Positions 1 through 64,000 of a DNA stretch of 64,000 bases are shown piece by piece. The stretch's first letter is position 1. Each line of letters opens with the position of its first letter. The notes beneath the pieces are model-generated. The model saw only the letters and a program-made list of their open reading frames with translations. It had not been told where the DNA came from and did not search any database. Source of the DNA: Octopus sinensis. Lineage: Eukaryota. Location of the stretch: positions 57,536,001 to 57,600,000 of the forward strand of contig NC_043008.1 in NCBI RefSeq assembly GCF_006345805.1, read 5' to 3'. Position numbers and translations under genes: made by a program.

Positions 1-1108
1 GTAGTTGATCCAGGCCATACTGAGGCCTTTCTTCTTTCTGCGGCTGTCTTCAGTTATGGCTTTATTGATCATTATTTGATCTTTACAGCCATATGAGCCC
101 TTGCAGAATCCCTTCTGCTCTTCTGGAAACGGGTTGTTTTATTCCAGATGCTTGCTCAATCTTTGCGATATTATTGCAGTAAAGGCTTTGTACATTGTAG
201 GGAGACAGGTTATAGGTCTGTAGTTTTGTGGTTTTGTCATTTCATTGGATTTGGGAATTAAGATAGTTTTCCCTTTCATGAGCCATTCAGGCATTGTCTC
301 TGGCTCTGCTAGTATGTTGTTAAAGTTTTCAACCAGCTTTTTGTGTATTCCTGTCAGATATTTTAACCAGAAGTTGGAGATCTTGTCGTGCCAAGTTACT
401 TAGTCTTTGCAATGCCTGGGTGACCTCTTCAGTTGTTATAGGGGTCCAGAGTTGCCCAGATGCTAAGTTTGTTATTTTAATACTCCTTTTTTTTGGCTGT
501 TCGTTCGCCGACCATATTTCTCTCCAGAATTCTTCCAATTCTTCTGCCGTTGGTGCTGCAGTGACTTCTATTTTATTTTTGCCCAGTTCTTGGTAGAACT
601 TTTTGGGGTTGGAGTTGAACTTTTTGTTTTGTTCAAAGAAGCATTGGCGTTTCCCGTACCGGCGGATCCTTTGAGCTTTGGCAAGGATATCTTGCTTCAG
701 CTTTTCTTTTATCTCCGGCAAATCTTTTTCTGTGATGTTATATTTGCGGAGTATTTTTGTTGCTCAGTAGCGTTGATTGTTTGCTGATTTCATTAAGAAT
801 CGACAGATCTTTTCTCATTTTTTGTATTTTGTTTTGGATGTTATTTATCCACAGGGTTTGTTTGGGTGGTGGTACTCCTGTTTGGATGGGTTTGAGTGAG
901 TATCCAGCTTCTTTTGAGGCTGCAGTGGCTGCTGCGTATATTAAGTCATTTAGCTCAGTGATATCGCTTTTTGTTTCAGTGGCTATTAGTTCCGTGACGG
1001 CTAGGTTTATGCTGTTTATAATTGGTGTTGTTGTTTCGTCTATTTTGATTCATTGGTCCATTCTGAGACCTGTGGTTTTCAGTTCTTTAATTATTTTCAT
1101 TTTTATAG
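1..1108 (-). mobile_element. Decayed R4/Dong-like non-LTR retrotransposon, RT N-terminal part; runs off the window start
   Basis: The minus strand reads ...NYRPITCLPTMYKAFTAIISQR...EQKGFCKGSYGCKDQIMINKAI...GLSMAWINY (RT motifs) and ILAKAQRIRRY...QNKKFNSNPKKFYQEL...EEFWREIWS, typical of RLE-type LINEs. Stops and frameshifts are present. Confidence 0.75.
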
Positions 1109-1110
1109 TA

Positions 1111-2248
1111 CAGTCAACTTTCGCTACTATGCCACCCTGCGGGACTGAGCCAAAGTGGCATAGTACCGAGGGTCTGTTATCTAAACACTACATAACCAAA
1201 AATTTACTGAACATACGAATAAAAATTCATAGGGTGGGAAGTAAGGCCAATAAGAAGTTCAATGCAATGGTAAAAAGAAGACATCCAAGTTTATTAAGTT
1301 CAGATTGCTTTTAGTTAATCCCGAAGCTCTCAAAAATTGTCAGCTGACGCATCTTCTTTCGGCGGATTTCATTCATTTCGTTGTCTAGCCTATCACACGC
1401 CTGCATGACGCTGGGTTTTCCGCTGCTCTGCTGCTGCATAAACTTTCGGATAGTGCTCCATGCTCTCTGGGCATCTGCAAACGAAACGTATTCCTCTTCC
1501 GCAATTACCTCATTGTCTTCACTTTCCACCGGCTCTTCGTTATGCATTACTTCTTTTGCTATTTCTTCTAGAGTATAGTTGGTATGAGTTATAGATGAGT
1601 ATACTTGGTATGAGATTATAGATGAGTATCTATTTCTTCTAGAGTGAAAGATCCTCCAGTTACGAGAAAATCAAACAGCTCAATTGTTTCGTTCTCATGT
1701 GTCTTTTCCTCGAGAGGTAAAGCTTTCCAGATCTCGAGCAGCTCAGCATCCTCTGGCTCTATTTGTATTTCCTCTTCAATAAACTTGGCTTTCGCGAAGC
1801 AGTTCTTAATCGTCAATTCACTGACCTGCTCCCATGCACGCCGAGCAATGTGCAGAGTGTCGAGCAATGTAAATTTAAACTCGTTTCCTTCATCCATGGC
1901 TTCGAGACGGTGGGACAGCAAGAGCTTTTTGTAATGGTGCTTAAGATTTTGTATGATTCCTTGATCCATTGGTTGGGAATTTGCTGTTGTGTTGGGCGGA
2001 AAGAAGAGCATTTGGATGTTGTCCAAGTGGACGTCAGAAGGGTGACCAGAGAAGTTATCGAGACAGAGCAACACTTTGCGGTTTTGCTGCCCGAGTTGTC
2101 CGTCCCACGTTTGTAACATTTCTTCAAAAATTTCTGCTGTCATCCACGCCTTCAAATTAGCCTTGTACTTCACAGGGATCTTTGTTCTTAAACGCACTAG
2201 GTTGCTTGGAATTTCCGATCACCAGAAGAGGTAGCTTCTCACTGCCGC
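1111..2248 (-). mobile_element. Truncated Tigger/pogo DNA transposon (DDE_1 transposase remnant) interrupting the R4-like LINE
   Basis: TA|CAGTCAACTTTCGC end at 1109-1124. ORF 1616-2197 contains KAWMT, LLCLDNFSGH, FFPPNTT..QPMDQGII..LK..Y and CFAKA. The C-terminal RQLTIFESF is in ORF 1311-1547. Confidence 0.88.
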
Positions 2249-2680
2249 TTAAGTTTGCTCTGACCAAAAGAGTGATTCTTTGCTTGCTTTTCTTTCCCCT
2301 GTTCTATTTCTGATATTTTTTTTTGCGTTGAGAATATATCTTCGTATGTTAGCTAGTTTATTAGGGTTCATTGCTGTATCCAAGTCTTTATATGTATGTG
2401 TTATTGTGTTTTCGTTCTTTGGGTAGAACACTGCTGTAAAGTAAGCATGTAGGATTGAAATATATTCCTCACATGTCCATTTATGCCTTTTTGGTTTTAT
2501 TTGTGGGACATGAGGAACAACATCTGGGCCTTTATTTTGACGGTCATCATTTTCGTAGGGTACCGGTTTGTTCATTTCTGTTGTTAAATTGTTTTGCACG
2601 TGTAGTTTTTCATACTTTTTGCATAACAAGTTTAAAGTACGCACTTCCCAATTGTTATACTTGGGTCGAATAATACCGGT
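2249..2680 (-). mobile_element. 5' portion of the same R4/Dong-like LINE
   Basis: RHKWTCEEYISILHAYF...NPNKLANIRRYIL resembles the N-terminal region of R4-type ORFs, in the same orientation as 1-1108. Confidence 0.55.
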
Positions 2681-2892
2681 ATCATTTCATCATCATCATT
2701 GTTCGACCCTGGTCAAGACTATGAAATTTACTATGTTACGCCAGACTTCACGGTCCATCATAACATTACTGAGGTCCTGTTGCTGGATGCCTGTATCCCT
2801 GGAGATTACATCAGGGTAGGAGAGTGTGCACCCTCTGGAATCTTGAGCAGATGGCTTCCAGAGGAGAAGTGTAGAAATTGCCTCGTTTTCAG
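2681..2892 (-). mobile_element. 3' end of an RTE/RTEX-like LINE with a (GAT)n tail
   Basis: The minus strand reads ENEAISTLLLWKPSAQDSRGCTLSYPDVISRDTGIQQQDLSNVMMDREVWRNIV, followed by ATGATGATG. This is the typical RTE C-terminus. Confidence 0.75.
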
Positions 2893-2919
2893 GGTACTAG
2901 TAGCGTAGACTGGACCTGG

Positions 2920-3035
2920 TTTGCGCAGACGCGTGTCCGCGCTAGCCAGACGTAGGTAGTTGATCCTACGAGCCGACTGGCGCATGCGCGATATATACTT
3001 GTATCGCACGTGCGCGATACATATTTGTTTGCGGT
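2920..3035. repeat. GC-rich palindromes and hairpins, a candidate viral terminal hairpin remnant
   Basis: CGTAGG-tagttgat-CCTACG, GCGCATGCGC, and TGTATCGC-acgtgc-GCGATACA with the alternative pairing GCGATATA-tact-TGTATCGC. CpG-rich next to very AT-rich DNA. Confidence 0.55.
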
Positions 3036-3315
3036 CAACATAAAATACTATTTTACAGATTAAAATAAATGAATTACTATTTTACAGAATAAAATTAATG
3101 AATTAATTATATAAATTAAATAATTCTTGAAAATTAATTAATATTAATATCTTTTGAACAAAGTAAATAATTTTTTAAACTTAAATAATAATTTTTTTTA
3201 CATAAACGTAACACAAACTTATATAATTTTTACGCGAACGTATATAATTTCTGAAACTTAATTATTTTTTTTTTACAGACATATATAATTTGTTAAACTT
3301 AATGAATTAATTTCT

Positions 3316-4200
3316 TCACACAAATATATAAATAGATTTGAAAACCTTCATTGAAACTTCTGTACTTGCATATTTGCTTGGATCGAATTCCCAGACCATA
3401 TTCTCAAATTTTTGTTTGAATGGCATTGTTAACGTACGTAGCTTAACACATTCGAGCACTTTCTTCATGATGTTATCATACTGTGCGTGACTTATAGCGC
3501 GCATAAAATTCTCGTTGTTAGGCCTATTTAACCAGTAAGATTTCATATCTTGTTCTGATTTAAATGATTTGTTGGTGTAGATATAAGTCAAATAATTAAA
3601 CAAATAAAGTGTTGTTCCTGACTTAGATTTGAAGCATGGTTCGTCGTTATCAATCTTAGTTTTCTCTTTTTCGCTTTCTTTATGTACGTTTGTTGGTTTA
3701 GGTATGTACTCTTTCGTACACCAATGACTGAATTCGCAGTTCAATTCATTCGAACCATGAATCAGTAGTAGTCGTGGTGGTTGACAGAAGTAATTCGCCA
3801 TTGCACTCGGAAATTTTACATTTTGTGCATCCGGTATATATCTTTTTAAATTCGTTGCCTTCTTGTATAGTATTCTTATATATTTCAAAACTTGGTTTTC
3901 TCCTGGTCTTATTTCATCGTTCCATATGATATGGAAATGATTATAAGTATTCCATTCCTTGTTACTGCAACCTGCTGCTTCTGCTTTGTGAAATATTACT
4001 GTGGCCTTATGTATCTTAATAAAATTCAATATCTTCTCATTACAATTAGTTTGTACTCCGTTTTTGAATTCTCCTGTTTCTATATTATGGTCGTTAACAC
4101 ATATTTCATCTTGTAGTATTGGTTCGCTATTGTACACCCACGAGAAATCATCTTCATTAATCCATGGGAATATTAGCATATACATCTTCCTTCCTCTCAT
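3316..4200 (-). CDS. Parvovirus NS1/Rep-like HUH endonuclease without an SF3 helicase (294 aa from ATG 4200; 312 aa if spliced to the leader exon)
   Basis: HUH motif NHFHIIW, catalytic-Tyr-like ANYFCQPPR, and a pre-helicase-like segment KYASTEVSMKVF before the stop. No Walker A motif. The ORF is intact. Confidence 0.75.
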   Translation of the reverse strand: MRGRKMYMLIFPWINEDDFSWVYNSEPILQDEICVNDHNIETGEFKNGVQTNCNEKILNFIKIHKATVIFHKAEAAGCSNKEWNTYNHFHIIWNDEIRPGENQVLKYIRILYKKATNLKRYIPDAQNVKFPSAMANYFCQPPRLLLIHGSNELNCEFSHWCTKEYIPKPTNVHKESEKEKTKIDNDEPCFKSKSGTTLYLFNYLTYIYTNKSFKSEQDMKSYWLNRPNNENFMRAISHAQYDNIMKKVLECVKLRTLTMPFKQKFENMVWEFDPSKYASTEVSMKVFKSIYIFV

Positions 4201-4248
4201 CTGTAATGACAAAATTCGTATAGTAATTATTCATTAACGGTGAGCCAC

Positions 4249-5811
4249 TTATCCTGACCCGACTGTCGTTGTAGTATAATTATGAATACCCATCGGCCAT
4301 TTACATAGATGTGTCTTAGAAGAATTTTGTATGACGCCAGCAGTACTATTCCATACTTGGAATCCTGCAGTCTGTGGACTACCAGATATATATTCGAAGT
4401 CTATCTCTGAATTATATGTTATCGTTACCATGAAACTTATTTTCGATGGGTTATCCCCAGAATCTAGTATCGGTATCGAATCTAATGTTGCTATTGGTGG
4501 AGGATTAGATGGGTTAATAGGCATTTGCGTTAAATGTGTTCTACCTATATTCTCTTTGTCTGCCACTTTGTTAACTCCTAACATTTTACTCCATTTCCCA
4601 TTTTTTGTTGGCGCCCATAAATCATAACTACCATACGTATATGTATTAACGTCTGCTGGTAGCCCATCTTTTGATTTAATTGTAGGTGGTTCGTATGTAG
4701 TATCATATGCATAATAATTCATACCATTGAACCAACTAGGAGTTCTATTAATCCATTGATATCCAGCTGTCTCACCACTATATAAGAATTGTAAATCGCC
4801 CGTATTCAAAACACATAACAATTGTTGTGCATTCATTGTCTGTGATGTAGTTGTAGGTTTAGTGAATCCATTATATTCCCACCAATCCTTTCTGCACTTT
4901 CTTGTTGTCTCTACATGACTTAATAATCCCTCTGTTCTTGTAATAGGACAATTATGTTCAAAATTGTTATTAACATTCCTAGTAGTATATGTTGCTGTTG
5001 GAAACAAAGCATACTTATTATCGACGTAATGTATCATATATGGTCTTGTATTAAATGTTGTACTTGTTGTTGTTGTTCCTTGTACTGTACCTAATTCATC
5101 TGATAACGGTACTATGTTAGATATCTTATAACCACATGATTTCACTCTGAAGTTATTACATGGTGACATATATGTTTCTAACTCTGCATTTGTCATGCTA
5201 GCTTTCAAATTACCATATGGTATATATACACATCTATGTTTTATTGTTAACTTTAGATATGCATCTTCCGCACTAGTAGTAATAAATGTAACTTCGTCTT
5301 GTGGTGTATCGAAACAGTTTATATAATGTATAAACGTTCTTGAGAATTTTTTACTTACAATAGGATTTTGATCTCCTATTCCTGGTGGTTGATCACCAGT
5401 TGCTAATGCTGCCGAACCTCCTGGAGCAGGTCCTACGTGTGGGTCTCCCATATCTATGTCTTGACTTCCTATCCCACTATCTTGTGTTCCTCCTGCTTCT
5501 ACTAAATCTTTATCCGATATATACTCCGCTCCCTTTTCAGCTTGATCTTGTTCGGTTTTCCTTTTTTTATTATATGGTGGTATTATCCAGTTCTTAGTTT
5601 TTATAATATTACTAACGACATACGATGTCAACCCTCCAACTCTATCAGAACACTCGATTAATTGTTTATCTGCTTCTAGTTTGCTAATTTCATTAGCACC
5701 ATAAGCTATATCGTGTTCTCTGCAACAATTATCCAAATCATTAACTGGTTCCCTCTCTAGATCTTTAGTATAAGGTCCACAATAATTATAACCAGGTATA
5801 TGTAAAGGCAT
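4249..5811 (-). CDS. Parvovirus-like capsid protein VP1 with an N-terminal phospholipase A2 (520 aa)
   Basis: PGYNYCGP (Ca-binding loop), DNCCREHDIAY (HDxxY), KKRK NLS and a Gly-rich linker. Jelly-roll segments MTNAELETYM..NFRVKSCGYKISNI, YVDNKYALFP, FLYSGE and NPPPI parallel AAV-type FSPRDWQRL..FRPKRLNFKLFNI, FTDSEYQLPY, MLRTGN and HPPPQ. Confidence 0.92.
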   Translation of the reverse strand: MPLHIPGYNYCGPYTKDLEREPVNDLDNCCREHDIAYGANEISKLEADKQLIECSDRVGGLTSYVVSNIIKTKNWIIPPYNKKRKTEQDQAEKGAEYISDKDLVEAGGTQDSGIGSQDIDMGDPHVGPAPGGSAALATGDQPPGIGDQNPIVSKKFSRTFIHYINCFDTPQDEVTFITTSAEDAYLKLTIKHRCVYIPYGNLKASMTNAELETYMSPCNNFRVKSCGYKISNIVPLSDELGTVQGTTTTSTTFNTRPYMIHYVDNKYALFPTATYTTRNVNNNFEHNCPITRTEGLLSHVETTRKCRKDWWEYNGFTKPTTTSQTMNAQQLLCVLNTGDLQFLYSGETAGYQWINRTPSWFNGMNYYAYDTTYEPPTIKSKDGLPADVNTYTYGSYDLWAPTKNGKWSKMLGVNKVADKENIGRTHLTQMPINPSNPPPIATLDSIPILDSGDNPSKISFMVTITYNSEIDFEYISGSPQTAGFQVWNSTAGVIQNSSKTHLCKWPMGIHNYTTTTVGSG

Positions 5812-5821
5812 GTCTACTCAC

Positions 5822-5875
5822 TTTTAACTTGCTGAGCATATCTGCATCACGTAGCTTCAAATCTTCGTAATTCAT
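5822..5875 (-). CDS. Putative Rep leader exon MNYEDLKLRDADMLSKLK
   Basis: ATG at 5875, then 18 codons, then AAAA|GTGAGT (donor GT at 5821-5820). It is phase 0 and in frame with the ttttgtcattacAG|ATG acceptor at 4201. Confidence 0.55.
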
Positions 5876-5924
5876 CTTTCTTTCTTAGTTGAGGGTTAGA
5901 CGTCATTCTCTCTGGGCTTCCAGT

Positions 5925-6075
5925 AAATAATGACAGTTATTTCTGGCGCCCAGGACTATTTATATCTTTCTTTTCCCGCGTATCAGTATCATATTACATC
6001 ACGTGATCAGCACGTCTGAGCACGTTTTGTTCTAGAATACCACGTCATCAAATATATATCTCTTCTCTGATTGGT
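5925..6075 (-). promoter_or_regulatory. Putative viral Pol II promoter
   Basis: On the minus strand: CCAAT (~6074-6070), ATF/CRE-like TGACGTGG (6047-6040), E-box CACGTG (6000-6005), TATAAATA (5964-5957) and Inr-like TCATT at 5933-5929. Confidence 0.6.
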
Positions 6076-6098
6076 CAATATATGTTAGTTCAAATAGT

Positions 6099-8095
6099 TC
6101 AAATATTCAGCTGGGTGTCTGGAACTTCTAGGTTTTATTTCAAAGCCCTTACCAGAAATGGTATCAACTGATATACGTAGCACATAGTCAGCGACAATGA
6201 TGAAGAGAAACGGGGCGAGTGTGTCTCCCTGCAGTAGTCTGGCTTTGATTGAGAAAGATGATGTTTCTCTATCAGGGTTGAAGACGTATCTGTGTAGAGG
6301 ACCTTGATAGCAGAGATGATTTTGTCTGGAATCCCATAGAGCTTAAGGATTTCAAACTTCTTGTACCTATCTACAGAGTCGAACGCTTTAGAAAAGTCTA
6401 CAAACACCATTGCGAGATCGCGATTTTGATTCTTCAATGAGTCTGCGTAGGCATAGTATTTAGCTCAACATTGAGCGCCCATGTCTGAATCCATTTTGGT
6501 TCTTTCAGAGCAAAGGTTCAACAAAAGGGACGAGACAGTTTAGAATCAGCTTGTTGTACAATTTTGCAGCAATTGACATTAGAGATATACCCCTGTAGTT
6601 GGTGATGAGGGATAAATTGCCTTTTTGGGGTATTGGGATGATTTGAGATTGGTGCCAAATCTTTGGAGCTATAAAAGTGGAAAGTGTGTGATTGCAAAGA
6701 TTGAGCGAAAGTACGTGAAATCTATCATCCTTCTAAATTATAGCTGGGATGTTGTCAGGACCAAATGCTTTCGAGGCTTTCAGTTGTTTAGTGGCTGCTG
6801 TTAGTTCAAATATGGTAAAAGGGGAGGTGTTGATGTCCAGCGTATCTGATATAGGCACACTTGGAAGAGTGGGGTTATCAGGGATTTTGGCATTCTTTCC
6901 AAGAAGGTTTTTAAAATGAGTTGACCAATTTTCTAAATGCTTCTTAGCTGATCCCCCTATTGATTCTAATTGATGACCCAGAATATTTGCCTGATAGGTC
7001 TTTGATGGATTTCCAGGCAAGATGGTGTTTTTTACTAATATGCTCTTTGGATAGTTTGCTAGTTTTGCCGTTGATAAAGTCAACCTCAGCGTTCAAGTAA
7101 GCATCATCAAGATTCTTCTTGGCAGTTATGAGTTGGATCTTCAGTGTCTAGGATGGAGAACGGTGGTAAGCTAGTGATATATACTTTAGATGGTTTCTGG
7201 CTTCAATGACATTTGGAGAATTAGGTTTGCTCTGGCCCCTACTCTTCTTTTTGGGAAGAGTAGCCAGTGCAACTTCCTATGTTGATTTGATGAGGCTACT
7301 GTAAACTTCTTCAATGTTATCAGCATCTATTTCAGAAGTAGACAAAGATTGAAATTTGTTATAGACCTCAATAGTAAATTGCTTGGACATATCGGGGTTA
7401 GACGAGAATTCTTTCCAGTCGATCAGTTTCATCGGATGAGGCTTAACTTTTTTGGATAAGTGAAAACTAAGCTTAACAGTAGCTGATACAATTCTGTGGT
7501 CGAAAAATGAGGTAGTCAATTTGTGCCCTGTCACCAGATAGCTACTTGAATGTCCAAAGTTGTCCTTTTGGTTTCATAAAATAATTGTTGGAGGTGTAAA
7601 GATTAAATTCCTCTAAAAAGTCTTTGAGCATTTCCCCATTCCAATTAGTTTTAGAGTTGAAAGTAAACTTGGTCTCATCGGGTCCTAGTTTAGCATTCAG
7701 ATCACCAGCTATAACTAGAAAATTATGGAGAGGTACTTGCTCAATGGTTGAACAAAGAGTTGTATAAAAATCCTCAATCTCATCTGCCACAGACGAATTA
7801 TGTGGGCTATACATGTATACTAATGTTGTTTTCGGATTTCCATCTATCTCGAGCACCATAATTCTGGGCAAGATTGACTCTATACTCAAGAGAGTATCAC
7901 TAGCTTTTGATGAAAGTAGAAAGCCGATACCTCCAACTGTTGAATTAACAGTATTCTTTGATGCTGAAGAGGTTACAAATTGATAAGAACCGACTTGATG
8001 GTATTTGAGGATGTCGTCAGGGTGGTAGAATCGGTTTTCTTGGACAGCTATTATATCAATGCTGTGTGATTCTGCATTTGCACGAAGTTCTTCTA
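6099..8095 (-). mobile_element. Decayed RTE/RTEX-like LINE (APE endonuclease plus RT up to just before the catalytic motif)
   Basis: IIAVQE, YSPHNSS, IAGDLNAKLG, DHRIV, KAFGPDNIP, NYRGISLMSIAAKLYNKL, QNGF, VFVDFSKAFDSV and LQGDTLAPFLFII...RHPAEYL. Many stops. Confidence 0.88.
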
Positions 8096-8403
8096 TATTT
8101 CATTTAATTTGCCACAAGGGCAGCACACAGAGAGAAGCTTGCGGGCTGGACGCAGACATTAATGGGATGAATGATAATAATGCAAGGATGATAAGGATGG
8201 GAGAAGACGAAAAGCACCCGCCGACTTTCACTTCTCTAAAACATTGTTCTTTTTACTTTTTTATAGAAAACACAATGTCGGATACAATAACTTAACTGTT
8301 AGCAAAGTGAAATCACATGTTTTAACTAGTGTACCAACGAGATCTGGGTTCAAATTTACATTTAAATAACAATAGCTTCTCTCGGCCGGGTTAGTAACGA
8401 AAG

Positions 8404-10560
8404 GGTTAAAGCTCTCTTCAGCCACAAACATTGTTAGTCCAAAGAATTACATTACAATATAAAAAAATATGAAAAGTACATGTAGTGTGTGCTAGTGTTC
8501 CATTCCAGTTTCCTATTCAGGCTACGTTTATCTTCTATTATGTGTGTAGCTTCCGTAATTTGTCTGATTGTTGCGTCTGTTCTACGTGTGGACAAGATTT
8601 TTACTTCTATGTTGTTGATTGAACCCCCGTGTTCCTGCTTGGTGTGTTGGAGAGAACTTAAGGAAGGAAAGAGCTCATCGGTTCTGTACCAACGTTCATT
8701 TACCCACTCTCCTATACTCCATGCCATTTCTCCTACATATGTCGTTGTCTTGTTACTGCATTGTCCCTCTATACATCTTATACTATAGACTACATTTCTG
8801 GCTTAACAGTTTGTGGGCTAAATCTACACACAGTACAGTTCCTATCCGTTCAGGGGGTTCTACCAATTATGGATTTGATAGGGTTGCCTGGCCTTTCTAT
8901 GACATTAATCCTTAGCTTAAGTTTGTCTAGGGCCCTTCTAAAGCGGTACACCAGTTCACCTCTAGGGGTCGCGTTGACGAACATGACACTCTGGTATTTG
9001 TGGCTATCATACCAAGATTTGGCCTTCCCTATTTTCTTCTTTATCCCTTCAATAGTGTTCCATGACTGCTCCTATAGAGTGGGCGTTGAATCCCATTCCT
9101 ATCATTACATAAGATAGTATCAAATTTCTTCATGGCTCCTTTGTATACTCTGATCCTTTCTTTATGGCTGTAACCTGCATGCGGTGAACGAAATGTTGTA
9201 TGTGTCACTTTAACTCTGTAGGCTCGCACATGTGGGACACATTTTGCATTATTCTGACGAGGTCTGCCATCAAAATATTGAATTTGGCATTGTCCGTGAT
9301 GTCTGAGTTCCGGTGAATCAAGTATTTGGAGGCCATAGGTTTGACATAGTATGAATGAAGGATTTGGGTGTTATTATTCTCAGTTTCTAGCCAGAGTTCT
9401 GTGTCTAGTACTGGTAGTCTATGGTTAGGGTGTTTAGTAGGGTAGTCTATCGTGATCTTAATACTCTGGTGGATGGAGTTAGCTATTTGCTGAATGCTCT
9501 CCATAGTATTAGTTTCTATATCAATATTACTCTCTTGTGGGGGGTGCCTTTACCACTATGTTGATATCATTAACATAGCAAGAGTACATGTTCACGAGTA
9601 TGGAGTTCTGTGTTAGGCGTTCCTTAAACCTTCTGTCCACCATACTATGAAAAGGTTGACCACGTCACCGGCGATACTAACGTTGATGGCTGTCCCCTCG
9701 TCCTGGGCATATATTTTATTGTTAAACTTAAACGTGTGGCCTTTTAGGGTAACTCTTATGCTAGCTCCTAATGCATGTGCGATCATTTTCTTTACCTGAT
9801 GGACATTTGAGGGGGTCCATCTGCTCCATCTCTCTATATGGGTCTTCCTAGCCATAGAAGTAATTGTGGGTGGTCTACCTCTTAAACGTCTACTGGGGCA
9901 GAAACTACTAAGATTATGTTTATCTAAGTATTCATTATTACATGTCAGTCTAAGTAGGAGGCCCAGTTCCTCTGTGTTGACATTGCGGAACTCCACCTCG
10001 CTCTTGTTGATCATCTCCACGCACTTCTCCACCGCAAAATCTACGTTGATCGATGGGTATAGGGATACCACATCCATGCTACCCACCATATATCTTGTCA
10101 GGTCGCAAGTGTTGTTACAGTCATTGATCCTGCTGAGGAGATCAGGTGACATCCGGATTATAGGGCGTATGATCATTGAGAGGAAGTAGGAGATCCTGTA
10201 ATTGCTAGCGATATTCGCTCCACAGACTGGTCTTGTTGGTGGTCCTGCTATAGGGTCAGTAATTACTTTATGGTCCTTGCAAAGTCCATACAGTGCCGGG
10301 ATATCATTGTTCCAGGCTTGGAAATTCTTTGCTGTACGTTTCTGGGGTCCCAGAACAATTGTCCACATCATCATATGGGCGTTGAGGACCTTTTCTCTCT
10401 CCTCATGTGCCTGTAAAGTTGTTATTTTTGTATTGGCGATATGAGGTTGCATTGCCTGGATGTAGTTCGGTAAGCTGTCTCTTGACATCCTGCCGGACTT
10501 ATCCGTGGGAAGGCATACCACCTCTCCGTTCCTCGTGCGCTGAATGAGCTTACGTAGGCC
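8404..10560 (-). mobile_element. Decayed Penelope-like element (RT, thumb and C-terminal GIY-YIG)
   Basis: PTDKSG, LYGLCKDHK, TRPVCG, GSMDVVSLYPSI, LPVLD, YVKPMAS, and a GIY-YIG region ending ...RQITEATHI...LNRKLEWN. Confidence 0.85.
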
Positions 10561-10715
10561 ACATGCAGGTTTAATCCCAAGTTGGGCCTCTGTCTCTTAG
10601 TGTATAGTTCTAAAATCTAAGTTTGGTCCTAGCTATAGTGAACTGTGCTTCCATATGGTCATTAGTATGGTTTGAGATGCGGAAAACGGACGTTAAATGA
10701 TGATGAATGATGCAG

Positions 10716-13070
10716 GTCTGTAAGTGTTATTATTGAAATTCATAAAGTTATTTTGGAGAATAAATTTTAGGCCCTTGATGATGAATTCTCTTTTTATTCT
10801 TTCCGGGATCTCATTGGGATATTTATCCAGCCAGAATTTAATGACTTCCAGTCCATATTCATGTGGGATCGTAGTGTAAAGGTTTATTACATCAAAGGAG
10901 ACGATTAAAGTGTCCTTATCGGAATGTTTGGGGAGATGATTTAATAGGTCCAGGTCATCTCTTACAATACTTGGAATGTGTTTCAGTATTGGTTTCAGGA
11001 TGATATCGATAAAGTTGCTAAGTCTGTGTGTTTCACAGTTTGGGGCCTGCCACTATTGGTCTCAGTTTGAGATCAGTGGGATGTGGTATAGCGATGCAGG
11101 TTGAAGTGGACTTTTTGCAAGCTTCTGTAATAATTTCACCCTTGTGTATTTTTGGAAGCCCATAGAGCGTACTGGTTTTGCAATTAAAGTTTATGTAGTC
11201 GCATTCCTTTGCTGTTAAGTCATTCCGGTGTTGGTAAATGACTGCCTTCAATTTGGTCATTGTTTTGGATTGCTGGTAGTCGACTACTCTTTCATAGTAT
11301 GTGGTATCCTCTAAAAGGTGAGATACAGAGTTTTTATATTGCTCAGTATTCATAATAACGACCGTACTACCCTTATCTGCTTCCTTTATTGTGACGTCAT
11401 GATTGTCTCGTAGCATATGGGTGATTTTCCCATTCCCTTTTACTGGTGTTGGGTTTAGGTTGTGGAAATTCACTATAAGAGAAGTTTGAGATGTAGTCGC
11501 AAAATTTGTCTAAGGTTTTGTTTCTGCCTTTTATGGGATTATAGCTGCTTTTGTTACGAACCTTGATTCGTCGTTATTAGTTTCTTTGTCAAAAAATTCC
11601 TCTGTGAGGCGTAATTTCCTGCAAAAGTGTGAGATGTCATCCTGTATTTTTCTCAGGTTAGGGTATTGCGGGGTTGGAGTGAATTTTAGTCCTTTTGAAA
11701 GGATTTCAATTTGTTGTGTTGATAGGTTTAGGTTTGAGAGATTCACTATTTTTGGTTTTTCGGGGTTGGTATCTACCATCTAGTGTCATGGAAACTGATG
11801 CCCTTGCCTAAAAAATTATTCCTGCGGGTTCTTCTGTCTGCAGTATTTTGGTGTGTGTTGTTCTTTACCCCGTTGATATGTTGTCTGCTAAAGAGGTTTT
11901 GGTTGTTCCAGAGTCTGGGTTGTTGGAGTGACTTACTGGAAGAGTTTTGGTTATTCCAGGGTCTGGGTTGTTCGTACTGGGTGTAATGTTGGTTCCTTAG
12001 AGTGGGTTGGAAACCACATTCATGGTCTAGAGGTGAATTCTTATATGTTGGGAGGGAACTCCGAGTTTGGAATGGTTTGGGTTGGGATCTACAATCATAG
12101 TTCAGAGGTAGATTCCTATGAGGTGGGTAGGATCTCTGATTCTGGAGCAATTCTTGTGTGGGCTGGGGTCTACATTGTCTGGTAAAGTTTTGTCTTGTGT
12201 TGGTGGGTGTCTGGGTTCTTTTGATGGGGTTGTAGTCCTGTTATTGTTGCTGTCAAAGTTAGGGGTGGTGTGTGTTTTGTGATTTGTTTTCTTTGCTTTT
12301 GGTGAGATATGTGAATTGAAGTTAATTTTTTAAAATATGGGTTGCTTGTACGGTGTTCATTTTTGAACTCTGTTTCATAATTGGCGAACCAGCTGTTTTT
12401 TTCTATTCGTTGGAGGGATGTTAGTTCTTCATCCTCGCAGTTTTTTCCCCAGAGTTTGGTGGTTTTATCAAAGAGTGCTCCTTCACAGTGTTTTGAGATT
12501 TCAATCTGCATTTCATTGTCAAGGGTCTTGAATTTTTCTTCACTAGCATTGGCTCTGAGCTGCAATAGTTCTATTTCTGTTTTGAATTTTTCGAAAGCTA
12601 GTTTCTCCCTGAGTTTTTGTTGATTTTCTGGTTCATTTCGGATGGGCTTTATTTGCAGTTTTTTGGGTAGGATGATTGGGGCGGAGTTGAGCCACTTTTC
12701 ATAAATGTCTGCTTTGTTATTATTTTTTATGAAGTTCCAGGAAGCAAATTTGCGTGCTTTGAGATTTTTAATCCAGGTGTTTTTAACTGAGTAACAGTCT
12801 GTAGTATGTTCCTGCTTTGGAGGTATTGTTGTCTCTATAGATTTGATTAGATTTTGTAATGTAGGGGTGATGTCAGGGGTTTGATTGGCTGCTTTAGCCT
12901 CTAGGAGTCCATATATATCAAATAAAATTAAAAACAGAACACAAAGGATATCGCAGTACATGTGTTTCAAGCTTTATGATCAATCCGTTATTACATCAGT
13001 GTATTATTGATATAAAAGATGGTTTAAAGCTCTCTTCAGCCACAAACATTGTTAGTCCAAAGAATTACAT
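10716..13070 (-). mobile_element. Second, different Penelope-like element (5' region, long N-terminus and partial RT)
   Basis: IVNLSNLNLS...LSKGLKFTPTP, KEADKGSTVVIM, YGLPKIHK, LRPIVAGP and SFDVINLYTTIP. A hammerhead motif lies at the 5' end. Confidence 0.85.
12952..13044 (-). ncRNA. Type I hammerhead ribozyme-like motif (Penelope-associated)
   Basis: TGTGG-CTGAAGA-GAGCTTTA...TAAAGCTT-GAAAC-ACAT-GTA-CTGCG. The core is intact, stem II is 8 bp and stem I is wobble-rich. Confidence 0.7.
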
Positions 13071-13213
13071 CACAGAGATGTACTTGCATAGCAAGTGATT
13101 TGATCTGAGATCGTGTGCTGAAACGAAAACAATTGCAGCGTGGAAGGTGTTTGTAAGCCAGTTAAGAAACACACAAAAGCCGTTCGATTCACTTCAACAT
13201 TTAAGTTTAATTG

Positions 13214-13258
13214 GTCAAAATATTTTCGTCGCTTTAAGACCGTGACCTGTTCACTGAC
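13214..13258 (-). ncRNA. Minimal hammerhead-like variant (G3-C8)
   Basis: GTCA-GTGAACA-g-GTCAC-ggtcttaaa-GCGAC-GAAAATATTT-TGAC. Confidence 0.45.
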
Positions 13259-14214
13259 AAAAATCCGTGCTGCATCTGAGAAAGTAACAGTTCGTTATAT
13301 ATATATGTATGTATGTATGTATGTATGCATGTATGTACATACGTGCGCATGTGTGTGTGTGTGTGTATGTGTATATGCACGCACACACACTATAAACTTA
13401 ACGCTATAAACCTGTAGTGATGGATAGGTGTAGACTGACCACTCATTACATCAAATTTCAAACCCCCCCCAAAAACTAGGAAGTGATTTACGACCCTTAC
13501 CCCCACAACAAAACTCTAAAACCTATTATCAGCCACTTATCTCTATATCTCAAAACTTTTGTTTTACTTTTACTTTTCTTTTTTTTTCCTTTACATTTAG
13601 TTAGTTCAAGTTATATATATCTACGTATGTATGTGTGTATGCACATACGTACGCATGTGCGTATGTATGTGTGTACATGTACGTGAGTATCTAGGAGAAT
13701 GGGCAGACGTCTGTGTGTGCGTGTACTGGTATGTGTCCGTCCAAGTTGTGTACATGACTGTTACTTTGTTGAAGGTTGTATATATACACACATGTTTATA
13801 TAGACGCACACACACATATGTGTGTGTGTTTGTCCCTCATCATCATCTAACGGTGAATGGATACAACGTTTAGGTGCAACTGTGCACATATAGCCATATA
13901 CATATACACAAGTACACACAATCATATAGACACACTCATATATGCTTATTCACTTCTACATACAAAATACGACACAGTATTCAAGGGCAACGGTTAAAAA
14001 TCGAACATGCATTATATTAACCTATCTGCTCTTTTTTTTATATATGCATAAACGCATACATACATCCATACATACTCATATGTGCATTTTTTTATAGCAC
14101 CACATACGTACCAAACAACGTACGCTCATACGGTTACATATAACTGCACATAAGTGTTTTAGCACCACGCATTTCAACATGTATGTAAGGATTACATGTA
14201 AACGAGAGAGAGGG

Positions 14215-15690
14215 GTGGTTATAGAATGGTCCTCCTGAATGGGATTTGGATGTCACTCCATTCGGATTTTCGGTTGAGAGTAGGTTTGTATTCTTGTATG
14301 CAAACAGCTTCTGTGACCTGTCTCAACATTGCATCGGTGGGATGTGTTGATAGGATGTTTAACTTAAGTTTCCCTAAGGATCCCTTGTGGCAGTCTACAG
14401 CATGCTGATAGAAGATAGTTTGGTTTCTTTTCAATGTAGTTGTCCAGATGTTCTTTGAACCTATCATTGATACTCCAAGAAGTCTCACCTATGTATGGCT
14501 CTGGGTTAGTCGCGCAAGCTCCTTCTTAGCACTCAATTTGGTATACAGTGCCCTTGGTTTTGCAGTTCACATGTGGGTTCGTCTCACCTATGTATGACTC
14601 TGGGTTAGTCGCGCAAGCTCCTTTTTGGCACTCAATTTGGTATACAGTGCCCTTGGTTTTGCAGTTCACATGTGGGTTTGTCTCACCTATGTATGACTCT
14701 GGGTTAGTCGCGCAAGCTCCTTCTTGGCACTCAATTTGGTATACAGTGCCCTTGGTTTTGCAGTTCACATGTGGGTTTGTCTCACCTATGTATGACTCTG
14801 GCTTAGTTGCGCAAGCTCCTTCTTGGCACTCAATTTGGTATACAGTGCCCTTGGTTTTGCAGTTCACATGTGGGTTTGTCTCACCTATGTATGACTCTGG
14901 CTTAGTTGCGCAAGCTCCTTCTTGGCACTCAATTTGGTATACAGTGCCCTTGTTTTGCAGTTCACATGTGGGTTTGTCTCACCTATGTATGACTCTGGCT
15001 TAGTCGCGCAAGCTCCTTCTTGGCACTCAATTTGGTATACAGTGCCCTTGGTTTTGCAGTTCACATGTGGGTTTGTCTCACCTATGTATGACTCTGGCTT
15101 AGTCGCGCAAGCTCCTTCTTGGCACTCAATTTGGTATACAGTGCCCTTGGTTTTGCAGTTCACATGTGGGTTTGTCTCACCTATGTATGACTCTGGCTTA
15201 GTTGCGCAAGCTCCTTCTTGGCACTCAATTTGGTATACAGTGCCCTTGGTTTTGCAGTTCACATGTGGGTTTGTCGAACGTACTGCACAATTACTTTGAC
15301 ACGTGATTCTATCAAATGGATATGATCTGCATAATGCAGATTTGATAGTCCTACCTGTCTTTTCTACAACCTTGATTTTTAAGGCCAGTAATGCGCAGGA
15401 TTTTCTTGAATGCCTTAGCTCGTTCTTAGGTGTGGCATCAACGAACATTACCCCGTGAAATTTCCTGTTATCATACCAAGTATCGTTTCTCTTCCTTTTG
15501 TTGGTGTCTCTCTCTAACCTATTCCAGAACTTGTTGCGGTATAGGGTGGCATATACCATTTTCGTCGTCCCTTAGAATGCGTTCGAATCTTGCTTTCGCT
15601 CTTTTGTGCACTCTGACTCTATCGTCTTGTGTGTATCCGGAGCATTGCATTCGGAATATGTAGTGCTGCATGTGTTGTTGTCGTTCTTGT
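14215..15690 (-). mobile_element. 3' part of a Penelope-like element with an amplified GIY-YIG segment
   Basis: GVMFVDATPKNEL, IKVVEKTG, VYQIEC...YIGET and RQVTEAVCI...LNRKSEWS. Related to 8404-10560. Confidence 0.85.
14482..15275. repeat. 99-bp tandem repeat, 8 copies, encoding NPHVNCKTKGTVYQIECQEGACATKPESYIGET
   Basis: gtctcacctatgtatg recurs at 14482, 14581, 14680, 14779, 14878, 14976, 15075 and 15174. Confidence 0.95.
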
Positions 15691-16764
15691 GGTTGGCATA
15701 GTGGGTTCATTTCTTTAGATGCTACATTAGACATAAAGGCCTTCACTACCCTTATAGAAAGCCAGAAGAAACCCCAAGTTATATTGGTTAAATTTTTACA
15801 CCCACAATTAAAGTTAACCACCTCTAACCCCTGCAGCAACACGAAAAGCCACCATTATTCAAACAGTGCAACCTGTCTATCCCATAAAACTCAATTTTTC
15901 CCATATTCCTCACCATGGCAACCAAACGGTAGCCCCGAGTGACTTGCAACCCTCCTCACACCATTGCCCACCCCATTTTACTCCCCAGTGTAAATTTTGG
16001 CACCAATCCGACCCCATCTACCGCCCCTTCAACCATTCCCAACCCAAAATGAGACAAATAACCAAGAAATCAAAAAACTTTTTCACATTTCAGCTTTAAA
16101 AGATATTGATTTATATTCAATGTTGGCTTAAATGTAATTTGTTGAATTTTCACTTTCATTGTTTAAGATCATGCAATTTTATTAAATGAAATTTTATAAT
16201 TTGCATCAAATTGTTTGAATTGTATTTATATTCTTTTCCCAAATGTGTAAAGACAAAAAAAAAATAAAATAAGGTCTTCTGGAAAATAAAATCATTGTTT
16301 CAATTTAATTATTGACTTCTGTTTTTTTTTGTTTTGTTTAACATCGTAGTCTTCCCAGAAGCAAGCAGACAATGGTGTGTTGCTCCTGTCTCTATTTAAG
16401 TGTTAAATCTCTTGTCTAATGTAGTACCAATTACATGTCCCTCCATCCACTCAACTAGTTGTGATTTGAGATCTGATCCTCCAACCCATCAGGGAATTCC
16501 TAACTTCAAACAGGAATCAGCTCGGACCATGACAACCAGCACCAAAAAAGCAGGTGTCAAATGATTTTTGAAGATCATTCATTTATTTGCTTCCTTTTAA
16601 AGTATTATTTTGATTTAAAGGAACAAGTCTTGGGTTGACCAGGCCAGTTTGTCTGTGGGGGAGAAAAAAAAAAGAAATATTAAACTCAAGTTTAAGCAAA
16701 CTTCATTTTAATTCTTTAATATTCAGATTACTCTGTCAAAGTGAATAAGTATGTGTGGATATAC

Positions 16765-17120
16765 TTTTACTCTTTTACTTGTTTCAGTCATGTGACTGTG
16801 GCCATGCTGGAGCACCGCATTTAGTCGACCAAATCGACCCCCAGGACTTATTCTTTGTAAGCCTAGTTACGTATTCTATCGGTCTCTTTTGCCAAACCAG
16901 CATCAGTTGTCAAGCGATGTTGGGGGGACAAACATATATACACACATACATATATACAACAGGCTTCTTTCAGTTTCCGTCTACCAAATTCACTCACAAG
17001 GCTTTAGTCAGCCCGAGGCTATAGTAGAAGATACTTGCCCAAAGTGCCACGCAGTGGGACTGAACCTGGACCCATGTGGTTCGTAAGCAAGCTACTTACT
17101 ACACAGCCACTCCTACGCCT
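16765..17120 (-). mobile_element. tRNA-derived SINE family A (CORE-like)
   Basis: Head GGAGTGGCTGTGTGGTAAGTAGCTTGC...GGTTCAGTCCC, a CCTTGGGCAAG-like core and tail GACTGAAACAAGTAAAAGA. More than 15 full or partial copies occur in the window. Confidence 0.8.
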
Positions 17121-18466
17121 ATATACTTCATCATCGTTTAACATCTTTGCATGCTGGCAGGGAGACTCCAACTGTCTGTTGTGGCATGATTTCTATGGCT
17201 GGATGTTCTTCCTGATGGAAGTGTGCTGGGTGCTTTTAACATATCTTATCAAGTACAGCAAATAGCCACATTTCCTGGTCCCTTCTCATTTCCAGTCATT
17301 TGAACAAAATGATGAACTTTCTTGTACTCAATAACGTGGGTTACTTCGTCAATGAAAGAAATGCTTATTTATTCAAATTCTTTTGAAATACTGCAATTGG
17401 AGTGTCAGAGACACATGTTAGCCATTCAGAGACATTTTAACACCATATTACAAACAAGTTCTTTTATTCTTTTAATTGTTTCAGTCATTTGACTGCAGCC
17501 ATGCTGGGGCACCGTCTTTAGTCGAGCAAATTGACCTCAGGACTTATTTCTTTGGTCTCTTTTGTTGAACTACTAAGTTAAAGGGACATAAACACACCAG
17601 CACCAGTTGCCAAGTGATGTTGGGGGACAGATACATACATACATACACACACATATATATATAGGGCTTCTTTCAGTTTCTGTCTACCAAATCAACTCAC
17701 AAGGCTTTGGTCAGCCCAAGGCTATAGTAGAAGACACTTGCCCAAGATGCCACACAGTAGGACTGAACCCGGAACCATGTGGTTGGTAAGCAAGCTAAAT
17801 GTTTAACCCTTTAGCATTTGACCAGACCTTATTCAGCCCAATTATTCTACCTGCTTTATATTCAAGCTAACCAGATCCATACTCTCACACCTACCCCAGG
17901 ATGTCATTCTAAAAATAAAGCAATCACATTACTCAAATCGCAAAAAAATAATAATAAATGCACCCTTTTAAAGCCTAGCCAGGCTCATGGGCCCGGTTTC
18001 AATGGCGTATGTGTTCCCCAGCTGGATGGGACACCAGTCCATTGCAGCGTTACTCATTTTTGCCAGCTGAGTGGACTGGAGCAACGTGAAACGAAGTGTT
18101 TTGCTCAAGAACACAATGCGTTGCCTGGTCCAAGAATCGAAACCACAATCTTACAATCATGGTGCTGACACCCTAACCACTAAGCCACGTGCCTCCACAC
18201 TGAAATCTCAAAGCTATGAGATAATGCTTGATTAATTCAAAACAATGTAAATAAATAATAAATCTCTGAACGAGGTATAAACAGTAAGTGCATGACAATG
18301 TGAGGTATACTTGCCATTTCAGTATGGCTAACCACTAAGGGTGGGTGTTACTGTAGCTTGTAGCCCCAGGAGAACATCGTCTCCAGCTGGCTTTAGGCAC
18401 ATTTTCTGTGCCCTTATGGTATTTGCAAAGGGAGGTCATCCTTCCCTCGTCAACCTAAGTGATACA

Positions 18467-18507
18467 CACGGACTACAGTTTCTGGGTCTTGACCCGTCAT
18501 CAGGTAA
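18467..18507 (-). ncRNA. Truncated hammerhead-like motif
   Basis: CTGATGA-c-GGGTC-aa-GACCC-a-GAAAC-TGTA-GTC. Stem I does not pair, probably because it is truncated. Confidence 0.45.
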
Positions 18508-19009
18508 ATAAAGAAGCATTAGATTTGACAGAAGTAATCTGAATGCTTAAGTGATTAAGTGAAGACAGCCATTCAGAAATACACAAAGACTTAACACATG
18601 TGCCCTTCCTAACGCCAACCACTCCGTGAGTGTAGTGGGTGCTTTTTACGTGCCACCCACCAACACAGCAATCAATTTAGTTTCAACACATGGTCCCTGA
18701 TGGATCGAAACTCTTGCCTGGGAAGTACACCTCTGTCTTTTGAATTAATCATGTATTATCTTGTAGATTTGAGATTACAATTGTTTATCTTTAGAATTGG
18801 TAAGTGTGAGAGGTCAGATTTGGTTGAATATCTGGGCCAGATGCTGCTAGTCTAAGTACTAAAGGGTCAAACAAAATAACTAAGTAATACATGTATTTTG
18901 GGTTTCATAACATGGAATGGGGGTGTTGTATGACAAACTCTGTCAGATGTGGGGGAAAAACAAAAAACATGTAGGAATACTGGTGGTGGTGACTGATGCT
19001 AAAATATAT

Positions 19010-19735
19010 TTTTTATTGCCCACAAGGGGATTAAGTTGATTACATCGACCCCAGTGCGTAACTGGTACTTTATTTATCGACCCCGAAAGGATGAAAGGCA
19101 AAAGTCGACTTCGGTGGAATTTGAACTCAGAACGTAGCGGCAGACGAAATACCTATTTCTTTATTGCCTACAAGGGGCTAAACATAGAGGGGACAAATAA
19201 AGACAGACAAAGGGATTAAGTTGATTACATCAACCCCAGTGCGTAACTGGTACTTTATTTATCGACCCCGAAAGGATGAAAGGCAAAAGTCGACTTCGGT
19301 GGAATTTGAACTCAGAACGTAGCGGCAGACGAAATACCTATTTCTTTATTGCCTACAAGGGGCTAAACATAGAGGGGACAAATAAAGACAGACAAAGGGG
19401 ATTAAGTTGATTACATCGACCCCAGTGCGTAACTGGTACTTTATTTATCGACCCCGAAAGGATGAAAGGCAAAAGTCGACTTCGGTGGAATTTGAACTCA
19501 GAACGTAGCGGCAGACGAAATACCTATTTATTGCCTACAAGGGGCTAAACATAGAGGGGACAAACAAAGGGATTAGGTCAATTACATTGGTCCCAGTGCG
19601 TAACTGGTACTTTATTTATTGACCCCGAAAGGATGAAAGGCAAAGTTGACTTTGGCGGAATTTGAACTCAGAACATAACGGCAGACGAAATACGGCTAAG
19701 CATTTCGCCTGGCGTGCTAACGATTCTGCCAGCTC
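19010..19735 (-). repeat. Tandem array (~185 bp x 4) of SINE family B
   Basis: cccagtgcgtaactgg recurs at ~19050, 19235, 19421 and 19592. The SINE head is at the 19735 end. Confidence 0.9.
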
Positions 19736-20501
19736 GGATGCTAAAATAGTCAACAGAAAAAGATATTTTAGTGTCAGCTCAGTGGTTCCGAGAGCATGTC
19801 TTGGCACAGCTATTTCATAGTCTCAGAGCAGAACAGTGTTCCTTTCTCTGCAGTTTTAAATCTACCTATACATACACATGAACACTCCCTCTCTTTCTCT
19901 CTAAAAGTGGAACAAAGCAAAAGGTAACAAAAAATACCTGTTCTGAACTACCCTCTTTTTTACCATTTGATTGATCTGTTGAGCTACAGGCGGTTTTCTG
20001 TAAAGAAATGTTTGTTAAATTTTTAATTATTTATTTACATACCTTTATTTCAATAACAGCATATTTTGTAATAGCTTAACACAGAAGCACAAGTTTCCAA
20101 TAGGAAACAGAAAGACACAAACGCTGGTTGCAGGATATTAACATAATCTTAAATATTGATGGATGTTTTGTATAGGAAAGGCAATAAGATTCTACTAAGT
20201 AGATTGTCAGCATTGGATGCAAGCATAGCTGTGTGGTTGAAAAGTTTGCTTCCTGACCACATGGTTTTTGGTTCAGTCCCACTGCATGGCACTTGAGCAA
20301 TTTGTCATTCTTCACTTATATTTTCAATTAATTGAAATTCAAGGGTTGTCTCCTCTACATTTTTTTTTTGTCCACAATTAGTCATTCCTATAAATCTTTT
20401 CAAGAAATATAGGGGATACAACCCTTAAAATATAGCATAGGTAGTCATTAATACCATGCGGTTGGGAAGCTAGCTTCTCATCAAACAGCCATGCCTGCAC
20501 C

Positions 20502-20536
<35 letters not shown>

Positions 20537-21506
20537 ATATAACGTAATGTTTTAAATATGCCGTAAATGGTATTTTTACATACTGAACACTACTTGGTAA
20601 AATTATTAATTAATAATTAATTAATTTTACCCTTTTATTATTGACAATATATATATATTAGAAGGATGACCACTAAGTTGACATCCATTATGCTAGATGT
20701 AGACCCCCTATGGTCTGACCACTAAGAAAAGATTGTTCTCAAGAAAATTCAGCAAACACCAGAACAATTATTATTTAAATTTATATGTATATTACTCTTC
20801 TACTTGTTTCAGTCATTTGACTGTGGCCATGCTGGAGCACTGCCTTTAGTCGAGCAAATCGACCCCAGGACTTATTCTTTGTAAGCTAAGTTACGGGGAT
20901 GTAAGCGCGCCAGCATCGGTTGTCAAGCGATATTGGGGGGGACAAACACAGACATACATACATATATATATATGTATATAGTAGAAGACACTGGCCCAAG
21001 GTGCCACGCAGTAGGAATGAACCTGGAACCATGTGGTTTGTAAGCAAGCTACTTACCACACAGCCACTCCTACGTCTAATATATATATATATATATATAA
21101 AACATAGAATGGGCTTCCACACAGTTTCTGTCTACTATAAACACAAGGCCTGACATTTGAGGGAAGGGGGATAGTCTATTACACTGACCCCCAGTGCTCA
21201 AATGGTACTTATTTTATGAACTTTGAAATGATAAAATGTGAAGCCAACATCAGCAAAATTTCAACTCAAAATAAAATCCAAAGAACTGTCGCTAAGCAGT
21301 TTGTCCAGTGTGCAAAGAACTCTGCCAGCTCACTGCCTTTCTGTGACCATTAGGATAAATAGCAGGTGAGTGCTTCAGTTAAATTAATTTACTATTAGTC
21401 TTTCCAACTTTGTGCTAATTAAAGAACTTGTTATAATTAGCAGTTTTGTGGATTGCAGTTTTCACTTCAAATGAGTCGACCCAACACATTTTATTCCTAT
21501 TTCTTT

Positions 21507-21864
21507 CTAGCAGTATCACCCGGCGTTGCTTGGGTTTGTAAGGGAAATAACTATATAAGCATTTTTAGAGATGTAAAGTATAATAGCCATCTCAATATGG
21601 CTAACCACAAAGTGGGGTGTTACTGTAGCTTTTTACGTTCTGAGATTTAATAATACATTTTTAGAGAGTTACTTCCCTTATATAATAGCAAAAAAATGAT
21701 GGTAGATGTTTTTTTAAATCGTAGACGCGCTAATACCCAGAAGGGCTCGATATGAATCACGACTATAAGATACCCGCTGTTGGTTACACTGCACCGCAAA
21801 ATGTGGGAGTAAGGAATCTAAATCGTAGGAGACAGACACACAACTTCACTTTTATATATAAAGA
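21507..21864 (-). mobile_element. Non-autonomous Helitron-like element
   Basis: 5' TCTTTATATATAAAAGTGAAGTTG and 3' hairpin CCCAAGCAACGCCGGG...TACTGCTAG. Related to 48928-49321. Confidence 0.7.
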
Positions 21865-23126
21865 TTTCCTACCACCATCTCTGAAGGGAAAGTGATCAGC
21901 TGATCTGATGGCCAACAGATGCAGTGAAGGCTAGGTTTGGCAGTGAGAAATCGGTCAGAGAACATTTAGTGGTCAGTGACATGGGTAGGTGATGACATTG
22001 ATATTAACTGGTGCAGACAGGTTGTGAATAACAAACATTTCAGTTAGTCTACGCAAAATGTCGGCGTGTAGGGTGAGTTTAACAAGCAAGAAGATTTCAC
22101 CGAATTGAATTCACTGAGGTACATAACATCAAGCAGTGATGAATAATGACAAATATCCTCAATAAAGAACAATAATAAGCCGAACACCTGATGGTAGTCA
22201 GTAAGTGTTAGGGAGTGGCTGTGTGGTAGTAGATTGCTTACGAACCACATGGTTCCGGGTTCAGTCCCACTGCGTGGCACCTCGGGCAAGTGTCTTCTAC
22301 TATAACCTTGGGCTGACCAAAGCCTTGTGGGTGGATTTGGTAGACGATAACTGAAAGAAGCCCGTCGTATATATACATATACATACATACATATATATAT
22401 ATATACACACATAGGCGTAGGAGTGGCTGTGTGGTAAGTAGCTTGCTTACGAACCACATGATTCCGGGTTCATTCCCACTGTGTGGCACCTTGGGCAAGT
22501 GTCTTCTACTGTAGCCTCAGGCCGACCAAAGCCTTGTGAGTGGATTTGGTAGACGGAAACTGAAAGAAGCCCGTCGTATATATATATATATATATATATA
22601 CATAGGAGTGGCTGAAAAGTTTCAACCTAGTGCCATTTACCCAAGTGGGGAGGCACATGGCTTAGTGGTTAGGGTGTTGGACTCATGATGGCAAGTTTGT
22701 GGTTTCAATAACTGAACTGGGCAACACATTGTGTTCTTGAGCAAAACACTTCAATTCATGTTGCTCCAGCCAACTCAGCTGGCAAAAATGAGTCCCAGTA
22801 TTTACTTTTTAAAGTTAGGTGCTTGTTTTATCTTTTGCTGAACCACTAAGTTATGGGGGAGATAAACAAACCAACACTGGTGTCAAGCAGTGGAGAAGGA
22901 GCAAATACAAATACACATATATAATGAGCTTCGACACAGTTTCTATCTACCAAATCCACTCACAAGGCATTGTTTGGCCCAGGGCTATAGTAGAAGACAC
23001 TTGCCCAAGGTACCATGCAGTGGGACTGAACCTGGAACCATGTGGTTGGGAAGCAAACTTCTTAACCACATAGCCATGCTTAGACGGTTTTTTTCTTTTC
23101 CTTGGATAAATTTTTAATTAAAAGAC

Positions 23127-23276
23127 TTACTTTTTTTCATTCTTTCCTTTGAAAATTTTGGAGACGTCCAATTGGTTTGGCGTTACCGAGAGAGAATCCC
23201 TCAAATCGTGTTCGTAAGTTCTTCCTTGGGAAACATCAGTTTGAATACGGCTAGGAGCATATATGTTAAACCATTG
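23127..23276 (-). CDS. TPGS2: TPGS2 exon 7 (terminal): QWFNIYAP...NQLDVSKIFKGKNEKK*
   Basis: ctaacAG acceptor. Matches the remembered human QWFSMYKP...NKLDPSKVFKSKNK. Confidence 0.85.
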   Translation of the reverse strand, partial: QWFNIYAPSRIQTDVSQGRTYEHDLRDSLSVTPNQLDVSKIFKGKNEKK

Positions 23277-23357
23277 CTGTTAGTGAACAGTTGTAAATAG
23301 ATTAGTAATGAAAATCAAAACAAGATAGCTTCACACAAAACAAAATAACTTCATTAA

Positions 23358-23577
23358 CCCTTTAGCATTTAAACCGGCCATATCCGGCCAAAAGTATTCT
23401 GCCTGTTTTATGGTCAGACTGGCCAGATCTGGTCTCTCACACTAACCCTACAATATCGTTTTAAAAATTACAGGTACCTCATCAAAATCTCATAGATTCA
23501 AGATAATGCATGATTAGTTCAAAACAATTTAGATAAAAAAGGATTAATTTTGGCAGAATAATGCGAACACTAAAGGG
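23358..23577. mobile_element. piggyBac-like MITE
   Basis: TTAA|CCCTTTAG ... CTAAAGGG|TTAA. Confidence 0.75.
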
Positions 23578-25660
23578 TTAAATCCATTTAAGAAATGCAG
23601 AACAAAATTTTTAAAATTCTAATAAAGTTTTTCCTAACAATGGCCATATTGATGTCTCGCAAACCACTTGCACATGCAAGTGCTACCAGTCAAGAACTCC
23701 GCATACCGGAAGCCAGCAAGTGTATGGGGTCATCAGGAGAGAATGCGCGCTGTTTCAGGGCATCACTGCACACTGGCCTCCCCCACTGATATGAGCCCCC
23801 ACTTGCGAGATCAACTGGTCATTAAATATAGCTCAATATTTCTCTAGCCATCGCTCATCGTCTCTTTTTAACCAAATCCAGTGGCTATCCTTCTCCATTG
23901 TAGTTTGGATATAGGTCATGGTGGTATTTACTTTACGATGAGTTAGGCCTAACGATAACAACAGTCGTCTCACACTGTGTCCAACAAACCCTCTACATTC
24001 GACTTCAATTGGAAAATGCTCAGTTAAGAAATTTACTTTGGGGATCTTTGGTTTAAGGTTTATTCCTCATGCATGGAGACTGTCAGTTAGTGTCTTCTAT
24101 TATCACAGTTAGTTGACCAATGTCTTGTTAGTGAAATGTAGTAGAGGAAAACTGTAAGATTGTATATGTATTTATTCATGTGTAAGTTGCACTATTTTAT
24201 ATTTGATTTTAACAGGAAAATAACGCCCTGCAACTAATATGTAGGCAAAGCTTGAATCATCATCATCATCATTTAACGTCCACTTTCCATGCTGGCATGG
24301 GTTGGACGATTTGACTGAGGACTGGCGAACCAGAAGGTTGCACCAGACTCCAGTCTGACCCGGCAGTTTCAACAGCTGGATGCCCTTCCTAATGCCAACC
24401 ACTCCAAGAGTGTAGTGGGTGTTTTTATGTGCCACCGGCACGAGGGCCAGTCAGGCGGTACTGGCAACAGCCACACTCAAATGGTGTATTTTACGTGCCA
24501 CCTGCACAGGAGCCAGTCCAGCGGCACTGGTAATGACTTCACTTGAATGTTTTTCAAGTGCCAGTAAGGCAACACTAGTAACGATATGAAGGGGAAATTT
24601 TTGTACCAAGATTTAACACTAAATTAGGGATGTGACTTAAATAGAAATAAATATAGTGTGTGTGTGTGTGTTAACTTCCCTTTGTCTTGACATGTCCATT
24701 TTGAAACTGTGAACGATGTCATCATGAGATAAATGACTGTTCTTCAGTCATTTGACGTGTATTTTTCTTTGCTGGTACCATGTAGAAAGCAGTGGTGATG
24801 GTGCTACATAAAAAGCACCCAGTACACTCTGTAAAGTGGTTGGTGCTAGGGAGAGCATAAAGCTGTAGAGACCAAGCTGAAACAGACTATGGGACCTGGT
24901 GCAGACCCCTAGCCTTGCCAGTTCCTGTCAAGCCGTCTAACCCATACCAACATGGAAAAAGGACTTGGCTTGGATAGGAATTGATTTGAGACAGGATTTT
25001 ACAGCTGAAGGCACATGGCTCAGTGGTTAGGGCATCAGGCTCATAATCATGAGGTAGTGAGTTCAATTCCCAGACCAGGCTGTGTGTTCTGTTCTCGAGC
25101 AAGACACTTTATTTCATGTTGCTTCAGTTCACTCAACTGTAGAAATGAGTTGTGATGTCACTGGTGCCAAGCTGTATCGGCTGCTGCCTTTCCTTTGGAT
25201 AACATCGGTGGAATGGAGCAGGGAGGCTGGTATGCATGGGCAACTGTCGGTCTTCCATAAACAATCTTGCCTGGACTTTCTCTCAGCATTGCTCTCTCAG
25301 TCCTTCTCAAAATTACCATCTCTCTCTCCCTCAAGCACCATGTCTTACTCTCATACAGCATTGCAGTTCTCACAAAACTCTTATAGACCCTTCTGAAAGA
25401 AGGGTCTATAAAACTTTTAAACATCGAATAGCTACGAAGGTTCAAAGGGATCCATAGATAAAAAATGGTTGAGAACCTCTGGCATAGAGCAACCAGCTGT
25501 AATACCAAGGATGACTTGGCCATTTATCCTTTCGGTGGTTGAACAAAACATTGGGGTCAATGTAATCGACTAACAACATTCTACCACCCACCCATCCCGC
25601 CGCCTAAAATTGCGGGCATTGTGCCAAAATTTGAAACTATTAATTAGAACAAAGTCGTAC

Positions 25661-25812
25661 CTTTGCCTGCATTGATAAGCCAATGTCTGTGAAGATGTAC
25701 TGCCACTGGGGCAGACCAAGATGTAGCAACATCAAACGATAATAAGTTGTGAAATTTGCCACCAAGAAATGCCATCTGAGAGACCGATCGAGGAACCAGA
25801 TTTCACTGCAAC
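25661..25812 (-). CDS. TPGS2: TPGS2 exon 6: CSEIWFLDRSLRWHFLVANFTTYYRLMLLHLGLPQWQYIFTDIGLSMQAK
   Basis: AG/GT boundaries, phase 1-0. Close to human EIWFLDRALYWHFL..FTAYYRLLITHLGLPQWQYAFT..G.S.QAK. Confidence 0.95.
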
Positions 25813-27349
25813 CTGCAATAAGAGATCTTGTTTACTTTTATGACGAGATAATGATGGGGTTTGTGGTGGTGGTGGTAGGCTGTAGTGAGAATGGTACTGA
25901 CGGTTGTAGCGATAATGTTGATGGTACTGAGGGTGGTGGTGGTGGTGGTAGCGGTGATAATGTTACCTGGGAGTGGTGGTGAGAATGGCAATGAGAATGG
26001 TATGGGTAGTTGATAGTGGTGATGGTGTTGATGATGATGTTGGCATTGTGGAAGGTCATCATCGTTTAACGTCTGCTTTCCATGCTAGCATGGGTTGGAC
26101 GATTTGACTGAGGTCTGGCGAACCAGATGGCTGCACCAGGCTCCAATCTGATCTGGCAGAGTTTCTACAGCTGGATGCCCTTCCTAATGCCAACCACCCC
26201 GAGAGTGTAGTAGGTGCTTTTACACGCCACCGGCACGAGGACCAGTCAGGCGATACTGGAAGCGGCCATGCTCAAATGGTGCTTTTTATGTGCCACCTGC
26301 ACAGGAGCCAGTCTCGCTTGAATGTTTTTTCACGTGCCACCAGCACAAGTGGTGGTGGCAGTGATGATGGCATTGATGGTGGTGGTGTTGAGAATGGTAC
26401 AGGTAGTTAGTAGTGGTGATGATAATGATAACGATATCAAAGATGTTGATGATGATGATGATGGCAACGATGATGGTGTTACTTTTTCAGTCTCAGGACA
26501 ACCCTGATTGAGCAGACATGCAACTGATGACATTCTAGTCATGGCCATCTTGTCTCCTTTAGGGATATCTAGGACTACATCATCCAATGTGTTCTTCCTT
26601 TTTAAGACAACAGTATACAATTTCAAAGAGATTTGGCTGTTATTTCTAGCAGGTTGAATGAACACATAAAAAGCCTCCTCATTAGCTCTATGACGATACT
26701 GGTAGTGGTGGAGGTGTTGGTGGTGGTGTAATCATGATGATGATGGTTTTGAGAATGGAGGTGGTGGGGGATGATTTTGGTGGTGGTAGTGGTATTGATG
26801 GCAATGATATTGATAAAAGAGGTAGTGGTGGTTTGAAGATAATGTTGGTGGTAATAATGAGATGTTATTGATGGTGGTAGTAGTAGTAGTGTTGCTGGTG
26901 GTGGAAATGATTATCACAACCCATAATGTCCAGCTTCTTTCCTATCAATTTAGGACGTATCCCAGACACATTCACCTCCACAACGCATAAAGAGCAAGCT
27001 AATTCAATTTTAGAATAAAATATTGTTAAATCAATGAAAACAATGGCATTTAGTGTCTTTTTGAAAGTCTGAGGTTGTCCAAGAATTTCCAATGTCAGAT
27101 ATTGATTATCCGAAAATTTCTAAAGCAAAATGTACGCTGATCAAGAATTTATAATGTGGAGCATAGCTTGTCTAATAATTTTTAACCCAAGATGTAGTTT
27201 GCCCAAGAATTTCTAATGCAAGGTATAGATTGTCCATCAAAATTTGCATAATTTATTCTACCATCAAAAGATCCAGTCTGTGTTGCAGTATGGTGGTATG
27301 TGTGCCTCAACAACCCTGATAACTATGCCAGCGGAGTGCAAACTCCTGA

Positions 27350-27812
27350 TAGGGTTCCCCTATACCGAGCAGGTCAAAGGACAGAGGCCATACTAATAAG
27401 GGTCACCTCCCATACCAGACAGGTCAAAGGACAGAAGCCAAACTAATAAGGTTCACCTCCCATACCAGACAGGTCAAAGGACAGAGGTCAAACTAATAAG
27501 GGTCACCTCCCATACCAGTCAGGTCAAACTAATAAGGGTCACCTCCCATACCAGTCAGGTCAAACTAATAAGGGTCACCTCCCATACCAGACAGGTCAAA
27601 GGACAAAGGCCAAACTAATAAGAGCCACCTCCTATACTGAACAGGTCAGAGGACAGAAGCCAAACTAATAAGGGCCACCTCCCATACTAGACAGGTCAAA
27701 GGACAGAAGCCAAACTAATAAGGGTCACCTCCCATACCAGACAGGTCAAAAGACAGAAGCCAAACTAATAAGGGTCACCGCCCATACAAGACAGGTCAAA
27801 GGATAGAAGCCA
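27350..27812 (+). repeat. ~46-bp minisatellite, about 10 units (some 33 bp), apparently derived from an RTE-like 5' UTR
   Basis: Unit ggtcacctcccataccagacaggtcaaaggacagaagccaaactaataag. Confidence 0.85.
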
Positions 27813-27889
27813 GATCACAATCAGAAACTAAATTGACATTCACTTTTCACTTCAGTTACATCAAGATATCCAAATGTTAAGGACCTTAC

Positions 27890-27991
27890 CTGAATGCGAA
27901 TTACGGTAAACCAGACACACCTTACCAAGTCCAGCACAAGGATCCAACTCAAATATTCGATAAGAGGAGGTAAAAGATGGTTTCTTTAAGC
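27890..27991 (-). CDS. TPGS2: TPGS2 exon 5: LKKPSFTSSYRIFELDPCAGLGKVCLVYRNSHS
   Basis: ttcttAG/GTaagg, phase 1-1. Matches human KPHFDSRSVIFELDSCNGSGKVCLVY. Confidence 0.95.
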
Positions 27992-28215
27992 CTAAGAAAA
28001 TAAATGTAAGAAGTCAATCAGATCTCCAAAGAAGAAGAAATTATCAATTAGAGGCATAGGAGTGGCTGTGTGGTAAGTAGCTTGCTTACGAGCCACATGG
28101 TTCCGGGTTCAGTTCCACTGCGTGGCACCTTAGGAAAATGTCTTTTACTATAGCCTCAGGCTGACCAAAGCCTTGTGAATGGATTTGGTAGACGGAAACT
28201 GAAAGAAGTCCGTCG

Positions 28216-28262
<47 letters not shown>

Positions 28263-28539
28263 TTATGTTTGTGTGTCTGTGTTTGTCCCCCCAACATCAC
28301 TTGAAAACCGATGCTAGTGTGTTTACGTTCCAATGGTCAAGCATACTAAGTTCCCAGCAACTGTGATGGTTCTGGAAGTTGTCAGCAATCAGAGAGATGT
28401 CACACCTCCTCATTTTTTCCCACAGAGTTTAAGAATCACTGCCACTGTCTAGACAGAAGTGTTTAGGAAAATTGCAAGACCCTCAATAGTCAGAGTGTAC
28501 AATTGGAAGACTGTACATCTTCCAACAATACTCTGCACC

Positions 28540-28835
28540 ATCTCATCCTCATTCATTCTCACCACATGACCATACCAGCACAGTCGTCTCTCTTGCACAC
28601 CACATCTGATGCTTCTTAGGTCCAACTTTTCTCTCAAGGCACTTACACTCTGTCGAGTATGCACATTGACATTACACATCTATCGAAGAATACTGGCTTC
28701 ATTCCTTGCAAGCTTATGCATGTCCTCAGCAGTCAGGGCCCATGTTTCACTGCCATGTAGCATGGCTGTTTGTACACATGCGTCATACAGTCTACCTTTT
28801 ACTCTGAGCAAGAGGCCCTTTGTCACCAGCAGAGG
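28540..28835 (-). mobile_element. RTE-like LINE 3' fragment
   Basis: LYDACVQTAMLHGSETW...LREKLDLRSIRCGVQERRLCWYGHV. Confidence 0.75.
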
Positions 28836-28965
28836 TATGGTTTCAAATTTTGTACCAAGGGCAGCAATTTTGGCAGAGGGGACAAATCAATTACATCGAC
28901 CCCAGTGTTTAACTGGTACTTATTTTATGGACCTTGAAAGGATGAAAGGCAAAGTCAACCTCAGC

Positions 28966-29142
28966 GGAATTTGAGCTCAGAACGTAAAGACAGGCAGAAT
29001 TTGAGCTCAGAACGTAGACAGGCAGAATTTGAGCTCAGAACGTAAAGACAGGCGGAATTTGAGCTCAGAATGTAAAGACAGGCAGAATTTGAGCTCAGAA
29101 CGTAAAGACAGGCAGAATTTGAGCTCAGAACATAAAGACAGG
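28966..29142. repeat. 29-bp tandem repeat x6 inside a SINE B copy
   Basis: Unit gaatttgagctcagaacgtaaagacaggc. Confidence 0.9.
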
Positions 29143-29730
29143 TGAAATGCTGCTAAGCATTTTTGCCCGGTGTGCTAACAATTCTGCCATCTTATCACCT
29201 TATATATAGTAGTAATAATAAAGATAAGACAAAAGCTGGCAACTCTCCTGTCTCTAATGCTACTCTTTCACACTACAGCAATTACAGTGGAGGTGCAATG
29301 GCCCAGTGGTTAGGGCAGCGGACTCGCAGTCAGAGGATCACGGTTTCGATTCCCAGACTGGGCGTTGTGTGTGTTTATTAAGTGAAAACACCTAAAGCTC
29401 CACAAGGCTCCGGCAGGGGGTGGGGGGTGGCGACCCCTGTGTACTCTTTTGCCCCAACTTTCTTCCTGTTTCTTGTCCCCGACTTCCTACGCAACTGCTA
29501 AGCCTGGATGCGCATTCATCCATCCGTCGATGCTCTTGGTGTCGAGGGTTGACCTGTTTTCTCTTCTGCGGGTCTTACGAATAGCAAAGGACCACGTTTC
29601 GGACTTCTCCCACTACAGACGATCATGAGGCGCGATCTTGCAAGCTCTGGGACGAAAACCGCTTCGCTCAACAAAGAAACAAACAAGCAGCAATTACAAC
29701 AACAACAACAACAAAATAAATATTTCTCAC

Positions 29731-29874
29731 CAGAATCTTCATCTTCTGATTCTGTGTCAGAGTCTTGTTCTTTTGTAACTGTTTTCCCTGCCTTGTTCTT
29801 GGACTTTCCAGTTATTTCCATGATGTCATCCACTGGGTGTAAATACATCAGTCCTAATGGATATGGATTGGAAC
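29731..29874 (-). CDS. TPGS2: TPGS2 exon 4: SNPYPLGLMYLHPVDDIMEIT...DSDTESEDEDS
   Basis: ttacAG/GTgaga, phase 1-1. PLGxM motif and acidic stretch as in the human protein. Confidence 0.88.
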
Positions 29875-30778
29875 CTGTAACATTCATATAAGAACGAGAA
29901 TTAAGGAATAAACAGATATTCTACACCACTATACTACATCATTGATACCGCCCATTACAGTACCACACTGCTTCTAGAGTGCTACACCTAAGCACCAACA
30001 CTTACCACTATCATACCTATTTCTTTACTACCCACAAGGGGCTAAACACAGAGGGGACAAACAAGGACAGATAGACGGATTAAGTCAATTATATCAACCC
30101 CAGTGCGTAACTGGTACTTAATTTATGAACCCCGAAAGGATGAAAGGCAAAGTCAACCTCGGCGGAAATTGAACTCACAACGTAACGGCAGATGAAATAC
30201 CGCTTGGCATTTCGCCCGACGTGCTAATGATTCTGCCAGCTCACCGCCTTAGTGCCAGCTCGCCGACTGCTGTAGTATACTATTGTATCAAAACATACCA
30301 TGACTATACCACTACATTCCAACACCACTACAATACAAACCACTTACTTGCACTTGTACTTGTGGTGACATTCACCCTGGGCGGGTTGAGTCGGCTTCTT
30401 CTACCACCCTCTTGTGAGAATTCAAGGAAGAAGTCTCGTAGGAATATGTGGATTTCACAAGCGGTCCCCAACAATCCCGCATGTAGAGACATCCTGTTTG
30501 CCGCAGATTGTCCGCAGACGCAGGGACAGAACGACCGAGGAGCTGCCGGTTGCCGAAACTGACACTCCGAGGATTTTCACCAGAGCCCCATCTGCTGGGT
30601 TGTAGCCCTAATGCCACTCGGTGTCAGACCAATCCGTCTATTAAAATTAGTACTTATTTATAAACTTAGTTTTGAATTAATCATGACTTTGATGATATGA
30701 TTGTTTATTTTTAGAATGACATTGTAGGGTAAGTGTGAGAGGCTGGATCTGGCAGGTTTAAACATAAAACAGATAAAA

Positions 30779-30951
30779 GGTGCAGGAGTGGCTGTGTGGT
30801 AAGTAGCTTGCTTACCAACCACATGGTTCCGGGTTCAGTCCCACTGTGTGGCACCTTGGGCAAGTGTCTTCTACTATAGCCTCGGGCCGACCAAAGCCTT
30901 GTGAGTGGATTTGGTAGACAGAAACTGAAAGAAGCCTGTCGTATATATGTG

Positions 30952-31008
<57 letters not shown>

Positions 31009-31210
31009 ATATGTATGTATGTATGTGTGTGTATATGTTTGTCCCCTCAACATTGCTTGACCAATGGTGGTGTGTTTACGTCCCCGTAACTTAGCGGTTC
31101 TTAGAATAAGTACTAGGCTTACAAAGAATAAGTCCTAGGTTCGATTTGCTCGACTAAAGGTGGTGCTCCAGCATGGCCGCAGTCAAATGACTGAAACAAG
31201 TAAAAGAGCA
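30779..31210 (+). mobile_element. SINE family A, near full length
   Basis: tRNA-like head, internal (TA)n and conserved tail. Confidence 0.85.
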
Positions 31211-33069
31211 AAAAAATAAAGAGATATATGTTTTCCATGTTCAAAATGGTTTAACATTTCACTCATCACACTGTGACAAACAGACAGACATTATAGTAGC
31301 TAGCAATAACAGCAACAATAGCAAATTCCTGAAGGTCTGTCACCACTGTCACCTACAGCCCTCTTCCCTTCCCCCATACAATATCAACCTCAACTACAAC
31401 ACAACTTGCTGCCCACCACCACCACCATCCTGTATTGAGGACATTTATATCATCTCACTGTATGCTATCTCTCTCCCTCACTTTGTATCTCACTCTCTCT
31501 CTCTCTCTTGCTTTCTTTATTTGTATTATGAATTTACAGTAAAAATATTTTTACCTTCACCCATTTAATAGAATAAATGAATTAATTGCATTGCAATTAA
31601 AAGCATTTATGTATTAAGAATTTGGGTACTTCACCAGCAGCATATTGGATAACTGATATCCCATAGTGGGTTACACTCATAACCCCTATCTTACTTTATA
31701 TATATATATATCTGTCTTTGTATATATATATCTCTCTCTCTCTCTTTGTATACCTCTCTCTCTCTCTCTTGCTCTGAAGTGATCTTCCAAATGACTTCAA
31801 AACTCACAGCTTTCCCACCTGGTTCTCTTACACCTTTCATGTCAATTCTGCTCACAATGTCATTGTCATCATCATCATCACATTAATATCTACTTTTCCA
31901 TGCTGGCATGAGTCAGATGGAATTTGCTGGGGATATAGGATATAGTTTCACTATATCACCCCTTTTCTATGGCAGAATGCCCTTCCTGTTGCCAACCTTC
32001 ACCTGTTTTTCAAGCAAGGTAATATATCTCCCCATAGTCAGACAGGTGTTTCACAGAGCTGCAAATGAACATCATCAACCCCAGTGCTCAACACGTACTT
32101 AATTTATCAACCCTGAAAGGATGGAAAGCAAAGTCAACCTTGGCAGGATTTGAACTCAGAACATAAAAACAGATGATTGTAGCACTAAGCATTTCACCCA
32201 GCATGCCAGCGATTCTGCCAGCTTGTTGCCTTAAATAATGGTTTCAAATTTTGGCATATGGCGAGGAATAATTTTTTTATTGTGGTGGGGGTGGGGTCAA
32301 GTCAATTACATGGTTCCCAGAGCTCAACAGGTACTTAATTTATCGACCCTGAAAGGATAAAAGACAAAGTTGACTTTGGCAGGATTTGAACTCAGAACAT
32401 AAAAAGGACAAAATACTGCTAAGCATTTCACCCGGCATGCTAACAATTCTGCCAAATCGCCGCCATACATTCCACTCATATTAAGCAACTGTACGCCTGT
32501 GTACTTTAGCCCACCCCTTTATATCAGACCATTGCCCAAGGTCTCCCATTTTCTGCTCCATTTCAAGGTATCCCATTTTCCACTCCTCCACCAACCCTCT
32601 GGTATTTTCACTCCACTAACTAATCAGAATTCCTCCCAATTAATTTTACACAGACCACCTCTGAAAATCAATGGGATTCACCTCTGCCTCGCCCCACTAC
32701 ACCACCACCACCCCCAAGACAGCTTGGCAGGTGAAAGAAACCATTCTCCTGGGTACATTCCTCGATGTCCTTTACATAAAGGACAGTAGTGAATTAGTGT
32801 TCAAGAGGTTTGTTTTACAACCACGAGGTTATCAGTTTCTGTCCAACTGAATGGCACCTTGCGTAAAGGTCTTCCAGCATAGCTTGATGGTCTGGTAAAT
32901 GAAATTTGATTCATGGAAACTGCACAGAAGCCAATTGTGTATGTGTAAGCATGTGCGAATGTTTGTACTTGGTGTGAATGTGAATGCGTGCATATGTATG
33001 AAGGAATGAAAAAACATCACAATAAAAGCATGAGACAGAAATTTGAATAGAAGCTGGTATATAACTTAC

Positions 33070-33157
33070 TGTCAATTTTGACAGACCAGGTCAGTTTTAT
33101 TCCATTACTTGTCAGATAATAATTCTTTAGATCATCAGGAAGTAAACAGGAATTTTT
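33070..33157 (-). CDS. TPGS2: TPGS2 exon 3: KNSCLLPDDLKNYYLTSNGIKLTWSVKID
   Basis: tttcAG/GTaagt, phase 0-1. Matches human KNNCVMPEDVKNFYLMTNGFHMTWSVKLD. Confidence 0.95.
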
Positions 33158-34606
33158 CTGAAATGGAAATAATAATAATAATAATAATGGCTTCTGATCC
33201 TAACTGATTGGAAGTGTTATCAGGTACATTGTTTTGTCTTGGTATAAAATATAGGCTACAACAAATATTCTGCTCAGTACCACAGATTTGCTTGTCAGTT
33301 ACTTGACCATAACCAACTGAGCATGTCCCTTAGTGGCTGACAATATGTGCATCTCTGATCATGAGTAGAAGTAGTGGAGGAGCATCATAGCCATGTGTTG
33401 AGAGGGATTCTTTGGGGTTTGGATAATTCACCTTTGGAAACATGGATGTTTTATTCAATATCCTTGAACAACCCTTATTCAGAGACCTTTTGAGCAGGAT
33501 GGGCTATTCAACCTGAAGAAAATTCTAACTGGGTCCCACCTGCAAGGTCATGTGCTGTTTATCTTGATACAAGATCGCCATATTGCGCACATATGATTGT
33601 GATGCATGTGACTGGTGTACCCTTATCAAACAGGTAGTCATAATAGGTATGCTGGGCTTCATATATTTTACCCTATTGTCACTTTGATGATAAGTGCTGC
33701 TCTCTCACTCAATAATAATGGTTTCAAATTTTACCACAAGGGCAGCAATTTTGGAGAATGGGATGAATCGATTACATCAACCCCAGTGTTCAGCTGGTAC
33801 TTATTTTATCAAGCCTGAAAGGATGAAAGGCAAAGTTGACATCCTCTCAACGATTAGCCACAGATGTGTTTTAAAATGAGAATATCTGAAATAAACTCAA
33901 CTGCTCTCACAAACGAGTATGCTAAAAATGAACCAAACCGCTCTCAAAAATTAAGTAAAAAAAACAGGAAAATAAACCAGAATCCTTTACCAGTACCAGA
34001 TTGATCCCAGAATCTAATCATCCCTGAAAGTTTCATCCGAATCCATCCTGCGGTTCTTGAGATATCTTGTCCACGGACAAACAAACAAACATTGAAAACA
34101 ATACCTCTACCTTCGCTAAGGCGGAGGTAATAATGGTTTCAAATTTTGGAACAAGGCCAGCAATTTTGGGTGTAGGGTAAGTTGATTACATAAACCCCAG
34201 AGCTGAACTGATGCTTATTTTATCAGTCCTAAAAGGCAAAGTCAACCTCAGCAGAATTTGAACTCGGAGCAAAGACAGATAAAATGCCACTAAGCATTTT
34301 ATACGGTGTGCTAACAATTCTGCCAACAATAGACCTCCGGGCATATGGCGTAGTGGTTAAGAGCGTGGGCTACTAACCCCAAGATTCCAAGTTCAATTCT
34401 AAGCAGTGACCTGAACAATAATAATAATAATAAACAGTCACCATCAGAGCATCACAGCACATACCCAAGGCACACAGAGCTGCACTCAGTAGTGAAGTGA
34501 AAGCACACTATAAAAATAAAACTACTGAATAATAATAATAATAACAACAACAACAACATTGAAAAATACCTTAGGAATGAGAACCCAGGTTTGAAATTTC
34601 CCCAAG

Positions 34607-34650
34607 ACACCTGAAGAAGGCTGGAGGGTATATCAACCGAACTGTTGTGT
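34607..34650 (+). ncRNA. Decayed minimal hammerhead-like motif
   Basis: ACAC-CTGAAGA-a-GGCTG-gagggtatat-CAACC-GAAC-tGTT-GTGT. GAAA is mutated. Confidence 0.4.
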
Positions 34651-35889
34651 TAACAACAAACAAGATGAGGACAAATATCCGTTGAATGTAAATAATGTAC
34701 AATTCTGCTAGAGTAATAATAAATGAACCAAGTCAACAAACACAGAATTTTAATACAAGCCAACTTGGAAAGTCATCCAATCAAACTTTCTTTTCATTGG
34801 CCAAATACAATTCACATCGAGTTTTATAATTCTCAGTAAAATTTCTCACTGAAACAAAATTCTTCAGTTTGGACATCATGGATTTTAACTGGAACAATTT
34901 GAAGGAATGACAGAAACTTGGAACAACATGGCCACGTGGCCTAGAATGGCCACAGTCCAATAACTGAAAGAAGTAAAAGATAAAAGCAAAAAGGGTATTG
35001 GATTAATCCTTTCTCCTTCTCCATCTTTCTATCTCTCTCTCTGTTTCCCTTCCTCTTTCTGTCTCTCATTTTCTTAGAATTGGTTACAGAGTGTTGTGAG
35101 AAGGGCGTTGTTGGAGACCACTCACAGTAGTGTGTAATGTCAGAAAGGACACAAGACTCAAGTGGTATAATTCAAGATTTCATGCATGCTCAGGCAAACC
35201 ACCCACACATCAAGCATTGAAGTTTACTGATGATGATGATGATGATGATTAATTAATTTCTCAAGAGCCCTTACAGAAGATGGTCAGTGTCCTGTTTATT
35301 GTTACATATTTAAAGAATGTTATTTTTACATATTTAAAGAATGAGTCAGCGCAGTAAATATACGTGTGTGTGTGTGTGTATGTGTATCAGTAGTCATGGC
35401 TGTGTAGTAAAAAATTTACTTCCGAAAAAAATGGTTCTGGAGTCAGTCCAACTATGTGGGACCTTAGGCAAGTGCCTTCTAATATAGCCCTGATGAAACC
35501 AAAGCCCTGCGAGCAGATTTGGTAGAGAGAAACTGAAAGAAGAAACTGTTGTGTGTTTGTGTGTATACACACACACATATATATATATACATATATATAT
35601 AATTTAAAGGAGATACACATATATATTATATAAATATAAATTTTGCTAAATTTTTCTTGAGAACATTTCTTAGTGGTAAGACCATAGCGGATCTATTTCT
35701 AGCATAAGAGTGTCCACATAGTGGTTTCCCTCTAATATGTATATAATACAATTTTACTGAACCTTCAGTTTTTTTTATACGCTAGACCACTGGTGTGAAA
35801 TCGATGTTAATTAAATTAATATCTAATTTCTTACCCTCACTTTAAATTTTATATATATAGCTCATGAGCTGTAACTAGAATCAATCAAT

Positions 35890-35924
<35 letters not shown>

Positions 35925-36149
35925 TATATATATATTATATATATATATATACATACACACACACATATTTATATATATATTATATATATATACATATATA
36001 TATATATACATATATATATAAAAGGAGAGAAACAGTGCATCCTCTATATATATATATATATATATATATAGTTTGATAAATGCCAAAGCATGAAAATCTT
36101 GGACCCTGATTCACTTTATTGCTCCTGCTAAATATCAATAAATAAATAA

Positions 36150-36188
<39 letters not shown>

Positions 36189-37149
36189 TATATACATATA
36201 TAGATAGATATATATATATATATATTATGTAGGTAGTTAGTATAAATCCCAGCTGTTTCCTCTTGAAGCACATCTGCTTATTCCATTACTAGCAGAAATA
36301 CTCGGTGTTGCCCATGTTACATGCAAATGAAGAATTAGACTTTTCTGTTATATTTTCTGTAATGAACTGGAATACCTATGATTCGAATGTCATCAAAATT
36401 GCAGATGAGGGTCCATTCCCTCTTTACACACCCTAAAAAAATTCTCATCATGACACATGTATCCCATACTACAGATTTTTTTGTGCAGATTCCAAAATTC
36501 TGGTCTTATGGAACCTGTTAAAAGGATTTTGCTCCTGAAAAATGGAGGACATGGAAGTCTAAAATGAGGGAGTTAAGGCCCCTAGTGGGGGTGGGTGTCT
36601 TAATGTCAACCAGAGAAGTTGAATTGTTGATAATCGTTTTAACTTGGGTCTTATCTATTGTTTGAATTTCTTTGAAATACGAAATATATGTATGTCCACT
36701 GGGTTTGTAAAAGAGCAAAGCTACAGGAAACCAAAAGACGAAGGATCACAATAAGCAGTCAGCTACCCTACCCTAGTCATTACCACTTCCAATGTAGGAT
36801 TCCTCACCATACAGGTGGCAGGCACAGGTGTATGATGCATTATGAATCTATAGCAATTGGAAGGGCGTGACCCAACTGAAATAAACATTAACAACTGCGT
36901 GTAGGATTCCTCACCATCCAGGTGACAGGCACAACCGTAAGATGCATTACGAATCTATAGCAATTAGAAGGACGTGACCCAACTGAAATAAACATTAACA
37001 ACTGTGTGATGTGAGGGCTAAAGAGAAATGAATGTGTCACCTCTAGAGTTTGCAAATGACCACTGTACTGATACATAAATGGACGGAATAAATTTACAGT
37101 CTATAAATGTATTTGAATAACCAGTCACTCATCTGGGAAGGGCTTGAAA

Positions 37150-37785
37150 TCAATGTTACCATCTGGAGACTATGTGTGACCTAGTGATGATAATAAAAAG
37201 ACTCAAATGAGGTCTGCAACCAAATATCTTTACTGCACTTTGATGCTTGATGAATGACAGAAGCTTTGAGTATCTCTTGGCTCTGATTGCTTTAATCTTG
37301 GCTGTTAGGAGGTGACGATGTTGTCGGACATAGCTAGTCATGCCAAGGTTCCTATTCACAGCTCTGGACACCATGGAAAGGGACAAATTGCATTTCTTTG
37401 CAAAAGTTGTCATGGATTTGGATGGGTTGGCTTCCATTGAGCGTTTGAGGTCAGCGAGAAACTTTGGATTGCGCTTGAAATCACTTTGAGTCTTGTGTTC
37501 TTTTCTATCACTCTTTCCCTCTTCTTTAAATTGTCTATACACATGACAAACTGCTGCTTTTGGAAGTATTATCAATTTAATTTTCTTGGCAGTGTGTCTG
37601 GCACATGCCAATGGTGGAATGATTCTGTTGCTCCATGACTTTCTGTTGTCGAATCAGTTTGCTATTTACCTGAACAATAAAGAGGAGGATTAGATTTTCA
37701 AGCAAGTAAGGTTTTGTCAAAAAATGAAATGTTAAACCCACCTAAGTCAACTGCTTAAAATTGGTCTCAGACTGCAAGACTCCAT
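37150..37785 (-). mobile_element. Tc1/mariner-family transposase 5' fragment
   Basis: HTH region ...LKRSMEANPSKSMTTFAKKCNLSLSMVSRAVNRNLGMTSYVRQHRHLLT. The DDE domain is missing. Confidence 0.75.
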
Positions 37786-38819
37786 ATATATGTACAAGGT
37801 GGTATCAAAAAGTTCCCAAACTAGAAACTCTGCCAGATCAAGATTGGAGCCTGGTGCAGCCATCTGGTTTGCCAGTCCTCAATCAAATCGTCCAACCCAT
37901 GCTAGCATGGAAAGCAGACGTTAAATGATGATGATGATACAAACATTTAAGTAGAAGCATTTCTGTGTATGTTCAAGTGAATATGTGCTTCTGCTGTTTT
38001 ATGCTCTTGCTTGATGGGGCTAGGGTCATCTCAGGTTAGGGTCCCAGGGGAGTCATCATGTGTAGGGTTGACCAGGTCCACCAGTGCTTCCCATTGCTGG
38101 CAGGCCCTTCTGCATCCTCCAAGGTGATGTTGATTCTCTGGAGATCTTCCTTGATCACATTCAGCTGTCTGTAGATGTATTGGGTTGTCCGGAAAGTTTG
38201 TGCCAATTTATAGTAGCTTACCTTTCGACTTATTTTAGAACATGGTTGAGTCAAGAAAATAGGATTTCCCTACATCCCCATTTTGAGCACAGTTTAAGAC
38301 CTGCAGAGTTAAGTGGGAGTTGTAGATATGTGTGGATTACCAGAAAAATTCAAGGCTTGGGTTTACCAGTATGGGATCCTCCCAAAAATATTCTAACTCC
38401 TGCTTTTTTTTGAAGCCCCCATGATAATAGAAGTGGGCTTAGAACACATGATGAGTAGCTACCTTCACAGATGGCTGAGTCTGCCAAGCAGTTTGAGCAG
38501 CACTGCATTGTATAGAAGCAGAAACAAGCTCAGATTCTCATTCAGATCTCTTAAAGATGAATTCATAACATTGCTGAAATCACCTGCAGTACACTAGTTC
38601 CAGAGATACCAGAGTGCCTGATGCAGGGATTATAGTGAGAACAGCGAGGAAGTAGAAAGCAGCCAAGGTAGTCCAGCAGGTAGTGGAGCAGAGCAGGGCT
38701 GGGTTTGGAAGCTTGAAAATAACCTAATATGATGCAGCTAGCAGGGAGGAAAGGCAGAATCTGATGAAAGAGAAAGTGTAACTCTTTAAGTGTGAAATTA
38801 AATTTCATGGTTATTCCAA

Positions 38820-40500
38820 TCATCATCATCATCATCATCATTTAGCGTCCGTTTTCCATGCTAGCATGGGTTGGACGGTTCAACTGGGGTCTGGGGAGCC
38901 CGAAGGCTGCACCAGGCCAGTCAGATCTGGCAGTGTTTCTACAGCTGGATGCCCTTCCTAACGCCAACCACTCCGAGAGTGTAGTGGGTGATTTTATGTG
39001 CCACCGACACAGGTGCCAGACGAGGCTGGCGAACGGCCACGCTCGGATGGTGTTTTTATGTGCCACCGACACAGGTGCCAGACGAGGCTGGCAGACGGCC
39101 ACGCTCGGATGGTGTTTTTATGTGCCACCGACACAGGTGCCAGATGAGGCTGGCAGGTGCCAGACGAGGCTGGCAGACGGCCACGCTCGGATGGTGTTTT
39201 TATGTGCCACCGACACAGGTGCCAGATGAGGCTGGCGGACGGCCACGATCGGATGGTGTTTGTTACGTCCCCAAAGCACGGAGACCAGTCTATGCGGTAC
39301 TGGCTACGGCCACGTTCGGATGATTTTCTTGTGTGCCACCGGCACTGGTACCACAAAGATACAAATTCCATTTATGTTCATCTATTTTGATTTGTTTTGA
39401 TTTGATTTGATTTTCACTTGCCTCAACAGGTCTTCACAAGTGTCACTTGCCTCAACAGGTCTTCACAAGTGTCACAAGAAGGAAGGTATGCACAGGTGGA
39501 CTGTCTACGTCGCCGGGTCTTCGGATGGTGTCTTTATGTGCCACCGACACAGGTGCCAGATGTGGCTGGCGAACGGCCACGATCGGATGGTTTTCTTGTG
39601 TGCCACCGGTACTGGAACCACAAAGATACAAATTCCATTGATGTTCATCTATTTTGATTTGGTTTGATTTTCACTTGCCTCAACAGGTCTTCACAAGTGT
39701 CACGCGTGTCACACACTTGCCTCAACAGGTCTCCACAAGTGTCACACACTTGCCTCTGCCTCAACAGGTCTTCACAAGTGTCACACACTTGCCTCTGCCT
39801 CAACAGGTCTTCACAAGTGTCATAAGAGGGAAGGTATGCACAGGTGGACTGACTACGTCGCCGGGTCTTTGGATGGTGTTTTTATGTGCCACCGACACAG
39901 GTGCCAGGTGAGGCTGGCGAACGGCCACGATCAGATGGTTTTGTTGTGCCCACAGCACGGAGGCCAGTCAATGCGGTACCAGCTACGGCCACTTCGGATG
40001 GTTTTCTTGTGTGCCACCGGTACTGGAACCACAAAGATACAAATTCCATTGATATTCATCTATTTTGATTTGGTTTGATTTTCACTTGCCTCAACAGGTC
40101 TTCACAAGTGTCACACACTTGCCTCAACAGGTCTTCACAAGTGTCACAAGAAGGAAGGTATGCACAGGTGGACTGACTACGTCGCCGGGTCTTCGGATGG
40201 TGTCTTTATGTGCCACCGGCACAGGTGCCAGATGAGGCTGGCGAACGGCCACGATCGGATGGTGTTTGTTGTGCCCACAGCACGGAGGCCAGTCGATGCG
40301 GTACTGGTTACGGCCACGTTTGGGTGGTTTTCTTGTGTGCCACCGGCACTGGTACCACAAAGAATACAATTCCACTGATGTTCATCTATTTTGATTTGTT
40401 TTGATTGATTTGATTTTCACTTGCCTCAACAGGTCTTCATAAGTGTCACAAGAAGGAAGGTATGCACAGGACTGACTACGTCCCAGGTCGGGGCCACGGG
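38820..40500 (-). repeat. Higher-order tandem array in an RTE-like 3' tail element (60-bp and ~26-36-bp subunits) ending in (GAT)n
   Basis: Repeated gatggtgtttttatgtgccaccgacacaggtgccag... and cacttgcctcaacaggtcttcacaagtgt. Confidence 0.85.
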
Positions 40501-40785
40501 TTATGGCCTGACTAGTCTTGCCGGGTCTTCTCATGCACAGCATACTTCCATATGTCTCGGTCTCTAGACATTTCCTTAGTGAGACCTAAAGTTCGAAGGT
40601 CGTGCTTCACCACCTCGTCCCAGGTTTTCCTGGGTCTACCTCTTCCACAGGTTCCCTCCACTGCTAGGGTGTAGCACTTTTGCACACAACTATCTTCAGC
40701 CTTTCTTGTCACATGACCATACCAGCGCAGCCGTCTCTCTTGCACGCCACAACTGACGCTTCTTAGGTTCAGCTTTTCTCTCAAT
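40500..40785 (-). mobile_element. RTE-like LINE ORF C-terminus adjoining the array
   Basis: REKLNLRSVSCGVQERRLRWYGHV...GRGRPRKTWDEVVKHDL...RDIWKYAV. Confidence 0.85.
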
Positions 40786-41159
40786 AATGATGTTAAATGT
40801 CTACCGAAAAATAAAATGCCATTTTCTGCAAGTCTCAATAAATTTGGCATATCTTAACCAAAAATAGTTTCAAAAATGACATTCCTCGACCAAAGATAGA
40901 TTGCTTTCTGCAGATAAGAGTAATGAAATTTGGGGTGGATATGTCTGATTTCCACAATAAAAGTGTTGGCCATTTTTTCTTTCCTAACAAACGGTTAGTG
41001 ACAGTTTTAAATTTTAGTGAGGTTAAGCAGTTACCCAACACCAGCAGTGTAGATAGAGTGGGATGGGGATTGCGCTTTTATGGGGGTGGGGCTTTGAGGG
41101 TCTGCTGTATAAGCCTGCACTGATGGGGGAAATCCAAGGGCTGCTACAGGGCAGCACAC

Positions 41160-41397
41160 ATTCTTATTTCTTTACTGCCCACAAGGGGCTAGACACAGAG
41201 GGGACAAACAAGGACAGACAAATGGATTAAGTCGATTATATCGACTCCAGTGCGTAACTGGTACTTATGTAATCAACCCCGAAAGGATGAAAGGCAAAGT
41301 CGACCTCGGCGGAATTTGAACTCAGAACGTAACGACAGACGAAATACCGCTAAGCATTTCGCCCAGTGTGCTAACGTTTCTGCCAGCTCACCGCCTT
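41160..41397 (-). mobile_element. SINE family B monomer
   Basis: Head AGGCGGTGAGCTGGCAGAAACG...GAGTTCAAATTCC and core GCCTTTCATCCTTTCGGGG. Confidence 0.8.
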
Positions 41398-41475
41398 TCT
41401 AGCTATGTCACTGCCCAGCACTGATACAGATGTTCCTTTGTTGGTTCATAAATTGATTATATTTATTAAACATAT

Positions 41476-41860
41476 ACTCTTTTACTTGTTTCAGTTATTT
41501 GACTGTGGCCATGCTGGAGCACCGCCTTTAGTCGAGCAAATCGACCCCGGGACTTATTCTTTGTAAGCCCAGTACTTATTCTATCAGTCTCTTTTTGCCG
41601 AACCGCTAAGTGACGGGGACGTAAACACACCAGCATCGGTTGTCAAGCAATGCTAGGGGGACAAACACAGACACACACATACATATATATATACGACAGA
41701 CTTCTTTCAATTCCCGTCTATCAAATCCACTCACAAGGCATTGGTCGGCCCGGGGCTATAGCAGAAGACACTTGCCCAAGATGCCACGCAGTGGGACTGA
41801 ACTCGGAACCATGTGGTTGGTTAGCAAGCTACTTACCACACAGCCACTCCTGCGCCTATA
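41476..41860 (-). mobile_element. SINE family A, full length
   Basis: Same head, core and tail as 30779-31210. Confidence 0.85.
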
Positions 41861-42650
41861 ACAAATGATAACATATGATAACAAATAAAACAAAACTGAA
41901 CTTATTCATCCCCAAAAAGGTAACCCCACAACTGAGATATTACTACCTTGAGCCCTAGAACCCATAGGACTGGTTACCTGGTCTCCATGGTTTGTAAGAG
42001 ACCAAGATCACAACATTCCCACTAAACAGAACACCAGTCTATTTCAAGGCTACTCACTTACAACTGAGTGAACTTGAGCAACGAAAAATGAAGTGTTTTG
42101 CTCAAGAATGCAAAGCACCACCAAGTCTCTTTACTCTTTTACCTGTTTCAGTTTGACTGTGGCCATGCTGGAGCATTGCTTTTATTCAACCAAATCAACC
42201 TCAGGACTTATTCGTTGTAAGCCTAGTACTTATTCTATTGGTCTCTTTTGCCAAACTGCTAGGTTACGGGGACGTAAACACACCAGCATCAGTTATCAAG
42301 CGATGTTGGAACGGGACAAACAGACACACACCAATATATACTCACACATACACATATATATATATACACGATGGGCTTCTTTCAGTTTCTGTCTACCAAA
42401 TCCTTTGGTCGACCCGAGGATATAGTAGCAGACACTTATCCAAGGTGCCATGCAGTGGGACTGAACCTGGAACCATGTGGTTTGTTAGCAAGCTACTTAC
42501 CATACAGCCACTCCTATGTCTGTGAACTGAAACCACAATGCTGCGGTTATGATTGCAACACCGCAACCACTAAGCCTCATGCCTTTACTATTCCACCCCA
42601 ACTTACCAAATAATACCAAATTTTTAGTTAAGTTTGATAGAATATTTCAT

Positions 42651-43045
42651 AGCGCAGGAGTGGTTGTGTGGTAAGTAGCTTGCTAACCAACCATATTGTT
42701 CCAGGTTCAGTCCCACTGCGTGGCATCTTGGGCAAGTGTCTTCTGCTATAGCCCTGGGCTGACCAATGCCTTGTGAGTGGATTTGGTAGACAGAAACTGA
42801 AAGAAGCCTGTCGTATATATGTATGTATATATGTGAGTGTGTGTGTTTATGTGTCGGTGTTTGTCTCCCTAGCATTGCTTGACAACCGATGCTGGTGTGT
42901 TTACGTCCCCGTAACTTAGCTGTTCGGCAAAAGAGACTGATAGAATAAGTACTGGGCTTACAAAGAATATGCTCTGGTGTCGATATGCTCGACGAAAGGC
43001 AGTGCTCCAGCATGGCCGCAGTCAAATGACTGAAAAGAGTAAAAG
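42651..43045 (+). mobile_element. SINE family A, full length
   Basis: Same consensus. Inverted relative to the copies at 41476 and 42130. Confidence 0.85.
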
Positions 43046-43097
43046 AGAGAGTAATTCCTAAACTATCCAATGTAACAGAAAAGTCAAATGTTTTTAC

Positions 43098-43177
43098 CTG
43101 TTCCCATGAAGAAAGGGCTTCTTTGGTCGTGCCAGTTCGTTCGTGTAATTTCACATTACACACCCCAGTTTTAGTTT
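43098..43177 (-). CDS. TPGS2: TPGS2 exon 2: TKTGVCNVKLHERTGTTKEALSSWEQ
   Basis: ttacAG/GTaaaa, phase 1-0. Matches human GVTEV...ISSWEQ. Confidence 0.9.
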
Positions 43178-43972
43178 CTGTAATGAGGTATTAAAATAAT
43201 TCTAATAATTCTTAGATAAATTTAATAACAATGGTTTCAAATTCTTGGCACGGGGCCAGTAAGTTCTGGGAAGGGGATAAGTCGATTACATCGACCCTGG
43301 TACTTATGTCCGGCGTGTTTAACGATTTTGCCAGCTCGCCGCCAAAAATAATAGACACTTTTATACATGTTTTCCTAGACGTACATAATTTTTATTTCAC
43401 GAAAGGGAGCTTTTTTGGCGAAAGTAAAGAATATGTACACTCAATGTTTAGGGTTGGGGTTAGAGTTAGGGATTTTGTTACGCCAAAATCGGGTGGTGTA
43501 CGGCCGACCAAAGCCTTGTGAGTGGATTTGGTAGACGGAAACTAGAAGAAGCCCGTCGTATATGTATATGTGTGTGTGTGTGTGTGTGTGTCTGTTTGTC
43601 CACCCAACATAGCTTGACAACCGATGCTGGTGTGTTTATGTCCCCGTAACCTAGTGGTTCGGCAAAGCGACCAATAGAATAAGTACTAAGCTTACAAAGA
43701 ATAAGTCCTGGGGTCGATTTCCTCGATTAAAGGCGGTGCTCCAGCATGGCCGCAGTCAAGTGAGTGAAACAAGTAAAAGAATATATTTTTTCGGCCATAA
43801 ATAATAATAATAATAAAGTGGACTTCCAGAATAGCAGTTACGAATAAAACTGAAATTTCTTCTCCACACAACCCAGAATTTTCAACATTTTATAGTCTAC
43901 CACATTGCAAAACACTTGTAAATTAATTAATTAATTAATTAATTAATGGCAATAAAATTTCATGAAATTTAC

Positions 43973-44033
43973 CTAAATATTTCACAACGGAAAATGTTAT
44001 TCGTTGCATTATTTCTGAGACGTTTTCTTCCAT
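43973..44033 (-). CDS. TPGS2: TPGS2 exon 1 coding part: MEENVSEIMQRITFSVVKYL
   Basis: ataATGg start and G|GTaaat donor, phase 1. Parallels human LEKLTLGITRILE. The joined CDS is 777 nt (258 aa plus stop). Confidence 0.8.
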
Positions 44034-44342
44034 TATAACGAATACCTGTTCAGGTGACTCCAACAAATTAGTTAGAATTAACCTTTCAGTATATTAAAAC
44101 CTTTTATAGTTCAGTGGTAACCGGTGACTATTATATCGTTGCTTTTGTTAAATATTTCACTGTTTTATTTTCAGTGTATATACGACTGAAATTTATGAAA
44201 CTTCACTGGATATTATTCAAAAGATTTGCCGAGATTTGATCAATAACTGTAGGGATATTTTCACAGAGAGAAATAAAAAGAAAAAGAAACATTATTTGGT
44301 AATAAACAAATAGACGACATTTTTATATCGGCACCGCTCCTA

Positions 44343-44373
44343 GTTGCTATGGTAACTGACCAATGTAAACAAA
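44343..44373. promoter_or_regulatory. RFX X-box with adjacent CCAAT and forkhead (FOXJ1-type) sites upstream of TPGS2
   Basis: GTTGCTATGGTAAC (44343-44356), CCAAT (44360-44364) and GTAAACAAA (44365-44373), ~310 bp upstream of the ATG. Confidence 0.7.
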
Positions 44374-44482
44374 TCTCTATCTCGCACACTCATTCGCTCT
44401 CCGTCTACATTGTTGATTTATTTTCGCTTTATGATTTTTTTCATTCATTATTTATCTCGTGGCGGAAGCAGAATACGCCACA

Positions 44483-44874
44483 GGATCTTTTCGGTTTGAA
44501 CGGCACTTTGTAACATAATTTCTAGGTAACTAAAAAATTTTAAACTTTGTATACTGGTAGAATGTGTTTATAAAACATCTTTTTCTCTTGGCTTTATTGA
44601 GAAAACTCTATAGTTTGTAAGATATTTGTTTTTTTTTTCTTCAATTTCAACCAATCACCGACACTATTGAGGTAAACAACATTCTGTGCCGTATGAATAT
44701 GTCCCTCGTTTAAGAAACAGATTGGGTTTACTTACATTTCTGAAGAAAAAAGATACTCTAACCCTAACCCTAAAACAGATTGAAATGCAATAGATCGATT
44801 CTAGGGTCATAATTATGGGTGACAATTTCATAAGACACCGCTAGAAAAAACTGCTGTTCAAACCGAAACGATCC
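44483..44874. mobile_element. MITE with a 9-bp TSD (Mutator-like by TSD length)
   Basis: TIRs GGATCTTTTCGGTTTGAACGGCA / TGCTGTTCAAACCGAAACGATCC. TSD TACGCCACA at 44474-44482 and 44875-44883. Confidence 0.88.
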
Positions 44875-45463
44875 TACGCCACAGGTTAAATTCTTACAAG
44901 GAATGTTTTACTCACACATACATAAACTGACACTCAACTTGCACCCACAGAGACACACGCTTGCATTATTATCTTTTTCGTTTTTCTAACATGAAATAAT
45001 TACGATCTTCTGTTGGATACATTTAAAATATATGGTAAATATTGATAACTTAATTCTTACAACCGTGGAGGCGCAATGGAACAGTGGTTAGGGCAGCGGA
45101 CTCGCGGTTTCGATTCGCAGAGTGTTGTGAGTGTTTATTGAGCGAATACACCTAAAAGCTCCACGAGGCTCCGGCAGGGGATGGTGGTGATCCCTGCTGT
45201 ACTCTTTCACCACAACTTTCTCTCACTCTTACTTCTTGTTTCTGGTGTGCCTGTAATTCAAAGGGCCAGCCTTGTCACACTCTGTGTCACATTGAATATC
45301 CCCGAGAACTACGTTAACGGCACATGTGTCTGTGGAGTGCTCAGCCACTTGCACGTTAATTTCACGAGCAGGCTGTTCCGTTGATCGGTTCAACCGGAAC
45401 CTTCGTCGTCGTAAGCGACAGAGTGCCAACAATTCTCACAACTACAGCTGGATAGCGACATTC

Positions 45464-45865
45464 CGCAGGAGTGGCTGTGTGGTAAGTAGCTTGTCTACCA
45501 ACCACATGGTTCCGGGTTCAGTCCCACTGCGTGGCACCCTGGGCAAGTGTCTTCTACTATAGCCTCGGGCCGACCAAAGCCTTGTGAGTGGATTTGGTAG
45601 ACAGAAACTGAAAGAAGCCCGTCGTATATATATATATATATATATGCATGTGTATGTTTGTGTGTCTGTGTTTGTCCCCTAGCATTGCTTGACAACCGAT
45701 GCTGGTGTGTTTATGTCCCCGTTACTTAGCGGTTCGGCAAAAGAGACCGATAGAATAAGTACTGGGCTTACAAAAGAATAACTCCCGGGGTCGAGTTGTC
45801 GATTAAAAGGCGGTGCTCCAGCATGGCCACAGTCAAATGACTGAAACAAGTAAAAGAGAGTAAAG
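45464..45865 (+). mobile_element. SINE family A, full length
   Basis: Consensus-like copy. Confidence 0.85.
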
Positions 45866-46419
45866 AGATACCTTTTCTACAACCTTAGATTTATTCTCTG
45901 TTACACTAATAATTCGTTGTAAAATATAATTGGTTTAATATCTGCCTTAGTAAGTGGAAACTCACTAAGAGTTGAACGGACAGCAGGAGAAATGTTCAGA
46001 GGAAGAAATCCTGTCGAACAAATGTTTCGGTCCGATCGTTTCTGACACTTTTTTGCTGTTATTTTAATGCCACCTTTAGCGGGGTTTGAGCCTTGAGCAA
46101 GTGTCTCCTACTATAGCCTCGGACCAACCAAAGCCTTGTGAATGGATTTGGTGGACGGAAACTGAAAGAAGCCCGTTGTATATATATGTATATGTATACA
46201 TATATGTGTGTGTGTTTGTCCCCGCAACATTGCTTGACAACCGATGGTGGTGTGTTTACGTCCCCGTAACTTAGCGGTTTGGTAAAAGACACCAATAGAA
46301 TAAATACTAGGCTTACAAAGAATAAGTCCTGGGATCGATTTGCTTGACTAAAGGCGGTGCTCCAGCATGGCCACAGTCAAATGACCGAAACCAGTAAAAG
46401 AATTAAAAAGTAACTGTTT

Positions 46420-46850
46420 TGCAAAGGCAACCAATGCATTTGGCAAACTCAGTCATTATCACCTATGGAATAAAAGGGACACCAAACTCGACACCAAAAT
46501 ACAGGTCTATAAAGCTGACATTCTTACTACTCTCTTGTATGGCTCAGAATCATGGATACCCTATAGACGACAATTTAACCAACTAGACATCTTCCACAAA
46601 GGCTGTCTGAGGACAGTCAGCGGTTATTCAGTAAAAGGCAGAGTTTCTAATGCCGACTTGTTTAGCAAGAGTAAGATTGGTGGAATCGAGAGCTTCTTTA
46701 TACAGTTGAGCTGAGCTGGTCATGTTGTCAGAATGAGTGACAAAAGAATATCCAAAGTCCTCGTGTGCAGACAGTTTGAGAGTGGGCGCGGGAATGTTGG
46801 TCGACCATGGTTCAGATGTAAGGACAAGCTGAAGAGTAACCTCTTAGTGA
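46420..46850 (+). mobile_element. RTE-like LINE 3' fragment
   Basis: KATNAFGKL...TKIQVYKADILTTLLYGSESW...WAGHVVRM...GRPW. Confidence 0.75.
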
Positions 46851-46880
46851 TGTGTTTCAGTATATATATATGTATGTGAG

Positions 46881-47260
46881 TGGAGGCGCAGTGGCCCAGT
46901 GGTTAGGGCAGCGGACTCGCGGTCATAGGATCGCGGTTTCGATTCCCAGACCAGGCGTTGTGAGTGTTTATTGAGCGAAAACACCTAAAGCTCCACGAGG
47001 CTCCGGCAGAGGATGGTGGTGATCCCTGCTGTACTCTTTCCCCACAACTTTCTCTCACTCTTACTTCCTGTTTCTGTTGTACCTGTATTTCAAGGGGCTG
47101 GCCTTGTCACTCTCTGTGTCACGCTGAATATCCCCGAGAACTACGTTAAGGGTGCACGTGTCTGTGGAGTGCTCAGCCACTTACACGTTAATTTCACGAG
47201 CAGGCTGTTCCGTTAATTCGGATCAACCGGAACCCTCATCGTCGTAACCGACGGAGTGCT
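46881..47260 (+). mobile_element. tRNA-derived SINE family C (also at ~29288, 45067, 48384, 50144 and 53782)
   Basis: Head GGAGGCGCAGTGGCCCAGTGGTTAGGGCAGCGGACTCGCGG...GGTTTCGATTCCC with A/B-box-like motifs. Confidence 0.8.
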
Positions 47261-47369
47261 TCCACATATGTATATATGTGTGTGTATTAGTGTGTATTTA
47301 AACATACATACAGAGAAATGGTATCCAGCTAATTTGTCTACAACAATTTATCTATGGATACAATTCATC

Positions 47370-47917
47370 TACAACCACACACACACACCCATACAACCAC
47401 ATACGCACACACACACACACACCCACCCATACAACCACATATGCACACAAACACCCATTCAAACACATACACACACACACACCCATACAACCACATATGC
47501 ACACAAACACCCATTCAAACACACACACACCCATACAACCACATACACACACACACCCATTCAAACATACACACACACACATACAATCACACACAATCAC
47601 ACACACACACCCATACAACCACATACAATCATACACCCATACAAACACATACGCACACACACACATACAATCACACACACACGCATACCCATACAACCAC
47701 ATACGCACACACATACCCATACAAACACATACGCACACACACATACAATCACACACAAACAACCACACACACTCAACCACACACGCACACATACAACCAC
47801 ACACACATACAATCACACACAATCACACAAACAACCACACACACTCAACCACATACAACCACACATACATACAACTACACACACACATACATACATACAA
47901 CCACACACACACACACA
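47370..47917. repeat. CA-rich degenerate microsatellite
   Basis: (CA)n/(CATA)n mosaic. Confidence 0.95.
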
Positions 47918-48927
47918 GATAAGTCGTTGAAGGGAAATTCACCTAGAACCCAGAAAAAAAACTTTCACTTTCACATAAGCCAAACTATTAAGTTGTCAGG
48001 CTTAATTAGTTTTTTTTACTCTTTACTTCTCTACTTCTATTTAATTACTTCCTGGTCACTTCACACAAATATTTATGCTTGTTTGTTTGTTCTTTTAATG
48101 TGTTTTTATTTATTTATAAATTATGTACCATGGAGTGTTATATAATAAATTGTATGATAAATAGTTTGCTACCAAGAATTACATACTAATTGCTGACTAA
48201 TTTTATACATATTACAGAGATCTGTTCAATCACAGTGGACCTGGAGATATATATATATATATATATATATATTAATTAGCTGCCCCCCCCCCGTACTGTC
48301 AAAAATGACAGCTGATTGTAGTATTTTATATATAAAGAACACTTAGAGAGCACAAACTCTGCCAAGGCAACACCAACGTCGGTGGAGGCGCAATGGCCCA
48401 GTGGTTAGAGCAGTGGACTCGCAGTCGTAAGAATGCGGTTTCGATTCCCAGACTGGGCCTTGTGAGAGTTTATTGAGCAAAAACACCTAAGCTCCATGAG
48501 GCTCCGGCAGGGGTGGGGTGGGGTGACCCCGCTGTACTCTTTCACCACAAATTTCTCTCACTTTTTCTTCCTACTTCTGCCACAAAGCAGAGGAACCATG
48601 GTGTAACCCACTATGGTGTGGTAAACTTTCAGACCCTAGTCTAGATTGCGGATCCTCTGTACCCCAGGATGGTTCAGCTTTCCACCCGTTAAAAGCCACC
48701 GTTTACGGAATGAGGATAACAACGTAGCTTTCGCACCCGTGCAACCGCCAGTCTATCGCGTGTGGTGGGTGGATCTTCAAGTTGCCACACGCGTTCTTAG
48801 TAGCTTAGAGTAGGCTCGAATTAGAGATTATTCTTTGTGGCTAATGGCGTGAGTCCTGATTGGAAGAAGAAGAAAACACCAACGTCATTTCAATGATTAG
48901 CCAGAGATGATTTTTAACATGAGAATA

Positions 48928-49321
48928 TCTCTTATATATATAAAGCTGAAGTTGTCTGTCTATGGCAGGTTTGGTAGCCTTCAACTAACACTATCTCCTC
49001 CGAGACCCTGCGGCGCAGGTTGACCAAAATTGAAAGTATGATAGAAGAACGCTTGCTCTTCCTTCCGTAGAAGAAAAAATTCAAATCGGACCATGTTAAC
49101 ACTAAAAATTATTTACATCAAAAACGTGCTTTTTTTTTCTATGAAAATCCCTCTTTTTTACGATTTTTTTTACTGCTGTGTCGGCATTTTTCGGTGTATT
49201 TCAACCAGAAAAATGTTCACTTAAAGAGAATAACAAGCTACATAAGGCAAAATTTTTACTTTTCAAAAATTCCAATTCTAAAGGGTCGAAACAAACCCGA
49301 GCAACCGGGCGATACTGCTAG
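48928..49321 (+). mobile_element. Non-autonomous Helitron-like element
   Basis: A|TC start, subterminal CCCGAGCAACCGGG hairpin, CTAG|T end and no TSD. Confidence 0.78.
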
Positions 49322-49641
49322 TTCTGAATAAAACTTGAATGCTCTCAAAAACGAGAATACTAAAAATGAATCTGACTGCTCTCAAAAATTAAGTAAAAAA
49401 AACAGGAAAAATAATCCAGAATCCTTGTTTGGTGTTGGATCAATCCCAAAATCTAATCAGTTTGTATCAGTCACAAGGCCAAACATCTCTGAAAGTTTCG
49501 CCAGAATCCATCCAGTGGTTCTTGAGATATCTTGTCCATGGAAAAACAAACAAACACAACTGAAAAACAATACTAATTACATACTAATTGCTGACTAATT
49601 TTATACATATTACAGAGATCTGTTCAATCACAGTGGACCTG

Positions 49642-49679
<38 letters not shown>

Positions 49680-49748
49680 TTAGCTGCCCTCTCCCCGTAC
49701 TGTCAAAAATGACAGCTGATTGTAGTATTTTACATATAAAGAACACTG

Positions 49749-49819
49749 GTGGTGGTGGTGGTGGTGGTGATGATGATGATGGTGAGGAGGAGGATGGTGA
49801 GGATGACGATGAGGATGAC

Positions 49820-49876
<57 letters not shown>

Positions 49877-50805
49877 GATGATGATGGTGAGGAGGATGAG
49901 GATGGTGATGGTGAGGATGACGATGATGATGATGGTGATGATGGTGATGATGATGGTGATGATGATGGTGATGGTGATGATGATGGTGATGATGGTGATG
50001 GTGATGATGGTGATGATGGTGATGATGATGGTGATGATGATGGTGATGATGGTGATGGTGATGATGATGATGATGATGGTGATGGTGATGATGATAAGGA
50101 GGAGAAGGAGCACAAACCTCTGCCAAGGCAACACCAACGTCAGTGGAGGCGCAATGGCCCAGTGGTTAGAGCAGTGGACTCGCAGTCGTAAGAATGCGGT
50201 TTCGATTCCCAGACTGGGCCTTGGCAGAGGTCATAAGGACAAAAGATAGATTATGGATGGTGAATCAAATTAATACATTTGTCAATGTTATCTTTTGATG
50301 TTGTCTTTTGAGATGTGACATCGATCATCATTTGTTACTGAAAGAACACTGGTTCACACATTACAAATGTTTACATACTTCCCGGGCAAAAGAATGCAGA
50401 GTTTGAGCAAATTACATCCCACGAAGAACTCAAAATAACAACTGATTGGAAAAGCATAAATCCATCCAATCTGTGCAAGTATGGGAACTCCTTCTCCTCC
50501 TTATCATCATCACCATCACCATCATCATCATCATCATCACCATCACCATCATCATCACCATCATCACCATCATCATCACCATCATCACCATCATCACCAT
50601 CACCATCATCACCATCATCATCACCATCACCATCATCATCACCATCATCACCATCATCATCATCATCATCACCATCATCACCATCACCATCATCACCATC
50701 ATCATCACCATCACCATCATCATCACCATCATCACCATCATCATCATCGTCATCCTCATCGTCATCCTCACCATCACCATCCTCATCCTCCTCACCATCA
50801 TCATC

Positions 50806-50853
<48 letters not shown>

Positions 50854-50913
50854 GTCATCCTCATCGTCATCCTCACCATCCTCCTCCTCACCATCATCAT
50901 CATCACCACCACC

Positions 50914-50946
<33 letters not shown>

Positions 50947-51006
50947 GTCATCGTCATCGTCATCCGCACCATCACCATCCTCCTCCTTCTCCTCACCATC
51001 ATCATC

Positions 51007-51040
<34 letters not shown>
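49749..51040. repeat. Inverted pair of complex (GAT/GGT)n microsatellite blocks (49749-50110 and 50487-51040)
   Basis: The distinctive end gatgataaggaggagaaggag and the internal gaggaggatggtgaggatgacgat pattern appear reverse-complemented in the second block. Confidence 0.9.
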
Positions 51041-51466
51041 TTTTGCACCCTCTCCTTTATGTAAGCAAGGGAAGAGTAGGACATTTTGAAGTATCGCTCT
51101 ATGTCTGGATGCCCATCTTTATGCCAAACTTTTTAGCCAACTCTTACAACATGTAGGGGATACAGCAAACCTATTCTAAAAAAAATAGGTTACTTACTAA
51201 TATAAAAACGGTGATGGTGGTGGTGGTGGTGATGGTGACAATGATGATGATGATCTTTCATGATGACTCTTACATGCATCTCTCTTTCCATCTCTCTTTC
51301 TTGGCATTTATTCAACTTCATTGCAGGCTCTGTATTCATAGACATTAATGTGACTGAGATGTCACATTCCCTCATTCCCTCAAATGCTGGAAGACTGTCA
51401 TTGATAGCTCTGTTCCAAAGATCTTGTTTTTCTCCAGCATGAGAAAGGCAGTGATAGATAAAACAC

Positions 51467-52985
51467 AGGCGGCGAGCTGGCAGAAACGTTAGCACGCCAG
51501 GTGAAATGCTTAGTAGTATTTCGTCTGCCGTTACGTTCTGAGTTCAAATTCCGCCGAGGTCGACTTTGCCTTTCATCCTTTCGGGGTCGATTAAATAAGT
51601 ACCAGTTTCGTACTGGGGTCGAGATAATCGACTTAATCCGTTTGTCTGTCCTTGTTTGTCCTCTCTGTGTTTAGCCCCTTGTGGGTAGTAAAGAAATAGG
51701 TATTTCGTCTGCCGCTACGTTCTGAGTTCAAATTCCGCCGAGGTCGACTTTGCCTTTCATCCTTTCGGGGTCGATTAAATAAGTACCAGTTTCGTACTGG
51801 GGTCGATATAATCGACTTAATCCGTTTGTCTGTCCTTGTTTGTCCTCTCTGTGTTTAGCCCCTTGTGGGTAGTAAAGAAATAGGTATTTCGTCTGCCGCT
51901 ACGTTCTGAGTTCAAATTCCGCCGAGGTCGACTTGCCTTTCATCCTTTCGGGGTCGATTAAATAAGTACCAGTTTCGTACTGGGGTCGATATAATCGACT
52001 TAATCCGTTTGTCTGTCCTTGTTTGTCCTCTCTGTGTTTAGCCCCTTGTGGGTAGTAAGAAATAGGTATTTCGTCTGCCGCTACGTTCTGAGTTCAAATT
52101 CCGCCGAGGTCGACTTTGCTTTCATCCTTTCGGGGTCGATTAAATAAGTACCAGTTTGTCTGGGGTCGAGATAATCGACTTAATCCGTTTGTCTGTCCTT
52201 GTTTGTCCTCTCTGTGTTTAGCCCCTTGTGGGTAGTAAAGAAATAGGTATTTCGTCTGCCGCTACGTTCTGAGTTCAAATTCCGCGAGGTCGACTTTGCC
52301 TTTCATCCTTTTGGGGTCGATTAAATAGTACCAGTTACCAGTTCGTACTGGGGTCGATATAATCGACTTAATTCCGTTTGTCTGTCCTTGTTTGTCCTCT
52401 CTGTGTTTAGCCCCTTGTGGGTAGTAAAGAAATAGGTATTTCGTCTGCCGTTACGTTCTGAGTTCAAATTCCGCCGAGGTCGACTTTGTCTTTCATCCTT
52501 TCGAGGTCGATTAAATAAGTACCAGTTTCGTACTGGGGTCGATATAATCGACTTAATCCGTTTGTCTGTCCTTGTTTGTCCTCCTCTGTGTTTAGCCCCT
52601 TGTGGGTAGTAAAGAAATAGGTATTTCGTCTGCCGCTACGTTCTGAGTTCAAAATTCCGCCGAGGTCGACTTTGCCTTTCATCCTTTCGGGGTCGATTAA
52701 ATAAGTACCAGTTTCGTACTGGGGTCGATATAATCGACTTAATCCGTTTGTCTGTCCTTGTTTGTCCTCTCTGTGTTTAGCCTCTTGTGAGCAGTAAAGA
52801 AATAGATATTTCGTCTGCCCCTACGTTCTGAGTTCAAATTTCGCCGAGGTCGACTTGCCTTTCATCCTTCGGGGTCGATAAATAAGTACCAGTTTCGTAC
52901 TGGGGTCGATAATCGACTTAATCCGTTTGTCTGTCCTTGTTTGTCCTCTCTGTGTTTAGCCCCTTGTGGGTAGTAAAGAAATAGA
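51467..52985 (+). repeat. Tandem array (~184 bp x 8) of SINE family B behind a single tRNA-like head
   Basis: tatttcgtctgcc recurs at ~51517, 51701, 51885, 52067, 52248, 52437, 52622 and 52807. Confidence 0.93.
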
Positions 52986-53370
52986 TAAATAAAAGACAGA
53001 AGTTGATCTCAAAATGCAAAAAGCCAGAATGAATTCCTCAAGTCAGCCAGTCTGACATTCTAATAATTCTGCCAATCCACCCTCTTGGACTGGTATTTCA
53101 TTTATCTCCTTCCAACATGCTGTTGTTTTAATCCATCTCTTTACCATGAAGCACTAGCATGTGGCTGCCTATCAGTGTCTCTCTTCCATTTCTCCCTCTT
53201 TTGCTTTCCACTCTCTTCAATTACTATGTTTCCTCTATCACACTCTTACGCATCTCTCCCTCTTCTTCTTTTACTTCTTCTCATTCTCTCTCTCTCCTCT
53301 CTCTTTTTCTCTCTTTTTCTCTCCTCTCTCTCCACTCTCTCCCTCTTCTCTCTCTCTTTTCCCTCTCTCT

Positions 53371-53409
<39 letters not shown>

Positions 53410-54066
53410 GTTTACCTTCCCAGTCATGTTTGCTTTGAGCAAACACAAACAACATAGAGGAGAGAGAACTCTTTAGTCTTGCAGTGAACAAAGCAACCTC
53501 ATTAATGTTGGTGCATCAATAAAATGCACCAAGTACATTCTATAAAGCGGGCAGCAAATAAATGGAGGTTGTAGCATACAAAATCAAAGATCCAAGATCC
53601 AAAATCCAAGATCCAAGATCCAAGATCTGAGATCCACATTGTAGAAGATACTTGCACAATGAAGCTTTATAATACAATTAGGGTTGGACATTTCTCAGGA
53701 TCACTATCATTAGTGTGAAGAAACCATCCCTTCATGAGATTAACACAACCTCTAATTAAATTATATATATATATATATATATGGTTAGGGCAGCGGACTC
53801 GCGGTCGCAGGATCGCGGTTTCGATTCCCTGAGCGGGCGTTTTTGTGTTTATTGAGCGAAAACACCTAAAAAGCTCCACGAGGCTCCGGCAGGAGGTGGT
53901 GATCCCTGCTGTACTCTTTCATCACTCTTTCTCCCACGCTTTCTTCTGTTGGCCTGCTCGCTTAGCCAGCGGGGTGGCGTCATTCAAAGGCTAGAACAAT
54001 GCAAACGCATTGTGACCAGCGATGTGTAACAACATCTGATGGTCTGGTCGGTCACGTGATCACGTG

Positions 54067-54097
<31 letters not shown>

Positions 54098-54581
54098 CCA
54101 TACAAGTGTGATCATTGCCAGAGCAGCAAGCTGGCCTCCGTGCCAGTGGCACATAAAAAAAACACCATTCGAGCATGATCGTTACCTGCGTCGCCTTACT
54201 AGCACTTGTACTGGTGGCACGTGAAAAAACATTCAAGCAAGGTCGTTGCCAGTGCCGCTGGACTGGCTCCTGTGCAGGTGGCACATAAAAGGCACCATTT
54301 GAGCGTGGCCATTGCCAGTACCGCCTGACTGGCCCTCGTGTCGGTGACATGTAAAAAGCACCCGCTATACTCTCAGAGTGGTTGGCGTTAGGAATGGCAT
54401 CCAGCCGCAGAAACTCTGCCAGATCAAGATTGGAGCCTGGTGCAGCCATCTTGTTCGCCAAACCTCAGTCAAATCGTTCAACCCATGCTAGCATGGAAAG
54501 CGGACGTTAAACGGATGATGATGATATGATGATGATATATGCCAGCATGGAAGGCGACGTTAAACGATGATGATGATGGTG

Positions 54582-54623
<42 letters not shown>

Positions 54624-54645
54624 TATAATATATAATATAATATAT

Positions 54646-54684
<39 letters not shown>

Positions 54685-54743
54685 GTGTGTGTGGTGTGGG
54701 TATATAATATATAATATATACATACATATATATATATTATGTG

Positions 54744-54795
<52 letters not shown>

Positions 54796-55862
54796 CATAC
54801 ATATATATATATATATGTGTATATATATATAATTATATATATATATCTGTGTGTGTGTGTGTGTGTGGTTGTGTGTGTGTGATATATAATATATATATAT
54901 GTATTTATATATATATATATACACATATATATATATATATATATATGTATGTATATATATATATAATATATGTATGTATGTATGTATGTATACACACACA
55001 CACACACACACACATACACACACATATGTGTGTGCGCGTGCGCGTATGTGTTACAAATGTCATCCAACCCGTAGGAAATGATTACTGCAATATATAATTC
55101 GTTTGTACAAAGTACAAAAGCGATCTCGTACGTTTATTTACATATATTAACATATATTAACGCAAAAAAAAAAAAAGGAATCGCATAGCATGAGAACAAA
55201 ATGCGTTGTTTTTTTTTGTTGTTGTTTTTTCTTTAAAACCCGTCAGTGACTATAATGATGATGATGACAACCATGATGATGATGATGATCACGACAACGA
55301 CGATGGTAGTGGTGGCGAAGGCGGCGGCGATGACGACCCCCCTATCACGTTGATAGTAGTGATGCTGATGTAAATATGTTATGCAACCACTAGCCTATAT
55401 AAATTTTTATTTACGCAGTAGTTTTAACATGAACTTTCACCCCAGCTTTATTTTCTTTATTCATATTTACTTCGTCTTATTTTTTTTCTGTTTATTTGTA
55501 AAATTCCCAGTTTACTTCACGTCAGTAGTATCTATTATATCCAAACACGATAACACAATTATCTTGTAAATCGATCCTCTACATTTCTTCATTGTTTTCG
55601 TTCTCGTGGCTTTTGAAAGAGCAACGTTTGTAAACATTTCTAAAAGTACACTTAACCTAATTGTCGCACCCAAACGCGAGCTCACCTCTATTTTAAAACA
55701 TTCCTAGAAAACACCCACCGCCTTTTACTTGTTATTAAATAGGAATACTAGGCGGGGGGAGGGGAATCACTAGAGAGTAATATTCCATCAGAACTTGGTT
55801 TCCTAACCATTGTATGTACAGGAAATCCATGGATAAATCAATCCCTATAAATTATCGAACAC

Positions 55863-55893
<31 letters not shown>

Positions 55894-56462
55894 CCTCCCT
55901 GTCTCTCTTCTTTCTTTCTCTCTATAACTCTCATGTTCGTATTCCCAGGTTTGTCGAAAACTATTCGCAGGATGTGATGGGACCCAAGAGATTCCGATGA
56001 CACCTTATTTTGAGCTTTCCTGCATCTTTAGAGAAACACACACACCACACACACATGTATGTATGTATGTATGTATGTATGTATGTATGTATGTATGTAT
56101 GTGTGTGCATACATGTATGCATATATGTGTGTATGTATTATGTATGAAGGTATGTGTGTATATGTATGTATGTGCATATGTGTGCATGTATGCATGCATA
56201 TATGTATGCATTGTATGTATGTATTATGTACGCATGTGTGTATATACATGTATGTATGGGGAGAGTTCACAACAACAAAAAAGATGAAGACAGGTGGTGT
56301 AGACAACAAACAGATGTATTAGTATAATGCTTGGGAAGTGTAGAAGTCTTTAACGTTTTGAGCCTACGCTCTTCCATAGAAAGGAACATAGAAAGAAACA
56401 AGGAGAGCTAGGGAGAAGGGGTTGAATATATGTATGTGTGTGGTGTGTGTGTGTGTATGTAA

Positions 56463-56494
<32 letters not shown>

Positions 56495-56594
56495 TAACGG
56501 GAAGCTTTATGAAAATAGACAAAAGACGAAGGCAGGTGGAAAACAAACGAACAATTGTATTAGTATGGCGCTCAGGAAATATAAATAAAACAAG

Positions 56595-56632
56595 TCTTTA
56601 ACGTTTCGAGCCTACGCTCTTCAACAGAAAGA
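56595..56632 (-). ncRNA. Minimal hammerhead-like motif (related copies at 56348-56383 and 57494-57529)
   Basis: TCTTT-CTGTTGA-a-GAGC-gtag-GCTC-GAAACGTT-AAAGA. The core is non-canonical. Confidence 0.45.
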
Positions 56633-58679
56633 TACACAGATATATATATATATATAATATAAATGAGTAACGAAGATGTTCAGGTATCAATTACCAGGTG
56701 AATTGTCACCTGTTCCACTTTGTTACTTGTTTATATTTTATTCACCTACTCTGGAATCTACACTTCAAAAATATTAGAGAAAGTACTTTATTTTTTATAT
56801 AAAGTACATGCACCATCTGTTCGTGGCCGTTTGCCAGCTCTGTCTGGCACCTGTGCGGGTGGCACGTAAAAAGCACCCACTACACTCATGGAGTGGTTGG
56901 CGTTAGGAAGGGCATCCAGCCGTAGAAACACTGCCAGATCTGACTAGGCCTGATGCAGCCTTCTGGCTTCACAGACCCCAGTTGAACCGTCCAACCCATG
57001 CTAGCATGGAAAACGGACGCTAAACGATGATGATGATGCCTGAACAACCAAGAGTGGATCTCTTCACTAAGTTGGGTCACGTTATCTGGATACACTGCAT
57101 GAATATCAAGTGCAAACTCTTCTGCACAGAGTTTGATATTCAACTGATATTGCTTGGATGAGCAAAGTAGATCAATCTAACAAGGTGCCTCAATTTAAAT
57201 ACCTAATTCAACTGAATCTTAATTATACCGGTACCATTCACGGCAGAGGTGGCTTCCCGGGCACTGCTTGAGACGCAGAAGTGCGACTTGAAGGAACGCC
57301 AACTGCGGCCCTCTTTGTGAAGTCTATATATATATATAGTATATATATATATATATATATATATAGATATATATATATATATATATATAATATATATTTA
57401 GGGAGGTTTCACAAAAAAAAAAACGAAAGACGAAGATAGGTGGTGTAGACAACAAACAGATGTATTAGTATAATGCTCGGGAAGTGAAAAAGTCTTTAAC
57501 GTTTCGAGCCTACGCTCTTCCATAGAAAGGAACAAGGAGAGAAAATAAAGTATGTGTAGTGGCTATATATATATATATATATATACTGACAATCCGTTGC
57601 TTATGATGGCGTGAGTTCCATTTAATCCAATCAACAGAACAGCCTACCTGTGCAAGTGGTTGGGCACTCCACAGACTTGTGTACCTTTAATGTAGTTCTC
57701 AGGGTGATTCAACATGTCACAGAATGCGACAAGGCTGGCCCCTTAAAATACAGGTACGAATCATTTTTTGCCAGGTGAATGAACTGGAGCAACGTGAAAT
57801 AAAGTGTCTTGCTCAAGGACCTCGGGAATCGAACTCGCGACCTTACGATCGAGAGCCGAATATTATAACCAGTAAGCCATGTGCCAATATGTATCTGTGT
57901 GGTGTGGTGTGGTGGTGGCGGTGGTGATGTGTGTGTATGTGCAGTGATGCATCTCTTTACGAGGATCCGCCTTACGAGACCCCGGGTTTACGAATCTTAT
58001 TTTTCAAGCACAAGATCCAAATTTTGAACAAAGTGCATAAGTTTCTACTATCATAACAAATGCTTCTGTGTGTTACCGAGAAATTTATAGAGAGCGAAAA
58101 AGAGCTTCTTTTAAGCAAATAATTTTAGACTTCTTTTTTAAAAAGACATCTACAAGTCTGTCTACGAGTGCTTGTGAATCAGCGATCACGTCTGTGAGTG
58201 ATGGTGTGCGCGAGTCTAGTGCGAGTGAAAGGGATTCAGAAAATGATTATTTGTTTATTCTTTTAGTTGTTTCAGTCATTTGACTGCAGCCATGCTGGAG
58301 CACCGCCTTTAGTTGAGCAAATCAACCCCAGGACTTATTCTTTGTAAGCCTAATACTTAATCTATCAGTCTCTTTTTGCCGAACCACTAAGTTACGGGGG
58401 ATGTAAACACACCACCTTTGGTTGTCAAACGATGTTGGGGACAAACACACACACACACACACGTGTATAAGGCAAGGAAGAAAATAGAGAAGTTAATTAA
58501 TTGAATTGACAAACATCATCTTACAAACATCAGCTAGATCCATTAGATCCCCCATTAGATTGAAATAAGATGTGATCTCACAACCTCTGGATATTATCTT
58601 GTAATTTACATTTTACTATTCTTTAGTATTTTTATTATTTTATTTTACTTTTTTACTTGTTTAATTCTTGCCATTATGG

Positions 58680-58823
58680 ACTCTCTGATGAAGCCTTGGG
58701 GTTCAATTTTTGTCCAATTTTTGTCCAATTCTTGTTCAATTTTTGTACAACCTTTGTATAATATTGGTATGATGTGCCAACTTTGGCATGCTGGACCCCT
58801 AACATAGAAACAGCTGTAAGAGT
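58680..58823 (+). ncRNA. Type I hammerhead-like motif with an extended stem II
   Basis: ACTCT-CTGATGA...GGGGTTCA...TGGACCCC...GAAAC-AGCT-GTA-AGAGT. Confidence 0.55.
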
Positions 58824-59364
58824 AGCATTATTCTTATTTATTTATTATTCTTATTTATTTATTAATATTCATATGATTGTAATTAATTAATAAATGGATC
58901 TAGTTGATGTTTGTCAATTAATTATCTTCTCCATTTCCTTCCATGCCTTATAAATTCTGGTTAAACTTTTGTTTACCTCCACACATACCTAATAATTCAA
59001 TTGCACTATTGCCTTGCAACAGTAAGCATTTGGATATACATAGGTTTACATCCAGTAGTATGATGGATATTTATTATCCCTTAGTTGGTTGTCTGACCTC
59101 TAACTCATATATATATATATATCAGAAAGAGGGAGAGAGAGAGAGAGAGAGAAACCGGCAAAATCAAGGAAAATGCCACTTGCATTTGAACACTATGCAA
59201 ATATTCTTTTAAAAACTTTTCTTTTAATTTTTCCAAAATTTAATTGTTTTCCATACTTACAGTTGAAAAAGTCTTATGTCTGAAACCGGTACTGAAATGT
59301 TTTTTATAAAATTATTTTAGCATTTTCTATCTTGACTTTTTTTTCCATAATAATATATATATTA

Positions 59365-59409
<45 letters not shown>

Positions 59410-60811
59410 CGACAAGCTTCTTTCAGTTTCCATCTACCTAATCCACTCACAAGGCTTTGGTTGGCCCGGCTATAATAGAAAACACTTGCCCATTCTTTTT
59501 ACTTTATATAAAATATTCTTTACATTCTACTGTTGTTTTATTGACATTTATTTACGAGTATAAATTTTATAGGGGAAATATTTTTCTGGGAACGAATTAT
59601 GATTTATAACATTGCTACTATGGGAAATTATTGATCTACTTTATGAGTTTTTGCTTTATGAGCGATGTCTGAGAAAAAATTAACTTGTATATCGAGACAT
59701 GACTATATATGTATGCACTAGAGTAACTAGAGCGTGTACCATCCGGGGTGGCCCTTCCGTTTGCCGCCCCCGGACCCCATAAAAATCACATATTGCCTAT
59801 AGCAGATCCAAAAGTGGTGCCCCTCTAAAAGTGCCATCTGGAGCAGACTGCCCCTACCGCTCCCACTTAGCTACGTTAGTGTAGGTGTGTATGTATTGGC
59901 AGGGTGACTCATCTGCTCTATATGTACACATACACTCACCTACCTAGCAACCTGCAAGTGTAATGTACACGTGTGAGTACACGTGCGCGTCTTTGTGTCT
60001 GTATTTGTACCCCACCACCACGCCCACCACCATCGCTTGACAACCGATGCTGGTGTGCTTATATCCCCATAACTTAATGGTTCAGCAAAACAAATCGATA
60101 GAATAAGTACTAGGCTTACAAAGAATAATTCATGGGATCGATTTCTTTGACTAAAGACCTTTAAGGCAGTACTCCATTAAGGGCAGTCAAATGCCTAAAA
60201 CATGTAAAAGAATATATATATATATATAAGTTCAGTAAAAATTTAGATTCAGTTGAATATGGTACTTATAAATATATATATATATATACACACACATACA
60301 CACAGACAGACATATATAGGCATAGCTTCAGATGTATACCCCACAGATAAATTGCTACTTTTTAAAGAAAATTTTAACAAATAATCACTTAGATCCTGTT
60401 GATTGAGTTTGTGTAAAGATTTGTTGCAAAACATTTTTGCGAGGGGTTGGGGAGAGAAGTCTCAGAAAATTCACACTATCCGACATTTCCCCCCTCAAAA
60501 CTTTCAGGAAAATGGGTATTTTTTAATGAAATTTTATACAAATTCTTTTCAAACACTGTAGATTACGATTACAAAGAAATTTGTAGACAAAATTTTGGGG
60601 AAAAAAGCGAGGAAAAAGTGTATGATTTAAGGGAGATTTGGCTGTTGTTTCTAACATAACTGATGAACACCTTCTTTGTGTTTTTTTTCACTGAAATATG
60701 CACTGTTCTTCAATACCCCCCCCCCCAACACATTTATACTTAAAAAAAAAAGACGAAAATTTGAAAATATATGATTTTTTTTTAAACCCCACTCCCTGAT
60801 CCTGACTGATT

Positions 60812-60849
<38 letters not shown>

Positions 60850-61230
60850 TCTTTGCTCTTTACTCTTTTACTTGTTTCAGTCATTTGATTGCGGCCATGC
60901 TGGAGCATTGCCTTTAGTCGAGCAAATCGACCCCAGGACTTATTCTTTGTAAGCCTAGTACTTATTCTATTGGTCTCTTTTGCTGAACCGCTAAGTTACG
61001 GGGACATGAACACACCAGCATCGGTTGTCAAGCGATGTTGGGGGGACAAACACAGACACACAAACGCACACACACATATATATACATATATGTATATACA
61101 TATGCATGTCAGGCTTCTTTCAGTTTCTGTTTACCAAATCCACTCACAAGACACTTGCCCAACTATGGGCAGAACTATGTGGTTGGTAAGCAAGCTACTT
61201 ACCACACAGCCACTCCTGCGCCTATATATA

Positions 61231-61268
<38 letters not shown>

Positions 61269-61418
61269 AAGAGCAATAAAGATTCAAGTTAATTTAAATG
61301 AATTTACTTGAATATGGTACCTAACTTAGATGCACCAAAAAAAAAAACTATACTGATTTAACAATACAGTAATGTGGGGTGATTATAAGCGAGAAAGAAG
61401 CAACAAGAATGGATAGGT

Positions 61419-61510
61419 TTTTAGTACGATCGTTTCATACAAGGACAGGTTTTATTAAAAGTTGCAAAGATTACAGCAATAAAAACGAGTCCCGTACTCA
61501 TCAGCTAAAA
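61419..61510 (-). ncRNA. Type I hammerhead ribozyme, mirror copy
   Basis: Reverse complement of 61893-61983 in the other palindrome arm. Confidence 0.78.
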
Positions 61511-61892
61511 TACATGTGAGTTCTCTAGACATCCTAGTGTTTGAGGCTATACTCATGAAGTAATGTAGATAAATAAGTAACATAAACAGATTTCTAAAGT
61601 TCATTAAAGTTCTTTAAAGATGATGTACAGTCTTATCACAGATTTTTAAAAAAGTTTTGATAGCATCACAGAGAAGGTGACCTAATCCATATGCATTTCC
61701 ATGGAAATGCATATGGATTAGGTCACCTTCTCTGTGATGCTATCAAAACTTTTTAAAAATTCTGTGATAAGACTGTACATCATCTTTAAAGAACTTTAAT
61801 GAACTTTAGAAATCTGTTTATGTTACTTATTTATCTACATTACTTCATGAGTATAGCCTCAAAACATAGGATGTCTAGAGAACTCACATGTA

Positions 61893-61983
61893 TTTTAGCT
61901 GATGAGTACGGGACTCGTTTATATGCTGTAATCTTTGCAACTTTTAATAAAACCTGTCCTTGTATGAAACGATCGTACTAAAA
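61893..61983 (+). ncRNA. Type I hammerhead ribozyme
   Basis: TTTTAG-CTGATGA-GTACGGGAC...GTCCTTGTAT-GAAAC-GATC-GTA-CTAAAA. Canonical core and palindromic stem III. Confidence 0.8.
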
Positions 61984-62011
61984 ACCCATCCATTCTTGTT
62001 GCTTCTTTCTC

Positions 62012-62051
<40 letters not shown>

Positions 62052-62178
62052 TGATTATAATATAATATAGTATCTATATATATATATATATATATATTAT
62101 CTATATATATATATATTATATATATATATATAATATATTATAGATAATATAATATATTATATATATATATATATATAT

Positions 62179-62217
<39 letters not shown>

Positions 62218-62436
62218 ACATATATATATATATATTATATACATACATATATATATATATATACATACATATATATACATATATATATTGTGCGTATCAT
62301 CCACACCCACCCATATAAATGTGTGAATGTTTATGTGTCTAAGTGATATGTGTGTGTTGTGTATATATATTTATATATATTATATATATATATTACATAT
62401 ATATATATACATATATATATGTATATATATATGTGT

Positions 62437-63690
62437 GTGACACTTGTGAAGACCTGTTGAGGCAGAGGCAAGTGTGTGACACTGTGGAGACTGTTGAGGC
62501 AAGTGTGTGACCCTTGTGAAGACCTGTTGAGGCAAGTGAAAATCAAACCAAATCAAAATAGATGAATATCAATGGAATTTGTATCTTTGTGGTTCCAGTA
62601 CGGTGGCACACAAGAAAACCATCCGAACGTGGACGTAGCTGGTACCGCATCGACTGGCCTCCGTGCTGGGGCACAACAAACACCATCTGATCGTGGCGTT
62701 CGCCAGCATCACCTGGCACCTGTGTCGGTGGCACATAAAAACACCATCCAAAGACCCGGCGACGTAGTCAGTCCACCTGTGCATACCTTCCTCTTATGAC
62801 ACTTGTGAAGACCTGTTGAGGCAGAGGCAAGTGTGTGACACTTTGTGAAGACCTGTTGAGGCAGAGGCAAGTGTGGTGACACTTGTGGAGACCTGTGAGG
62901 CAAGTGTGTGACACGCGTGACACTTGTGAAGACCTGTTGAGGCAAGTGAAAATCAAACCAAATCAAAATAGATGAACATCAATGGAATTTGTATCTTGTG
63001 GTTCCAGTACCGGTGGCACACAAGAAAACCATCCGATCGTGGCCGTTCGCCAGCCACATCTGGCCACCTGTGTGGTGGCACATAAAGACACCATCGAAGA
63101 CCCGGCGACGTAGACAGTCCACCTGTGCATACCTTCCTTCTTGTGACACTTGTGAGACCTGTTGAGGCAAGTGAAAATCAAATCAAATCAAAAACAAATC
63201 AAAATAGATGAACATAAATGGAATTTGTATCTTTGTGGTACCAGTTGCCGGTGGCACACAAGAAAATCATCCGAACGTGGCCGTAGCCAGTACCGCATAG
63301 ACTGGCCTCCGTGCTTGGGGACGTAACAAACACCATCCGATCGTGGCCGTCCGCCAGCCTCATCTGGCACCTGTGTCGGTGGCACATAAAAACACCATCC
63401 GATCGTGGCCGTCCGCCATCCTCGTCTGGCACCTGTGTCGGTGGCACATAAAAACACCATCCGAGCGTGGCCGTTCGCCAGCCTCGTCTGGCACCTGTGT
63501 CGGTGGCACTAAAAAATCACCCACTACACTCTCGGAGTGGTTTGGCGTTAGGAAGGGCATCAGCTGTAGAAACACTGCCAGACTGACTGGCCTGGTGCAG
63601 CCTTCGGGCTCCCCAGACCCCAGTGAAACCGTCAACCCATGCTAGCATGGAAGCGGACGCTAAATGATGATGATGATGATGATGATGTAT
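62437..63690 (+). repeat. Inverted, indel-rich copy of the 38820-40140 array
   Basis: Same subunit order and diagnostic variants (e.g. gtcacgcgtgtcac), with many single-base deletions. Confidence 0.85.
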
Positions 63691-63704
63691 ATATATATGT
63701 ATAT

Positions 63705-63757
<53 letters not shown>

Positions 63758-63788
63758 GTGTATGTATATATGTGTGTATATATATATG

Positions 63789-63828
<40 letters not shown>

Positions 63829-63943
63829 AGTGTGTGTATGTAATATGTGTGTATATATATATATATATGTATGTATATTATATGTATGTATATATATGTC
63901 CATATAAATGTGTGAATGTTTACGTATGTCTATAAGTATGTGT

Positions 63944-64000
<57 letters not shown>

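Follow-up and report, generated by a model that had tools for sequence, protein, structure and literature searches.

Why do the coding remains of several transposon types, together with pieces of a virus, lie almost all on one strand at one locus of the Octopus sinensis genome? The question was raised by a first-pass annotation of the window, the 64,000-nucleotide stretch of contig NC_043008.1 (positions 57,536,001 to 57,600,000) analysed here, which proposed that its first 15.7 kb may form a unistrand piRNA cluster of the flamenco kind. The coding orientation reported there was borne out: by profile matches and tblastn, 1-15.9 kb contains seven coding elements, all of them minus (a Tigger-split LINE, a pogo/Tigger element, an RTE-type LINE, a viral insert and three Penelope-like pieces), a result with p=0.016 for this part by itself.

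The SINE-poor and minus-biased segment of the window (1..15900) is only the right end of a transposon nest of about 94 kb (C12:57.458-57.552 Mb). The left edge of the nest is some 77.6 kb before the window begins, just past where the last exon of DNA polymerase eta, a plus-strand gene, ends. The nest consists of broken transposons and two parvovirus-like pieces, most of them in one orientation. The adjacent upstream DNA, which the annotation had named as the place to check for strand bias, passed that check: 26 of 30 coding blocks there, found by tblastn with a protein library derived from the same loci, are minus and 4 are plus (p=6e-5), although tandem duplicates mean that the blocks are not all independent insertions. 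Over the whole nest the count is 31 minus versus 4 plus (n=35), the four plus-strand blocks, Penelope blocks among them, sitting in the upstream part. Control blocks gave 25 plus and 40 minus, and the genic DNA flanking the nest shows no bias (3:4 on the left, 1:3 on the right). Protein-coding cover reaches 37% in the nest versus a control median of 6.5%. The ratio of 26:4 upstream thus makes the nest strand-biased rather than purely unistrand; the strong bias in the original proposal stood, and its pure single orientation did not.

The scarcity of SINEs in the first 15.7 kb was also confirmed. High-copy repeats cover 0.0 of 1-15,690 versus 0.305 of the remaining window, with a short high-copy remnant near 13.0-13.2 kb, and they make up 0.8% of the nest; among 30 random 20-kb blocks the median is 10%, and one block has a cover of 0.01 or less. 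Under a laxer rule (3-kb windows with cover below 10%), 4 of the 30 controls count as repeat-poor over 17 kb; a lack of SINEs on the 16-kb scale is thus not in itself rare. These repeat-poor controls fit a neutral origin, in which nested insertion and local duplication produced a functionless nest too recent for SINEs, as do the tandem duplications inside the nest and the 90-94% identity of two elements to other copies (the median for nearest SINE copies is 88%). Such an origin is nonetheless highly improbable, given that eight element classes share one orientation once duplicates are collapsed (22 of 26 upstream blocks minus after collapsing by hand, p=5e-4) and that the pattern repeats on other chromosomes, with strand counts of 16:0 in the C14 nest and 15:1 or 15:2 in the C16 nest.

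The elements within the window can be followed from its left edge, and all are minus except for one inverted-repeat end to which no strand is assigned. A LINE fragment (1..1104), which we take to be R4/Dong-type, lies on the 3' side of a Tigger insertion, and its ORF at 329-763 matches an RT-bearing ORF in L121 with 229 bits. The inserted pogo/Tigger-type transposase fragment (1105..2248, ends read from the sequence) matches DDE_1 at 1616-2218 (E=2e-32), and the 5' part of the split LINE follows at 2249..2686, clustering with an ORF that precedes the LINE of L121. The RTE-type LINE has its 3' end, including a short tandem tail, at 2687..2892, as recognised from the sequence; contigs of all four runs diverge from the window sequence at 2892. 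The next segment (2893..3315) belongs to a high-copy inverted-repeat (MITE) family, of which it represents one end; the family gave 64 matches and 650 candidates with paired inverted arms. The family is probably Merlin-type, judging from 9-bp target duplications in two copies (L150 and L152) and from a third locus (L069) in which similar arms flank an IS1595-type transposase. No matching right end of 2893..3315 was found, the sequence to its right being unique. The same segment had been considered as a viral telomere; this was ruled out, since the hairpin-like left end belongs to the transposon family. Beyond the viral block, which interrupts the RTE-type LINE within its RT domain, the body of that LINE (6099..8100) has RVT_1 and Exo_endo_phos matches. 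Three Penelope-like elements complete the series: the first at 8452..10596 (profile match E=1.3e-9 for 9616-10596), the second at 10693..12973 (E=1.8e-24 for 10696-11052; like the RTE-type LINE, one of the two elements with close copies elsewhere), and the third at 14230..15854, identified by a tblastn block at 14255-14555, with no Pfam match of its own and with a 99-bp x 8 tandem array at 14482-15275. To the right of the nest, an exon-like minus-strand ORF was seen at 29.5-29.9 kb of the window, for which look-ups gave no identity.

In the viral insert a capsid gene precedes NS1, with 48 nt between them and both on one strand; the viral part of the window, 3,316-6,098, is single-copy. The capsid ORF (4249..5811) carries an N-terminal PLA2 domain (Phospholip_A2_4, E=7e-13) and matches the capsid of Penaeus monodon metallodensovirus (E=5e-9), the nearest one with a solved structure, and its relative P0002 matches IHHNV_capsid; a fold model of the capsid was discarded at a pLDDT of 30. 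The NS1 ORF (3316..4230) is an N-terminal half that stops before the helicase. It is 56% identical to the C16 copy, which runs on into the Parvo_NS1 helicase, and 34% identical to P0009, a full NS1; Parvo_NS1 (SF3 helicase) matches were obtained in sister copies. The helicase of the C10 locus is 87% identical to the O. bimaculoides NS fragment A0A0L8GWZ8, listed in the supplement of PMC5013282. Capsid precedes NS1 in three copies (the window, a second C12 copy and C16), and poly(A)-like ends follow NS1.

Upstream of the capsid lies a putative viral promoter and leader (5812..6098, minus strand), with CCAAT at 6074, TGACGT at 6047, an E-box at 6005, TATA at 5964, an 18-codon leader from 5875 and a GT donor at 5821; a polypyrimidine-AG acceptor is found at about 4201, in the NS1 ORF. 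Predicted splicing between these sites would put the capsid gene inside an intron, and none of the contig joints listed fits this predicted intron. Terminal hairpins or ITRs of the virus were not found, and the inserts may lack their ends; no free-living relative with gene context was confirmed in viral contigs or metagenome contigs. The virus shares with the Parvoviridae an SF3-helicase NS1 (in the sister copies), a PLA2-bearing capsid and the poly(A)-like end of NS1, but its VP lies upstream of NS on the same strand, the reverse of the usual order, whereas a review describes NS on the left and VP on the right in all parvoviruses (PMC11357303). This order, present in the three copies, suggests a parvo-like lineage whose genome plan falls outside that review.

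Viral capture in the nest, also part of the original proposal, extends beyond the window and is repeated at other loci. The nest at the window holds a second parvo-like insert, which like the first has the majority orientation, and similarly co-oriented nests around relatives of the NS gene occur on three other chromosomes, together with two weak cases. Four of seven NS loci lie in large nests, two in small or weak ones and one (C5) outside any co-oriented nest, and the C10 zone reaches only 11:5 (p=0.21). None of five capsid-only loci is in a co-oriented nest; at the one at C1:103.0 Mb, three neighbours are on the strand opposite to that of the viral piece. Across five zones, the majority strand carries 37 of 37 DNA-transposon blocks, 5 of 5 LTR blocks, 12 of 12 viral blocks, 20 of 26 LINE blocks and 14 of 18 Penelope blocks, and neighbour strand concordance in controls is 16/39. 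DNA transposons are not known to prefer a strand on insertion, and their complete co-orientation points to selection on an RNA.

The genes next to the nests suggest where such an RNA might begin. The exons of the Pol eta gene, including the last, are on the plus strand and end at -78.1 kb, and the 4 kb past the last exon contain no AATAAA and two ATTAAA. The plus-biased C16 nest follows the last exon of DONSON, a minus-strand gene, at a distance of 2.6 kb, and a plus-strand AMP-binding gene (acyl-CoA synthetase) precedes the C1 locus by 5 kb. Wherever a neighbour gene could be identified, at three nests, the nest starts 2-5 kb behind its last exon and is antisense to it. Over 3.2-13.0 kb, one run (X1; 61 million letters, presumed RNA) yielded eight contigs, 0.4-1.4 kb long and near-identical, that run across element junctions as well as the viral promoter region. 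In two other runs, X5 and X9, depth is zero over 3,521-5,280 with the flanks covered, and no contig joins across, so neither the absence nor the silence of that stretch is shown. Contig depth increases rightward, and the presumed RNA runs have an excess of A>G that is matched by one of G>A; no weight was placed on either.

This geometry and the X1 contigs would fit equally well if a long plus-strand RNA, read-through or non-coding, served no piRNA function and sense insertions were purged from it, as in long introns, because they carry poly(A) and splice signals. Transcription is then the sole extra step required. We consider this unlikely: it leaves unexplained the pile-up of all coding classes and viral pieces, with its high protein cover, while SINEs are excluded, as well as the uniform strand of the DNA transposons, and the flanking genic DNA is unbiased. 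A piRNA cluster that has its own promoter or expresses both strands, independently of a neighbouring gene, has still less to recommend it. The plus-strand Penelope blocks and the promoter-like motifs of the viral insert would suit it, as would the three of six nests (C10, C14 and C27) at which no neighbour gene was found among 300 of 399 filtered ORFs. Against it, each of the three genes that were identified ends on the side from which an antisense transcript would have to begin, and faces the nest, an arrangement with a chance of about 1 in 8.

We therefore favour, with some reservation, the reading that the 94-kb nest behind Pol eta serves as a single-strand piRNA cluster fed by read-through, the plus-strand gene ending at its left edge being the likely source of the antisense transcript. 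RNA polymerase II would continue past the weak 3' end of Pol eta and cross the nest on the plus strand, giving a long RNA antisense to the fragments, and from its processing we infer piRNA production. Insertions landing antisense would be retained, it is proposed, because they add silencing guides, and sense ones would mostly be lost; viral RNA copied by the LINE machinery, or viral DNA, would insert likewise and provide guides against the virus. Octopus possesses Piwi and somatic piRNA loci (PMC12479628).

The closest known systems are the core clusters of Aedes, Culex and Anopheles, which have a read-through geometry and trap antisense endogenous viral elements (10.1101/2022.08.22.504762). 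Like the octopus nest, they start directly behind a protein-coding gene oriented as the inferred precursor, span tens of kb and contain antisense transposon fragments and antisense non-retroviral viral inserts. The octopus case differs in its mollusc host, its trapped DNA virus and its upstream genes (Pol eta, DONSON and an AMP-binding enzyme), and its read-through and piRNAs are predicted. Flamenco and flam-like clusters of flies are also large, strongly strand-biased nests predicted from sequence, and small-RNA sequencing confirmed those predictions; they extend over 227-1,085 kb, with a bias driven by Gypsy LTR elements (PMC10643416). LTR elements account for only 2 of 35 blocks in the octopus nest. 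The mosquito cluster is thus a closer model than the flamenco comparison first proposed, because it is LINEs, Penelope elements and DNA transposons, not Gypsy, that dominate, and 4 of 35 blocks run opposite.

A broader proposal, which we put forward tentatively and hold to be possible rather than probable, is that octopuses possess mosquito-like read-through piRNA clusters downstream of housekeeping genes, in which mRNA of a DNA virus, once retrocopied, is kept as a heritable source of antiviral guides. The virus would then be an undescribed capsid-first parvo-like lineage, with splicing across the capsid gene giving access to NS1. The exact loci and their upstream genes are named here, and the read-through layout can be tested at them against existing octopus small-RNA data. 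Co-oriented DNA transposons combined with an absence of SINEs may provide a sequence-only signature for clusters in unannotated genomes, and the same layout in a mollusc, if true, would mark a general route of piRNA-cluster building in animals.

The transposon fragments at the left end of the window (G000:C12:57,536,001-57,600,000) proved to be the right end (1-15.9 kb) of a pile of some 94 kb, the nest, whose left edge lies at about -77.6 kb (negative coordinates being upstream of window base 1). These edges were placed by eye, and a fixed rule instead gives -57.5 to +14.5 kb. The DNA examined comprised 200 kb upstream of the window, 50-100 kb around the other viral copies and 30 random 20-kb control blocks. 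As the first-pass annotation had claimed for the first ~15.7 kb, all coding elements there are on the minus strand (7/7 in 1-15.9 kb; p=0.016 taken alone), including those that we presume to belong to the R4 and Tigger subfamilies. The bias continues in the upstream part, which that annotation had not covered, at 26:4 minus (p=6e-5), or 22:4 (p=5e-4) after observed duplicates were collapsed by hand. Comparison with a protein library of Pfam-anchored frames from all fetched loci gave 31 minus and 4 plus coding blocks in the nest, covering 37%, and 40 minus and 25 plus in the control blocks, with a median cover of 6.5% and a maximum of 25%; because the library contains the loci's own frames, cover is overestimated, and to a greater degree in nests. 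The left and right flanks split 3:4 and 1:3, without the bias of the nest.

The near-absence of SINEs, also remarked on earlier, holds over the 93.5-kb nest, where high-copy repeats cover a fraction of 0.008 (control median 0.10) and microsatellites 0.004 (control median 0.038); the AT skew is -0.117. High-copy cover of <=0.01 occurred in 1 of 30 control blocks, and under a laxer rule 4 of 30 were repeat-poor across 17 kb. The nest could be neutral and simply young, since two of its elements match other copies at 90-94% identity whereas nearest SINE copies have a median identity of 88%, but age accounts for the SINE poverty only in part, some SINE matches reaching 99%, and we regard this explanation as very improbable. 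The nest is a real, non-random feature.

Several structural details can be added. Locus L006 (-4149 to -165) is a young minus-strand LINE insertion with long open frames of 572 and 477 aa, bracketed by a 315-bp direct repeat of 99.4% identity. Tandem arrays inside the nest have units of ~99 bp (window 14482-15275) and ~108 bp (L007-L008, -21.3 to -18.7 kb), both in Penelope coding sequence, ~85 bp (L012, -65.3 to -61.7 kb) and ~24 bp (L013, -77.6 to -77.0 kb). A 47-bp direct repeat read from the sequence (window 8407-8453 and 13025-13071) flanks two central Penelope-like elements. In the right flank are long tracts of (ATC/TGA)n, together with arrays in which a 184-bp SINE unit is tandemly repeated (window 49747-51041, 19022-19693 and 51516-52984).

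The nest does contain the viral insert previously proposed. Its capsid frame (4,249-5,811) carries a PLA2 domain, with the Penaeus monodon metallodensovirus capsid as best solved relative (E=5e-9), and frame 3,316-4,230 corresponds to the N-terminal half of the parvoviral replication protein NS1, being 56% identical to a copy on C16 that extends into the Parvo_NS1 helicase. The viral block interrupts an RTE-type LINE, whose RT domain is cut at 6,099; the other side of the block adjoins an end of an inverted-repeat family of high copy number (2,893-3,315). A high-copy MITE family here (window 2893-3006; also L149-L153), whose inverted arms measure ~112 bp and whose target duplications are 9 bp long, probably belongs to the Merlin type; in the C14 and C16 nests, Merlin blocks are common. 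A second viral insert, on the same strand, lies at -38.5 to -39.7 kb.

The gene order of the inserts is unusual, running from capsid to NS1 in three copies (the window, the second C12 insert and C16); all parvoviruses have NS left and VP right according to PMC11357303. The capsid start in the window is immediately preceded by a TATA box, an 18-codon leader and a GT donor, and an AG acceptor, in phase with the donor and also found in the C16 copy, lies 48 nt beyond the capsid stop. From only one donor and two acceptors, we infer that a splice skipping the capsid gene may give access to NS1. A poly(A) signal and A-tract follow the helicase within 500 nt in 4 of 7 copies tested (background 57/3,000), and the C10 copy lies between 67-bp direct repeats; these features suggest retrocopying of an mRNA whose last gene was NS1, and they argue against a head-to-tail concatemer junction. 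The window copy is more likely DNA-derived, because it includes the promoter region. In P0017, a public relative, the helicase precedes a nuclease-like part. This inversion of the normal NS1 arrangement hints that another host may have tandem or circular forms.

Searching the genome with the viral helicase produced 11 matches, spread over seven loci; among named proteins, the closest to the C10 helicase is an Octopus bimaculoides entry (87% identity). The viral family was already known in octopus, since an NS fragment is catalogued in PMC5013282. With zones delimited by the fixed rule, C16 has 55 kb in which 15/16 non-viral and two viral blocks are plus (one further opposite fragment appeared in another comparison), and C14 has 35 kb with 16/16 blocks and four viral blocks minus. 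The C10 zone (46 kb) is 11/16 minus (p=0.21) with its viral block minus, the C27 zone (7 kb) is 5/5 plus, C1 is a weak case, and the rule finds no nest at the C5 NS locus. Across C12, C16, C14, C10 and C27, the majority orientation is taken by 37/37 DNA transposon, 5/5 LTR, 12/12 viral, 20/26 LINE and 14/18 Penelope blocks, not all of them independent; neighbour concordance in control blocks is 16/39. None of five capsid-only loci examined, of seven further ones, falls within a co-oriented nest, and the viral piece at C1:103.0 Mb lies on the other strand from its three neighbours. At G000:C4049:18,500-24,750 (L182, L183), three tandem capsid-like copies on one strand are 27-41% identical to the window capsid, and no NS gene was detected beside them. 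Intronless ankyrin-repeat frames lie on the majority strand within the C14 nest (G000:C14:52,365,000-52,378,400; L070-L072).

A plus-strand Y-family polymerase gene, with DNA polymerase eta as its best PDB match, terminates at the left nest edge; IMS is encoded by exons at -95 and -90 kb and UBZ by the last exon, which reaches -78.1 kb. The 4 kb past that exon contain two ATTAAA and no AATAAA. On C16, the nest is plus-biased and its first block lies 2.6 kb from the end of a minus-strand DONSON gene; the minus-strand viral piece on C1 follows the end of a plus-strand AMP-binding gene by 5 kb. Thus 3/3 identified neighbours are directed towards the nest and antisense to what it contains. No neighbour genes came to light for C10, C14 and C27 in a scan of 300 filtered frames out of 399 (33 loci plus the window), which would miss short exons. 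A minus-strand exon, with its GT donor, probably lies at window 29731-29890; if so, the genes on the two sides of the nest converge on it.

Sequencing run X1 (60.6 million letters in all, by our guess RNA) contains contigs near-identical to window 3,212-3,995, 4,759-6,150, 6,715-7,181, 7,240-8,374, 9,463-10,654, 10,796-11,671, 11,984-12,397 and 12,454-13,038. Several span element junctions, and one crosses the viral promoter region into the LINE. Because so small a run contains single-copy nest sequence, the contigs suggest, on that guess, that the nest is transcribed, on a strand they do not specify. Such a transcript might have no piRNA role, which we think unlikely, and a piRNA cluster with its own promoter or two active strands is more improbable still. 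In run X18 (probably DNA, and possibly the source of the assembly itself) the viral insert occupies one contig at depth 21.

In the literature, mosquito core clusters begin directly behind genes and capture antisense endogenous viral elements (10.1101/2022.08.22.504762), and flam-like clusters were detected by strand bias, driven by Gypsy, and then validated (PMC10643416). Piwi and somatic piRNA loci are present in O. bimaculoides (PMC12479628), and piRNAs of molluscs are reported, with octopus only as a protein source (PMC6128900). A search conducted mostly outside subscription papers returned nothing on octopus clusters that carry viral inserts or on a capsid-first order. The nest is a candidate, as yet unproven, for membership in the read-through, virus-trapping type of piRNA cluster, as a mollusc variant. 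Beyond the geometry and content observed here, we consider it fairly probable that read-through from the Pol eta gene would yield a plus-strand precursor across the nest, that this precursor would be processed into piRNAs, that antisense insertions would be retained by selection, and that the captured viral copies would supply extra antiviral guides.

Follow-up and report, generated by a model that had tools for sequence, protein, structure and literature searches.

Two open reading frames on one strand of the Octopus sinensis genome, a capsid gene (VP) followed by a Rep-like gene (NS1), raise the question of whether a parvovirus with inverted gene order once entered this germline, or whether the order came about after a conventional virus had integrated. 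In all parvoviruses, according to section 1.1.1 of PMC11357303, NS occupies the left side and VP the right. The pair lies in a stretch of 64,000 nt (the window; contig NC_043008.1, positions 57,536,001 to 57,600,000). Our analysis indicates that positions 3330–6098 probably derive from a parvovirus that entered the germline recently and whose inserted copy is truncated at both ends; the viral genome likely read promoter–capsid–NS1–terminus on one strand, and removal of the capsid gene by splicing is predicted to yield NS1.

Table 1 Features of the insertion and its surroundings, in positions of the window.
Feature	Position	Strand	Description
Host LINE, 3' part	2687-2892	-	Non-viral; 90-91% to two other LINE copies
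Merlin-type DNA transposon end	2893-~3330	+	GGTAC terminus, AT-rich subterminal repeats
NS1, N-terminal half	3316-4200	-	294 aa; final codons and stop transposon-derived
NS1 layout			HUH nuclease ~aa 1-168, linker, helicase-proximal helical domain ~aa 189-258
VP-NS1 spacer	4201-4248	-	48 nt; ends in predicted 3' splice acceptor, 4214-4201
VP	4249-5811	-	520-aa capsid; N-terminal PLA2, predicted jelly-roll core
Predicted 5' splice donor	5812-5821	-	GTGAGT, 10 nt before VP ATG
Predicted first coding exon	5822-5875	-	18 codons, inferred; in phase with NS1 at acceptor
Upstream ORF	5847-5906	-	19 codons, different frame
Promoter-like region	5956-6076	-	TATA 5966-5956, E-box 6008-5997, CCAAT 6076-6067
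Tandem duplication	6088-6096	.	9 nt, at right junction, visible in sequence
Host LINE, 5' part	6099-8099	-	Non-viral; endonuclease and RT fragments (Pfam Exo_endo_phos, RVT_1)

The components named by the initial annotation are present: a PLA2-bearing capsid ORF, a 48-nt gap, an HUH Rep ORF on the same strand, and an upstream promoter region containing motifs that we take to be TATA, E-box and CCAAT. The E-box core is common to the promoter of a VP-only unit elsewhere in the genome (L077; score reached by 3 of 500 shuffles). Structure prediction matched both ORFs to parvoviral VP and NS1, with low confidence for the former and a modest score for the latter. VP residues 2–73 match PF08398, the PLA2 family (E 7e-13), and the best PDB sequence match is the capsid of Penaeus monodon metallodensovirus (PmMDV; 6wh3, E 5e-9 over 56 residues). 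The PDB matches listed for the VP model are all parvoviral capsid structures, and we regard VP as a parvoviral-type single jelly-roll capsid protein with PLA2, as judged from a low-confidence model (pLDDT 42). When aligned with its relatives, NS1 displays the motif H88-F-H90 and a nearly invariant Y137, and the top BFVD rows for its model are parvoviral NS1 (E 9e-9). Its Z score of 5.7 against the nuclease of AAV5 Rep (127 aligned, rmsd 4.1) is tied with two RepB entries and falls below the tool's caution line of Z 8. By motif and modelled fold, the window NS1 carries an N-terminal HUH nicking domain. Two other matches, of Pfam SduA_C to NS1 (E 0.009, below cut-off) and of Kelch-like PDB entries to L086, were judged spurious.

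The initial annotation called the element intact, which it is not. Full-length NS1 relatives measure 497–605 aa and include the Parvo_NS1 helicase, and the window NS1 lacks the SF3 helicase, being cut off at the transposon junction ahead of Walker A, with its stop in transposon DNA and no viral terminus beyond. It is the lineage, and not the window copy, that has, by profile matches, a parvoviral NS1 with an SF3 helicase: PF01057 scores above cut-off in L073, L074 and the relatives P0005, P0006 and P0009, and lineage NS1 matches parvoviral NS1/Rep in PDB profiles at E 4e-15.

The AT-rich tail and GC hairpins were first read as a viral end, but 2893–~3330 (inner boundary approximate, about 3330–3333) belongs to a transposon. 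It matches a high-copy TIR family, with 2150 and 228 first-look candidates in two sets from each of which 40 were scored. Members have GGTAC ends, a 9-bp TSD flanks all three long elements examined and eight of the 12 distinct MITE pairs (at most one mismatch over 9 bp; 13 MITE rows, one element entered twice), and one member, L029, encloses an IS1595-like transposase (PF12762, E 6e-11). Merlin transposons encode an IS1595-like DDE transposase and have TIRs beginning GG and an 8–9-bp TSD; in its transposase, TIR ends and TSD the family is of this type. The window fragment is one end of such a family, a single end with neither transposase nor TSD. The hairpin cluster has a modest folding advantage over shuffles (z -2.2, 5 of 200) and the promoter-side end has none (z -0.3), and hairpin termini and ITRs were absent from the window copy by folding of both ends and ITR comparison. 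No viral terminus survives in it.

The flanks belong to an interrupted LINE, presumably RTE-like, the right one being 85–90% identical to other copies; 567 nt of LINE are absent between left and right flanks in both copy comparisons. The duplication at the right junction may be an end-joining scar. Both viral ORFs are open, as initially described, but the accompanying statement that every neighbouring TE is riddled with stops was too strong, because TE frames of 572, 536 and 477 codons are found in the 10 kb that directly precede the window (L040).

The capsid-before-Rep order is not confined to the window. At L073 (C16; 58–60% aa identity to the window) the VP C-terminus is followed by 35 nt, the acceptor, the NS1 nuclease and then the helicase; at L083 (C12, ~39 kb upstream of the window start) it is followed by the NS1 helicase, the nuclease being deleted; and single contigs of organisms C and E (~94% identity) span the VP–NS1 gap and continue past 3330. 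None of these copies has the usual Parvoviridae layout, and VP followed NS1 at none of six NS1 3' ends examined (L073, L074, L082, L083, L084, L144). A 17-nt UTR pattern, designed from these same sequences, has 11 matches in 2.7 Gb, nine of them in these viral UTRs (three behind NS1, six behind VP-only units), against one for a control pattern; the match at L084 was reached by 1 of 500 shuffles. At L082 the sequence after NS1 resembles the L077 ITR (0 of 500 shuffles), a partial ITR-like end. Read from these sequences, NS1 appears to be the last gene of the viral genome. Because VP-then-NS1 recurs at two divergent loci of the genome and in contigs of two other organisms, it is likely native to the virus and not a concatemer artefact. 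The search for relatives with this order, which the initial annotation had in view, succeeded in part: other genome copies and contigs have it, but scans of IMG/VR with VP and NS1 alignments and of one JGI metagenome gave no confirmed locus, and no free viral genome was retrieved.

A concatemer or rearrangement had been raised from the outset, and it is very improbable that the order is a by-product of a head-to-tail concatemer, circular intermediate or host rearrangement of an NS-then-VP parvovirus. The genome does hold a real concatemer, L077, of VP-only, ITR-flanked units with full palindromes, as well as a scrambled copy, L082 (NS1 piece, VP piece, NS1 helicase), and the window copy has no termini. 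However, the L077 units stand 705 nt apart, with a ~250-nt palindrome in the spacer, whereas 48 nt (35 at L073) is too short for ITRs plus a promoter; the same junction is seen in two other organisms and in copies whose proteins differ by 40%; and terminus-like sequence comes after NS1. The case against an ITR-less circular genome is less direct, though L082 argues against such a genome. We consider it highly improbable that a Teratorn-like fusion of Merlin and parvovirus moves viral genes by DDE transposition, even though a Merlin transposase or TIR lies within ~10 kb in 6 of 9 NS1-bearing regions and in 0 of 20 control stretches (regions on C12, C16, C27, C14 and C29, five chromosomes, the window's C28-type TIR being counted with C12). 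The neighbouring Merlin sequences vary in position and represent at least three families, in the window the TIR truncates NS1, organisms C and E have contigs whose alignment begins at 3330 and which carry other sequence beyond it, without a TIR, none of 10 TIR-pair elements examined contains a viral ORF, and every TE class is enriched and co-oriented around the viral pieces.

A contaminant or misassembly is scarcely credible: the exact window proteins were found in no collection, but contigs from other samples and studies bridge the left (3212–3995) and right (4759–6150) host–virus junctions, and a third spans 3296–6128 with 34 and 30 flank letters. Together with an allele in organism B that differs at 5 of 2816 letters (99.8% identical) and has two deletions (5 nt in VP, 12 nt in NS1), these contigs uphold the recent integration suggested initially. 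The alternative offered alongside it, maintenance by selection, is not supported: because the VP of this near-identical allele is frameshifted by its 5-nt deletion, the open frames seem to reflect youth. A domesticated cassette held open by host selection, with the capsid or a dominant-negative NS1 fragment acting as an antiviral, would fit the two open frames and the promoter motifs but is very unlikely, given both deletions, the too short time in which to expect stops that five changes imply, and the other flanks and indels of the ~94% copies in organisms C and E. One organism B contig also joins 3330 to 6099 with a 21-letter side and could be an empty allele; the joint is doubtful, as repeats lie on either side of it and four similar short joints occur within the viral sequence. 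As for dN/dS between copies, also foreseen initially, change at synonymous sites has reached or come close to saturation in comparisons with other copies in the same genome, and against organism C pN/pS is 0.35 (12.5 synonymous and 17.5 non-synonymous changes, p 0.009), 15 of the 17.5 falling within codons 148–186. Because of this saturation and this ratio, the divergence among copies would be viral and not host.

How NS1 is expressed from behind the capsid gene is suggested by a donor before VP and an acceptor before NS1 whose position is kept in a 58%-identical copy, and we therefore predict that VP lies in an intron removed to make NS1. The donor is one of two GTRAGT sites on the minus strand of 3330–6098, and in a divergent organism E contig GTAAGT stands 9 nt ahead of the start codon of VP (read by eye). 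At L073 a pyrimidine-rich CAG likewise stands 12 nt from the conserved Lys codon, followed by AAC instead of ATG. The same genome could also express NS1 from a promoter inside VP or by re-initiation, with no splicing, which we judge unlikely. NS1 has its own Met at a 'KMY/MY' conserved in most relatives, so exon 1 is not required, a TATAWA lies at 4392, ~190 nt before NS1, and the spliced joint (5822 to 4200) was not seen among contigs of one possible RNA run, which are unspliced and enter the flanks. In that run, whose RNA status is a guess, element and flanks have similar depth and 3996–4455 is uncovered, and it is no evidence on expression. Against an internal start, L073 keeps the acceptor distance although the following ATG is lost, the donor recurs in the divergent contig while VP-only units have neither donor nor exon-1 frame, and P0017, P0055 and P0026 have Leu in place of the Met. 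At least two ATGs lie upstream of the VP ATG, so VP would need leaky scanning or another start or splice.

Our preferred reading, with NS1 made by splicing, would work as follows. One promoter near the left end would give one pre-mRNA; joining the donor to the acceptor would yield NS1, probably with an 18-residue first exon, and VP would come from unspliced or otherwise spliced RNA, with the AT-rich UTR that follows NS1 forming the end of both RNAs. By analogy with other parvoviruses, ITR hairpins would be nicked and unwound by NS1. A piece without the left ITR would have been inserted into the LINE by end-joining, and the helicase, UTR and right ITR would then have been lost, most simply in one deletion that also took the 567 nt of LINE and most of the neighbouring Merlin element. 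The window copy cannot replicate; within a ~90-kb co-oriented array of TE and viral pieces it would likely serve, if anything, as a piRNA template.

One-strand (flamenco-type) piRNA clusters contain dense, co-oriented, nested TE and EVE fragments and give PIWI-bound 24–31-nt RNAs from one strand. The window site looks like such a cluster in its dense, co-oriented and nested TE and viral fragments. In 304 kb around NS1-bearing copies 44 of 47 TE blocks are co-oriented (11 of 11 on C12), and the control held three blocks in 200 kb; these are non-independent blocks counted by tblastn with a TE library partly from the same regions, same-cluster matches excluded, and the count left out VP-only loci and five outer C12 stretches. 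TE matches at VP-only loci (L076, L088, L090) lie on the opposite strand in 3 of 3 cases, and one of the five outer stretches has a 402-nt opposite-strand match. Simple repeats have a median of 19 nt per 10 kb around NS1-bearing copies versus 370 nt in the control. A literature search on EVE-loaded piRNA-like clusters in a cephalopod found no report.

Few relatives came out of the protein searches (1, 1 and 3; 32 in another), without genomic context, P0006 lying on a 4,017-nt contig and P0055 on a 3,807-nt contig. In an NS1 tree of 20 rows collected in this analysis, with no named reference virus, the window groups with copies of the same genome, P0057 and P0005 (91/90). Monosense Parvoviridae (Parvovirinae, Hamaparvovirinae/Hamavirinae) share the HUH and SF3 NS1 (helicase in sister copies), the PLA2 jelly-roll VP, both genes on one strand and, at L082, an ITR-like end; unlike them, the window has VP before NS1 on the same strand, apparently with one promoter. 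PmMDV (Metalloincertoparvovirus; Metallovirinae) shares a marine invertebrate host, divergent NS and VP and the best-matching capsid, but identity in the fold alignment is 19%, and the available text of PMC11357303 describes PmMDV as lacking the PLA2 that the window VP has. The Swazi bat-associated megaparvovirus lineage, with complete invertebrate EVEs, likewise has a PLA2-coding ORF with a splice donor upstream of NS1; according to the accessible portion of PMC13426907, its capsid ORF lacks PLA2 and is one of two 3' ORFs together with NS1, whereas in the window the whole capsid, PLA2 included, is upstream. The segmented densovirus of Acheta domesticus, as outlined in part of PMC10267136, supplies a precedent for a VP-only unit between ITRs, as at L077, but in the window sub-lineage one molecule carries both VP and NS1. 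The suggestion of a divergent, possibly undescribed mollusc-associated lineage holds as to divergence; as to novelty, the portion of a 2016 supplement available (PMC5013282) already lists octopus parvovirus-related sequences (KOF81493, KOF62817, JR446908), with Octopus bimaculoides NS1 helicase fragments that by eye resemble this lineage. The KOF81493 row, from the same host genus, resembles the L074 helicase by eye, and these are fragments without gene order, termini or splicing. A literature search light on subscription papers turned up no parvovirus reported to have VP followed by NS1 on one strand, which does not establish absence from print.

A broader reading, tentative and somewhat short of an even chance when its four parts are taken jointly, is that a subfamily-level octopus (or, more widely, lophotrochozoan) parvovirus lineage has inverted gene order; that its whole capsid gene lies in an NS1 intron, so that splice choice sets the balance of replication and capsid; that a sister form carries the capsid alone between ITRs, as a bipartite segment or a satellite; and that piRNA clusters captured these viruses repeatedly and recently, which would mean that they still circulate. 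The NS-left, VP-right arrangement has been treated as a constant of monosense parvoviruses, and a capsid-first lineage would break that pattern. With one promoter, such a lineage would need a different switch between replication and capsid, which the predicted donor and acceptor make testable, and together with the capsid-only unit it would offer a natural case for shuffling or segmentation of parvoviral cassettes. The locus also points to an octopus virus that is unrecognised and probably current, and to cephalopod piRNA-like clusters loaded with EVEs.

The viral element, found in a window at G000:C12:57,536,001–57,600,000 of a 2.7-Gb genome, consists of two co-oriented open reading frames, VP and NS1, separated by 48 nt. 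The first is a capsid gene bearing PLA2, as the initial annotation held: residues 2–73 match the parvoviral PLA2 family in a Pfam search (E 7e-13), and sequence searches with the VP core return the PmMDV capsid (E 5e-9) and the Syngnathus chapparvovirus VP (9nek, E 9e-4). The AlphaFold model of VP is poor (pLDDT 42), and a fold search with it lists parvoviral capsid structures throughout the PDB matches and unclassified Parvoviridae VPs as the top BFVD rows. An O. vulgaris capsid (38%) is the sole relative among 5,341 candidates; another frame of this genome shares 99% identity with an entry titled 'capsid [Octopus vulgaris]', which suggests that the host is probably a closely related octopus.

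Coding and predicted splicing features of the viral element
Feature	Position	Strand	Description
VP ORF	4249–5811	minus	520 aa
NS1 (Rep) ORF	3316–4200	minus	294 aa
Predicted donor GTGAGT	10 nt before VP ATG	minus	at end of 18-codon frame
Predicted acceptor, pyrimidine-rich CAG	directly before 4200	minus	in phase with 18-codon frame

The second frame had been called an HUH Rep gene, which is right for the nuclease and wrong for a whole gene. Pfam and PDB sequence searches with NS1 gave no useful match, and HMMER found 32 relatives among 1.84 billion representatives. The full-length relatives (497–605 aa) contain Parvo_NS1, and in alignment with them the window NS1 ends directly ahead of the helicase; one, P0057, is an open NS1 of 547 aa with 64% identity over 280 columns. 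The NS1 model (pLDDT 80) matches parvoviral NS1 in BFVD and the AAV5 Rep nuclease and RepB in the PDB (both Z 5.7), and residues 189–258 resemble the helical domain preceding SF3 helicases in a fold comparison. Judged by alignment and model, the window Rep is half of an NS1.

What had been read as a viral terminus of AT-rich tail and GC hairpins (2893–~3330) is a host transposon of a Merlin-type family. Its many matches across the genome, often in inverted pairs, start with GGTAC, and 9-bp TSDs accompany 3/3 long elements and 8 of the 12 distinct MITE pairs. A related locus (L029) encloses an IS1595-like transposase; the assignment follows features typical of Merlin elements. Loci of this family (L021–L039, L093–L111) include MITEs of 220–700 bp and foldback elements of 2.4–5 kb with arms >1 kb and 9-bp TSDs. 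The transposon provides the NS1 stop codon, and a folding test finds no hairpin at the promoter end, so both viral ends are absent and the element, with NS1 stopping before its helicase, is not intact as first described. One LINE flanks the insert on both sides, with 567 nt of it missing between, and the right junction carries a 9-nt duplication.

The insertion is real and young. We compared the window with contigs of four sequencing runs, and in X4, from another sample and study, contigs cross both the left (3212–3995) and right (4759–6150) host–virus junctions. A single X3 contig (organism B) covers 3296–6128, its right overlap of 30 letters being one below the bridging threshold, and differs by 5 substitutions plus deletions of 12 nt in NS1 and 5 nt in VP. 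Recent integration, one of two proposals in the initial annotation, thus stands; open frames are expected in so young an insertion, and the two deletions argue against the other, that selection on the proteins kept them open. Runs X9 and X12 (organisms C and E) include copies of ~94% identity, which span the VP–NS1 gap and run on beyond 3330 without the transposon. Among the differences listed between NS1 and its organism C counterpart (30), pN/pS is 0.35 (p 0.009), with residue changes clustered in the NS1 linker; this pattern accords better with viral divergence and independent integrations than with a single insertion decaying neutrally.

The capsid-before-Rep order, recognised at the outset, is very probably native to the virus. 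Searches of the same genome gave 18 VP, 13 nuclease and 24 helicase matches, with both genes together at four loci, three of which (the window, L073 and L083) read VP then NS1. L073 has nuclease and helicase behind VP at 58–60% identity to the window, L083 an NS1 with an internal deletion, and L082 scrambled gene pieces; VP followed none of the 6 NS1 3' ends examined. The order could instead derive from a concatemer, for which L077, a tandem of 2.3-kb VP-only units, served as a within-genome control. Its junction spans 705 nt with a ~250-nt palindrome, so the 35–48-nt spacer is not such a junction, and we consider this origin very unlikely. Downstream of NS1 lies an AT-rich UTR with a 17-nt motif common to the UTR of VP-only units; of its 11 genome-wide matches, 9 fall in these viral UTRs (3 downstream of NS1, 6 in VP-only units), and the other two look like chance. 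At L082, NS1 is followed by sequence resembling the L077 ITR (0/500 shuffles).

A single clear promoter lies upstream of VP, and no AATAAA occurs between the genes. We propose that the donor before the VP ATG would be joined to the acceptor before NS1, removing the capsid gene as an intron. The L073 acceptor is likewise 12 nt from the conserved Lys codon, with AAC in L073 in place of the window's ATG; in a divergent organism E contig, GTAAGT stands 9 nt ahead of the VP start codon (one loose end), and VP-only units lack both donor and exon frame. Against splicing, NS1 has a usable Met of its own, at least two ATGs lie upstream of the VP start, and X4 contains no spliced contig. On these sequence signals, we lean towards splicing.

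Related parvoviral sequences are found elsewhere. L076–L078 (G000:C4049:17,650–25,200) hold about four 2.3-kb tandem units without an NS gene, each comprising promoter, PLA2 capsid, AT-rich UTR and ~250-nt palindrome. The units, frameshifted here, reach 99% identity with a tandem of five O. vulgaris proteins (CAI9722210, -12 to -15), and we interpret them as a bipartite-parvovirus segment or satellite/defective genome integrated as a concatemer. An open 398-aa capsid-like ORF, alone in ordinary DNA (L086:4857–6050; G000:C22:11.59 Mb), is a candidate domesticated capsid gene; it shares 20–24% with other VPs, lacks PLA2, has a Gln/Pro-rich N-terminus and has no entry in the protein collection searched. 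Two more divergent NS1 types occur in like clusters (L079:9090–9761, L147, L148; and L080:7806–8396), one grouping with P0055 and the other with P0006 in the tree. Related NS1 genes (P0008–P0011, P0040–P0053, P0062) occur in several copies on contigs of 0.1–1.1 Mb, one from Lamellibrachia satsuma, and the clade reaches annelids; P0011 has helicase ahead of nuclease, as if from a tandem.

Around NS1-bearing copies (304 kb), with same-cluster queries removed and VP-only loci left out, 44 of 47 TE-coding blocks share the strand of the viral piece (11/11 on C12), against 3 TE-coding blocks in a 200-kb control, and simple repeats are ~20-fold rarer than in the control (p 2e-4). VP-only loci lack this pattern, with TE matches on the opposite strand (3/3). 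By analogy, the neighbourhood probably resembles a one-strand piRNA cluster; this would account for how often Merlin elements lie nearby, with no need of a fusion element. On C12, 57.46–57.56 Mb (L137–L142, L083, L040, window 1–~25000) is ~90 kb of minus-strand TE fragments almost without simple repeats, and similar arrays occur on C10, C14, C16, C27, C19 and C29. Long TE frames lie just upstream of the window (L040:6166–9325 and 2179–3786; a 572-aa EN-RT, a 477-aa zinc-knuckle ORF1 and, on the opposite strand, a 536-aa RT). Within the window itself, a Penelope-like stretch with repeated GIY-YIG pieces occupies 14529–15571. By eye, ankyrin-like fragments are amplified in tandem between viral and Merlin pieces at L080–L081 (G000:C14:52.365–52.379 Mb). 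At two loci a viral piece is fused in frame with a retroelement ORF: the VP C-terminus with Gypsy RT/RNase H (L073:2023–2820), and the NS1 nuclease with a zinc-finger-rich, ORF1-like frame (L074:7834–9138).

Passages of PMC11357303 and PMC12355741 place NS left and VP right in all parvoviruses, and excerpts of PMC9896142 and PMC12115719 add nothing further on gene order. A lineage described in PMC13426907 has a PLA2 ORF upstream of NS1, whereas here the entire capsid is upstream; the literature searched gave no report of a same-strand VP-then-NS1 parvovirus. PMC10267136 describes a bipartite precedent, and PMC5013282 lists fragments of NS and VP from Octopus, among them one that looks like a member of the window lineage. 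This lineage works as parvoviruses do and has an SF3 helicase, but departs from their usual gene order. The window copy is a real, recent, truncated EVE, recording a parvovirus lineage with inverted gene order and a predicted capsid-in-intron design that is open to direct test.

Follow-up and report, generated by a model that had tools for sequence, protein, structure and literature searches.

Known parvovirus layouts

Parvoviruses are described with the NS cassette on the left and the VP cassette on the right, and in the accessible text of the same account Boca-, Erythro- and Amdoparvovirus use a single left promoter, with splicing and the choice of poly(A) site yielding both cassettes from one pre-mRNA (PMC12298888). 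Megaparvoviruses begin with a PLA2 ORF, yet NS1 precedes VP in the accessible part of their description (PMC13426907). NS1 of the ambisense Planococcus citri densovirus is given as join(160..220, 880..2516), with 275 reads, a leader of about 20 codons being spliced over an upstream gene onto NS1; in the accessible text the gene passed over is NS3, whose own start serves as the leader, and VP lies on the opposite strand (PMC5818608). Leader splicing over an upstream gene is therefore already known. Penaeus monodon metallodensovirus (PmMDV; Metalloincertoparvovirus, Metallovirinae) has NS on the left and VP on the right. Its host is a marine invertebrate, and it carries ITRs and, according to the accessible text, no PLA2 (PMC11357303). 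In Acheta domesticus segmented densovirus, NS and VP reside on separate segments with shared termini, as far as the accessible text describes them (PMC10267136). In 2016 Francois et al. reported sequences related to parvoviruses from Octopus bimaculoides and Lamellibrachia sp., among them helicase fragments of the lineage treated here; the accessible text of that study gives helicase fragments only, without gene order or splicing, and lists KOF81493 / A0A0L8GWZ8 (246 aa), which shares length, organism and accession prefix with the 68% relative P0010 (PMC5013282).

Here we describe an endogenous element from Octopus sinensis in which the reversal of the parvovirus gene order is real and native and an intron containing the capsid gene is probable, as judged from its sequence and that of its relatives. 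Like the single-promoter parvoviruses, it would use one left promoter and splicing; in those viruses it is the left-hand NS that splicing removes to give access to VP, whereas here the arrangement is the mirror image. The predicted leader resembles that of Planococcus citri densovirus, with the difference that it would skip the capsid gene. Our literature search, which covered openly accessible papers, found no VP-first monosense parvovirus and no capsid cassette as the gene spliced over by a leader.

Organization of the element

The window is the whole stretch analysed, 64,000 nt of contig NC_043008.1 (positions 57,536,001 to 57,600,000, forward strand). Its relevant features are given below, with splice-site ranks from an approximate consensus matrix that uses general rather than genome-trained frequencies.

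6099..8100, minus strand: decayed LINE (endonuclease, RT), host of the insert; the LINE 3' end resumes at ~2892-2690
3331..6098, minus strand: parvovirus remnant, without either terminal hairpin and without the helicase half of its NS1
5929..6074, minus strand: promoter-like region, with a putative function suggested by motif positions
5822..5875, minus strand: leader of 18 codons, predicted to be the first coding exon of NS1 (ATG 5875; 54 nt, phase 0)
5824..5847, minus strand: 7-codon upstream ORF, in frame with VP and closing 12 nt short of its ATG; putative role
5816..5821, minus strand: predicted 5' splice donor GTGAGT, phase 0; rank 2 of 129 GT on the element's minus strand
4249..5811, minus strand: VP capsid ORF, 520 aa, with N-terminal PLA2 (PF08398, E=7.3e-13; PmMDV capsid, E=2.4e-10)
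4201..4233, minus strand: spacer with predicted 3' splice acceptor, AG 4202-4201; second-ranked among the element's 199 minus-strand AG
3335..4200, minus strand: predicted second exon of NS1, HUH nuclease domain and linker, cut before the helicase; conserved Met at 4185
2893..3330, no strand assigned: AT-rich host repeat present in many copies, containing a hairpin and ending in CTAG; truncates NS1, not viral

The remnant spans 2768 nt and interrupts the decayed LINE at 6099, where the LINE is broken and contig ends are loose; on the other side the host repeat, which we take to be Helitron-like, begins at ~3330. A hairpin at 2900-3050 was rejected as a candidate for the right end of the virus because it is part of this multicopy repeat. 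On the minus strand the layout reads promoter, 18-codon leader, GT donor, PLA2-containing VP, AG acceptor and HUH-type NS1. One contig of run X4 joins 3330 to 6099 and skips the whole viral part, representing an empty allele or another locus. A DDE_1 transposase remnant (E=2e-32) lies at 1311-2218 on the minus strand.

Searching the 2.7-Gb genome for copies gave 18 matches for VP and 13 for NS, and three loci besides the window carry both genes (L052, L058 and L057). The closest named protein relatives of the element are from Octopus vulgaris and O. bimaculoides, and the lineage is known from integrated, broken copies alone, the free form of Parvoviridae being linear ssDNA of 4-6 kb in a T=1 virion. 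Viral contigs yielded no relative with VP, P0002 or A5 as queries; 30 distant matches obtained there with A2 were helicase-only (25-33%) and were dropped, as was the one weak match from metagenomes, and the atlas search returned no named relative. The full layout (terminal motif, promoter, leader, VP, spacer of 33-35 nt, NS1, poly(A) signal and inverted motif) was pieced together from several broken copies.

The capsid and NS1 genes

Aligned with its one database relative, VP has the PmMDV capsid (6wh3, E=2.4e-10) as its top match outside PLA2 among solved structures; PF16530 matches weakly (E=0.003, on P0001). VP appears to be a jelly-roll capsid protein with the N-terminal PLA2 that is frequent in Parvoviridae. 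Capsid match, marine invertebrate host and ITRs link the element to PmMDV, and the PLA2 sets it apart from Metalloincertoparvovirus, in which VP has none. The window VP ends at 4251-4249, five codons before the VPs of L052 and L058, whose stop is equivalent to 4236-4234, and runs X2, X4, X5 and X6 deviate from the window within the VP stop codon; the spacer from VP to the acceptor is therefore about 33 nt.

The NS frame is cut at ~3335, ahead of the SF3 helicase, by the host repeat. Pfam gave no convincing match for this frame, which is 63% identical to the full-length P0002, a protein carrying Parvo_NS1 (PF01057, E=1.4e-18). A fold model built from 21 sequences (pLDDT 87.5; the single-sequence model was unusable, pLDDT 36) has its first strand at residues 5-12. 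Its top 10 matches among viral folds are all parvovirus NS proteins (best E=2.4e-8); in the PDB the best is AAV2 Rep68 (E=1.1e-3), with RepB also matching weakly and none at or below 1e-3. Taken together, the identity to P0002, its Parvo_NS1 domain and the fold matches identify the window frame as a parvoviral NS1 nuclease domain, in which the H-x-H motif of the HUH fold is conserved. The SF3 helicase absent from the window is present in L052, L056, L057, L058 and P0002, and among solved structures it matches those of AAV Rep and of NS1 with E about 1e-17. A poly(A) signal follows NS in L056, L057 and L058.

Locus L056 (2730-4390, minus strand, G000:C10) contains an NS1 without its 5' end, flanked on both sides by a long direct repeat of host sequence, and a helicase near-identical to it is annotated in Octopus vulgaris (P0007).

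Predicted splicing of NS1 over the capsid gene

The sequence-only reading had placed the capsid gene inside the replicase intron, and its coordinates all hold: the leader starts at ATG 5875 and ends at 5822, GTGAGT follows, the VP ATG at 5811 is 10 nt past the donor, and ATG 4200 comes directly after the acceptor AG. The 54-nt exon joins the Rep frame in phase 0 across a predicted intron of 1621 nt, and the features of a U2-type GT-AG intron (consensus donor, pyrimidine tract, YAG and phase agreement) are all present. It is proposed that the left promoter transcribes leader, VP, spacer and NS1 as one RNA. Splicing from 5822 to 4200 over VP would give NS1 with the leader as its N-terminus, and VP would come from RNA in which the 1621-nt intron is retained, its start being reached beyond three upstream ATGs through leaky scanning or re-initiation. 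With the exon side of the donor weak, splicing would remain partial, and both RNAs would end at the poly(A) signal after NS. We consider it likely that NS1 is made in this way, from a single left promoter and by splicing of the 18-codon leader over the whole capsid gene. Capsid and replicase RNAs would then be mutually exclusive products of one transcript, and the late NS starts chosen by gene callers would be explained; that splicing acts as an early/late switch, as had been suggested, is a guess.

The promoter-like region includes CCAAT at 6074, ACGTG repeats at 6045, 6025 and 6015, CACGTG at 6005, TATAAAT at 5964, GGCGCC at 5950 and an initiator-like TCATT at 5933-5929. Such motifs occur solely upstream of the leader, and no conserved TATA lies near the VP end; for the one promoter assumed in the sequence-only reading this is weak, negative evidence. 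A 12-mer around the promoter E-box is common to the VP-only unit of L053 (0 of 300 shuffles); aligned over the whole promoter, the two show no significant similarity (100 of 500 shuffles). In runs X2, X5 and X6 no ATG separates the TATA at 5964 from that of the leader; the window has an extra ATG at 5906 that these three runs lack.

GTRAGT occurs only twice in the 2768-nt element, and the exon side of the donor (AAA) is weak. The acceptor had been described as pyrimidine-rich and placed after the VP stop; its position stands and its rank is high, but its pyrimidine tract is modest and a stronger AG lies at 4995, inside VP and out of frame. Position 4995, like a further alternative acceptor at 5421, would put a phase-0 leader out of both the VP and the NS frame. 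The AG-free run before the acceptor is 47 nt in the window and 56 nt in L052, where the counterpart acceptor keeps the same register and is the best of 132 AG; the ATG after the AG is lost there. Comparing the two copies, positions -6 to -1 are identical (6/6), the next 12 nt agree at 2/12, and fourfold sites at 7/26 (27%). The pattern leading from a YAG to the NS start motif is found at two places in the whole genome, the window and L052, and nowhere in a reversed control. On this one comparison, it is well supported that the shared pattern is that of a splice acceptor.

Of the sites whose conservation had been named as a check, the acceptor is kept in the one comparable copy (1 of 1), and no comparable copy spans the donor. 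Donor and leader are seen in the window copy only, and the genome search found no second copy of promoter or leader; other PLA2 matches are one Polinton-like element and one unrelated fragment. One outside sequence bears on the leader: P0052 (KAI0217857.1), predicted in the tubeworm Lamellibrachia satsuma, has 21 residues before the NS motif. Aligned without gaps in the register fixed by exon 2, the leader and P0052 residues 1-16 score 14 with 4/16 identities (shuffle p=0.014; 90 of 60,205 window 16-mers), the best of 40 GT-preceded 16-mers and the best of 13 registers, whereas the unspliced upstream frame scores -10 against the same N-terminus. P0052 is known as a gene model alone and was picked by eye among ~5 extended N-termini; the likeness is a modest outside match to the leader. 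It is plausible that leader and donor are real.

Intron-retaining RNA would present three ATGs (5875, 5847 and 5839) ahead of the VP ATG, the leader frame extends 26 nt beyond the start of VP, and two AATAAA lie within VP (5571 and 5245). The upstream ATGs and internal signals would burden VP expression and are counted against the splicing model, our best explanation; the 7-codon upstream ORF may allow re-initiation at VP.

The 5822/4200 joint was found in 0 of 8 sequencing runs, none of which is on record as RNA and of which the informative ones look like DNA. Contigs cross the donor unspliced (X1, X2) and the acceptor unspliced (X2, X4) and run into the LINE flank, and for these reasons the absent joint says nothing on expression; in X7 and X8 the element is uncovered, which is no proof of absence.

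An unlikely alternative, though the one that survives best, accepts the gene order as native and has NS1 transcribed from a promoter of its own, located within the 3' part of VP, and started at Met 4185, with leader and donor arising by chance and the AG kept otherwise or for a small non-coding intron. Two-promoter layouts are common in parvoviruses in the accessible text of PMC12298888, and CCAAT at 4497 and TATATAT at 4392 could serve such a promoter; the TATA-like word at 4392 is not kept in L052, however, and no E-box cluster lies near the VP end. The context at 4185 is good (A at -3), and a conserved Met occupies the start of the fold, at its first strand, in 15 of the 19 relatives with the start motif, 11 of these being caller-chosen starts. 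The leader is therefore not needed for the NS fold, which starts at residue 5, and the conserved Met leaves room for a separate NS promoter. Against this stand the other 4 of the 19 relatives (2 clusters), which have Leu instead, and the leader-P0052 match.

Quite improbable is a single unspliced two-gene RNA on which ribosomes re-initiate at NS after the VP stop or read through it. The spacer is short (33-35 nt) and without a poly(A) signal (no AATAAA), and in the window VP is in frame with NS, but two further stops block that frame, the VP and NS frames differ in L052, and the conserved pyrimidine tract and AG would be left unexplained.

Gene order in related copies

VP precedes NS on the same strand, the reverse of the NS-left, VP-right order of monosense parvoviruses. 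In L052 the end of VP is followed by a 35-nt spacer and a complete though decayed NS1 (VP 60%, NS 56-58% identity to the window), and in L058 a VP stop and part of the spacer precede a deletion into the helicase. In the rearranged L057 a VP piece is linked to the helicase; its order is ambiguous because an NS piece also lies in front of the VP piece. As the fourfold sites of window and L052 are saturated (7/26), the two derive from separate viruses and are not copies of one event. In run X6, from another species, one contig at 94% identity covers VP end, acceptor and NS and runs 470 nt past the window break, without the LINE flank. The distant NS relative P0013 (37% to P0002) has an N-terminus that fits the off-frame C-terminus of VP, at 28/40 positions against P0001 (0/200 shuffles) and 22/40 against the window VP (1/200 shuffles), and this VP-like part lies ~335 nt before the NS motif, compared with 348 and 350 nt here. 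The claim of a native VP-then-NS order is thus borne out by L052, L058, X6 and P0013, and the order is almost certainly native.

The terminal motif is inverted, occurring before the promoter (L059) or VP (L052) and after NS (L057); in L059 it is followed by CCAATCAG and then TGACGTG, a stretch that counts as evidence for the promoter-like region. Palindromic terminal hairpins, a trait of the Parvoviridae, are not in the window and are represented by a 346-nt palindrome in L053 (z=-33). Concatemer junctions carry a palindrome or hairpin of ~330-346 nt, and the VP-NS spacer has none. An integration accident, in which an NS-VP genome was permuted via a circle or concatemer or two segments were fused in the host, is very improbable: concatemers do integrate in this genome (L053), L057 has NS-VP-NS pieces, and a VP-only unit with the same termini exists, but the hairpin of concatemer junctions is missing between VP and NS, the spacing is equal in viruses with saturated fourfold sites and in P0013, and the termini lie outside the VP-NS block. 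A VP-first lineage shows that rolling-hairpin replication does not dictate cassette order.

Capsid-only units and further loci

The closest capsid relative is the VP-only unit of L053, in which the sequence runs from the TATA to the VP ATG without a leader and which contains no NS. It is possibly a segment, a satellite or a defective genome. In its layout alone it resembles the Acheta domesticus segmented densovirus, unlike the window element, which has both cassettes on one molecule. L053 (700-8616, G000:C4049) consists of three whole and one partial head-to-tail 2.3-kb capsid-only units with long palindromes between them, beside which lies a terminus of another type, similar to the one in the VP-NS elements; near-identical capsids are annotated in Octopus vulgaris (CAI9722210-15). 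Such a unit would be a natural step towards genome segmentation, for which the accessible text gives one cricket virus so far (PMC10267136).

Tentatively, and as a reading we hold to be possible rather than likely, these elements may constitute a new parvovirus lineage of subfamily rank in molluscs and annelids that runs the parvovirus programme in mirror image. VP as a whole would be an intron of NS1, intron retention would set the capsid:replicase ratio, and a capsid-only segment or satellite with unchanged termini would arise when leader and NS are lost.

Three further loci were noted. L060 (4346-5551, plus strand, G000:C22) has an intact 402-codon capsid-like frame (hhalign 98.7%) with a glutamine-rich N-terminus and no PLA2 match, possibly a domesticated capsid gene. 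L059 (4432-5662, minus strand, G000:C14) holds an HUH Rep fragment (4657-4965) inside a transposase remnant, which from their motifs we take to be circovirus-like and ISXO2/Merlin-like, respectively. L115 (1838-6925, minus strand, G000:C5) is a largely intact gene block with a PLA2 gene and protease-like and capsid-like frames, presumably Polinton/adintovirus-like.
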